From: Lytechinus pictus
Taxonomy: Eukaryota
Assembly (NCBI RefSeq): GCF_037042905.1
Contig: NC_087245.1
Coordinates: forward strand, 2,668,001-2,732,000
Reading direction: 5' to 3'
DNA length: 64,000 nt
Of this stretch, positions 1 to 64,000 are shown in pieces; position 1 is the first letter of the stretch; every line of letters starts with the position of its first letter. A model generated the notes under the pieces. The model saw only the letters and a list, made by a program, of their open reading frames with translations. It had not been told where the DNA came from and ran no database searches. Position numbers and translations under genes: made by a program.

Positions 1-1068
1 CAGTTGTCTTTCTTTAGATTGAATGCGTCAACAAATTACAGTAAAATTTATATGACCATATCATGTACAAACTACCTAGCGCATGCTAAAAACGATACAT
101 GCCTGTTAAGCTTACTCCAAGTCTCCAATATTTATTTGCTATAAATGATAAGAGACTTACCATTACTCTAGAGGAATTCAATCATTCAAACCAATACACC
201 TAAAGTACTATCGGTACATTAAACCGAGATCTCTTTTGACCTAATAAAATTTCCACTATTTTTATTTCAAATTATAGGAAGTACAAATTTTCTTCTTTTA
301 AAATATATAAGAAATTTCATGTATTTCCTTAAATGATACTAATTTGGAAAATAATGAGCCTGCCATCATTATTGACGTGTAGACCTCATCCTATACCCTC
401 ATATTGGAATTAAATAACAATTTCTGCAAGAGTTAAGTACCGTTACGACCTTTCACACATCAACAGGACATTGTAATATGATCTACATTGGATGAGGCTA
501 TAACTGATGGTAATTCGTACAGGAAAAAGAAAAAGACATGCAATCCTCCAAATGTAATTGCTAGCAGTATATTTGTGTTTATGAATTTGAAACTAGACAA
601 TTATTTCATGAATGTCCCAGAACAGAAAATATTTTCTGAAAGGGCGAGGGGTAAATGTGCCTATAAAAAGGACAATGTCACTGTCTGCCTTTCATATTTT
701 GTCTGATAAAAATACAGTGTACTTGTACACTTACTCTGTAGTCTGTATGTTCATTTTCATTTTTGAAGTTGAACAACGATAATTGGTCAAGGTTAGATCT
801 CAAATGTTGAATTTCATTTTGACATTTAAGTCTAAAAATCTAAACTAGAAGACATTGAATACACACTTTGTTTCTCATTATAATGTCATAACTTTCTTAT
901 TTTACATCCAATGTTGATGAAATTTTCATTGCTATGCTTGTTAGAATTTTTTGTTGGGTGGACGTGTCCTTTTTAATAACCTAACAATCCATACAAAAGA
1001 GAATGATGACAACGATAATGAAGTAATTCACCTGTAACAAATGTCTGACTGACCTTTAAATAAAAAAT

Positions 1069-1225
1069 GGGCTCTGTTGCATAAAATTTACCATTATGGT
1101 AACTTACCCACCAAATGGTAACTTATCTGGAATCCTTGATTTTGATTGGCTGTTGATTATCGTTACCATGGTAGTTACCATTGGATGGCAAAATTATTAT
1201 AATAGTAACTTTTATGCAACGGCCC
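1069..1225. mobile_element. Short palindromic MITE
   Basis: Ends GGGCTCTGTTGCATAAAA ... TTTTATGCAACGGCCC are imperfect inverted repeats. Internal TTACCAT/ATGGTAA motifs. Related to 56726-56878. Confidence 0.7.
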
Positions 1226-4200
1226 CCCCCCCCCCCGGTCATGTAAACAACTTTATGTATGTTTACATGCAAACACAGTGTATGGAAGGGTATCTTTAAT
1301 GGTCACATTTTCAAAATAAAGGTTTCCAACCAGGACAATATTTGATCTTTCTCTTCATCATTAATTTTGTCTAAAAGCAAATTTAATCATCAATACCCAC
1401 ATTTACATAGAAGTTTATGAATGAAATTTTTTTTTTAGAAACATACATTACACAATACATTTACTTACAAAAAAAGTGTCAAAAGTGACATATCCAGTCT
1501 ATACAAAGAAGCCAGAGAACCTATTATTTCTCAAAAGATTGAATATATTCTGATATCAAAATACGCATAAAAGGTTACCCCCTCCCTCACTAATAAAAAA
1601 AAAGTATCATCTTGGGACCATCATAAAGGAACAACTATATGGGTGAAAGTTTTATTCATGGTTTAATAAGTGAATATTCCTGGGATTATTTATTGTATTT
1701 GAAGTAATGTTACATATTTCGACGTGCAGATATATTTCAGAAGATTTTATCTAGTTAAAAAAAAATTATGTTTAAAAAAAGTGGTATCATTCTTGTCTTT
1801 AGATTGTCTAAATTTAAAGCCAACTGGACTAATTTAGATTTGATTATCTAGAATTTGTTGCTTCCTTTCTTTTAATGTATATTTTTAATTTCATGTTATT
1901 TTGTAAAAGAATCTCTGATATAAATTTGTTTGATTAGCGAATTGAATCAACCTTTTTCCCCCTTCAAATTAATAAAGAAGTTAACTTACCAATTTCTGAA
2001 TCGTACATAATCATGTAAGTTCCAGAAAGATATTGATTTGGGGCTGGCCATCTTTTGGAATGACTGTCTTTCATCATTTTGAGTATAGTTCCAATGTAAT
2101 GTTCAGCAGTTCCTTTAAATTAGCTCACATAGCGTATGTGGAGATATCCAGTAGGCATAGGCTTTATCCAATTTATAACAATGTTTTGATAGATATAATC
2201 CATAGTTCATCTTGAATTTTGATCCAATTTATCACAACTTCAGATTCTTATATTCCTTTAGATTGTCTGTCCTGGATGATGAAGATATCCACAGTAAACA
2301 TTTATTCATAAATCTTCATCTTGAGAAGAGCAGCAATCAGAAATAAACATAAACACCTGGCACCTAAGACTACATGTAGTATTGAATGCAAAACACAAAG
2401 GAGACTTGGAATACAACTAACTTTACAAATGGTCTATAATAAACATTGAAGAAAGGCTAGAATACACACTTTGATGGAGTTCAAACTTAGGCATATATAG
2501 ATTACAAACTTAGGTGTAAATATTCACAATCGAATGGTACATGCCTCAAAATCCAAAACAACAACAACAACAATAATGTAGAACTTTCAGACAAAAGTGG
2601 TGCCAATGCCAGGAAGCCCCCTCACACTAAAGGTAGGAGGAAAAAGCTCTCAGAAATTTCCTTATCTGCATCCTGGATGCATTCTCTATCTCTTGGCAAC
2701 TTTATATTCAATCAAATTGATCCAATAAAAATGAAGAATTCAAGAGACACACTACAAAGGAGAAAGGGATTGAATAGAAGTAAGTTAATGTTCATAAAAC
2801 TGGAAGAGCAAAGCATTACCAATGATCAACAAAACAAAATGGCAAGGGGCATGGATAACAATGTTTATGACAGATAATGAAAAGAGACATGTTCTCTTGT
2901 ATTATATTAGTATTATACAGCCATGGTCTGACTGAGCAACAACAAAAGTAGATTAGTCTATAATATTCATATTGCTCATCTCATTGTGATGGACAAGTTA
3001 ATCCCAGAAGGCCAGAATGCTTTGCTTGAACTCTTCAGTTCAGTACCAGCATACCAGAGGGCTGGTCACATACCAATTTATCCTCAGATGAGATGTCACT
3101 CACGTAGAAATTATCCTCATAATTAGCTCCAGTCGGTCAGCTCGACTAGCCATTATTCCTCCAGTATATTGCAAAGAGGCACCAGAGTTGGGTTCTTGAA
3201 GAAGACAGCAGAAGTCTACATCAATCAAACACTGCTTTACGTGACAACGACTCAGGGAACTTGGCAAACAATTGGAAAATCATTTTATCAATGTCTTCAA
3301 AATGTTCTCCTCTGTGACATAAATAAAATATTCATAGACCACACAAAAGGCATTGGATTTAAATACACAAACAGCAATCATATTTTTGTTGCAAAATAAC
3401 AAAAAGTAGACATCTAAAAAACAATGTCTCTTTGAGAATAGATCTACTGCACAACTACTTCCCTTTATTTCAAGTATCCATTAAATCATCTACCTGTTAT
3501 CTGAATGCTGTTTACAGGTAACCTGTCATAAAGTAGGCTAATATCTTCAAGTGCCTTTCAAAACCAAAGGCACATGAAAACAAAAATCATGTTACTTTGC
3601 TAGGTGAATCACTGTTGAGAGTCATAGATTGAAGCCACTCTAGACACAAAGTTTATTGTTTCCCAGAAATACTGTAACCACAATGAACCAGACCCAGGGA
3701 TGGACATCAACTTTTCATTTTCATTCACCATGGTCCCATGCACCTAAACTCTGGTAATGTTTGTCACTCTATTAAATTCAGAAGCATATCGGTCTGAAAC
3801 ACAAAGATCCACTGATTGCCTTGCCATTTTTCCCTCTTTGACAAATCGTGATAAAAAGTCAAAGTGAGAACTGTTTTCAAACATGTATGATCCAAACTTG
3901 AGAAGTACAGATGTGACCATGGGAATATCAAGCATAGCATGCCATTATGATTCTATGCAGCGTTATTCAACTGCATTTGACAAGCATGGTGCACTCAAAA
4001 TATGGAATGAGAAAATGTTAAGTTCAAAGATCATATAGTTGTGTCTCCTCTCCTGATAGTGCAAGACATGGCTATCTATAAACAATGCATGGTTCCTTAA
4101 AAAAAAGCAAGAATGATATAGAGCAGAAATGATAACTTGGAAGATACACTATTCAACAAACAGGTTTTAATGTGTGCCTTTGCAGCCTACAAGTTACAAA

Positions 4201-6923
4201 CTGCCAGTCTCCAATGCAAAAAGTCCTTTGGTACCATATGGGATCCTAATGAATAAGATTTCACATTCAATATTAACCTCCAACAATGAAACATCAGCAA
4301 TATGGAGGACTATAGGACCAAATTTGATGACAATGTCAGAGCACAGAACTGACCTACAAATGGCTCCAACAGGCAACAACCAACCTGTTTCTGAAGTACA
4401 GATGCAAATAGGCCATAGTAGGTATTTGACAGACCCACCATGTAACCAACAAATTAAATTGTCATGCTTTCTCAATATGCTTCTTTCAGTCTGCACAAAT
4501 AGTAATCATTAGTTTCTCAATTAAATTCAGTTGAGTCCAAGTGATCAATAAAATGGGGCCTCACCTCTGCAACAGTGTTCTCCTCATACCATCCAAATGG
4601 ATGCCACAACATAAGACTATAACTATGTCCAGTAGAACGCGAACAGAATATCATCAACGAAACATGACGTAGAAGTAGATTTAATCCCTCTACAACATGA
4701 TCTCTACTCATTCCAACCCAGTACCAGGACAGAGCCCATTTCACAAGGCAACACCCATGATAAGCTCACCTGATACAACAATCCTCTTCCAATTCACTTG
4801 AAAAACCACTGCACCATACAGATCACTAATTCATTTGTGGACAGTTAGAGTTCTGTGAGCTAACCAAAAATCCCGGCTTTATTTTGAATGGGAAGAAAAG
4901 AAATGAATAGGAGAGAATCTGAGGATCTTTTGTTGTCTCTAGAAAAACCACAGATTATAGAAGCCCATGGTGCATACGAAAGACCACTGTATGTATACAT
5001 TTAATAAGCTCTTCCTTATATGATCTTCCTTTTCACTATGATTTGAGATTAGGAATAAAATCTCATAAAAAGATAGTGACAATGAGGGTGAAAACACATC
5101 CATATGTACTATAATACACACTGGCAGTGGAAAAAACAAATACTGGTACAGCCTCTATTAAACCTACCACTGAACTGGACATAAGTGTCTAGACATTGGC
5201 ACCTGACATTGGAATATTGAATCTTGGATGCGATCAAGGCAAAATGAGTTCACACTAAGCGAAAATAAATGGAAAAAAAACCCCAACTAATTAATGAAAT
5301 TTTGAAGAAAATAAAAATCATTATGAGTAGGCCTAAAAAAATACAAAATCTATCAGTACAAATATCAGGAAAATCTCATCAATTAATACCTTAGTGCATG
5401 GTGTCACGAGAAAGAAATACCTCTAGAATCATAAACACCCCACAACTCAAGTACTTTTCTGCCACTTTGTGTCTTGATGACTTTGCGTACATTCTTTTAT
5501 AATAGACTGGCCATAACAAGCAACTAATCATTAATCAGGAATTCAGATATAAAGCTCTCTCACCAACAAGCAGCATAATTCCAATGAAGTCATTGACCTT
5601 GAATTTCCCAAAGGTAGTCCCTTAAGACAGGGAATAGTAGTAGTAAACAATTAATCATGTTTGTTTTGTAACTGAACCTTTATCAAGCTCAACAAACATT
5701 GCTACCATATACTCCGGTGGTTTAAGAATCATTACATGTAAAGCAATAAGATAATGGCAAAATAGATGCAAACAAAACTATCCAATATAATTCTGTAAGA
5801 AAAAATTTAGGAGGAACATTAGTAGTGCTGGGGAAAAAGTATAAGGTCCGGTTAACTCATTGTATATCAATCAAGATGGAAAAGTCACAATTCGTCCTAC
5901 CAAAGAATTGAAGTGGATTAATAACTCATACCTGTACAAAAAAAAAATCTGATGAAACATATGGCATTGTTTTTAGCACTCTGAAAGTTCTATGAATTGA
6001 ACAAATATTATATTTCAGCAGTGTTATGGAAATTAATGTTGAACCAGAGTACATGTAGCAGACAAAGACCTGTATGAGTCATTAATATTTATTCTTTCAA
6101 ACCTGAGAGCGTATATTAAAAAAAAATGTAATTCATCAAAGGAGCTAACTCATTAAGAACAGCTGGTTAAGAACCAAATGCATGTGGCACATAGCGTGTG
6201 TTTATGCTTCCATTTCTCAGGCCAAAATCAGCGTTTCCACACATGATTAGCTCAAAACATGGTTGCATCAATGCTTATTTTCATTTAAACAGCAAAAAGA
6301 AAAAGGAACGTTTCAAAATGCCCTTTGACCAGGATCAGGTTTCTGGGGAAGTATGAACAAGAAAATTATTGTAAACGTGTTTCTAGAGCAATGAAAATCT
6401 GCGTGCAAATATAGTCGCATTGCTTTAACAGCGAGTTCTCTAAGCTCCCTGGTTCTAATCATGGCCAATAATATGCATGAGTGTCACTGTTAATACTCCA
6501 AGAATCAAACTAACGAAACATGCATAGCACAAACAAAAACTGTAACTGATGTCTTATCATTTTTCTACATGTATAGGCCTACTCATATACTTTATTTTGT
6601 CTTACTATTATCCTCACCATGGTGGAAATTTTATGGCTATGCCAAGTAGCTCCATGTAATTTAGTAAAAATCGGAAGTTGTTCGAGGCAAAAAAAAAAGG
6701 ACCAAACAACCTTCGGGGGGGGGGGGGGAGGGGGGGTTAAAAAAAATGCGCACCCAGTATTACCTAACACTCTTGCTCAAGCCAGCTCAAGCCGATGCCA
6801 GCTGCAGATAGTGATTTCGCTCTGAAAAATTAAGTAAACAGTATTCCTAGAACCACATTTCGGCATTCTGAAACGATGTTTGAAAACGCTGATTCTGTCT
6901 TCGCTATGTACTAACATCACCTC

Positions 6924-7092
6924 ATCTATAATCAGTTGTAATTCAAATGATAGTTTTTTCCCAAGTTTCTAAATTTCCCACTTTTTCGTCCACCCATCCA
7001 CAAAGCATATCTATAATCAGTTGTAATTCAAATGATAGTTTTTCCCCAAGTTTCTAAATTTCCCACTTTTTCGTCCACCATCCACAAAGCAT
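6924..7092. repeat. Tandem duplication, 2 x ~85 bp
   Basis: ATCTATAATCAGTTG...CACAAAGCAT at 6924-7008 and 7009-7092, nearly identical. Confidence 0.95.
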
Positions 7093-7109
7093 TTGGTTTA
7101 CAGTATTAA

Positions 7110-7699
7110 AGGTCAAGTCCACCCCAGGAAAATGCTGACTTGAATAAATAGAGAAAATCAAACTAGCATAGTACTGAAAATTTCATCAAAATCGGATATA
7201 AAATAAGAAAGTTATGACATTTTAGAGTTTCGCTTATTATTCACAAAACAGTGATATGCACAACTAGGTGAGTCAGTCGATGATGTCCATCACTCACTAT
7301 TTCTTTTGTTTTTTATTGTTTGAATTATACAATATTTTATTTTTTATAGATTTGACAATAAGGACCAACTTGACTGTACCATATAGAATTAAACAATGCT
7401 AATTCCACATGTTCAGGGAGGAATTAATCGTTGTATCACTTGACAATAAGGAGAAAATTAGAATATTTCATATTTCAGATAATAAAATACAAAAGAAATA
7501 GTGAGTAGATGACGTCATAGTCTCCTCATTTGCATACCAGCCAGGAGGTGCATATAACTGTTTTGTGAAATTAAGCGAAACTTTAAAATGTCATACCTTT
7601 CTTATTTTACATCCGATTTTGATGAAATTGTCAGTGTTATGCTTGTTACATTTTTCTCTTTTTATTCAAATCAACTTTTTGTTGCGGTGGACTTGTCCT
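7110..7699. mobile_element. Kolobok-type non-autonomous DNA transposon (MITE), family A copy 1
   Basis: TTAA on both sides (7106-7109, 7700-7703). TIR AGGTCAAGTCCACC / GGTGGACTTGTCCT. Homologous to 29365-29955. Confidence 0.88.
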
Positions 7700-10003
7700 T
7701 TAAGGCATTGTTCAAAATGTAGACTTCTTCAACAATGCATCATATTTTGAAGAAAAAAAACACACACCTTTAGTTTCTGCAAGTGATAATCCTAGCTCAA
7801 TGAAAAAAATTACTTTAGTTCAAGTTTAAAGTTAACTATAGGTTAACTTTCTTGGCTTGTTCACAACGCTCAAGACAGAAGGGCAATCAAATAGCCAGAG
7901 ACAACTAAATGGGACTTTGTCTACATCCTTACTAGCATACATTCTTCACCATGACTCATCAAACTGAATGGACTTTCCTCTTCCAAATATAGAATTATCT
8001 TTTGGCATACCATCCATATGACAGTATCAAAAACAAAAACAAACAACACCACCTTCTAAAGTGAAGTAAAATACATTGCTGAATTTCCTCAGTCAACCAT
8101 AACTAAATGTACAACTTTAAAGACAACATGGTAATAGTAACTGCCAAGAGCAGGGAATTGTAGAGCTCTGTAAAAACACCAACATTAGTATCAAGAAGAG
8201 CTGAGTTGAATACTAGATGATTTTGCAAACATTATTTTCAGGGCAAGGTGATATTTGATACTTTATTAAATCAGTTTTCAGAATTCATATCGGTTGTCCC
8301 CCCGCCAGAGTATGTAGAAGCTTCAGAACTTAACCCATCATGGAAAAAATTATAAAATGATTAAATAGACTCACTTATTAGTACCAATTATCAAATTACC
8401 CTTAAAAAAAAAATACCCTCAAATAATTACTCTTAAAACAAGACCATGAACACTGGCCAAAATAAAATAAGGATATAAATAACACAAATTATCCATGTTG
8501 TACACTCTTTATTTTTTTGCTTGAACAAAATTGGAATACATAGAATTGTCACCTCCTGAGTCACTCAATCATTCCATGAATGCATCCTCCAGGAGCTCAA
8601 AAGGTAAACAATTTGTTCTTGACCAGCTTCTAAGCTAAACAATGGATCAAGGATGACACATTTGAATGTCCAGTGTCTCAAGAGAGTTTCAAAGTCCTGA
8701 TGTCTATTTTTATAGAACTAATCCTTGCAAAATAACCGATGACTACCCAAGGTTTGTGAGACAAGTAGAAACAATGAAGAAAGATGATGGCTTTCTACAA
8801 AAAAGTAGAGATTATTCAGACAAGCTGATAGCTATGACAAGCATCAAAAACATATTTTTCAAATAAAATTTTAGTCAATAATAATCTGATAATTTAAGAG
8901 AATAATAGGTGAAACAGGAGAATATATCAAATACTTTGAAAGACTTGAGGAGATGGTGGTATGACTATTGATATCAGTGTATTCCAATGTATTCCAAAGA
9001 CATCCAAAATGGATCAGAAAGTGATATGTTGTCATCGATGGAATCACCATAATCATCATCACTGACAACAAAGGCGCACAACTGAAGCATTCAGAGCAAT
9101 ATCTTTAACTAGTCCGATGGCTAGTGCATGTAAGAACAAAACCTTTAAAAATTCCCAAACAAGACAGAATCAATGAAAATAAAACAATATTTTCTTCACA
9201 AAACATACACAAGAGCCAGCAAGAAATTGCTACATGTATGGACCGATTACTGTCCAGATGCCGTTTGACACAACAACGTATGAAATATGATAGCTCATCT
9301 AGGAAAGATGATTCTGTTCACTTGAGCAGAACCGCAATAACCCTATCATCTTCCAGGATTGAATGAAAGACTGGGAGGAGATGATGGTAACGAGAAAGGC
9401 CATGTGACTACAGGTATAACTATGGGTATTGTCTCTCTGGTCTGGTGTTCCCCATTCTGATTTGGTTTTTAAAAGTGTTCCATCTGACTGTTTACTAATG
9501 TCTACATCTGTAGGTTTAATCATACAGGAAGTCAATGTATGCGCTCTGTCTCAAATTCCTATTCCATATGAGGATGCTCCATCATTCTCTTTCGCTTTCA
9601 TCTATTCTCCATCCTCCTTTACGTCTGACCCATTCTTCCGTTTCATTCTCAATTCATTTTTCTCTCCTCGACCTTTAACCTTCTTAAAGTGAGAAATTGG
9701 ATATGTATTTACAACAATTGTTAATTGCATTTTCATACATTCGTAATAGTTCTAACAAACATTGTGAACTTCATCACCTCTGTTCTGGGGTGATTGTTAA
9801 TTCTGCTTCTTTCTTCCTGTTTTTCTACCATATAACTCTGCATGTAAATCAGTCTGCCAAAGTCATTACCCTTCCCATTAACCCATCAGTCCATTCTTCA
9901 TCCACCCCTATTCCTTCTTCCTCTATTCCCTGATCAGTCAGTTTCTAGGAAGTTAGAAAACAATTTAAAAAAAAAATGACAGGAGTATATCTGATGAGCT
10001 TAA

Positions 10004-10397
10004 AGATAAATTCCAGTTTTGGTAACGATCTAAAAATGACTTTTTACAGAATCTAATATAATGACCACCTAAGTGTCTGTTTGTATGAATAAAAAATATG
10101 TGCCAAAGGATTCTGGAAGAAATTGTGTAATTGCTGAGAAATAAGCAAAATAAGCGCGGATTCGGTCACTTCCGTCGGGTCTTTATTTTAGCAATAATAA
10201 TACACTGTCCCACGTGTGCCTATCTGTGTTGGTGATCTTCAGTGTGAACATTTTTCAGCGTAGATTTCAAGATTTCACAAAGTTCAGTTTATGTAACTGT
10301 ACCAGATCTAGATCCTCGATGATATACTGACAATTAAGCCTTGTTTTACAGACTTTCTCATGAAATCAGTGTTTACTGCAAATACTGGAATTTCTCT
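10004..10397. mobile_element. Kolobok-type MITE, family B
   Basis: TTAA on both sides (10000-10003, 10398-10401). TIR AGATAAATTCCAG / CTGGAATTTCTCT. CpG-retaining interior. Confidence 0.8.
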
Positions 10398-11726
10398 TTA
10401 ACTAGTTTTAATTCAGGAAATAACCTTCCCCTCCTTATTTTCATAATCAAGTATAAATCGAAAGAATAAAACAACATCAGACATTCAGACGATGGCTTCA
10501 TAGTTATTAAAGAACATCATTCAATTAAGAAAGCCAAGACATACTAGTAACATGAGCTCCCATGTGTCATCTGCATTTGATAACATCATTAGAATGCAGA
10601 ATGAAACTAATTTTCCTTAGAACAAGGCTAATTGAGGCATTATAGTTGAGATGTATGTACTAGGGCATCTGGGTCTTTATTGGTTATCCCTCAATGCCCT
10701 CCATCTCATCCATGTCTGTCTCTTTCGGTTTGTGATTGCTGCTGATGCATGCAACGTCTCAGTTTACTTGCATTCAGATGTGGTCACACAACCTTTTTTC
10801 ATTTCAAGATCCTATAGATATTTGCCTTGGACTTTCAATTTGAACTGATCTAGAGCACCATGCTACATTGTTGGGTTGCTTGTGGGAGGGTATCATGTTG
10901 AATAAAGTAGGGGCTGGCAGAAGTGTAGGCCTATGGGGCATGCACTAATAATTTCATACGGAGCACATGTATGTGAACTAAAAAGCACTTTTGTGAGATA
11001 CAAACATGGCATTCTTTGTTTTTTTTTCCTTTAGCAGAGAATAGTCTACTGCATATTGAGTATGGAGCACTTGACCCTTTTGACCAGGGTAGTTCTGGGT
11101 TGTGAGATGCTCTCTGGTGCAATCAGAGCCTTATTTTCTAGTAGATGAGATGTTTAGAAATAAAACAGCTTTAAAAACTATTTCAACATAAATACTACAG
11201 AAACTTGTAAAATATGCAGATTTTACCAATTTTCTTTAAAACAAAATGATTGTGTTTTTTTCAAAGCCTAAAGAAAGTAATAGTAAATTGGGAAGTGGAA
11301 CCATTATTCAGGAGCCTTGGCATCTTTCTGAAAACTTTGATGAAGAGATATTTCCCATAATTTCAACAAAGCAGGCGGAGGGAAAAAAATGCCTCAAATT
11401 TGCTATGGATTTAAAGTAAATTGCTCTTTCTTTCTTTTCTGTTGTTTTTCTCTTTCTGATGCTTGGATTTTAGTGGAAAAAGTTTCATTCTCCCCACTCC
11501 CACTCCACCCAGTATATAAATGTCCTTTTAAATCTGGAGGAAGAAACAAGTATCATATGCAAATTATTTTAGCAGTGGACATGAAAACCTGTTTGTAAAG
11601 GCCTAGTTTTACTTGTCTATACACACAGTCACGCACCACACGCTTACATTTGTTTTTAAAAACATGATGTGATTTCCATCTTGCCCCAAACACTATAGAG
11701 GATATGTCAATTTTCATAGAAGCTAA

Positions 11727-12227
11727 GGGAGTGTTCAATGTCGGTTTTCAAATTTAAATGGCAACATGGATCATGATTGAAAACGAGATTACAAAACATG
11801 AATATAATGAGAAACAAAGGGTGTGTTCAATGTCCTCTATTTCCGGTCGTAAAAGTAAACGTCTTTCAAATCACGATTCGGAGGAAAATTTAAATATAAA
11901 AAAGTGCGTTTGTAAACACGATCAGCTCAAATTTACGTCATCGAGCATCGCGAATGCGACATTGAACACAATTGTGTATTGAAACATCTTTAAATTTGTT
12001 CTTGCAGTGCAAGCCTACACAAACAGGGGCAAGAACTGACCTTTCTTGTGATGGGTCAAAGCTGCGCTAACGAAAGCTGGAAATTTAAAGACGATCAAAA
12101 TATAAACGGCTTTATATTTTCGACACTGAACGGTGCACCGCTGATTTGTGTTTGTTGTTTTGGAATTGAGTTTTCAATCATGATTCATGTTGCTGTTTAA
12201 ATTTGAAAATCGACATTGAACACACCC
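11727..12227. mobile_element. PIF/Harbinger-type MITE
   Basis: TAA on both sides (11724-11726, 12228-12230). ~55 bp TIR GGGAGTGTTCAATGTCGGTTTTCAAATTTAAA... / ...TTTAAATTTGAAAATCGACATTGAACACACCC. Internal copies of the terminal motif. Confidence 0.85.
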
Positions 12228-12423
12228 TAAGGTTCATTGGGTGAACTGATAAACTAATCATGAATATTCTGTGGCAGTAGCAGAACAAAAACTCCCATTG
12301 TGATTTCTTTCATGTGGTTATGAAGCATTTACAAAAGAGACATCCTCCTTTGGATTGCTGGAGGTACAGTACACTAATTTCTTTACCTCTCTTTGAAAAC
12401 ACCAATAAGGGATGTCACTTTAA

Positions 12424-12917
12424 AGGGAAGGTCACCCTGACAAAAAGTTTATTGTAAAAATTAGCAGGAAATATAAAAAAAATATTGCCTAAGGTTTGAG
12501 AAAAATCCATCAAAGAATTAAAAAAGTTATCAGCATCTTAATCATTTGATTTCTGACATCATATGCGAGCAGCATTCCTACATAGCGAATGGTAAAAAAT
12601 CGATGAAATGTCATTTTCTCCGAAAATTGAAAATGTTTTTTACTGTACATTTTGTATATCAATAGACAAATTATTTCACACCCGATAATGAAAAAAAAAA
12701 TGTCATCAGGAACCATCAAAAAATTGAAATTCATTCATTTTATTTTACATAACATATGGGGCAGCTGCTCGTTTATGACGTCACAAATCCAAAACTTAAA
12801 ATTCTAATAACTTTCTTAATCTATAACGTATTTTCCTCAAACCTTCACAAATACTTTTTATTATTTTTTCTGCTATTTTTACAACAAACTTTTCTTCATG
12901 CAGGGTGAACTTCCCCT
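12424..12917. mobile_element. Kolobok-type MITE, family C copy 1
   Basis: TTAA|AGGGAAGGTCACCCTG ... CAGGGTGAACTTCCCCT|CTAA. Homologous along its length to 63229-63725. Confidence 0.82.
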
Positions 12918-15678
12918 CTAAGCCAGGGTTACACCAATCCAAATTCTTAAGAACAATTTCGGACCGATTCTGCCAGAATATGGCCTGACGCAGATGGATT
13001 CGGAACCTATTCATATCTGTTTCGGGGAGCTCCTCGAATCAGAGTATACATATTCCCGAGTATTCTGTTCTCCCTCCCCGAATGCAAGAAAATCCGGGAG
13101 GGATTCGGCACGTGTCCAGGTCCCCAGGATCATTGGGAGAATTTGAAGAATACAGGAATCATTGGGAGTTGTTTAATTATATTGTGCAAATACAAGTTTG
13201 TCACAAAAATTACATTGCAAATTATAGCTACAATGTATCTTTTGTTCAGAAGTGATACATGTAAGCTCTTAGATAATGTAAAGTGTGTATGTTAATAGAA
13301 AACTGATGGGTGTAAAAAAATTCAATGGATTATTACTTTACTCAATAAGCAAGGAACACTTGAAAGCCCTTCCTTAAAATCTCATACAAAATGTACCTAA
13401 CAGTACAATGAATTTACATTATATAAATTTTGATTTTAGTGCTGATGACATCATCGTTTGGACAAGAAGCATTCAAGAAATTGTGGCAGTTGACTTCTCG
13501 TTGAACTTGGTTCTGTGGTGACATGTCAAAGGTCAACCCAAACCTTCTTTCTGGGGTAAATATTACTCATGAAAATTTTACCACAATGGTATAGAGAGCA
13601 TTTACTGTCTAAACTATTCTGCCATTGTCTAGACATTCATGACAATTTCTGAAAAATATATTAAATCACAAGGTTGGGCAATATATGAATATAATCCCAA
13701 ACTTAAATCTAAAATTCAACAGAGTAATACTGAATAAGCCAACCCCCTCTTTCACTTAACCTAAAACAAACAACTTTCATGTCTCAATTCAGTTACAACA
13801 ATAATAACTTGAGCAAATTAATGTTCCGAATATTTTGAGAAGCCTATTATATGTCTGCACTACTCATGTTTCAAAATGACCCAATTAACACTTATTTTTT
13901 AACATAAGCAATATACAATGTTTTTTTTTTTTACAGCACATTTATCCGTTTAGTATAATCAAAGTTTGTTTGTTACTTGGATGTATTCTCAGTATGTACA
14001 AGAAACGTAGAAGTCACAACAGGATATCCTTTAGAGGGTGTGGCATAATGGAGTAACAAAGAATTCTAGTTTTTGAAACATGATGAATCTTTATATTGAA
14101 AAAGGTCAAGTAGTGTCAAACAGCTCAAACAAGGGAAGAGATATTGTACATGTAGCTACATGTAGGTGGTACAGTCATAATTTTATTTTAATACACAACA
14201 AAATTCAATCATTAAGATTTCATTACAGGGTAAAACAGATATTTTTAAAAATGACAAACTCGATGTCACATAGAGCTGGAAAGTGGAAACCATCAAATGT
14301 GGAGATACTTAACTTCATATCTGCTACATGTATGGACCCTGAAATTATTATCTGTACATAAATCATCAGTGTGTCTACTCACCAAAGCAAAGCTTGAAAA
14401 TGTAAATGTGTAAAAAATTAAACTTTCATTGTTTTGTAAGTGTCAAACAAAGAGAAAATTACAGGTCGAAGGCTATGGTATCAAATACCAGACATATGAG
14501 TGTTTGTATTGATGATGTCATCAGTATGGGTATCAAGCTCAGGACAGATAGACAACGTGGAAGGCATGACATCATCTTTATTTAAAACACATATGCACAG
14601 CAGTGGTGGGTAGGAGTTCCCTCAGAAACACGTAGCAAAGAAACAGAGGGAGGAGGTAGGTTGGATTAGGGAATGAGAGAGTGGGAAAGGGGGTCTGGCA
14701 GAAATGATTGGAAGAGGCAAAAAGTCAGGGATAATAATTGGAAAGAAACAAATTGGATACTAAGAACAGCATTGGATGGTGAGAAAAAGTAAAAAAAATA
14801 TTCAACAGAGGTAGATGACATCATTGGAGAACACATTACATTCAATTCATAACACAGACTCAGTCTTGTATATCCTACAGATATTTCTCCAATAGAGTCA
14901 GAAAATAATTTCTGGAGGAAGTTTGGGAAAGTCATTTTTACAATTTCTATGATTTTATCAAACTGTGCTGCTGGTATGTACTTTGAGTAAAAATGATGAT
15001 AAATAACTCAAAATTGGTGAAAATAAATGTATGAACTGCTTCATCAAAGACTGTAGGATCTTCAAACTTTCATCATCAATGTAAAGTGAAATTTCCAATG
15101 AATACAAAGAATAAATCATAATAATCCACCAATGCCTGAGATCAAAACATCCTGTTTGTAAGAACACCACCACCCATCTCAACACAAGAGGGCAGTATGT
15201 ACATTTAGAAATGACAACCCGAGAAAAAACAAATCTAACAACTGAACAAAAGAGGGTGCTATTCATAGAAAGCTCCTATACATGATTGCATTTAAGAGAC
15301 ACATTAAGAAATTCATTACAATGCTACTTGACAAGGTGGGTTGGAACATGCCATCATGACCCACATTTATCCTCAAGGTTTCATGGCAAAGCTGTGAATG
15401 ATTGAATTATCATTAGGTGATTAACGGCTTAACTGGCCAGTGACCGACTTATGAAGATCACTTGGCTTGCCCATTCAGCCATCACTACAAGACACAAGAG
15501 TTTTCTCCATGGAAGATTTATCCAGGGTTTGTGGTTTGGAGAGGTCCATTTATCTATTAAAAATAAATAACTTTATGAAAAATAAATAAATAATGAGATG
15601 TGAAAAATTAATGCTATCTACATATTACAAGAGTAATAGTGTTGAGTAAAAGAGTTGAGGCAGTGTAGCTCTGTCAGA

Positions 15679-15970
15679 GGCAGCGTAGCTCAGTCAGTTA
15701 GAGCGCATGTTTTGGATAAGATCGTAGATCTCAACGTGAGGGGTTTGAGACTTTGAGTCCCGCTCATGCCGAAACGCGTCTAAAAAGTCTGATGCTATAG
15801 TATTGTGAGTTAGTGTGCCTCACCACTGTATTCAGTGCAGGTGTGAATGCAGTTGGAAATCAGAAAGGACGTTGGTCCCGTGTATAGGAGAGTCATGACC
15901 TATGCACGTTAAAACTAATACACTATTCATCAAAGAGTAGGGTGTTCACCCGGTGTATTGCACCTGCCGG
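15679..15970 (+). mobile_element. Degenerate tRNA-derived SINE with Deu/Nin-like core
   Basis: A-box-like TAGCTCAGTCAG and a degenerate B box. Segment GCACGTTAAAA...AAAGAGTAGGGTGTTCACCCGGTGT resembles the Deu/Nin SINE domain as I recall it. 3' end approximate. Confidence 0.6.
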
Positions 15971-18926
15971 CCCCGGCAAACTTCAGGTCAAGTACCCGAT
16001 GCCTTTACGCCGAGGGCCCTCCATCGTATACACCCAGATCCAGATCATTCATGATGTTACCTCCTGTTTAATGGTAAATATTTTTATAACAAAATATTTA
16101 CTCTCTATTCCATATGATTTAATTTACTATTTGAATTTCTAACATGAAGTACTTTCAGATGTGTATTTTCATCCTCTATAAAGTTACAAACATGCATAAA
16201 TTTTATTTTGATCCAAATCGTGAATGACGAAACTTCTTTAAAAGTATAGCTGCGCTTTGATTATTGTGGTGCTAGAAAGCATTGGAATTATATAGTTATT
16301 TCAATTTCCACATTTACATGTAGCATTACTTAGTGAACTCACTTTTTTTTTTTATCTACAAATATTTTATTATCAAAACTAGGAGTACATGTAGGATACT
16401 TCTCTGGCCATAATAAATTCTCTTAACCATTTTGAATGAAGAAGTATTACACTTCATTTATTAGCCATCAGTAAACAGAAAAACCTAACAAAAGAGTATA
16501 TAACTCACTCTACTGATTCCAGGTTCTCATATTTAATGAAATAATCATAACACTCCCAGGGATGACCCCAACATGTTTAAGTTTCATATTAAATTATAAT
16601 TACCATTCCATCATTGAAGTCATTACTAGCCAATAATAACAGGCTATCATCTTTCTCTCTGGCTATCCAACCATGGACCTATTACATCTAACCAAGCCGA
16701 TTAATGTATTGAAACGTGACATGAGGGAATATAGGATCTCACAGTATGAATATACAATCCAGGTTGATATTCAATTAATTGGGAAGAACAGTATAACAGC
16801 TATGGTGATCGAAAGTGCTACAGGAGTGGAATGGCTCATGGTAGATCAAAGAGGACAAGCGGACCGGACCACAATCCCATTCAGATCATTCCCAGGCTTG
16901 TCATCACTCAAAGGTTGAGAGTTTGGTTGTCATTCTCACTGCATTGACAGGCAGGCATTCACTATCAGGTCACCCTAACACAGATTTCAGTACATGGGAC
17001 AATGACTGAACGACAAGTGCGTTAGTGTGTGGCCCTGTATGAGAGGTGGCACTTGTGTCTGTCATATCACTCCTGTGTTATCACACCCACAACATTCATC
17101 ACATTGAAGCACAACAATGTGTAATAGGTCCTCAATCGTTTAAGAATAAATATGTATTGACAGAAATAGCAATCAATAATTGCTGTTCAAATGCACGACA
17201 CACACTGTAGGCCTATTTCCTTCAACAACAAAAAACACAAACAAAAGGAGGTAAATAAAACATGTATAGAAAATGCCAGTGTGCAATCATTAGGCCCCTA
17301 TTTGTAGTAAGGAGAACATTACTTGACAATGACAATAAAGTTTTAAAATAAATTTGACTTTTATACTATCCATTTTCTTGTGTTTGGACATTCTAAGAAG
17401 GCATATTTCTTCTATCATCAAAAAAAGAAGTATGTGTGGTACCATGACAAACATCACATCTCTCCATGATTTTTAATTTTTAAGATGGTGAAAAGGCATA
17501 CAATGTACTAGGTCTTAACAGACAAAAGATATCCTAAAATGATTGTGTGATTGTAAGAATCCATATATCTCCTTACATGAAATGTGAGAATCTAAACTAT
17601 TCATTTGTCTCCACATGACGTTTTTGGCACAGATGGAATCGCTCCTAAAATACACAGGATGTATCCATGCAATAAAGGTTTCTATGTAACGAGTTTGACG
17701 AGCAATAAGGCTATAAATATAGCAACGGGGAGTAAGATAGTTTGATGACCTCTGCTTGTTTCAGCAATGTAGAGAGACGGGACAAAGATTCATAACAAAT
17801 TGAAAAACAAAAATTATATCAAGGATATTTCATGTACATGTATTGACATGGCTCCAAATTGAATAAAAATTTGACTGCACTGCAACTGATTGTGCAAATG
17901 AAACATAGAAACAATATATTGATTTGTTGCTTTCAATTCTAATTTTTTAACAAGCAGTATTGAGTACAATCCAAATAAGTTTTCTTTGAAAGGTATACTA
18001 CCAAATATATACTCTTGGCCCTGTAACATACATGTAAATACAATCAAGATACATGATTGATTATCATTTTCAGAACATGATTTATTCATGACAGACTTAT
18101 AGGGTGTTGTAGGAAATATGAGTTTTTAATGAATGCAAATCAACAACAAATCAGCATAAAAGAAATAATGGTTGACTTTGGAACTTTTGCTTTATTTAGA
18201 ATGGAACATAAGTTTCTGTCAACAGCCCCTTAGAATTACAATAAATCATGAAATTGATTTATCTTCTACATTGCAGGTACGGAAGGTATTATGGAACGAC
18301 ACATGCTAGCATGACTTACAAATGATTTCAAACACATTCAGGGTAATACTTAGGTGTTTGTTTTATTTTATTAATGTATGACCTTTTTGTAGGCAGGTGT
18401 CAAGCAATCCTTAAACCATGAATGTCCTTTGATTCTAAAGGGATGAAATAAACACATTCTACAACCATGTGATAACTGGGTACGGCAGGTCACATTGAAA
18501 GCTTTGAACCTTGAAGAACTTTAATGTGAAGGAAGCTACAATTTTCAAATCAATGGAGAGGAAGGAAGAAGCCTAAAAGCTATCTGGAAGTTTCTAGGGA
18601 AATAAGTGCTTTTCCCATGATGGTTTTCCATCGAGAAAAGGTCCCCTTTGATACATTGTAGTTATATATTATGTGATACAAAGTCATGGCCCAGTTAAAG
18701 CGGTGAAGTTAACTAGACTATTTTGATATTTTCAAATTATCTCATTCTTTAGTCTAGATTAAACTATCCATCCTATGGTAAAGCAGAATTTGCATTTCAA
18801 TATTCCTATCATCATTCTGAACTACACAATGTACAAGATCAATTTTAATGTTATGAGTTTTGATTCTTGTGATGTAGTTAGACTGCATTTGCAGTTGGCT
18901 TAAAGAGGTCAAATGCAAACTCCTAC

Positions 18927-19013
18927 CTTGAGGTGTGATGATCTGAGGTGGTCTGAGGTATGGTTCCAAGAGCTTAGCTTTCTTCTTTTCAAATCCTTTT
19001 CTTGTGATATCAC
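18927..19013 (-). CDS. DIP2: DIP2 family protein, coding exon 2 (GDITRKGFEKKKAKLLEPYLRPPQIITPQ)
   Basis: Matches the DIP2 motif GDITQKGYEKKR.KL. Acceptor tttgtag|GT, donor CAAG|GTAGGA. 87 nt, phase 1 to phase 1, in frame with exon 1. Confidence 0.93.
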
Positions 19014-19941
19014 CTACAAACACAGATAAAAGAAAAGGTTGTCATTTGCATTATAAAATTTGCTTATTTGAAGCTTCCAATCAATACACAAGAAACAACA
19101 AATGGAAACAGGAAATAAGCTAAGGAAAGCCTGTACTAGTAGTGGGACAAAGCCCCCCCCCCCCCACACACTCAACCAATAATGTGGGAGTACACAAAGA
19201 AAATATGGTGTAATATAGGTTCTTCATAGACATTCGCTATATGAGTAGAATCTTAGATAAAGAAGAAACTGCATTTCAACCTTCCATAACTGCCAAACTC
19301 GAAGCATTATTTCGGACCAGAATATGCAAAACATATCTCATTCACATCTTCTATGTCAAAGTTTGCCCTCGTCACACAGATTTCCATGGTAAAAGATACA
19401 GAGTCACCTGTATTTCAAAAGTTAACAATAAAATACAAATGATCCCCAACAATTACGAATTTACAATACATGTATCATTGTAATACTGCATGGGTCAAAT
19501 CACATGATCTCATAATCAAAGTGACAAAGTATGCACCATAATATTAAAATGAGGTCATACAAAAAAAATAAAAATCAGAACACCTTCATTTCATGCACCT
19601 CAATTTTTAGGACACCTTTATGAATTGACCATCCCCTTAGAATGCCTCAGTAGCATGGATCAACTTTCACGTCTGGTATAACTCAATTGATTTATGATAA
19701 TTGATGAATGCATAAGATAGTGGCACCCATGTCCATAATAATGGCAATAGCACTGACACGATTCAACGCAAATATTAGCAACACTGCACCCAAATTAGCT
19801 GCTGTGCATCAAATGTGCATTCACATGTAGGTGTAAGCATGACATTTCTAATTTTCTCATTTTGAATTTAAAAGTTTATAATTGCATTCGGTTTGCTGAT
19901 CATCATTATCACAATCTGTTATCATATCATTATCATTATGT

Positions 19942-20215
19942 GGGGGTGTCGTGGTATAGTGGTTCTGACTATCGCCTTTCAAACAGAGGGTCGTGAGTTC
20001 GAATCCTAGCCATGACGTGTTTCCCTTCCGCAATAAATTTATCCACACTGTGCTGCACTCAACCCAGGTGAGGTAAATGGGTACCGGCAGGAAGTAATTC
20101 CTCAAAAAGCTGTGTGCACCAGAATCGGTAGACTAGCTTAGCCGGGGTAATATAGGAGCGCCTTGAGCACCTAGCAAGGTGGATACGTGCGCTATACAAA
20201 TCCTATATCATTATT
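19942..20215 (+). mobile_element. tRNA-derived SINE (SINE2), near full length
   Basis: A box TGGTATAGTGG (19952-19962), B box GTTCGAATCC (19997-20006), central CCCAGGTGAGGTAAATGGGTACC, LINE-like tail GCGCCTTGAGCAC...GCGCTATACAAAT. Inserted in a (CAT)n-rich tract. Confidence 0.85.
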
Positions 20216-22834
20216 TTTATTCATTATCACCAACACTACCATTATCACCTTAATATTTACAATCATCATCATGACCAACATCATCACCATCATCTCTTTG
20301 CTCTTTCTGCATTAATCAAATACATATCATCCAGTTATTTGATCTCCATTCACGCACACGCTTAATATTTGGATTTGATTGTGCTTCTATCAACACCATG
20401 TAAACGTAGGCATTCAAGATGAATGTTTATTGCCGATTTCTGGATCTCCATTCACCATTCTATTTATAAACCCAGCATCATTAACATACCAGCCAGACAC
20501 ACCCCAAGGGGGCACACCTGTAGCTTGGCCAAGATGACTACCCTGATTATGATTCTCTCTGATGGGCAAGTTACCACGGCAATAAAGCATCATCCATTTG
20601 CAAGTCAATTTATTACCTTACCAATGAATTCACTCTCCATCCTCCCTCCCTCCCTTTCTTCCCTCAAACTTACAACATCCATGCATGCATCATTTGTGAT
20701 GATGTCAGGAATGTGGTCATGACTGTACATTTAAACCCCCCCCCCCCTGCCTGATTGCAATTTTCATGAATTACTTCGGTTTGGGCTGTGATATTCCCTT
20801 ATGTCATATTTGTTCTCTTCTTGGTTACTTCCTCTGTTTCACCTTATACATGTATGCAATAGACTTGTAGACTTTCTTCTACTCAGATCAATACATGCAC
20901 TTTTCCTTGCATTCCATCCATCTCTCTCTTCTCCAGTTACCTCATTTAAAAAAATGTCACCTTGCTAAGAACGTATTTCTTGAATTTATAATTATAAAAA
21001 AGAGAGGAAGGAATTACCAGCAAGAAGCAATATTCATTACTCTCTATTCCAAATCTATCAATGATATACTGACTTCAATAAACTCGTACAATCCAAACTC
21101 AAGTATTTTATTCATGATATTCCTTCATTACATTTTTTTGCTCTTAATCATTATTTCTGTGACACATTTAATCCCTGCAGTGCTCACTGTCACTTCTCAA
21201 TTTCCAATTAACCTACTTCATTAACATGCATAATCTGAATCTAATTGCTCTTCTTACTGACACTCCCTAGGAGCATCTACCTTCAACATTTATCCATGTT
21301 TATACCCTCTATTAATCTCTTCATAGTGTGAGGCAGTTAGCGCAGCAACCATATCTCGCCCCTGGTAACATGGCATTCTCTTATTGTAATAATGCTGCCT
21401 ATCTTCTTACACACAGAGGTGACCAACAACATACTAGCACCCAATCAAAGTATGCATGTACACTTAAAGAAAAGAATGAGTTCTGATGAAGGATTAACAC
21501 AATGCAATGATTTCATTCTCTTCACTACTCCAACCAAAATTAGGTATTCAAATATGAAAAGGTCGACCTTGAAAAGATCAATTATTATTATCTGTGAATC
21601 ATTTCAAATATAAATACATAGAATGCATAGATTTTAGTGCTATATGATTGCACTCTGAAGAAAAAATAAGGTAAAAACATCACTACTGCACACTCTTATA
21701 TGTTGCTGGCTAATACATTAACTGATTCAAATTCAAATTTCCCTAACCCTCAACAACTTCTATTGACTATATGAACATTGTTTTTTTTTTTACATAGTCG
21801 TCTTTGCTTTTACTTGCACTTCCATGTATCAAACATTCTTGACTGCACATACATGTACTTGAGCTCTAGTTTACCTTACATCCTTGACTCTTCCCCAACC
21901 TAAAGCATACTTGAATTCACTAATAAAGCATGTACCCCCTTCTAAAATATGTATTTCAAAAATAACCACCGGTGACAGAAAATTAAATGAAAATGGACAA
22001 ATACATATCCATTGCTTTGCTCATACCTTGGTCATACATGTACTGCACTTCAACTCTACAGTATAATATATGTCATAAACTTGAATTTGAATTTCCTTCT
22101 AAAATCTTAGCTCTTCCTCCTGCTCACCATCCCATGAAATTTGACCGTAAACTCAAGCCTTTAATGTCATGGCCAGTTGACACTGCTGCCTACTGAATAA
22201 ACAAAGCCTGTGCCCATTTTCAAGACCTCTCAAGTTATAGGATGTCCATAATTGCATAAGATCATCTTTAAGATAAAGAATGGGTGATAATGCGATGCTC
22301 AATACGCAAACATAGCTTTTAATGACCAAGATCCTTTGTTCTAAAAATTCAATAAGATAGAGAAGCAGATGGGCTCCCAAATAGTATTAATATTCCCCAA
22401 CTCTCTTTCTCATTCAAAAGTATATAATGACAACCCATATTATTTTGTTGCAATTGAAACAGAAAAATTACACTGGGGCTAAATCACCCCCAGCTCAAAC
22501 GAGCCCTGGAAACTAAAAAAGGTGCCCTGGAAATCCTCATTCATTGCAATGTTAAAGCTTATCCAAAGATTTAGATTTAGGCAGACAGTTATGAAAAGTA
22601 GCCCCCGAAAATAAAAAAACATAATTTTGTGCCTGACTTGAAGTATAAGTTACATTAGTATGCATGCCATAATTATAAGGATATAAAAAGGAAAGAACTA
22701 TACACTGTATGTTTAAATTCAGGAATGTGCTTTTACAACTATATAAAAATACCTTTCAGATAGAGAAAAATATCAAATAAAAATGATATAAATGAATCAA
22801 GAGTAATATTAATCACAACAATTTTATTCATCCA

Positions 22835-23230
22835 GTATTATTATTTGTTTGGCATCACCTGTGCCTGGGAGGCGAAAATCGAACTGAATCACTATGACCC
22901 GCAGGTCTCTCCTGATTTTAACTGATTGGGGGAATGCAGGTGGAAGTTTCCCCTACGAATAACGCAGTGGGTTCTCAACGTGCAAAGGTGGTGACTCTGC
23001 TCTACAAAGGGCCTCCATTTAATGTCGTATGCAAGGGATGGAGTGTTTTCAACTGTAACATGCATAGATCTGCAACTGTAACTGTAGCCTGCATCTACAT
23101 GTATGGAGCAAAGGAGACACGTACGTTTACACCCAACATAGGCTTCGGTCATCTGCCCATGGTGGACTCGAACCCACGACCTTTGGTTCGACAGGCAGAC
23201 ACTTTACCGACTGAGACAACTTCACTCTCT
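22835..23230 (-). mobile_element. tRNA-derived SINE
   Basis: Minus-strand A-box-like TGTCTCAGTCGG (23207-23218), B box GGTTCGAGTCC (23164-23174), (AAT)n tail near 22835-22845. Confidence 0.75.
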
Positions 23231-23290
23231 AAACGTGCAAAAGTAGCCACTTCATTTACCAAAGTGCTCTACTAGCGGGGCCTGCCTATA

Positions 23291-23450
23291 TATTATTATT
23301 ATTACCCTTTTCCAATCTAAATACTGACTACATAGCAAAAAGGCAGAAGTCCCCATTTTAAGTCTTTGGTAGGACTTACAGTGTAGCTGAATATCGAACC
23401 CACAACCTCCTGTACATAAGGCAGATGCTCAACCACTGAGCAATCATGCC
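23291..23450 (-). mobile_element. Short degenerate tRNA-derived SINE
   Basis: Minus-strand TTGCTCAGTGG A box, GGTTCGATAT B-box-like motif, (AAT)n tail at ~23291-23303. Confidence 0.6.
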
Positions 23451-23463
23451 AAATCTTCATTTG

Positions 23464-24037
23464 CAGACCTGCCAACCTCTCGGAATAAAAAATTGTATTT
23501 TGTGATTAAAAAAAACCTGTATCCCCCCAAAGAAATGTATTTTATAATAAAATATGCGCTGCTATGCAAATAGCAGGCCTGCATGCAAGCTAATTCTATG
23601 GCGTAGTAATGATGGCAAGCATCAATTGATTCTGGAGTAATACAGACCTGCCTTCTACAATAAAAAAAGATTCTTAGAAGGGGAAAAAAAGTATGACAAA
23701 AAAGAAATATTTTAAAACATTTGTCTCAACGTAACAATGGCCACCCAGTTCTCTGATAAAATGCGCACTGCTCTTGCAGATGAAAAAAAAAAACATTGAA
23801 ACATTTATATATCTCACCCTGATTTTAACAAAATGATTGAAAAAAAAAGTTATCTAAAATTACATTCATCCAATAACCATATCTGTGTAAGTTTTATGAA
23901 ATAGAAACATATAGGCATGATTTTTCTCAATGAATTACGATTTAAAAAAATTGTTTTTTTTCACAAAATCATATTTATAAAAAGAAAAAACGTACTGTTG
24001 TATTTTAGTTGCAACAACCTACTGGTTGGCAGCTCTG
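23464..24037. mobile_element. Non-autonomous TIR element with CAG termini (possibly hAT-like)
   Basis: CAGACCTGCCAACC ... GGTTGGCAGCTCTG inverted ends. Flanks CATTTG / TATTTG. Confidence 0.6.
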
Positions 24038-25588
24038 TATTTGTCGATATCTTTTTGCCTGGAGATAAACAAAGGAGCCAGGTAATTTGAATTAACGAGG
24101 CTAAAAAACAACATGTCCTATGTCACATCATATCAACCATGTATAGAGCAGAGAATTACAACAGCGCTAGTATTAATTAACTCACAGGACTTGTTAGGGT
24201 AATTAATACCAGGAAACCAGTCTATGATTGTGTGAATTATATGACTGTAGGAAGTTAATAATCTATTTCAGCAAAATGTGCAGTATCTCTGACTGAATAA
24301 CTCTGATTAACTCTCTTCTAAAATAACAAACAAATTGATAAACTCAATTTACTAAAATGGTTTCACTGAGTGATTGCTGCATCCAATCTTATCACAAAAA
24401 AACTTTGACACACAAGTTTGAAGCCATCAAGTCATTTTAGAAAATTCAGGAAAGACATACATTTTTTAATTTATGTAATACTCTAAATAAAAAATAGTAG
24501 TAAATTAATAATATTTGCAAATACAAACATATTTTTGAGTTTTAGAAAAGAGACACAAAAACTTTGAATCATGAATTTAATCTGCAAACAAAGACACATT
24601 ATCCATAACCAGCAATGTAAGGGAAATGATTTAACAGACAATCAAAGATTTACACATTGTCATTCTATGTACACACATGTACCTCTCAGCCCAACCTCTG
24701 CAATCCTTCCCATCATACACTTTTTACAAATTTCCATGGCAACTAATCAAACATTTCATCATACCAAGTGACCCTTTCTGATGTTATGTCATCCATATGA
24801 TCCAAGCTTTTAAAAATGCTTTGATGGCTGTATCATGGCATTAACAGAAAGCCAATTAACTAATATACTTTGGGGATTTCTACCACTCCATATCCTATCA
24901 AAACATGGTTGGGGACACTGCACTATGCCTACATGCATACATGTAATGGTAGGGACTGGGGGATATGAACACAACTATGCTGGTGTCAATTAACACTTTT
25001 TATTGCTTTCAAGTGACTTTTTTCACACTTTCATCACTATTTTCAACATCAACGTATTTGTAAGCTGAGTACAACCTCTATATAATTAAGTATAAAAAAG
25101 CCCTGACAAGTCATCAAATCATCTTTAAAAAATATTCATTTTTTATTGATCATAACAAGAAAAGTAAACAAAAGGAAAGATAAGTGCTAGCCCATCTGAC
25201 CTTGATATCATTTCTGTACTCCTATATATGTCAATCCATCACCTATTCCCAATATTGCATTATGATGTCAGAGGAACGTACGTGTGTATTAATTGGTACA
25301 GACTAACACCATTGTTCATCACTCAGAATCAAAAGTGTGAAAAAGACAACAGATGCTCCCGGGGGGGCCACTTCCATTCACGAATGGATACCATGCGCGA
25401 CCATGGGGTCTCGAAAAGCACCCTAAACACGTAATTTCCATATTCTGAAAATGCACCCCTTAACAAGTATTGGCGTGTGAAACCCTACCCTTAACAAGTA
25501 TTGGAAACAAAACGACACTCTTGGCAAATATTCCCTGAAATGAACCCCTAAACAAGTACAGGAATGTTTTATTGTTACGGGTCCTTCG

Positions 25589-27773
25589 CAGTGGCGTAAC
25601 AGGGGTCGGTGGCCAGGGGGGGCAAGAGCCAAAAATTTCCCGGTCATATCATGGTATGAACAGGATTTTTTATGATTGTGCCCCGAGCATTAGGTCAAAG
25701 CTCAATGTGTGATAAGTATCCCCCCCCCCAAAAAAAAAAAGAGGGGGCACAGCATGCTTAATATAAGTCCCGAGCGAGCGAAGCGAGCGAGAAAAAAAAA
25801 AGAGCTTTTCATGAGAATCTAACTTTGAGATTGATTGTGACATGGTATTCAGAAAATAACATCATATCTTACATCTTCCTTTCCTTTTCTTTCATCTTTT
25901 CTTTTATGTTCTCGGTTGTAGAACTTTTGGGGGCCAGTGCTATGCGGATCGGGTCTGGGGCAATGGCGGCCCAGGATTTTTAACCTCGGGGGAGGCAAAA
26001 GAACATTTGGGGGCGGGTCAACACACAAATATTTTGCACATTTCTCAAAATCGAGCAAGAAGCGCGAGCTATTTGTTTTTAATGTAAAAGGGACCTGTTA
26101 AGGACTAGATGTTTGCATTGGGTCATGAAGTTGATACCTCACCAAATAAATAATGCGAGCGCGAAGCGCGAGCTGAAAAATTTTAACATCCTGAGATGAT
26201 AACTGGACGGTTTGTAAGCACTTTTTGTAATCATGAACTGGATGGCTATCTAATTAAACATTTGATGCGAGCGCGCGTAGCGCGAGCTGAAATTTTTTAT
26301 TTATGAAAATTATGAATAGGCAGGATGCGTATCTCGCCAAAACGAATAATAAAAACTCTAATCACGAAAAGCATACTGACTTGAACAATGGATTATTAAG
26401 CCCCATTTGAACAGATAATTTACTTATCTCAGTCAACAGCTACTGCGAGCGTGTATAGCGCGGGCGACATTTTGAATTTTAAAAATGACCTAAAAGATTT
26501 ATGTGAGTGACAAAAATTATTGGGAGCTAACAGTGAATGGATGAGAAAATTTTCAAAATTTAAGGAACGAAAAAGCTGTTTCGGAGCACTTAGCAGCTTT
26601 AGTAGACTGCCTATGACAACATTTACTATACATTTCTTTTATTTTTCAAAATTTTGGGAGTGGGGCCAACTCACTGGGGGCAAATGCCCCCCGTGCCTCC
26701 CCCTTCCTGCCGCTACTGGTCTGGTGCGGAGCCCCCGGAACGTCGGGATATTTTTAAACATTGCAGATGGCCACTGTTTTATCAAAACGCGGGTACATAC
26801 ATAACCCATATAACTTCAACACAGTTGCGGATAATAAACGAAATATTTCGAGGCAGCACATCATTGCAAATGTGGAAAAATTTATAAAAGTCGCAAGCGA
26901 GCGAAGCGAGCCAGAAAAAAATGGTCTTTAAAAATGATTTTGAAATTAAATTCTACTTATGTGATAGTAGCTTTGCAAATTTAGCCAAAGTAAATTGGCT
27001 TTTTACGGTAAATCTTGCCAGCGCATAGCTTTACGTAGGTTAGGACATAATATCGGGGGATATGACTAGCCCTTGGCTGACCCTACTTTGGCTAAGGATA
27101 TTTCCCGGGACACTTTGTCCTGATTGCGACCATTATACATTGCATAAAATTTAGCAAGCTTATAATCGACGCCATCCACCTTTCTTGCCGTTCTTTATAT
27201 TTTTCAATCCTAGGCAACCCGGTCGAGTTATTAAGGTGGTTGCTTGCTTACAAGCATTCATGCTTTCTTAGGAATCAGGTAAAAAATCACCACCACCACC
27301 TTAAAGTTCGCTTATTATTTACGTCCCTTTTCTCTATATATTCTGATTTTCCAATTAAGCATTTGGTTCTTCCTTCATTTCCCGTTTCTTTCTGCCTCTT
27401 TCTCCCATTTTCCCGCCATTCTTGCCCGTGCATGCCATTGCTGAGTCATCCCTTTTGATTTTATATCCCTCTCTTGCTAATCATGCTATGGTATTAGTAT
27501 TTCAGGATATTTATACTTCCTCGCGTGTTCTTCTTTCCTTCTTTTTCCCGCTTTCCTTCTATTTTCCCTATTTATGTTCTTCCTTTCTTTCCATTTCTTT
27601 TAATTTTTTCCCTTTCCCTTTTTCCCTTTCCTCTTTATCTTTCTTTCCTTCCCTTCCCCTTTCTCTCTTTCTCCCTTTTCTCTTTTTTTTCCCGCTTTTT
27701 TTTAAATTTTCCCGGTGAAATCCGCCAGGGGGGGCAGCTTGCCCCCCCTGCCCCCCCGCCTGTTACGCCACTG
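25589..27773. mobile_element. hAT-like non-autonomous element nested in the above
   Basis: TSD GTCCTTCG at 25581-25588 and 27774-27781. TIR CAGTGGCGTAACAGG / CCTGTTACGCCACTG. Repeated GCGAGCGAAGCGAGC motifs and a pyrimidine tract at ~27520-27712. Confidence 0.9.
25961..26718. mobile_element. Innermost hAT-like element
   Basis: TSD GTCTGGGG / GTCTGGTG (7 of 8 match). Ends CAATGGCGGC / GCCGCTACTG. Several GCGAGCGCG..GCGCGAGC motifs inside. Confidence 0.7.
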
Positions 27774-29364
27774 GTCCTTCGGTCGTCGGCTTTACCTTAT
27801 TTGGTTTAGTACGACCCCACCTTCTACACCTCGCGCAAATCGGACTCTAAACACGAAGTGTTGGGGCAAAATGGACATCCTTTATAAAACATTTTAATTT
27901 TGTTTTATCATTCCCGCAAATTCGACCCTAAACACGTAATTTTCCTGGCGAAATAGACACCCTTTTTTCATTATTTTTGTGTTTTTGACACCCTTATCAC
28001 GTTACGTACGTAACGTGCCCTATCGTGAAAAGGACATCCTTTTTACGTGTTTTTTTGGTCGTGCATGGTATCCACTCGTCAATGTAAGTGGCCCCTCCGG
28101 GCAGATGCTTCACTGTCTGAATAGGTACACGCACTACATGTACGTGCAATGAGCTTTGATCCTATAATTACAGTACAGCTCTTGGCTCATACATTATTTT
28201 CTGCATGGCTGTGTATAAAATGTAAATTTCTAATAAAAAAATAAATGCACATTTTGAAAATGCTTATTATTAATAAAAAGAATTACAAAATAGTGTGCAC
28301 CACTGAACGGACTAGGAAAATACCAGCATAAGTTCTTAATTGTGTTAAATGATTTTTATTGTGTCCTATCTGTTTCACTAAAAACAGGTGCAGAGACAAA
28401 TGTGAATCATGACCAATGGCTAAATTTATTCAATTTCCATAATGAATGCCAGTTATTTAAACAATTTGACTGAAAATCTAAGTGAAAAAATAATGTTTTT
28501 CTCTGTAGATGAATATTAATGTTCCAGTGTGACTATAATTCACAGATGTAGAACTTTAAATATTTTGGCATCCTTTTTATATCAGAAAAAAATTTCATTC
28601 CTTTGATCAAAATCTTATAATTGGAGCAAAAAGGGAGCCATATCATAAAATATATGAAATTTTCATTGTTTTGATCAGTGAATTTTTACTCTATTTAATA
28701 AGATACAATTATTTTCAGGTGGTTTAACTCTTAAAACATCTTTAACAAAAAAAAACCCATCTATTCCTTAAATGGTTAAATGACAGTCGACATCAGAATC
28801 AATTACATGGATGGGGTTATTTTGAAAAACAAGGGTGTTGACATGAATCTTCATGATAGCTAGCTGGCTAGAATAAACAACCACTTCCTTTTATCCCTTT
28901 CCGGCTTCTTCCTATCTCTATCTCTCTATCTTCCTCTGGATATCTTTCTCCTCTCAATTTTTCTGTTTAGGTTTAATGCAGTATCTATGCACTTTTAATA
29001 CCACTTGTCTCATATTCACAAATTTTCTCTTTTTAATAATTCTAGAAGTTATCAATTACAAATTTACAGCAATTAAAAAAAGAAATCTCAGCTTGTATAC
29101 CAGGATCCATTGATTTCATGTATGTCACTTTCAGAATTCAACAATAAAGTCATATGTTAATTATATAATACTCATAAAGTAATCTTCTATGAAAATAAAT
29201 TATTTAAAAAATGTAATGGACAGAGAAAATAAGACATTAGGTAAAATTCTTGCCCCCCCCCCCCCAATTTCTATTTTCAATTCTAAGCTATCAATTTGAA
29301 GAAACAAAATAAAGAATGCAATAACATTGTACAGTTTCTATATTAGAAAGAAAAAAAAGTTTAA

Positions 29365-29955
29365 AGGTCAAGTCCACCCCACAAAATGTTGATTTGAATA
29401 AATAGAGAAAAATCAAATCAACAAAATGCTGAAAATTTCATCAAAATCGGATGTAAGATAAGAAAGTTATGACATTTTAAAGTTTTGCTTATTTTTCGCA
29501 AAACAGTGATATGCACAACTCAAAGGGGACAGTCGATGATGTCCCTCACTCACTATTTTTTTTGTTTTTTATTGTTTGAATTATACAGTATTTCATTTTT
29601 TATAGATTTGACAATAAGGACCAACTTGACTGAATCATATAGTATCAAACAATACTCATTACACATGTTCAGGGAGGAATTAATCATTGTTTCACTTGAC
29701 AATGAGGAGAAAAATAGGATATCCCTATTTTATATAATAAGATACAAAAGAAATAGTGAGTGGATGATGTCATCAGTCTCCTCATTTGCATACCCACCAG
29801 GATGTGCATATAACTGTTTTGTGAAATTTAACAAAATTTTAAAATGTCATAACTTTCTTATTTTACATCCGATTTTGATGAAATATTCAGTGTTATGCTT
29901 GTTGGATTTTTCTCTTTTTATTCAAATCAACTTTTGGATGGGGTGGACTTGTCCT
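29365..29955. mobile_element. Kolobok-type MITE, family A copy 2
   Basis: TTAA at 29361-29364 and 29956-29959. Same TIR and body as 7110-7699. Confidence 0.88.
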
Positions 29956-31931
29956 TTAAGACAATTTTGATACCAGTGTACTGGCAAAGCATGCTATTGA
30001 CTATAGGATCTTGCAAACAGTGAATTTACTGTACTGATACAATGAAAGGAAACAAACGTAAACATACTTCCACTGATGGAGCAATAAATGAAAATTCCTC
30101 TTTGACTGTTTGCTGCTAAGATTCATCCAAGGAGATTTATCAGATACCATAGATGACGAGAGGCTAGAGTCTAAAGGTCAATTCTTTCTTCAAGTTTTCC
30201 TCAGCGGACATGTATCTTTAACTAGGAAAGTCCAGTACTGTCAAAGAGGCCTACTGTACATCCATCTATGCACCATACACTGTACATGTATGCTCACCTT
30301 TAGATATATAGCTTGTAGACAGCCCTTTGTAGATATTGTATTGTTATTTGTATTTCATTCAATCTACATTAAAATCTGTGTACTATAAAACTAATTTTTA
30401 TATACCAGGGGTACGCAATTTTTTAAATATATTTACACTGGATACAATATAACAGAATAAAGAACCTTGATTAAACAGGGGGAAATGTTGTTATTTCCAA
30501 TTATACTATTTTAGGCCTATAAGCTGAAATAAAATTCTGCAATCTGATGACTAAAAGTCAGTAAGCAGATACTGAACAAAGATACAAGCTTTTATTTGCT
30601 ATTATAGTTTACCATACACTTATTATTAAAGAGGGATTGCTAAAGTAAGAGTCCACTCCCATTCTTTATCCCTAATTCAAGGCCTATTATTAATATAACA
30701 GTAAATGGGCCTATTCTCATGCCTTACTGTGTATGACCAAGTCTTTTGTAGACCAATGATGACTCATATCTTAGGGTACAACACCACACACACACACACC
30801 CACCTCTTATCAATGGACCAGAAGTAGTTCTTTTGTGATGGAATAATAGAGGTCTCCATTTCTTTGTGACCTAAAAACACCCAACATGAAGTTCTATAAA
30901 ATGGGACAATGTCTACATACTGTCTGTGTACACAGTTCTAGATCAGGGACTTCTTTATGTTTCAATGAATGGTTCAATGAAGGATCTGTGAGTGATAATT
31001 ATGTATTGTTAAGAAACAAAAAGGCAGGATGTACAGTATGATCATATATTCTAAAGAAAATGTAGGCTAAATTGTAGGCAGACATTGTAGGCAGATATTT
31101 ATAAACATGTTCACGTTTCATTCTCCTGGAAAGAATAAATACAGATATTCACGTCTGCCTTGAACACAGCCTTGAGTAGGTCCAACATCACAGAAAAGGC
31201 ACAAGCAATTGATTGGGTATTAAACTTAGATGAACTGAACGAGACACCCATATTGATTTCTTTGTGCAATAACAATTATTGCATGGTATATCACTGCATA
31301 CTATACCAACACTTGTGTACCCCGGTATGTGAAAGTCCCAGTTGACATTCACTATGGAATTAATCAAGGAGCTCCTTGAATTAATTCAAGCAAATATAAT
31401 TTTTCATTTGAGCTGAGATTTAATACATAGGCCTATTATTTAAACATGGATCTAAAAAAACATAAATCCTACTATTTGTTTGTTAAAAAGTTTGTTTTAC
31501 TCTTTTATATGACTTACATGTACATACTGTATATGTAGTGATGATTTCTTTCACTGCTCTCTAAATTTCAGAATCACAGGTAAAATCTACCCCAACTACT
31601 AGATGATTTGAAATAGAGGAAAATATAACTATGACATCATCATTCACGTACTGAAAGTGCCATAAAAATGGATGTACGAAACTAAGGCAGATTTAAGTTT
31701 TATTTGTTTCATATTAAACAATTCCATACACAGCATAGATAGGCTGAAAATCTGTGTTTATTTATTATTTTAATATTCATATATTGTGGTTTTGATGTTT
31801 GACTATGCTAGTCATCTCAAAATTTTTGTTGTTGTTGTAAATACCCTTCTTACTAATCATGGAAGACCTGTTAGATTCAAATCTATATTAAAGAGAATTG
31901 CCTAAATTGTACAGAGAGAAGAAGCTACATA

Positions 31932-32368
31932 GACCCCGTTCTCATTACTGCCCTTAAACTAGTGGAAACTAGTTTAACGTGTAATGAGAAGCGGTCTTTG
32001 AAGCGATCTTCCAAACCAGTTCGGAAAACCACCTCACAATGTAGTGTTCAAGATCGCTTTGCCTCGTTAAACTGATTTAGCATGAGGACACAACTGTTTT
32101 TCAAGAAGCGATCTTCATACATTTTGAGCGCGCTACTCCACACACTGTGTGTAGAATGTCTACGCTGCGGTTTCGAATTTTGCAAGAAACATGTCACCCC
32201 CACTGAGAGCGTTCCCATGGCAACAAGGCCACTTTACGTTAAGTGGTTTTGAAAACCACTTTTGGCTGATCAAATGGGAACGCTAGCAAAGCGATCTTCC
32301 AAACTGGTTTCCTGAACCAATTTCCAGTATTAAAAACTAGTTTTAGAAAGTATAATGAGAATGGTGTC
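31932..32368. mobile_element. Non-autonomous TIR element
   Basis: GACCCCGTTCTCATTA / TAATGAGAATGGTGTC inverted ends. Internal AAGCGATCTTC repeats. Diverged partial copy at ~49900-50200. Confidence 0.7.
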
Positions 32369-34274
32369 CAATTCACACACAAAAAAACAAAAAAAACAAG
32401 TTCCTTAAAAAAATTTAATGGCCACTTTATCTGTAAGATTGGCATCTAAGATGATACTTTGATTACCAAAACTATAGTTTACCTTTGATTAAACAATTAT
32501 TTTTTTTTTTTTACTTTTTAAATTTGAAAATGCAACTGTAAATAACTAAATTCAGGTAAAACAGCACCATTAAACTTTCTAGAACTTCCAATCTGCTCAT
32601 CATTCTTTCACAATTTCAGTAACCTACATGTACATGTAGGCAAACTGTGCAAAATGCATCACTCTACCTACAATATTTATATCTGCCAAAGGTAGAGTAC
32701 TTGTATGTGGTCATACCAACAACCTAGCAATACAATATCTGGCCTGAACTTTTGCTGTGTAGTAGGCATACCGGTACATCAAAGTTCTCAAGAGACATAC
32801 TTTGCAATCAACAACATAGGCTGAATAGGAATACACATACACAGTGTGTACACACTACAGATAAACATAGCAAAGAAAATGAATATCATCATGTGACAAA
32901 CCAGTATAATATGTATATTGATTACCTTTTTCTTGTTCTTGACTTGCCATAATTACAAAGTCCTGAAAAAACGAAATTGCACAACTTGCAGAATATTCCC
33001 CAAAAGGAAGAGCAAAATATCCAGTTGTGTGTGGATTCTACTGTACCTCCACGCATATATAAAAATTCCAGACTTTTCACAGAACCACAGACTGTACTGC
33101 TCTATTGCTCATCTGTACAAAGGTATTTCCAAGGTTTAGATGTCGACCTCTATACCACTAGGTCATGTCTAACAGGACCCTTTGTACCGCCCAAGATCAA
33201 GTTGCTTTTACACCAATCAAAGTTAAGAGAAATAGGTCTGATAATGAAAAAAAGTATTGCTGCTCGAATAAAGAAAGAGAAAGAATGAAAGTTGTATTAA
33301 ATTCTGAAAAGTATTCAAGACTAAGAGGGGGAGAAAACATGTAGGGTGTAAAAGGGAAAGGAGGATAAAAAAAAATAGGGGCCTAAGCAGGGAGTATTGT
33401 GTTAAAATAAATTCAAAAGATTTTTTTTTTAAAGGGAAAACAAAGACGAAAGGAATCATAAAATGATGTACAGTCCTCAATGTGTCCAGAAGATTGAAGC
33501 ATACATCAAACTCACATATTGAGAGAACAGAATAAGCTCTTGCTCTTTTGGCTCTTTGGGTCTCCCTAACTAAACCATTATACTGTGTATATCATGTATA
33601 CCTTTGAATCTTGTGAATATGTAAGTGATAAAACATACAGTAAAATGAACAATAGGTTGAAGAAAAAAAAAAAGAGAAACTGGAACAATTCAAAGATGAG
33701 AGATTAAAATCCTCAATTTGAAAAAGAACCATGAAGTTTTAAACCACAAAGTATTTCATACACCAATAACAATACAGTACCATTTACAATACACACAACC
33801 AGTCAGTAGTCTTCTATTGTGAACAGCCAAATTGTTACATTTTATTCAGAGATGAATAGAACCAAAAAAAAAAAAAAAAATTTGGGGGGGCAATAAAAGC
33901 AAGAGAGGTCAACTACTCACCTATTTGGGAATACTGACAAAGTCATAGTTCACACTATGCCAAAATATAATTTTATATGCTAGAACAGCATGATTATCCT
34001 GTAGGCCTACATGTACATGTATGTAAACAGACCTGATATAGAGAGGGATTCTAGGTTTCATGTACGACACATGAGTCTATCACAGCACGAAATAGACTTA
34101 GGTAGATGAAAATTGATGGTGATACATGTCATTCACATATTCCCGATAGATACCAGTACAAACGGAAAATCAGTAACATTTTGTTAACACGCCGTCACAA
34201 CCTTATACACACATGGAGGTATGCTTTACGCTCATTGACAGCATCAAGGTGTATGATGTATTATAATGCACATA

Positions 34275-34752
34275 AGGTGGTTTCAGACCGCCTCGAAGTT
34301 CGCCAGTTCCAGGTATTCTCTGATCGGGAAATTTACCCCGATCAGAAAATACCAGGTATTTTGGCGGTGTGAAAGCAAACTACGCGTAATATCCCCGAAA
34401 GAAAATACCCGATAAATAGTAGGTACTTGGCGAAATTACGAGAACTTTCACGGGGATTTTTCCAAGGTCGTGGGTATTTTGGCGGTCTGAAAGCAAATTA
34501 CGGGAACTTTTAGCCCAGCGTGTCGTTGGGTGCGGCGCCGTGCATGGGTTGCTGCTGGGCTAGTGATTTTGAATTTCGCGCCTTGCTGCTTATCAGACCA
34601 TACTGCGCATGCTCGTAACTTCAGGAACTTATCCCGAAGGGTATGTTTCAGGGCGGTGTGAATGCAGGAATAATTAATGGGTATTTTTCAGCCTAAAAAA
34701 GTTCTCGTAATTTAACGGGGATTCTTGTGATCGAGGCGGTTTGAAACCACCT
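34275..34752. mobile_element. 478-bp MITE, copy 1
   Basis: TIR AGGTGGTTTCAGACCGCCTCGA / TCGAGGCGGTTTGAAACCACCT. Internal GGCGGTGTGAA repeats. Near-identical to 40057-40534. Confidence 0.9.
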
Positions 34753-34917
34753 ATTGTGACTTTGTCCATGGTGAAAGCACATTGAATAGTGTGATGCATT
34801 GCACAAAATATAAAGTGGGCAAAATTAATCGGCGATTGATCACACATTCTCCATTATCCATAGCATAAACAGAGTCTGAAGTGGTGCTCGATTATAGAGA
34901 AACTGACATTTAGATGT

Positions 34918-35670
34918 AACTAGAACTATCACAGAGGGTGATAAATAGGAGATGCCTATGCCGTTTCCATGTCAACAGTTTCCAACAGATGGAAAAACAA
35001 TATTTCTTGCCCATTTTTACCCCATGACCTACATGTATGTGTGAGCAAAATATCATGAGTATTGGTTAAATACTGATGAAGTAGTTTGAACCTATAAAAT
35101 TTTGCCTAATTTTTGACATATAATATATTGTTACCATGGCAAAATGAGTTCCAACACATTAAAAAAATATGTCTTGCACATCTTTACATCAAGATCAATG
35201 TGTGAGCCAAATTTTATGAGAATTGGTTGAAAATGGATGAAGCAATTACAACTGCAATTTTTTTACCCAATTTTTTCCATATAATACATGTATGTAGTTA
35301 CCATGATAACATGATGATTTCTGACACACAAAAAATGTGTTTTGCACATCTTTATGTCAATACTAATGTGTGTGCAGAATTTCATGAGAATTGGTTAAAA
35401 ACTGAGGAAATAGTTTGAACTGCAAGAATTTTACCATATTTTTGCCAAAATATACCGTTACCATGGCAACACAATTTCTGACACATGGCAAAAATGTGTT
35501 TTGAGCTTCTTCACACCAACACCAATATGTGTTTCAAGTTTCATGAGAATTGGTTAAAAACTGAGGAAGTAATTTGATGATTTGCAATGGACTGATGGAT
35601 TGACCGCCCAACCGTACGCTGCATGATGCTTATACTTGTACCCCCTTCAAACTGTTTGGCGGGGTATAAA
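34918..35670 (+). mobile_element. Helentron-associated (HINE/DINE-1-like) non-autonomous element with internal tandem repeats
   Basis: Starts AACTAGA. Four ~160-bp diverged units (GAG.ATTGGTT at ~35058, 35218, 35386, 35545), a GATGGA microsatellite-like segment, and a 3' stem-loop CCCC...GCGGGG followed by TATAAAA. Confidence 0.65.
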
Positions 35671-35873
35671 AATGGGTGATCTGTTGCAATTGGCTACTGA
35701 TAGCGCTATCACAAGTGCAGTATAACGTATGAAAGGGGATCAGTCTAAATTTAGTGAGTTTGACTCTTAATCTGAATAAACTTGAATGTTTTATGTCTGC
35801 AGCACAGTGTATAAAAATGTTAACTCAAACATGAACACAAATGTCAACACAAATATCAACAGAAATTTGAACA

Positions 35874-36344
35874 TATGGCAAGTTCCCCCAAGTCTGCGCA
35901 GTCCCCCTTGTCTGCGCACACACGTATCTGCGCGATTCTAGTAAAAGAAGATACGCAATGAACACAAACTTTACACATGCAATTGATAGACAGATATTCA
36001 TGAAAAAATCTGATTCAAAATGGTGGGAAAATAATGAATTTTGGGCATTTCTTGTGACGGCCTCAAAATGCAGCCTTTCTCATCAAAATCCCAGAATCGA
36101 GTGCAAAGTGAATGGGTGCGCAGACATGGGGCACTATTTTTACGTTCAATATGAAAATGACTGCCCGAGGTTTTTTCCAAGAAAATCATACTTGTATTTC
36201 TTTCAAATTTTTATGAAATATTTGGCACACTAACTCATGATGTAAGGAACATCATCAACTGAAAGATTTTGTGAAATAAAAAGAAATTTATGTTAAATCT
36301 TAACTCAAATCGTTAGGTGTGCAGACTTGGGGACCACCATCATA
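35874..36344. mobile_element. Non-autonomous TIR element with TA-bounded ends
   Basis: TATGG...CCCCAAGTCTGCGCA / TGCAGACTTGGGG...CATCATA. Internal TCTGCGCA/TGCGCAGAC repeats. Confidence 0.65.
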
Positions 36345-38054
36345 AACGTGTGCTCGCTATATACACTGGTTATGACATTCTGGTGTGGATTCGATTGTTT
36401 GAATTCAAACGTTTTTTTTAGAATATTGGTTTCTGCCAACAATAGTGCAAAGCAAATGGCTATATTCTGCACATATATGTACATACTACATATAGCTTCA
36501 GAGAATGTTGATTTTAATTGTTAAAAGAGAAAATATATATATTGTATATATTTATTTTAATTCAATGCAATTCAACAAGATTGTTTAATACTTGGCTACA
36601 CAATCATATATATTTCCTCAAGTTTTGTATAGTAGTTGACAACTCAATTTGTAAACTCTAACTATTAATGACTTTTAGTGTTTGAATAAATAGAAATGAA
36701 ATTGGAAACCAATATATTTTTGATCATGTGACCCTATTACAAGTTCAGGCTGTCTAGACTACCCTGTTAATAATACCTATAGGTCTATATCACATTCCAG
36801 AAAGGTATGTGATACGACAGACAAGAATTAGATGACATTTCCGTTGTTATTAACTTGTATTAATGATGGGGAATGAACTTTTCAAATAGGACTGTATGGG
36901 CTGTGGAAACAATATGAACCCCCCCCCCCCCGAAAAAAAAAATGGCCTTGAGTATAAAATTGTGTCAATGAAAAACGTCATCATCACAATCTTTAATTCC
37001 ATATGGAATTACACATGTAGATGCTATCCTTTCTCAATCTGAAAAACAGTTGTGTTATGTATTATTGAAAGACAGCATTAGGGGGGGGGGGGGAATTGGG
37101 ACTCTAATAACCATTATTTTGAAATAAAGAAATTTATGGGTATACATGTACGATGCAAAAAGTTCCCATTTGGAACAATGTCGAATATCATGTGATACTC
37201 TTGTTGTCTTCCATTATTCAACTTTACCGTTAATTGCTGTGACAGATATCCCTTTGTTCAAGCTAGAAAAGTTTCCAAGCAGGAAATCTCTCCTAAAGTG
37301 AAATTTGGTTTCTTGGTGTCACAGATTAACCTATAGTCACCACAATATCCTTTGCAGAGTCGATCACTGAACCCTTATGTCAAAGAAACTAAAATTACAA
37401 TCAAGTTCAATACTTGCACTAGTCTCATGCATGTACACATGTATGTACATCAAGATGGATCCTACTTTAAAACTAATTTCACCAATACTTACAAGGCACA
37501 TTTACAAAATTATTCACTTTTTCTGAAACTATCCCAATCAGACCTTTGTTGTTCACGATAATTTGTAGATACAAAAGTGCTTGACAATAATGCGCTCTTA
37601 GGTTTATTTTGAAAGCAAAACATTTTGAATTGCACCTTTAAGTATATTGGCAATAATTCTCTGCTGCAATCTGTCCACATTCCGCTTGACATTCACTACA
37701 CGAGCTGATGAATGCTAAACGCAGCGTGTGACTAGCATCCAGGCAGAAGAAATATAAAGAATAGCCGCTACCTTCATGCTAAGGATGATGAACATTTGAA
37801 TGATAACAACGTACATGTGGGTGGGGAATACACCTACATGTACGTGTAGCGACGACGAGAGTGAAGATAGCATTCACAAGAAATATAGATAACTGATATT
37901 GGAAATATCTTTACCATCATAAGAACCTACATGTATAGGCGTAAAGATTGTAATGACAATGATGGTCAAAGAGGAGATAATGGTAACAAAAAAAAGCATA
38001 GGCCTAATGATGATGACGCTAAATTGATATTATACATGAAGGATAGATATAAAT

Positions 38055-38142
38055 AGATGATGTTCATGATGGTAACAATGATGATGATGATGATAATGAG
38101 GGTGGTGGTGATGATGATGGTGATAATGATGACAAAGATGGT
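38055..38142. repeat. Degenerate (GAT)n/(GGT)n trinucleotide repeat
   Basis: Directly visible. Confidence 0.85.
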
Positions 38143-40056
38143 GTCCACGACAAGGAAAGATAAAAAGCTGTACCATGTGGAATTGTGGATCTTTATACAA
38201 TTTAAAGACTATTTCTTTTTTAATGATTGAAGTCAATTTTCATGATGACAATGAGATTGTAGCCCTTATCCCATCAGGCCCCTGAAACATTTCCTTAGCA
38301 CATCACTCTTTTATATACGGTATTTAGAAACTTATTAAAGTGGTCTATCGGCACATCCCTGATCAGAAATATCAAGAGAGACCTTCAAATCCCGGTGTTG
38401 CAGTTATCTTTTCTCATCCCATGTAGGTTCAGGCAATGCCCTAATAAAGAAGAAAACATTGTAATTGATCTATTTTTCTCCTCGATGTGGTTTGAATCTA
38501 ATTGGAAATGAACCTTCTGAAAAAAACTCAGATATATATCACTTTAAGCATATCATTGAAAACAGAATTTACATTTAGATCAAATTTACAATCTCAAACT
38601 TTAAGTTTTGTTGACAGGCGAAATACTCATGATTATTTTTACCAGGTGTGCTCAAATTGGAAGATTTATGAAGCTACTTTCCAGCCCATCCCAATTCACA
38701 TGTCTTAGGATTTCTGACAGAAATGAGCAAATAAACTCTACTACAGGACTATTTATCTGTAGCTTTCATGGAAATGTATTGCAAGTTTTGAGGAATAATA
38801 TAGTACTGCATACAGGTAGTTGCTAGTCTTGAATTAGTATTAAAAAGACAGAACTGCTTTATAGTCCCCTCCCATATTTACAGTGTACTTGTATTTTTTT
38901 TAAACACAAGTACAAATTCAAAATAGAGAAAAACTAATGTACATGAAATGATCAAGTACTGTATATATAAAGGTACATGTAGAGTATACCCAGTACATGT
39001 ATGCTGCCCTGGTACTTTTAATGAGGCCATTACAGAGAATTCATGCAGAATGTTTTAATGGAATGGACAATGACATGGAAAGACCTTTATTCGTGTAGGC
39101 CTATGCAATTACTTTATGACATGAAATATCAAGTTTAAAATTTACACACTAGAAATAAATTCAACTTCTAAATGTTTCCATGCAAAGGAGAAGAGTGCAG
39201 TGGTTTCACGGTACACCATGTATTCATTTTAGGAATACATGTATGTTACTCCTAAAAAGAACCACCCAATCTCAATGTTTCGACAAGTGTGTTCTTGTTG
39301 TCTTCAAGAGAATGAGCAAAAAATGTATACATGAATTCTGGAGTTAATCTGCCATTTACCCCCCCCCCCAAGAAAAAATAAATCTCAACCATAAGGGTGG
39401 GAAAAAAATAAAAAAAATTGAAAGATTATTTCTTGTAAAACACAAAAAATAACAGGCCTACCCCTTTCATAAATTAACTCTTAAAGTATGATAGATTTTA
39501 TGTGGATCAGAAAAATGTGGATCAGAAAAATGCGGACTCATCATTAAAATCATGTTCATGAATTCAGAAATAGTCTGCATTTTGAGAGTGCAGTATAAAG
39601 GAAATACATGGCATCACAAGTTAGTGCAGTGCATGCATGTGGGAATAAGAAAATTCGACCACAGAATGAGCCACATCATTTTTGGAATCCCATTCATGAA
39701 TTCAAAAAATGAGATTGGGCCCTAGTAACAGAAATTATCTGCATTATTCTGATCTCTGATCATCCATGAATTACAAAGAAATAAGTTGCATCCGATCCGC
39801 ATCCATGAGTTCATGAAAGAGGTATGAAATTGCTTTTTACTTTTCTAGTATTAAATAACAGGTACATGTACAATGTACAGTATAACTCTGGGTTATGAAG
39901 ACAGACATACTGAAGGCAGAGTATCAATTTCAGCAGTCAATTCTAATTATGCAAAACTAAACTTTATTACCTCTACAAATGTATAAACAACCTCATAATT
40001 CCCATAAAAATTTCCTCTCTCTTCCAGGAAAATTTTTATCCTCACCAGGTCTCATG

Positions 40057-40534
40057 AGGTGGTTTCAGACCGCCTCGAAGTTCGCCAGTTCCAGGTATTC
40101 TCTGATCGGGAAATTTACCCCGATCAGAAAATACCAGGTATTTTGGCGGTGTGAAAGCAAACTACGCGTAATATCCCCGAAAGAAAATACCCGATAAATA
40201 GTAGGTACTTGGCGAAATTACGAGAACTTTCGCGGGGATTTTTCCAAGGTCGTGGGTATTTTGGCGGTCTGAAAGCAAATTGCGGGAACTTTTAGCCCAG
40301 CGTGTCGTTGGGTGCGGCGCCGTGCATGGGTTGCTGCTGGGCTAGTGATTTTGAATTTCGCGCCTTGCTGCTTATCAGACCATACTGCGCATGCTCGTAA
40401 CTTCAGGAACTTATCCCGAAGGGTATGTTTCAGGGCGGTGTGAATGCAGGAATAATTAATGGGTATTTTTCAGCCTAAAAAAGTTCTAGTAATTTAATGG
40501 GGATTCTTGTGATCGAGGCGGTTTGAAACCACCT
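40057..40534. mobile_element. 478-bp MITE, copy 2
   Basis: Same TIRs as 34275-34752. Flanked by ATG on both sides. Confidence 0.9.
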
Positions 40535-43500
40535 ATGAAGACACACTGCTACTTGCCAACTCAGGTACAAATAGGCCTGTGTCAGATCAGTATCAATATT
40601 TTCATTTTACTACTTTAACATTAACCATTCAAATACAATGCAGGGTTTATTAGACATATCTATATTAAAAAAAGACTATTTAAGTGACACTATGAAACAA
40701 GCAATAACAAAACACAAAATGCATATTTTCCTCCATGCCCATCAGAGCAGACACAGGTGTAAAATGGTCTGTGTATTTATCAGAAGAGATGTCCCTCCTC
40801 TCAGACAACAGTCTGAACAGATTGAGTGCGCAATTACAGGGTGAAAATCATGGGCCCAGAGAGGGGGGGGACAGTTTAGATATAAAATGGGAATGACATA
40901 AATTATTACTGTTTGGCGCACTGTCTAACCTCCATGCTCATAAAACATAGCCTACATCTTCAATGTGGTAGAAATGTGAAAATGTGAACTTGCTTTGCAG
41001 GTCAGGTGAGAGTAAACAAAAAAATTAGTTGCTCATTAGTGTCAAGACGCCATGTACATTTTATTTGTAAGAAAAGGTATACAGCCCCCTCTTTCTTCTA
41101 CTAAATCTAAAGTAATTGGCTGCTGATCCAGTTGCTCCTACTTTTTCTACATTAATAAATACTAAATAAAACTATTGATTCTGCTTTAAACTGAACATAT
41201 CAAACTACCGAAGTAAGCTACATGTATTTGTAGCACACATAAAAAATGCACAAGAACTTACATGTATATATACTATTCAAGTATAAATAAATAAAATATT
41301 CAATATGATAGACTTTTTGTTATGAAACAAGTAAAATAGTTTATACAACATGGCAGCCTTTCTTCAAAAGAATAAAAATACAAAGTGTCTGTTTCTTGGA
41401 GAAGGAAATCTACATGTAGGTACATGTACCAGTGTTCAATATGGACAATTTTTTTATAGAGAAGAGTACTAACTCCGCAATTTCTCAGTCATATTACTCT
41501 CCAACTCTAGAAAAATTGTGAAATAATTTGATGCTCACAATAGACGTCATATTGAGTTAACTCCCCACTATGATCTCTGATCATCTTCCAATTATGAAGC
41601 TGAACTCTGGATGAACTCCACACAGGTAGAGGAAGGAAGAAAAGGAAAAATAGTTTGGAGATGACATCCAAATGAAAAGGTGAGAAATGGAAAATAAAAC
41701 ACATCGCTTCTATGCTGGTATGATAGAGTCTACTTTTTACATGTAGGCTTTCCTTAAAATAAGTTGTCCTAAATAAAATTGTGGTCAAACTACAGCCCAC
41801 CCCTCCCCCAAAAAGAACAACAATTACAATAATGAATACATACATAAATAAATGAATTAAAAAAAAGTTTGCCCTAATCCTTTTTAAATTAAATTTCCAC
41901 AAGACAAATGTCATTAACAATTTTTTTTTTGCGAGAGACTTTTTTATTCATGCACTTTTCCTTGTCAAGGCGTTAACTTTTTCTCAGTCAATATAATTTT
42001 ATTAGTCCATCTAATAGAAAATATATACTACACATTCAGCTTGAAACACGGATAATAAATGTATAGTGTTTCATTTTATTTGAAGAATTAAATAGGCCTA
42101 GTTGACGCAGGAGCAACTGTTGTGACACCTACATACATGTACAAATGGGTAGGCCTGATAGTAGCCTCCACTTCTTTAAAAGCATATTAAAACAAGGATA
42201 ATCTGAAGTTTAACCACTAAAACTTGTTTCTCTCTGGATAATATGATTGTAAGAAGTGAGTGCAAAGCTCAATAAGATCATACAAATAATCTAATTTTGT
42301 TGATGTAGAGGACAAGAAGTCAAGGATTCTTTGCTAGTAATAAAACTGTATGACATCATCATACCATATAGATCTGTACCTGATTCAAGCCAAAGGAATG
42401 CAAACCCCCAAATCATCAAATTACTGAAACATAACACACACACTCACACCCTCAAACACTTTTATTCTATTTTTAGAAGTTTATGTCATCTGTGACTGAG
42501 GCACCCCACAGGAACATCCATCTGAAGGAGTTTACCCTATTTTGCTTCTCTTTTTTTTAAATAATCCAGGAGTTCTGGTTCACTTCATATTAGATGGTGT
42601 TATTATGGTAAATATGGCTTGTCTACAAAAAAAAATTCAATTGTGCATCACAGAATTACAAATTTCACTCCAATGTACACTCAATCCATGATTCAACAAT
42701 TTTTTTTCTCTCTTTTCCTTCCTTTCATAAATGTGTACATGTAGGCCTATGTGTACAGAAAGTACATGTAGCGGGTATTTCATTTTTAAAATCATTGACC
42801 TATGTTTTTTTCAGACTTCTATTTCTTTCTTTGTAAGTTCCACAATAATACTGTTATTTCTTCTACCATCTACATGTACTAGCTGTAGCCATTAGTAGGT
42901 AATGTACAGGTAGGACATGTACAGGGCAGTTTCATCTCTGCTTGTATCATATCATTGAAAGAACATTATGCACGCAGTACGCTGTTGGATAGTGACCTAG
43001 TATGCACACAGCTGCTGGGGGAGGGCAGAATTTAGTTAAAGCTGCGTTGCTAGTTTTGTACTTGCAGTGGGGATAAAATGACAATTACTTTACTTTGACA
43101 TGGTACAAAATACTGTCTATAGCATTTGCGAAATCATAAGGTATACATGTATACACAATTTACAAATATTTTTAAATCAGACAAGGAGTTAATTGAAATT
43201 GTTTAAAAAGTCCTACAATTAGGATTTAGAAAGAATGAAAAAGTCATTAAACTCATTATTGCTCTCGGTCTGATAAAGTGAAAGAAAATCTAAAAAATCA
43301 CCCAATAAATACACTGTACATATGTGAACATTGTATGTGTATAAAGTAAATTGAGCATAACAAATGACTAAAATATTAATGAGTGAATTAATGAGCAATA
43401 CATGTATATTTAATTAACAAATCTGAAAATAAATAGCAAATACAGAATAAATTCACAATTGCACTAAACAAAGATGCTAAAAATTGTTTTGAATTTGTTT

Positions 43501-44337
43501 ATTCCAAACAGAGCTACTACTTCTTTGTATTAGAATGAAATAAAATGAAATCATAATAAGCAAATATTAAAAATAAATTAATCAATCAATAAATAGCCTA
43601 AATATTAAGATAATTTATTTTTTTTACTTTCAATAACCTGAACAATAATAAACTCTTTGCATATTGATTATCGAATGAGGGTACTACATGTATAGCTCGA
43701 CATAATGACAACTACAGAGGAAAAGAGTCAGTTCTGTAGGTATGTGAGAGGAGGAACATAAAAGGAGTTACGCAATTAAAACAATGACAATGTGAAAAAA
43801 TGGGATATGAGACATCAGAAATTGGAAGACAATCAGGACAGAACCAACATTATATTCCAAACAAAGTACATGTGTGGATATCTTTTCCCAATTATGGACA
43901 TGTTAACTTTGTTATACTAGTACCGTATGTATTGTAGCTTCTTTATGGGCATTCAAATGTAACATCTTTTCTTTAAATACATGTAGATTTGAGATGATGA
44001 ATCTAGCCTCCCTCAAAAGAAATACCGACTGACCTGCTGATGCCGCTTGCAAGGCCCATACCCTGTACAATATCTTAACGAAGCAAGAGCAGATTGAAAT
44101 TGATATTATCGTTATAAAACAAGCTATTTCCAAAGTATTCACAGAAAAATATACTTGCACAGTATATTTTGTCAGTAGTATTCTACAGTACATACATGTA
44201 TCGTAAAGTAGACGTTTACTTTTCTAAATCTAAATGTAATTTTGTAATGGTATTCAGGACAGTTACTTTCAAAGAAACTGACTCTAAGCCGACTGATGAT
44301 TGCCATTCAAAATAACGTAATACTACTACTACTACTA

Positions 44338-47300
44338 TAGTCCGGGTTATAACTGAGCAAGGTGCCACTTGGAGAAGGAGAAATTTTCATATAGTGCCTC
44401 TAGACCATTTTTTTACGCTGAATATGAATATATGAGGTAAACAGGCTGTATCCTGAAAATTAACCTGTGAGGGCGCTTTTTTCAAAATGGCCGCCATATT
44501 TTCTGAGAATTTGAATTTTCGTACATAGATTTTGACATAAGCATTCAATTGCCATAAAATTAGTGTCATATGAAAGCCAAATAAATTCCCTACAATTTGG
44601 TACTATTTATAGGGGATAAGTAGGTCATTTGGCTGAGATTTTAAGTAGTAAACTGCATTTTTTTGTAATTTTTTCCAAAAATTAAAAATTTTACAAATAC
44701 ATGATTTTACATAATTCTATGAAGAATTAATCAATTACCTTGAAATGTTCCTGAAAACTTTATTGATATACTATTATTATGTGGATGAAATTCCAACTCT
44801 GAATCATTTTTTTTGGCAAATTTATACGGTATCAAACTTGAATACTTCAATTTCAGAAATGTCGCTTTTTGTATGCATTTCCATAGATTAATACGTATAA
44901 CATTACATGTACGTATAATACATGTATGTATAATGTACAGTATAGTTAAAACTTAAATGATATTATCTCCGCTAGTTAATCACTTGCAGAGTTAAGAGTA
45001 GGCTTTTCTTTATCAGCTACATTAACAAAATGTTGGCACATCGAAGCCTAACATTTTCAGGGGGTGGGGGTGTCGAAGTCCTCCCCCCCCCCCCCCCGTT
45101 GCTTTATCATGTTGTTGTATATTGCCTATTTGTTAGAAAAATAACTGTTTTTTTGGAGCACCCATTGAGGCAAAAGGCATTTCTGTTATACAGTACATCC
45201 ACTTTAATTGCTTTGAAACCACTTGGCGAGGAAAGAGTAGGCTTTTTTCTACCAGCTACATCTAAAAAAGTGGCACATCGAAGCCTACCCCTCTCGGGGA
45301 GGGGGAGCTTTTGCTTAATATTGCCAATTTATTTGAAAATTCACAACATAGAGGCCAAAAAGCGTTTGTGCTTTGTTGTACACCCCATTTTATTGATTTG
45401 AGACCACTTAGAGAGGAAAGCGTATAGGGTAGAGTAGAGTTTACCAGCTACATATAAATAAGCGCTGGCTCGTCGAACCCTAGCTAGCCCTCTCAGGGGC
45501 TGTCTAAGTCAACCCCCTCCTCTATATCATGTATATTGCATATTTTATTGGATATTTCACCATTTTGGATCACCCATTGAGGCAAAATCGCGTTTCTACT
45601 ATAAAGTACAGCCAATTTTATTTTCTTGCAATGACTCGATCGGAGAAGAAAGAGTAGGCTTTGCTCTATCAGCTGTAAAGAAGTGTTGTCAAATCGAAGC
45701 CTATCCCCTTCAGAATGTTCGGGGGCTGTAGAATTTACCTCACCAATTTTCGGTATTTGACTATCTATTGGACATTCACAATTTTGGATCACTCATTAAG
45801 GCAAAAGGGCGTTTCTACTATATAGTACAGCAAATTCTATTTTCTTGCAATGACTTGGAGAGGAAAGGGTAGGCTTTGCTCTATTAGCTCCATATAAAGA
45901 AGTGTTGGCAAATTGAAGCCTATCTCATTCAGGCGGCTGTAAAAGTTACCCCACTAATTTTCGGTATTTGGCTACTTGTTGAAAATGCACCATTTTGGAG
46001 CCCCCATTGAAGCAAAAAGGCGTCTCTGATATATAGTTATGCCACTTTTATTGCCTTGATACCACTTAGAGAGGAAAGAATGGACTTCGCTTTATCAGCT
46101 ATAAAGATTTGCTGGCAAATAAAAGCCTATCCCCTTCTGGGGTCTGTCGAAATCACCCCCTCCCCCCTTTGCATTATTGCCTATTTGTTGGAAAATTCAC
46201 AATTTTTGAGCCCCCATTGAGGTAAAAAGGCATCTCTGATATATAGTTCTGCCACTTTTACTGCCTTGAAACCAATTAAGGAGGACAGAATATGCTTTGC
46301 TCTATCAGCTACCTATAAAGAAGTGCTGGCACATTGAAGCTTACCCATCTGGGCGGCTGTCAAACCATCCCACCCCTTATGCATTATTGCCTAATTATTT
46401 GAAAATTCACAATTTGTGAGCCCCCATTGAGGCAATATGCATTTCTGCTGTATAAACACCCGATTTCATTTTCTTGAAACTATTTGGAGAGGAAGAGTTT
46501 GGAGAGTATAGATTGCCCTCTTTCAGCTATATATGTCGAATTGCTGCCATATCGAAGCCTGACCCACTTCAGGGGACTATAGATGTTACCCCACCTTTTT
46601 TACGATTTTTTGCCAATTCATTGGAAAACTCGCCATTTTGGAGCCCCCATTGAGGCAAAAAATGTGTTTCTGGTATATGGTAGAGCCACTTCTTTATATA
46701 TAGCTGATAGAGGATAGAGCCTACTCTTTCCTGTCCAAGTGAGTTTCAAGGCGGTAATAGTGGCAGAACTATATATCAGAACCGCCTTTTTGCCTCAATG
46801 GGGGCTCCAAAATTGTGAATTTTCAAATAAGTAAACAATAATGAAAAAGGGGCGGGGTGATTTCAACAGCCCTCTCATGGGGATATGCTTTTATTTTCGA
46901 GCATGTCTTTATATGTAGTTGTTTAAAGCAAAGCCTTTATTCTTTTCTCTCCAAATGGTTTCAAGGGTGAAAAAGGCAGAACTATATATCAGAAATGCCT
47001 TTTTGCCTCAATGGGGGCTCCAAAATTGTGAATTTCAAGAGGGGGGGGAGCAATTTCGACAGTCCCCTGAAGGGAGCAGGCTTTTATTTGCCGGCACTTC
47101 TTTATATATATGTGCCTGATAAGGCAAAACCTATTCTTTCCTCCCTAAGTGGTTTCAAGGCAGTAAAAGTGGTAGAACTATATATCAGAACGCTTTTTTG
47201 CATAAATGGGGGCTCCAAAATGGTGAATTTTCCAATAAATAGGTGATAATGAAAAAGGGATTGGGTGATTTCAACAGCCACCCGGAGGGGGTAGGCTTTT

Positions 47301-48894
47301 ATTTGCCAGCACTTCTTCATATTTGGCTGATAAAACAAAGCCTACTCTTTCCTATCCAAGTCATTGCAAGAAAATAAAATTGGCTATACTATATAGTAGA
47401 AATGCCCTTTTGCCTCAATGGGTGATTTAAAATGGTGTAATTTCCAATACACAGGCAATAAACATTATATAGAGGGGGAGAGGTTGACTAAGACAGCCCC
47501 TGAGAGGGCTAGGTTTCGATGTGCAAGCGCTTCTTAATGTGTAGCTGATATACAAAAGACCATGCTTTCCTCTCCAAGTAATAGCAAGAAAATAAAATTG
47601 GCTGTATGATATATAGTAGAAATGCCCTTATGCCTCAATCATGTCAATGGATGATCCAAAATGGTGAAATTGCCAATAAATAGGCAATATACATGATATA
47701 GAGGAGGGGGTGAGCCGGTGGGGTGACTTAGACAGCACCTGAGAGGGCTAGCGTTCGATGTGCTGCGCTTATTTATGTAGCTGGTAGAACGAACTCTACT
47801 CTTTAAAATCAATAAAATAAATAATACAGCATAAACGCTTTTTTGCCTCAATGTTGGGTCCAAAATGGTGAATTTCCAAATAAATTAGCAATAAGCAAAA
47901 GGGGAGGGGTGACTTCCACAGCCCCCCCCCCCCCCCCGAGAGGGGTAGGCCTAGGCTTTGATGTGCTACTTCTTTTGATGTAGCTGGTAGAACAAAGCCT
48001 ACTCTTTTCCTCTCCAAGTGGTTTTAAAGTGATTAAAGTGGATGTACTGTATAACAGAAATGCCTTTTGCCTCAATTGGTGCTCCTAAAAACAGTTATTT
48101 TTCTAACAAATAGGCAATATACAACAACATGATATAGCAACGGGGGGGGGGGGAGGACTTCGACACCCCCACCCCCTGAAAATGTTAGGCTTCGATGTGC
48201 CAACATTTTGTTTGATGTAGCTGATAGAGAAAAGCCTACTCTTAACTCTGCAAGTGATTAACTATCGGATATAATAGCATTTAAGTTTTAACTATACATT
48301 ATACATACATGTATTATACGTACATGTAATGTTATACGTATTAATCTATGGAAATGCATACAAAAAGCGACATTTCTGAAATTGAAGTATTCAAGTTTGA
48401 TACCGTATAAATTTGCTAAAAAGAATGATTCAGAGTTGGAATTTCATCCACATAATAATAGTATATCAATAAAGTTTTCAGGAACATTTCAAGGTAATTG
48501 ATTAATTTTTCATAAAATTATGTAAAATCAAGTATTTGTAAAATTTTTAATTTTTGGGAAAAAATTACAAAAAATGCAGTTTTCTACTTAAAATCTCAGC
48601 CAAATGACCTACTTATCCCCTATAAATAGTACCAAATTGTAGGGAATTTATTTGGCTTTCATATGACACTAATTTTATGGCAATTGAATGCTTATGTCAA
48701 AATCTATGTACGAAAATTCAAATTCTCGGAAAATATGGCGGCCATTTTGAAAAAAGCGCCCTCACAGGTTAATTTTCAGGATACAGCCTGTTTACCTCAT
48801 ATATTCATATTCAGCGTAAAAAACTGGTCTAGAGGCACTATATGAAAATTTCTCCTTCTCCAAGTGGCACCTTGCTCAGTTATAACCCGGACTA
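44338..48894. mobile_element. 4557-bp foldback DNA transposon with very long TIRs and inner inverted tandem arrays (Academ-like TAG termini, non-autonomous)
   Basis: Ends TAGTCCGGGTTATAACTGAGCAAGG / CCTTGCTCAGTTATAACCCGGACTA. Arms are near-identical for about 1 kb; mirror ORFs 44387-44569(-) and 48663-48845(+) differ by one residue. CTACTACTA on both flanks. Confidence 0.9.
45000..48240. repeat. ~210-bp diverged tandem units inside the foldback element, orientation switching near 46695
   Basis: CCCATTGAGGCAAAA-type motif at ~45161, 45573, 45792, 46003, 46213, 46423 and 46646. Reverse complement at ~46787, 47001, 47195, 47408, 47628, 47841 and 48065. Confidence 0.85.
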
Positions 48895-51800
48895 CTACTA
48901 CTAATAATAATAATATGGACATTTGTAATGCACCTGTATCCAATATCCATAATGAAAAAATGCTCATGAATGAATTAGAGCTTTGATTGGTCTGCAGTCA
49001 GTTCCTTTAGTGTGAAGGTAGCACAAGAAATGTCTAACCTTCTTTCTCCACATGTACAGCAAAACACTGAGGATTTCTTCATTCGTATTTAGTTCAATTC
49101 ATTGCTGAATTCAGTACAATACTTGGAATATCTTTCAGAGACATTCCTGCTTTATAATGTACACAAGCAATAATGAACACAGATCCATGTGGAGAGGAAC
49201 ATAACAGTGAGCTGGTCAATTGGAATGACCCTTGGGGCTTTCAAGTCGGTTCAATTTCATTACAACAAAAGCCCCTCACAAAGCCAAGAGTGTGTTATTA
49301 AATTTCCTGCACTGTTGCCAAGGAGAATTTCGAGGAATAATATTGGTACTGTGGATGAGCTGCATGGAGGGCAGATGGGGCTTCATTTTTTGCATCATAA
49401 GATTCTGATAACAAATTCGGAAGATAATCATAGTCTAATGTGCACTGTTCAGTGAATCTAATTAAAAGCATTCAACCACAGACACAAAAGACAAAGGACT
49501 TTTAATATTATACACCATCCGTTTCCTTAAAGCCCCTTTCACAATTGATGGTGCGACCGCTTATAACCGTTGCAATTGTGTGCAACATATATTGTGACCA
49601 AATGATCGCAAACGATCGTACAAGTGATTTGTGAAAGCCCCTTATTAACTGAGGAAGGCCTGAAAGGAAATTCAGTGCATCTGAGGATGTGTTCATTCAA
49701 AATTTCTTTTCAGGCTAATTAGAAATGCAAACAGAAAACAAAATGGTTACTTCAGGAGAGTGTTCAATCGGACTAGTTCATCCACCATGCACTTAGATCA
49801 CTGAGAGTTTGACCCAGGAAGTAAAGGTCACCCTTAGAGTGTATGCAATACATATCCAAACCAGAAGACCCTTTCTCATCTACTTTCCTCAACCAATTTA
49901 ATGTGTAATGGGGATGATCGAAGCAGTCTTGGAAGCGATCTAAGTGGTCTTCCCAACCAGTGTGGAAAACCACCTCGCAATGTGGTTTTCAAGACCATTT
50001 TGCCTTGATAAACTGGTTTAAGCATAGGTGAGGACACAACCGGTCTTTGGAAGGCAATCTTCGCTATGAGAGTGTGTGCATGTTGGGCATGCTACTCAGT
50101 AAACACTGCGAGTACATTGTAGGACATGCTTACGCTGCGGCTTCAAATTTCAAGCGAAACATAATCTGACCGTGCTGAGATCGTTCCCATAGCAAAAAAG
50201 ACCAATCTTTGTGGTTAAATCTCTAGACCAGAACTTTAAGTCTTTAGATTTGTAATTCATGTTCATATTCATATACCTACATGTACATTAGTTTCAGTTT
50301 GCATTCATTGTGAAAAGAACAACGTTTATGTGGCTGAAACTGCAAAATACAATGTGTAGGCCCCAATACTGTAGTATGAAGTTGTGCCAACACAAAAATA
50401 CTACACAGTGTATTTGCCAACTAGTTTTCAACACCAACAAACATTGATGGTACAACTTATAAGGCTAAGTTAGGTAGGCTACACATTTAAATTTTAGTTA
50501 TAAAACACTGCATGAAATGCTCTTGAAATTGAACAGGTGTGAGCTTCACATCAAATTGTTCAATTTCATGTTTATCCATCAATACATCATAGGAAGGTAT
50601 GCAACCTCCAAGTCAGAAAGTCATCTTGGCAAGCACAATCAGATAAGGGTCAATGGTCACAATTACAGGTCAACTAGATGACCCCATTAAGCTTTATTAC
50701 AGAAAATAAGGCGAGGTTCATATCAAGTTTCAAGATCATGATGATCATATTTATGTACCCAGACAGCAAGTTTATCAAAATGCAACAAAATAAAAAAATT
50801 AGGACCCTCTCCTCTCTTCAGGATCTTCTCTCTCTCTCTCTCATTCCCAAACCCCCCTAAAGATGCTTTCTCCCTTTCTGTTTCTATTCTCCATGTAAAA
50901 CCTCTTCTAAAGGAGCTATCACTATGTGCAAGCCTACTTTGATTTTGATTCAACTTGGACTTTGTACTTGGCCAGTTCTTGCTTCCATATCTAAACAAAC
51001 TTTACCATTGTATGGTTCAATTGATTGTTTTCAATACATCTTTACCAGGACAAAACATATCATGAAAGCTGTATCTCATTTCCAATATAGACACACATTT
51101 GGCAAAAAACACTGGTAGGCATTGAAGTGCTGCCTATTAAAAAAGCAATTAATCATTTAAAGATGTTTGTAATGTCAATGGAAGCTGCTCTATCTTCTTC
51201 AAAATAGAACTTAATATGTAGCAATACATCATGCATTATGACAGACGAATCATGAAGACCTAATCAAAGGTACTCTGCACCAGGATAAATCTGTATACAA
51301 ATATGCTTTCCTTTTAAGAAAAAAAAAACAATTTACAGTATATATGTACAAATATACATGTAGGTATACCAGATAGATGCTATGTCAACCACCATCTTGC
51401 AGTCAATGTTTGTACCGGTAATTGAATTGAATGAAGTTTATTTCTGTATAAATATATATGTGATTTTTTTTTTAATCAATTTAATTCAATTTCACTTCGT
51501 GCAATTTATTCAACATTTGATCAGCAACTATTGTGTGAGTCCAACATTTTCACCCATAAACAAACATCACAGTCCTCTCTGCCCAAAATGAAAAAAAAAG
51601 TTGTTCTGAACTCATATTCCATACATGTAGTAAAGGTCTGTGCTAATGCTATTGGAAGCTAAAAATGTCAACATTTTGTTTACAATGTATTTTTCTTATG
51701 TTTACTAAATTCATTCCCAAAGCACCAAATGTGCTGAGAAATTGAACATGTACTGTTAGAGATTGTGTCACAAAACTATTCACAATTGAGCTACAACTTA

Positions 51801-54010
51801 TGACCAAGAGTTTATTCACAGAGTTCGGATAATTATAGGACCTGAAAGTTCCCCACTGCTAGATAAATAGTCTGTGGTTCTGTGGTGCATCTCATGACAT
51901 TGCTATGGCACCATGCAACAGATATTTTAGACATAATTCGTCATCACCACATCAACCATGCATGCTGAAAGATACATGTGATATGGTTGGGACTTGATTG
52001 CACACAAGGTTACTATCAAAAGAGTGGTTATTTTTGTGCATGCTGGTTTGTAAACAGTAAAAATCAACAAATTGGCTTAGGCACCTGTGAGTTCAAAAGG
52101 GATGGTCTATGGATCTCATTGTGTTTGATTGCAGCCATTGTTCTATATACAGCTTGAGGGAACCGGTAACTAATGTACATAAAGTACATACATTGTACAT
52201 ACACTGTACTATTCAGATCCCCATAAGTTCAAGGTTAAAACTCAGAATGGAGATTTAGCTCACAACAACATACATACAATGTTATGTATGGGACAATGAA
52301 CACTGAATTGCAAAACACTATATTCATCCTCATAAATAAAGTGCAAAATATCAATTAGCCTAGGGTAAATTTTGTTTCATCTTACAAAAAAAATTACTGT
52401 TGGCTGCTTTACAGATTGAGGAATGATAGCATCCCAATACAAATAAGGGATTTCTATAAAATACTATAGAAGAAGGGGAGGAAATAGAAAAAAAGTATGT
52501 AATGTGTATTCATTGCACAACATAACATAATGCACAAACTATAGCTTCGAGTTGAGGTTTTGTTCACTGTTCTTACTTTGCCAATCCTTACAAAAAAAAT
52601 TACATTGAATTGCATCCATACATGTGCATAACTTTTAAAGAATTGGGTTTCATAATGGCACAGCAATCAAAGTGAATAACATTTGCATTCTCATTTAATA
52701 CTAGGCATGTATCAAGATATCAAATAGGTACAAACTGGAATCAGGTGCATTGATATGACCTAGTCAAGGAGGGTTGTCAGGAAAGAAAAAAGGAAAAGGA
52801 TCAAGGTTCTAACAAATTAAGCTACCATCCTGTCTCCTTACTCTGCAACCTGTTAGACTAATACGTTTACACCTTCAAGAAAACCATATCAGAAAAACAT
52901 TGTAAACTATTGAGTATAGTGTACATGTATAAAGTAGGTGGATCTACATATTGTTCACATATCTACACATAAATTATTTATAAATAGGCCTATTTTTAAC
53001 TGCTCATTTTGAGTTATTTTAATAATTGCTATTTGCAAGTTTTAGCTTTGCTTTTCTCATAGTCTTAAACACTCAAGATGAAAAAGATCATTTTGAGAAG
53101 CAAAAACTATTTGTTGTGTAGTGGGTACAGTGTAGCATGATTATGTACACATTGACATGGGCGTGACAATATTGCATTACAGTTTGATTTTCTGTATGCT
53201 TCACTGTATAATTAAGGCAATGTTTTTTTTTTAATAAAAATTTTGTAATGAGCATTCACATAGATGATACACATGGTTGCCCGATGCATTGTAGGCAGAG
53301 CATATAGACCAATGGATGCAATGATCTGACTACTGAGTGATGACCTTTCCATGTTATGATAGCAGCCCTCATAAAGAGAAAAATGAACGGGGAAAAAATC
53401 GAATAGATCTAAATGTACATCTTATATATTTGATAATTGATGTCTTAAGAACCTTAAACACTGACTGTAGGCTGCAAAAACTGTGTCTAACAATTAATGA
53501 CTGAAGGGGGCAGCAAATTGGCAACGTCTAGACAGGAGAAAGACAAGTAAAGGGGCATATCAAAGTTTATTAGGGCACAGGAAGTGCTTGATGTGGGTAT
53601 TACTTCTTGTGCAATGTCTGAGACAAATGCTGTCTTTCTCAGATGATAGACATGATAACTACATGTAGATTATGTTAAAGCTCATAACTAAATACCTACT
53701 TTAGAATGAAATATCAAAGGGGGTAGTGTCTTATAAATAAGAGAGAACAACTACATTATATGAAATAAAAACACCCCAAATGAAAAATAATACAAATAAA
53801 AACAAAATATCAACAAATTGATATTTTGTCTGGTGTAAGGATGAGTGAAGTTTATTGGCTATTTCTAAACATGATGCAAAATAAAAGTGAAATATTCATA
53901 CCCCATCTTATATAATACACACTTTAACACAATGATTGTCATATGATAAAATATATCAAAATATTACTCTCTGAGCACTTGACTGTCAATCAGATCTGGA
54001 GCATAATCTA

Positions 54011-54502
54011 TGCTTTTCACACTGCATTTCCTTAACCCCATACTATCCTTTACCCTGGACTATCCTTAACCCAATACTATCTTTTTTGGTTTCACACAGT
54101 CTTTCTTGACCCCATACTATTTTCTTAGCCGGGGTTAACGCCTTAACCCTGGACTATCGCACAGCTCCTGAATATTGATGATTTTGCCACACAGTGCATG
54201 ATTAACATACAATTTCGACTTCTGTGATTACTGATTGGCTATTTTTGCTTAGCCCCACTTTTTCGTTAGCCCAGTTTCGTTTCACACTGCATCTCTCAGC
54301 ACCGCAATAAGCTGGCTCTGCTTTTTAGCAGGCCCAGATACATGTAGTACTGAACTATTTACCGTGCTAGCCCACTTTCCTAAAAATGTGGTGTGAAACC
54401 AAAGTGGGCTCAGCTTAACCTCGGGAAATTGGTGGGGCTAAGTCTCTCCCTTACCCCCACCTATTTCCCGGGTTAAGGAAAAATAGTGCAGTGTGAAAAG
54501 CA
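54011..54502. mobile_element. MITE with TA flanks
   Basis: TA|TGCTTTTCACACTGCA ... TGCAGTGTGAAAAGCA|TA. Internal TTCACAC and CCTTAACCC repeats. Confidence 0.8.
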
Positions 54503-55417
54503 TACATGTGTAGTAGGTCCATGGTATAAGAGTGCAGCCAAACATGTAGGCCTACACTGTGGGGGCCTAGGTGTCTCTCTCACAAAAAATTGTAAACTTC
54601 ACATGGACTTGTGAAGTTGTGGTTTTCCTTCCAGCAGGTACATGTATATGAAGACCGTTGTAGTCCCCGAGTTGATTTCTTGAGGAAAGAACTCAAAGAA
54701 ATGTGCAAGCTTTGATAATTTATTAATCACTCTGATGAAATGTGTAAAAAGCATAATATTCTAAATTATGTTCTAATGATAATGAAAAAATGAATTTATA
54801 AAAAATATAGCTCTACAGGTTAAAATATTTTTATGGGTAATTTAAAAAAACATCAGGAAAATATTTGTTTACAGACTTTTATTGGCTTGTTCCAATACAA
54901 TAAAGTTAAGCCTGAAAGTCCTCATGGATCAAATGCCACCAACAAGACAAACATTCACAAGGTTTGCACTACCTGTGAACCGCATATCTCTACACACCAT
55001 CACCAGAAATACGCAAGGGAATCAAGGCAAATGAGAGAAAGGAAATTATCAAGCTTCCCTGGATGAAACCCAACTTCCTTCAAGTTCCTCTCAGATCCCT
55101 CAACATTGCATAGGACCACATGTAACACTAATATTTTGCAACTGCTAAAGTGTGCTAACTCAGCACTGATTATTAACTTCTTATTTTTTAAATTCATTTT
55201 TCTTAGATTTGTAATACATAGTATTGATTTTTATTTTGTTTTTAAATGTTATCAATTTTTATGATTATTGTTCTTTTCTCTTTTATATACAGATACACTG
55301 TATAAAAGAGAAAAGAACAATAATCATAAATACAGGTCTGTATTCGTACGTACACCACACTTTACAGTGTGCAGACTGTTTTTCCAGTTTTTGTTTTCTT
55401 GTTCAAATAAATTCTAC

Positions 55418-56062
55418 TACTTTATTTACCTGTATGAAGACAGTCCACATACTTTATTTACCTGTATGAAGACAGTCTACATACTTTATTTACCTGTATG
55501 AAGACAGTCTACATACTTTATTTACCTGTATGAAGACAGTCTACATACTTTATTTACCTGTATGAAGACAGTCTACATACTTTATTTACCTGTATGAAGA
55601 CAGTCCACATTATGAAGACAGTCTACATACTTTATTTACCTGTATGAAGATAGTCTACATACTTTATTTACCTGTATGAAGACAGTCTACATACTTTATT
55701 TACCTGTATGAAGACAGTCCACATTATGAAGACAGTCTACATACTTTATTTACCTGTATGAAGACAGTCTACATACTTTATTTACCTGTATGAAGACAGT
55801 CTACATACTTTATTTACCTGTATGAAGACAGTCTACATACTTTATTTACCTGTATGAAGACAGTCTACATACTTTATTTACCTGTATGAAGACAGTCTAC
55901 ATACTTTATTTACCTGTATGAAGACAGTCTACATACTTTATTTACCTGTATGAAGACAGTCTACATACTTTATTTACCTGTATGAAGACAGTCTACATAC
56001 TTTATTTACCTGTATGAAGACAGTCTACATACTTTATTAACCTGTATGAAGACAGTCCACAT
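55418..56062. repeat. 32-bp minisatellite (TACTTTATTTACCTGTATGAAGACAGTCTACA), ~19 full units plus two 18-bp partial units
   Basis: Head-to-tail near-identical units without spacers. Confidence 0.97.
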
Positions 56063-56725
56063 GTGGCAGGAATGAGTAAAAAATATTTCACTAGCATGCA
56101 TGTATATCTATAAAAAAAAAGGGGGGCAGGGGTTGAGATCAAAATAGAAAATTGCTTATTTTAAACCCACATTGATTTAGGATGGACTGTACTGAACAGG
56201 AAGAAAAAGAAGATTCTTGTGTACAATTCCTTGGTTCACAAAGAAATTCACAAAGAAAATATATATTTGAACAATCGATGAAACATGTTCAAGAAGTGGT
56301 ACGTAAAGTATTACAGGAATTATCATAATTCATATTCAAATTAGTTTTTAATTCCTATTGGCATTGGCTCAAGCATTGTTAAAATACCATTAGAAGTGTC
56401 TTCAGACAGTCTTTGATTTCTAGTTTATTTTTCACTGATTCATGTCAATTTACATGTAATTTATTGTTATGTACTTCTTTTATTATCATTTGCAAATTGC
56501 AAATAAACATTTTTCCTATTTTGACAAGTGTTTTACTCTATGGAAGAAAAAAAAACCTTCCCCAAGAAGTCGCTGAAATTTCACATGTTTTTATCCATGA
56601 ACTGCCCATCTACATGTAATTTCCATGTTTCCTTGCTTTTATTCAGTTGGAAACTATCAAGAAAATGAAGAATATTCCCTTCTTTATTGACACTAATAGG
56701 ATCGTTTCCAGTTGATGTCACACTT

Positions 56726-56878
56726 GGGCCTGTTTCATAAAGTGACAAATGTTGTAACTTTACCATTATGGCAACCACAGTACCATGGTAACCATGATTA
56801 GGTGCTTAGCCCTGTTGCCATGGTAGTTACCATAAAGGCAAAGTTACAACAGTTGTAAGTCCTTTATGAAACGGGCCC
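56726..56878. mobile_element. Short palindromic MITE
   Basis: GGGCCTGTTTCATAAAG / CTTTATGAAACGGGCCC ends. Internally palindromic. Related to 1069-1225. Confidence 0.78.
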
Positions 56879-57608
56879 GAAAGTCTACAAGTGGGAGTTC
56901 AATTATCCTCGTATAGGCCGAAATAATGCATCTTAATACATTTCATTTTCAATTTCAGACTGAAATAGATACCTTTCCTATGCAGGCAAAGTAGGCTCGG
57001 TAAATCTAGATTTAGAATCTATATCAACTTTTGCTGATTTTGTTTAGTCTAGATCTATAAATGTAGACGGGAAAAACCGTCGCTTCTGGAAATTTCTGAC
57101 ATTTTACTATCATCCCCATTCATGGCGGTAGTATGTTAGTGCAAGCTTTTATGGGTACCGATGTCGCCTAATTCGGGCCTATAATGTTTGTCTAGAATTT
57201 TGCATTTTACTAGGTCAATTAAAATGAAATAATGTTATTTTGAACGATGGCCCATGTTTTTCCTTATATTATCCGCTTTCTTTCGATACTATTGACTTTC
57301 TGATAAAATACTGAAAATATACGTTACCAGTGATTTTATTCCTTACTTTTTAAAATTGATCGCCGGAGATGAAAAACTGGCAGCCATGTTTATTGTTTAT
57401 AGAACAGCTTTTATCAAGGCTTTCCGATTTAAATTTTCAATATCCATGCCAAATTAGCAATATGATATGATAGCGATATGAAGACAAGTGCAATGCAGCG
57501 ACATGAATTGCGTTTTATTTAAAGACGTCTATATAAGGATGATGACGTCATTCAAGGTGGCAATTTACGATGACCAATTTTATATATTTTCTTGTCAAGT
57601 TTTGTCAC

Positions 57609-57737
57609 GTATTATTCACGGCCGATTTCAAAACATTGTATGCGCGTATCGAGTGGACCTTAATAGCAACACTGATGTGCGTTGCTGCCCTCTACATTCA
57701 TTGCATACAATGTTTTGAAATCGGCCGTGAATAATAC
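57609..57737. repeat. Perfect 35-bp inverted repeat with 59-nt spacer
   Basis: GTATTATTCACGGCCGATTTCAAAACATTGTATGC (57609-57643) is the exact reverse complement of 57703-57737. Confidence 0.95.
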
Positions 57738-58207
57738 ATGTGAGGAATTTGATACTAGCCCAAAATCACCAATTTTGAAGATAACCGGAGGATGGACACG
57801 GAGTGAAATACGGGTGTAGAGTAAGATATTAAGCTATTTATCTTTCTCCTTATATTTTTTTTCTGTAATTTTTACAATAAACCATCATTTCATCCCACCT
57901 TTGTCACTCGGTATATCCGAAATGGTTCACGGTCCCGAAGTTCGGGTAGGTGGAGCGTAGTGTAGCGGTAGTGAAGTGGAGTGGAGCCTGCATGAACTTC
58001 GCCCGAGGTAGCCGGTAGGTTAGATATAACCTTGTTCATTGAATGAGTGGTCTGACGTCTGTCTGCAAGCTGCGTCCAAAAAGATTATTAAACACTTTCT
58101 CACATTAAATCAAGTACAAAGCCTTGGTCACAAAGTCATACTAGCCAGTACAACTAACCTCGCATGCTTGTGTGAGTGATACTAGCTAGGCCTAGTCCGC
58201 CATAATT

Positions 58208-58757
58208 TATGGTAGGGGGTCCTAAAGCTGCGCGGGTCCTAAAGCTACGCACCACTCATCGTGCATGCAGTTTTTATGGCAAATGCGCACTCTGTGTGTG
58301 GAACTGTGACTGCAGAGTGACGAACGATTCCTATTCAATTTTTTCAACAGAGGCTGCAGTAAATCTCTAAATGCAGAGAAAACCAACAACCGTTTGGAAT
58401 TTTTGAGTTATATTCGCTTTAATTTCATTTTATCCTATAGGGCCTAATAATTTGAATATATTTTAGAAATTGAGGCACAGGAAATATTATTTTTTTGCAT
58501 GATAATCGAGTGCGTAGCTTAGTTTAGGACCCCTTCTACATCGGGCGGCGAAATCAAGAGGTGTTCGGAAAACACGGCAGGATTTTCGTATTAAATGAGT
58601 TTTTTGCGATATTTTCTTCTTGGACCACTTGGTTAACGATCTTTAGAATGTTTGCCACAAATTAGTGAAAGATAATTTGTTGAAATATAAAAATTGGGAT
58701 AGGCCTAATTTTTATTGTTTGAAAACAAAGTGCGTAGCTTAAGGTCCCCCCATCATA
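58208..58757. mobile_element. Non-autonomous TIR element with TA-bounded ends
   Basis: TATGGTAGGGGGTCCTAAAGCT / AGCTTAAGGTCCCCCCATCATA. Internal AGCTACGCAC/GTGCGTAGCT repeats. Confidence 0.65.
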
Positions 58758-58875
58758 CATTTACAATACATTCACATTATTCGTAGGCTAGGGCAAGCCC
58801 AAAGCAAAGGCCACACTTGCTTGCAGCGCACCCCGAAGCGCTGGCTAAAATATGCGGCAGCGTATGGGGCTTTAC

Positions 58876-58966
58876 CTTCAGCTAATTCTTGCTCCAGTTC
58901 GGCTAACGACTCCTGAATGTGGGTAGGAATTTGAAACCGAGACACGTCCAGTCCTCTCTCCGCCAT
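58876..58966 (-). CDS. DIP2: DIP2 family protein, coding exon 1 (MAERGLDVSRFQIPTHIQESLAELEQELAE+G), start of the DMAP1-binding domain
   Basis: Translation resembles the vertebrate DIP2A/C N-terminus (MA.R...ESLAELELELSEG, recalled). Ends at donor GAAG|GTAAAG after 91 nt (phase 1). Lies in a CpG-rich zone. Confidence 0.93.
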
Positions 58967-59280
58967 CTCTGATATAGAACAGCTGGCTTAACTGCAGAAT
59001 TCTCAAAACATATGTCGGTATTTAGAATTGAAAATAAAACCTTAGCCGAGTGCATCCAGAACTGAATTTCTGATGTATAAAAAACGTAGTGTGTAACTTT
59101 TAGTTGATCTTGGCCGGTTATCGCATGCAGAATTCACGGAACGTTAACGCACGTCCGGCTTCGAACTCGGGTACGATCCGTGGCCATTCACACTATCTAT
59201 ACGACTAACGTATCACGTGACTAAACAAACCTATCTTTACTAAAATTTACCCCCACCCCCTAAAAAGGGGGGGGGGGGGG
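58967..59280 (-). promoter_or_regulatory. Putative DIP2 5' UTR/proximal promoter: CpG-rich, with palindromic E-box TCACGTGA at 59213-59220
   Basis: Immediately upstream of the ATG, with many CpGs relative to the intron. Minus strand reads GTCACGTGAT. The TSS cannot be determined. Confidence 0.55.
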
Positions 59281-60954
59281 ACTTTTACATGGAACGCTAG
59301 TCGAGGGTGTTCAAAATGGATTTATGTTCTCTTTGTTCTCTTAAAAAGAAAGCACTCAGCTGATTCCTCAGTGAAAGTTTCATCTGTTATACTCACAGTG
59401 GTGTTATTTCTGTATGTTATAGGGATTGCCTTTTCTGTTGCTTTTTTGCAATGGGGGGGGGGGGGGTTGTATCTTAAATCGTTGAGTCAGCAAAATACCA
59501 GGATTGGCACATCACGCTGGTTTAGCCATTATCGCAACAACAACAACAAAAAAAAAAAAAAATCTGGGGCTGTAAAACGTTTTTGGAAGGGGGCCGGGGC
59601 TCATCATCTTAAAAAGTAGATTTTTTTTCACATATTGGTATATGACTTTTAAAACATTGAAACGCAGAAGGGGGTGCCTAAGGACTCGGTCACTCGTTTA
59701 TGATTGTGGTCACGCGCAGATTCCTGGAGACTATTTTGATCCGACAAACACTGGCGTATAGGTCTATTTGATAAGTTCAAAGAAGTTTCACAAATGATTT
59801 GAGAAAAAAAAACATACTCAATGAACGCAGGAGACCGCCACCGTGAAGATGATGCATGGCGGCCTCATAAAAAAAGTTTGTGACTGAGGTTGATATTAGT
59901 GGGCAATGCTGGTGCGTGTGCTGTGGATACTAGCAGAGTAAAATAAGAAATTTGAAGTGGCGAATGTTTGTGTGGCCAAATTTGGAGTATGGAATAAGAT
60001 TAAATTATATTTCTTTTAAGAGTTGTGGAAAAAGATTTGATATTTTCTGCAGGATTAATCCAAATGTATTTACCATGATGTCGAATATAGAGGTAATTTT
60101 TAGTCTGGGTTAGTTTGTGAGATGAAAGTTTCCAGATATACGAGTTGAGTAGGTATGGGCAGAACAATTGAACTTAAACATTGTCATCAAAAGACAAAGG
60201 GGAGTAGATTGTTGATAAACATGATGATAGTATACAAGTCGGCAATTTTTCGTGTTTCTAGTTTTAATAAGGATCGGTGTGGGCCAAGATCCTGTACAAA
60301 TGCATATAACTCTCTTTTGTAATTTAGAAATAGAATTCAGCTTTGTAAAACCACAGTTAGACCAAACAACATTTTACTAAGTGATATATGGGAGTACTAA
60401 GAAATCATACAATAGGAATAAAGTTTCATGAGGTAAAATAAATGTCTATATGGTAACTCTGCTTCTCAACTAAAACACTCGATGAAGCGTCCGACAATTC
60501 TCTTCATCATTAAAAAATAATAACGATCACTTGACTTTAAGCTAAAGTTTCAATAAAGAACCGAAAATGTGGGTTGTTTAGAAATTTCCCTTTTTTTTCA
60601 ATTTTTTCTAACATACAGAAAATAGATAAAAATAAAGAATAAACTTTTAAACGAATATTCAGAAAATACAAAATTATGGCACGTTTGTCCAGGATGCTCA
60701 TATATACGCCTCGTTAGTGGGGGGGGGGGGCAATTATAGAGGAGCTACTTAGTCCTGTTCACTTGCTTGATATTTTTTTAAGGCAGCGATAAGAGCTTCC
60801 AGGGAGGAAATCATGACATAATCCCTAAAATAGTTTATTACTTTCAAAAGAGAGAGCATAGCGACCAAGACACTAATGCACTAATGAAACTTGTTGTTTT
60901 GAGCCAATATCCTAATGTGGAGTACTTATGGGCTCTGTATCGTATCCCTCTTAA

Positions 60955-61553
60955 AGGGGAATCCAACCCAAATAAATACTTGGTTTTTTTTGTAAGGAAA
61001 AGAAAAATCAGACAGGTTGATTGGTGAAAGTTTGAACAATATTGGACAAATAACAAGAAAGTTATGAATTTTTAAAAGTTGTAAATATTGGTAATCACTA
61101 TACCCATGGAGACTTCAAATTGGCCGCATATGGAATGTCATAGTGATGTAAGGCAAGGACTACTCTTCCATGTACTCCAATACATATTATGGCTAAAATG
61201 TAATTTTCCCCAAAAGTTTTATTTCAAATTATATTTTTCTTTCATGAGGATATGAAACAATATACTACCTGGGTTATATTTAGATTACTGCCCCAGGGGA
61301 ATGGGTACTTAGGAGAAAACCACAAATCGCTGATAATAAAGTACATGGCCTATGGGAAAGTTGTCCTTGCCCCTTGTCATAATTTACTTACCAAGTTGCC
61401 AATTTGAAATCTACATAGTATCAGTGATCTCAATTTTAAAGCAGCTGTAACTTTCTTATTGCTTGTCCGATTTCTTTCAAACTTTCACCATTCTGTTTAA
61501 TTTATTTTTCTCCTCCCCAACACAACATATTATGGCCAAGGCTGGATTCCCCT
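60955..61553. mobile_element. Kolobok-type MITE, family D
   Basis: TTAA at 60951-60954 and 61554-61557. TIR AGGGGAATCCAACC / GGCTGGATTCCCCT. Confidence 0.85.
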
Positions 61554-63228
61554 TTAATATAACAGAGATCCGTTCCTTGTATGTGAGTGAGCGTAGTGAT
61601 TAAGCAGAGAAATTTGCCTTTTTTAACTAGCATAGTGAAGTTCTTAAAAAGAATACAATTGCAAATAGTATACAAATTATGCATATATATATTGCTAAAA
61701 ATATTATGTGGTCAATAAAATGTTAGTTCTTCCCAAAATTTAAAGGGGAACTTCCATTCCAACAAAAAACAAATTATTTGAAAATAAAGATGAAAAAAAG
61801 AAAAAGCTTAAACAAAATACAAATGGCATATCTCCGCATTTTTAATGAAATTGTCAGTGTTATGCTTGTTTGATTTTTTTTATTCAGCTCTTTTTAACTG
61901 CATTTATGGTGTAGACTTGACTTTCAGGGGACATGCTTCTCCCGACTGTAATATGACTAATATGTCTGGCAAAGTCATACTGTAGATGTTACTCGGTTTG
62001 TTCGGTTTAGTTAAATCATTCAAATTTACCAGTGGGATGAAAACAATAAGCAACAGGCCTATGTAACAGAAAATAAACAGAATATATAAATAAAAATGAT
62101 ATTTTATTAAAAAAAGAATGAAAAGGGTCAATTACACATTCAATAACAATCAACAGCAGACGGACAAATGGCAAAGTTAGGCGAAAAAAACATCCCTTCA
62201 TCAATTTGCCCTATCAACGTAGCCAAATAAAAAAAAAATTCACATTCATTTGACATGTCAAACAAAATACAAAGTATTCAGTCTATCTCATTGACCAGGG
62301 GGCACTGTCATTCCAAGGAGGGCACCAGGCTTGTCAACAAAAGTGTTTGTTTGTTTTCTTTCTTTTTGATTTGATTTGATTTATTTATTTCCACATTCCA
62401 AAACAAAAGTATATACAAATGTAATCATTTGTTCTCAGCATAACATAAATAATAAACAAATGACATAATGAATAACATATGCTTACATACATTCTAACGC
62501 AGAAATATATATATATATATACATTTATCGACATAATACATTTTGGAATGTGGGAGACCTCCATCTAAAGCTTAGAGCTTGAAATTGATAAAGGCCTCGA
62601 AAGGAAAGGGGAAGGAAAACGACAAACACTAGGGCGATGTATTTGCGTACAGTAAAGGGGTTAAAAAATCTCAAAATCAAGGAAAAAATAGTATTTTGTG
62701 AAATGGAAAGGGTTGCACCCTATCATGAAATATTTGTTAGATTATTCAGGGTGGGGAAACGTATTAAGGGTACTCTGAGTAATATAGGGTCCTTTTTGAA
62801 AATAAAAGGACGATGATCGCTGTCCATGCACCTTGTCAAGACAGTGGGCTATATGCAGGATAAGCAAGATGTATATTTGCTCTGAATTCCGAAGACGATG
62901 TTGGTATAGCATCTTTTTTTTAAATTTTTTTTTATAACTGTCCACTATCACACTGTCCACTGTAAGGCTTTAAGCGAGTTTGTGAGAGTGAACCAGTTTG
63001 TTACGAATTTTTTTTGGATATTAAGGATTTATATTACGAACTGTATAATACATTATGCCTGTATCAATATGTGGAAAGGCGAGTGGGTTCAGGAAGTCAC
63101 GGATTGGGGAGGAGAGGGGGTCGGACTAAGGGGGGGGGGGGGGGGGGGGGGGGCTTTTCCGCAGTTTCACTCCCATATAGTATAGGCTATGGGCATGATA
63201 AGTGCATTTTTTGGTAGACATTTTTTAA

Positions 63229-63725
63229 AGGAAAGTTCACCCTGACAAAAAAAATACTGTAAAAATAGCAACAAAAAACCCACAAATATTGCCGAAGGTT
63301 TGAGAAAAATCCATCAAAGAATAAAAAAGTATTATAATTTTAATTATTTGATTTGTGACGTCATATGCGAGCAGGTTTCTTACATGTCGAATGGTAAAAT
63401 ATAAAGTAAATGTCATTTTCTAAAAAGAAATTGAAAATGGCTTTTACTGTACCTTCAGTATATCAATAGGCAAATCATTGTACACCCGTTCCTAATAAGA
63501 AAACAAAAATGATTCATCACGAACCATTAAAAATTTAGAATTAATGAATTTTATATTACATAACATATGGGGCAGCTGCTCGCTTATGACGTTACAAATC
63601 CAAAACTGGAAATTCTAATAACTTCCTTAATATTCAATGGATTCTCATCAAACCCTGCCTTCACAAACATTTTTAGTCATTTTTTCCCTGCTATTTTACA
63701 ACAGTTTTCGTCAGGGTGAACTTCT
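63229..63725. mobile_element. Kolobok-type MITE, family C copy 2 (right end eroded)
   Basis: TTAA|AGGAAAGTTCACCCTGAC ... GTCAGGGTGAACTT. Body aligns by eye to 12424-12917. Confidence 0.78.
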
Positions 63726-64000
63726 AATTGAATGCCAATTCCCGCAGAGCTTACTTTTTCAAGAGATGGCGCCCTTTCATTTCATTGTAGCAAAGTTCAT
63801 TGAGCTTGGGCGTATACAAAGTCATGTATAAAGTTTGGTGACGATTTCATTTTCTCCACCCGTTGAAGAAGAAACTTCATTAACTATCAAATGCTGCAAA
63901 GTTGAGAAGAAGTTCCTCTCTGTCATTCCTTTCACCCTTTTTCTCTCCTAGCCCCCTCTCTGTTTGTGACTATTTTGTCTATTTCTCTTCCACTTCTTTC

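What the first reader, a model, noticed from the sequence alone, without database searches (positions are those of the whole stretch)
44338..48894. 4.56-kb foldback element that is palindromic almost end to end, inside DIP2 intron 1
Seen: about 1 kb of near-identical inverted arms, continuing inward as ~210-bp tandem units (about 8 facing one way, 7 the other). The units meet near 46695 with essentially no unique spacer and no transposase ORF. Flanks are CTACTACTA, so the TSD is 3, 6 or 9 bp, ambiguous within a microsatellite. Known: TAG termini with long TIRs resemble Academ elements, and modular arms are typical of foldback elements. Inference: a recently inserted, possibly undescribed non-autonomous family. 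Its arm identity decays from the ends to the centre.
Basis: partly seen in the sequence, partly recalled or inferred. Interest (0 to 1): 0.7.

Follow-up and report, generated by a model that had tools for sequence, protein, structure and literature searches.

The report
Gene-less foldback transposon in DIP2 intron
This is a real, multi-copy, gene-less jumping-DNA element built from two mirror-facing arms with ~210-base repeats, sitting in an intron of the DIP2 gene; it is a new example of a known architecture, with an unproven hint that it prefers CTA microsatellites.

Summary
The element is real (44338-48894, 4557 bp, TAG..CTA ends) and lies in DIP2 intron 1. Each arm has a ~635-bp unique outer domain (98.3% identical between arms) and a ~212-bp unit array: 8 units one way, 7 plus a partial the other. 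The arrays meet with no spacer, at an 8-nt overlap. Position-by-position mirror symmetry holds only for the outer ~1.3 kb; inside, the arrays merely face each other. Public contigs show tens to low hundreds of relatives and two probable empty sites. Both arms share 14 of 16 listed differences from the family majority, so they evolve in concert and arm identity does not date the insertion. Best reading: a two-TIR deletion derivative moved in trans. Drosophila Galileo-F and Tetris have the same layout with ~210-220-bp units. The superfamily is unresolved; Academ is likeliest (~0.4), and TSD length (3, 6 or 9 bp) could not be read. Weak extras: insertion in the window's only long CTA tract, and close copies in a second organism. 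Earlier notes of this scan report several other foldback elements in the same genome; no look-alike of this one was found.

The parts
44338..48894 (.). Whole foldback element, 4557 bp, 5'-TAG..CTA-3'
44338..44974 (+). Left outer domain of the TIR, unique sequence, no match to the unit profile
   Evidence: 98.3% to the right domain, 11 substitutions and 3 gaps in 638 columns; no nhmmer hit
44975..46693 (+). Left array, 8 units L1-L8 of 184-243 bp
46686..46693 (.). Centre junction: 8 nt read by both orientations, no spacer; likely microhomology-joined deletion point (inferred)
   Evidence: L8 covers model positions 2-202 up to 46693; the partial unit covers 3-60 down to 46686
46686..48262 (-). 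Right array, 7 units R1-R7 of 195-240 bp plus a partial eighth
48263..48894 (-). Right outer domain of the TIR
44323..44337 (+). Left flank (CTA)5; its last 3, 6 or 9 bases are the left TSD copy
48895..48903 (+). Right flank (CTA)3, followed by (ATA)4; holds the right TSD copy
58876..58966 (-). DIP2 coding exon 1 (ATG 58966, GT donor 58875)
   Evidence: Pfam DMAP_binding positions 3-23 at E 0.045-0.061, below cut-off
18927..19013 (-). DIP2 exon 2 (AG acceptor, in phase with exon 1; 3' end predicted from a GT)
   Evidence: Pfam DMAP_binding positions 22-43, 30.9 bits, cut-off 27

Best explanation
A non-autonomous foldback ('two-TIR') DNA transposon. An ancestral element had long modular TIRs: a ~635-bp outer domain followed by an array of ~212-bp units, probably extra transposase-binding modules (inferred by analogy). 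A deletion with both breakpoints inside the arrays, joined at an 8-nt microhomology, removed the middle (inferred). A transposase encoded elsewhere moves it by cut-and-paste; this copy landed in a (CTA)n tract in DIP2 intron 1 (inferred). Copying between the two arms keeps the outer ~0.9 kb nearly identical and reaches less often into the arrays, where units also duplicate and drop out on each arm separately; that gives the gradient (concerted evolution shown, mechanism inferred). Superfamily guess: Academ ~0.4 (AcademH if 9 bp, AcademX if 3 bp).
For: Symmetric ends and exact flanking direct repeats. The whole interior is explained by units, leaving no coding room. In run X1 summed depth is 27-35 on unique flank, 3500-5700 on the TIR and 730-5700 on the units (the tool says this is no copy number, so only 'many copies'). 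X11 record 22 (448 nt, 88% alike) runs 251 nt past the TIR end into other sequence. X11 record 24 and X1 record 6 lie on the right flank from 48924 and carry 2412 and 513 upstream letters with no listed piece on the element: probable empty sites. X1 joints skip 676, 1286 and 1297 nt, near whole numbers of units, so other copies differ in unit number or order. Tree: L1/R1 and L2/R2 starred pairs, L3/R3 with R4; inner units unpaired. Both arms carry the window base at 14 of 16 listed sites where 80% or more of X1 depth reads another base. Galileo F has ~210-bp repeats in its TIRs, 2-TIR deletion derivatives and a proposed TIR-to-TIR conversion (PMC3573991); Tetris has an outer domain up to 866 bp plus ~220-bp units (PMC4079207).
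Against: No autonomous partner seen; no genome is held and five pattern scans found 0 matches. TSD length unread: 48885-48923 was skipped. The letters upstream of the two 'empty' contigs were not shown, so that they are the left flank is inferred. None of the 32 listed pieces (of 3256) bridges the centre by 31 letters a side, so the junction has no independent support. The 16 sites come from the 40 best-supported rows of 403, a selected set.
Confidence: 0.85

Rival explanations
1. Microsatellite-targeted element moved by a tyrosine recombinase (CryptonV-like): it excises as a circle whose joint is two inverted ends around a 6-bp CTACTA core and recombines into (CTA)n tracts.
For: The site is the only ACT-class tract of 15 nt or more in the window; perfect microsatellites of 15 nt or more cover 107 of 59,443 host bases. 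The element's last three bases equal the repeat unit. A 6-bp direct repeat is allowed. Some CryptonV families insert in microsatellites (PMC8869645); recombinase sites are inverted repeats around 6-8 bp (PMC3212892).
Against: One site, noticed after the fact. By eye the target half-sites match the element ends at 6 of 12 and 2 of 12 bases. Cryptons as first described lack TIRs. No recombinase frame. The tract may have grown by slippage after insertion.
Confidence: 0.1
2. Same cut-and-paste logic, other superfamily: Mutator/Foldback (9 bp), IS3EU (6 bp, TA..TA ends), or a TA-duplicating element with GTCC..GGAC ends.
For: Tetris was placed in Mutator on 8-10-bp TSDs; Tm1 has 9 bp (PMC3169594). 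IS3EU has TA..TA ends and usually 6-bp TSDs (PMC10045372), and an unchecked note reports one in this genome (e1-7880974). The TA reading is an exact fit.
Against: Fungal IS3EU ends are TAYGG..CCRTA (PMC12730594); ours are TAGTC. Mutator ends usually start with G (recalled). The TA reading needs a pre-existing TATA break in the microsatellite. 8-bp (hAT, P) and TTAA duplications are excluded.
Confidence: 0.35
3. The symmetry arose by snap-back: one arm was copied in inverted form onto the other end (template switch at the 8-nt microhomology), with no deletion of a middle.
For: Zero spacer and microhomology; arms share private variants.
Against: A single inverted copying event predicts the highest identity next to the junction or an even identity. 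Found is the reverse: L8 matches nothing above 70%, inner pairs are at background, outer ends 99%. Only an old event followed by end-biased conversion would fit.
Confidence: 0.1
4. Assembly artefact (fold-back chimeric read).
For: Near-perfect outer arms; no listed contig bridges the centre.
Against: Arms differ by 11 substitutions and 3 gaps in 638 columns and by 17-30% inside; flanks are different sequences with a direct repeat; DIP2 exons 1 and 2 lie in order and phase on either side; element pieces occur in 4 of 4 laid runs.
Confidence: 0.02

Closest known systems
Galileo subfamily F and 2-TIR elements, Drosophila mojavensis (Marzo et al. 2013, PMC3573991; passages and whole Discussion read)
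   Same: Long TIRs with ~210-bp internal tandem repeats in different numbers on the two ends; transposase-less copies made almost wholly of TIR; TIR-to-TIR copying proposed.
   Different: Galileo is a P-superfamily element with up to three repeats per TIR and 1.7-2.2-kb 2-TIR copies; here 8 and 7 units, 4.56 kb, TAG ends, no 8-bp duplication, no known partner.
Tetris, Drosophila virilis (Dias et al. 2014, PMC4079207; passages and section 19 read)
   Same: Unique outer domain (up to 866 bp) followed by ~220-bp tandem units; no ORF; 8-10-bp TSD; short similarity between outer domain and unit (here 14 of 15 nt, not significant).
   Different: Tetris keeps an inner domain and a middle; here the arrays abut. 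No satellite-size array seen here. No sequence comparison was possible.
Academ superfamily (AcademH 9-10-bp TSD, AcademX 3-4-bp TSD; via PMC10045372 Discussion; Kojima 2020 itself not held)
   Same: 3 or 9 bp fit; TAG..CTA ends and long TIRs are recalled as Academ traits.
   Different: No transposase, helicase or nuclease; TSD not fixed; identical ends, unlike the short/long ends in unchecked note e1-7787493.
TU elements of Strongylocentrotus purpuratus (Liebermann et al. 1983; seen only as a citation in PMC4079207)
   Same: Sea-urchin foldback transposons with long modular inverted repeats.
   Different: Recalled: short (~15-bp) repeats in the outer domain, a middle segment and an 8-bp duplication; here the order is reversed and units are ~212 bp.
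CryptonV (Kapitonov and Jurka 2012; seen only as cited in PMC8869645)
   Same: Insertion in a microsatellite.
   Different: No recombinase; targeting not shown; long modular TIRs not reported in the passages read.

Membership tests
Foldback-type element (structural class) | Long composite TIRs with several domains and tandem repeats (PMC3169594) | tested here: met
Foldback-type element (structural class) | Flanking target-site duplication | tested here: met
   exact direct repeat of 3, 6 or 9 bp
Foldback-type element (structural class) | Dispersed copies at other loci | tested here: met
   depth 25-190 times the flank in X1; X11 record 22 leaves the TIR into other sequence; rough, contigs only
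Academ | TSD of 3-4 bp (AcademX) or 9-10 bp (AcademH) | tested here: inconclusive
   3, 6 and 9 all fit; end region skipped
Academ | Terminal 11 bp align with a known Academ family, same TSD length (Repbase rule, PMC4455052) | not testable with these tools
   no Repbase or Dfam; TAG rule recalled
Academ | Autonomous partner with Academ transposase and the same ends | not testable with these tools
   no genome; 0 matches; Pfam lacks an Academ domain (PMC5751038)
IS3EU | TA..TA ends (TAYGG..CCRTA in the fungal families) with 6-bp TSD | tested here: inconclusive
   TA..TA and 6 bp fit, TAYGG does not
Mutator/MuDR | 8-10-bp TSD and MULE transposase partner | tested here: inconclusive
   9 bp allowed; no partner
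hAT or P (incl. Galileo) | 8-bp (7-bp) TSD (recalled) | tested here: not met
   no 7- or 8-bp direct repeat at any of 5 symmetric boundaries
CryptonV | Repeated insertion in one microsatellite type; tyrosine recombinase partner | tested here: inconclusive
   1 site of 1 readable; no partner

The most novel reading that the evidence does not exclude
A TIR transposon family that homes to (CTA)n/(TAG)n microsatellites whose unit equals its own terminal triplet, keeps its two arms matched by end-primed copying, and has crossed between species (organism B holds element pieces 93-98% alike but none of the unique flank and little of the most abundant neighbouring repeats). If it is Academ, its identical ends would also test the proposed short/long end rule.
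Probability: 0.12. Interest if true: 0.6.

Novelty: new member of a known kind. Interest (0 to 1): 0.3.

Why it matters
As it stands it is a tidy example of a known architecture, useful for two things: it shows that arm identity in long-TIR elements reflects copying between arms and cannot date an insertion, and it gives terminal sequences for finding the mobilising transposase. A 4.6-kb hairpin-capable insert in DIP2 pre-mRNA could form double-stranded RNA (inferred, untested). It would matter more if the family targets CTA microsatellites, since target specificity is said to be less known among DNA transposons (PMC8869645), or if transfer to organism B is real.

Tried and rejected
Own genome: none held. 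Other copies in the window: 0 blastn hits outside the element. Terminal patterns: 0 matches in metagenome, viral (42, 49) and prokaryote genome contigs (48); these collections need not hold this animal. Look-alikes among earlier notes: 0. RNA origin of the unit: 0 Rfam matches at E 1, 0 tRNA genes. Coding remnant: 0 Pfam hits in 15 of 20 frames. Unit derived from the element's end: best match 14 of 15 nt, p 0.25 over the outer domain, p 0.015 only after restricting to the first 60 nt after the fact; not accepted. Hairpin inside each unit: reverse-strand profile hits at E 0.003-0.5 but p 0.67 on the consensus; not accepted. End-to-end positional palindrome and recent single snap-back: rejected. 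Short/long end asymmetry in the family: no indel, joint or loose end among the listed rows for 48792-48884, but the tables are cut and 48885-48923 was skipped; inconclusive. X10 as dilute contamination by organism A: expected depth 40 and 129 on two abundant repeats, found 2 and 26; fits poorly, but lack of cover proves nothing. Literature: foldback + sea urchin + inverted repeats + tandem repeats + transposon gave 1 paper, Tetris; microsatellite-targeting searches gave 0 and 2 papers; Academ searches gave no statement of Academ termini in the passages read. PMC10294476, PMC12973397, PMC10799480, PMC5753468: passages read, no bearing. No supplements were read.
Full report
1. Observation. The element runs from 44338 (TAG) to 48894 (CTA), 4557 bp. 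The longest ungapped inverted pair is 604 nt at 98%. Aligning the left arm with the reversed right arm gives 99.3% for the first 303 columns, 97.3% for the next 335, 96.7% for unit 1, then 89% and 90% for units 2 and 3 with many gaps. A profile built from the 15 full units finds 8 units on + (44979-46693) and 7 full units plus a partial one on - (48258-46686). The two orientations overlap by 8 nt at 46686-46693, so there is no spacer. The profile has no hit in the outer domain.

The interior is not a positional palindrome. The mirror partner is the best match for 3 of 7 pairs. L4-R4, L5-R5, L6-R6 and L7-R7 score 70, 79, 82 and 71%, with a mean of 70% both within arms and across non-mirror pairs. 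R4 is closest to L3 and R3 (81%), L4 to L5 (79%), and L6 groups with R5-R7. The tree stars L1/R1, L2/R2 and the L3/R3/R4 group; 6 of 12 inner branches are open. Each array has therefore gained and lost units separately.

There is no coding room. The longest stop-to-stop frame is 141 aa. Pfam finds nothing in 15 of the 20 frames of 60 aa or more; Rfam and ARAGORN find nothing. Pfam holds no Academ domain (PMC5751038, passages), so that blank says little by itself, but outer domains and units account for the whole length.

Host gene: an ATG at 58966 opens a 91-nt exon ending at a GT donor, in phase with an exon that starts at 19013 after an AG. The two match adjacent parts of Pfam DMAP_binding: positions 3-23 at E 0.045-0.061, below the cut-off (an earlier try with other bounds found nothing), and 22-43 above it. 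That the protein is DIP2 and not another carrier of this domain rests on recall. The element lies in this 39.9-kb intron. Earlier notes call the genome a sea urchin; I did not test that.

2. Ends and target. With TAG..CTA ends the exact flanking direct repeats are 3, 6 or 9 bp. Trimming two bases gives GTCC..GGAC with a TA duplication. No other of five symmetric boundaries works, and 7, 8, 4 and 10 bp are excluded. The empty site would hold 7, 6 or 5 CTA units. This tract is the only ACT-class run of 15 nt or more in the window; perfect microsatellites of that length cover 107 of 59,443 host bases. That is one site, noticed after the fact, and the tract may have grown after insertion.

3. Outside evidence. 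No genome is held and the window has no second copy. Five pattern scans found nothing. A run search listed 19 runs, 12 with a share of words, none above 0.27. Four were laid on 46440-50900 at 86% likeness; all are contigs. In X1 the unique flank has depth 27-35 and is about 96-97% alike, while the TIR has 3500-5700 and the units 730-5700. The TIR/flank ratio is about 149 and both arms map there. The tool warns that this is no copy number, so I read it as tens to low hundreds of relatives. X11 record 22 leaves the TIR end into 251 nt of other sequence. X11 record 24 (2842 nt) and X1 record 6 (1068 nt) lie on the right flank from 48924 with 2412 and 513 letters upstream that have no listed piece on the element; these are probably empty sites, though the letters were not shown. 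Joints that skip 676, 1286 and 1297 nt suggest copies with other unit numbers. None of the 32 listed pieces of 3256 bridges the centre, and 48885-48923 was skipped, so neither the junction nor the TSD could be checked.

Concerted arms: of the 40 difference rows shown (403 in all), 28 lie in 48139-48791; I used the 23 with appreciable X1 support. At 16 of them 80% or more of X1 depth reads another base. The left arm carries the window's base at 14, the X1 base at 1 and a third base at 1. A mutation hits one arm, so sharing needs copying between arms, either in place or in a founder. Arm identity therefore does not date the insertion. The rows are a selected set.

Organism B (X10) has element pieces 93-98% alike at depth 4-39 along the stretch, agrees with the X1 majority at 17 of 18 listed sites, has no unique flank, and shows depth 2 and 26 on two repeats that reach 5700 and 18,200 in X1. 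This fits a more distant species with a close, low-copy element, that is, horizontal transfer. But missing cover proves nothing, the sites are selected, and intron divergence was not measured. It is a weak hint.

4. Mechanism. Shown: modular inverted arms, zero spacer with microhomology, flanking duplication, many relatives, shared variants between arms, an inward gradient. Inferred: origin by internal deletion with both breakpoints in the arrays; movement in trans by a DDE transposase; units as extra binding modules; conversion that starts near the ends and fades inward. I put this at 0.85 for the class. Superfamily odds: Academ about 0.4, Mutator, IS3EU or a TA-duplicating element together about 0.35, a CryptonV-like recombinase element about 0.1, others the rest. 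A recent snap-back predicts the opposite gradient. An assembly artefact is unlikely (0.02): the arms differ, the flanks differ, and the DIP2 exons are in order and phase.

5. Comparison. It works like Galileo-F 2-TIR elements (~210-bp repeats in the TIRs, unequal numbers, TIR-to-TIR copying proposed; PMC3573991, passages and Discussion) and like Tetris (outer domain up to 866 bp, ~220-bp units, no ORF, 8-10-bp TSD; PMC4079207, passages and section 19). Foldback is a structural class served by several transposases (PMC3169594, passages). It is not P or hAT by TSD length (8-bp rule recalled). AcademH makes 9-10 bp and AcademX 3-4 bp (PMC10045372, passages and Discussion); the AcademH paper was not available and the TAG-terminus trait is recalled. 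Repbase assigns non-autonomous elements by TSD length and the first 11 bases (PMC4455052, passages), which could not be done. An unchecked note (e1-7787493) reports one short and one long end in Academ elements of this genome; here the ends are identical for 70 bp and gap-free for about 300 bp. So this element is not Academ, or an exception, or was made symmetric by conversion. IS3EU fits TA..TA and 6 bp but not TAYGG. CryptonV is known to me only through a citation (PMC8869645, passages; PMC3212892, passages).

6. Novelty and verdict. Searches for a sea-urchin foldback with tandem repeats gave 1 paper, Tetris; for microsatellite-targeting DNA transposons 0 and 2. Repbase and Dfam could not be searched, so 'undescribed family' is open. 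Earlier notes list several other foldback elements in this genome, none alike in sequence. Verdict: new member of a known kind, interest 0.3. The boldest reading not excluded is a CTA-microsatellite-seeking, horizontally spreading family (probability 0.12, interest 0.6).

Noticed in passing
window 34275-34752 and 40057-40534: Two direct copies of a ~480-bp MITE, 99% identical, with 22-bp TIRs; a young family in the same intron.
   Followed up: no
window 7106-7703 and 29361-29959; fragment 878-950: ~600-bp palindromic MITEs, 89% alike, with TTAA at both ends; Kolobok-like by recall.
   Followed up: no
window 12418-12922 and 63224-63724: ~500-bp MITE pair, 80% alike, with TTAA-type ends.
   Followed up: no
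window 49528-49644 and about 49867-50064: Very abundant dispersed repeats in the right flank (X1 depth 5700 and 18,200 against 30); 49932-50040 also matches 31988-32094.
   Followed up: partly
window 55413-56062 and 35037-35577: 32-bp minisatellite with 21 copies, and a 168-bp unit with 3.3 copies.
   Followed up: no
run X10 (organism B) on window 46440-50900: Element pieces 93-98% alike without unique flank and with little of the abundant repeats: weak hint of horizontal transfer.
   Followed up: partly
run X1 record 4 on window 48624-48879: A 1600-nt contig at single-copy depth matches 255 nt of the TIR end at 89%; the other 1345 nt are either another flank or a different interior, which could be a lead to a sister or autonomous element.
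   Followed up: no
window 44365-44379: A 14-of-15-nt match between the terminal region and the conserved start of the unit; not significant over the whole outer domain.
   Followed up: yes
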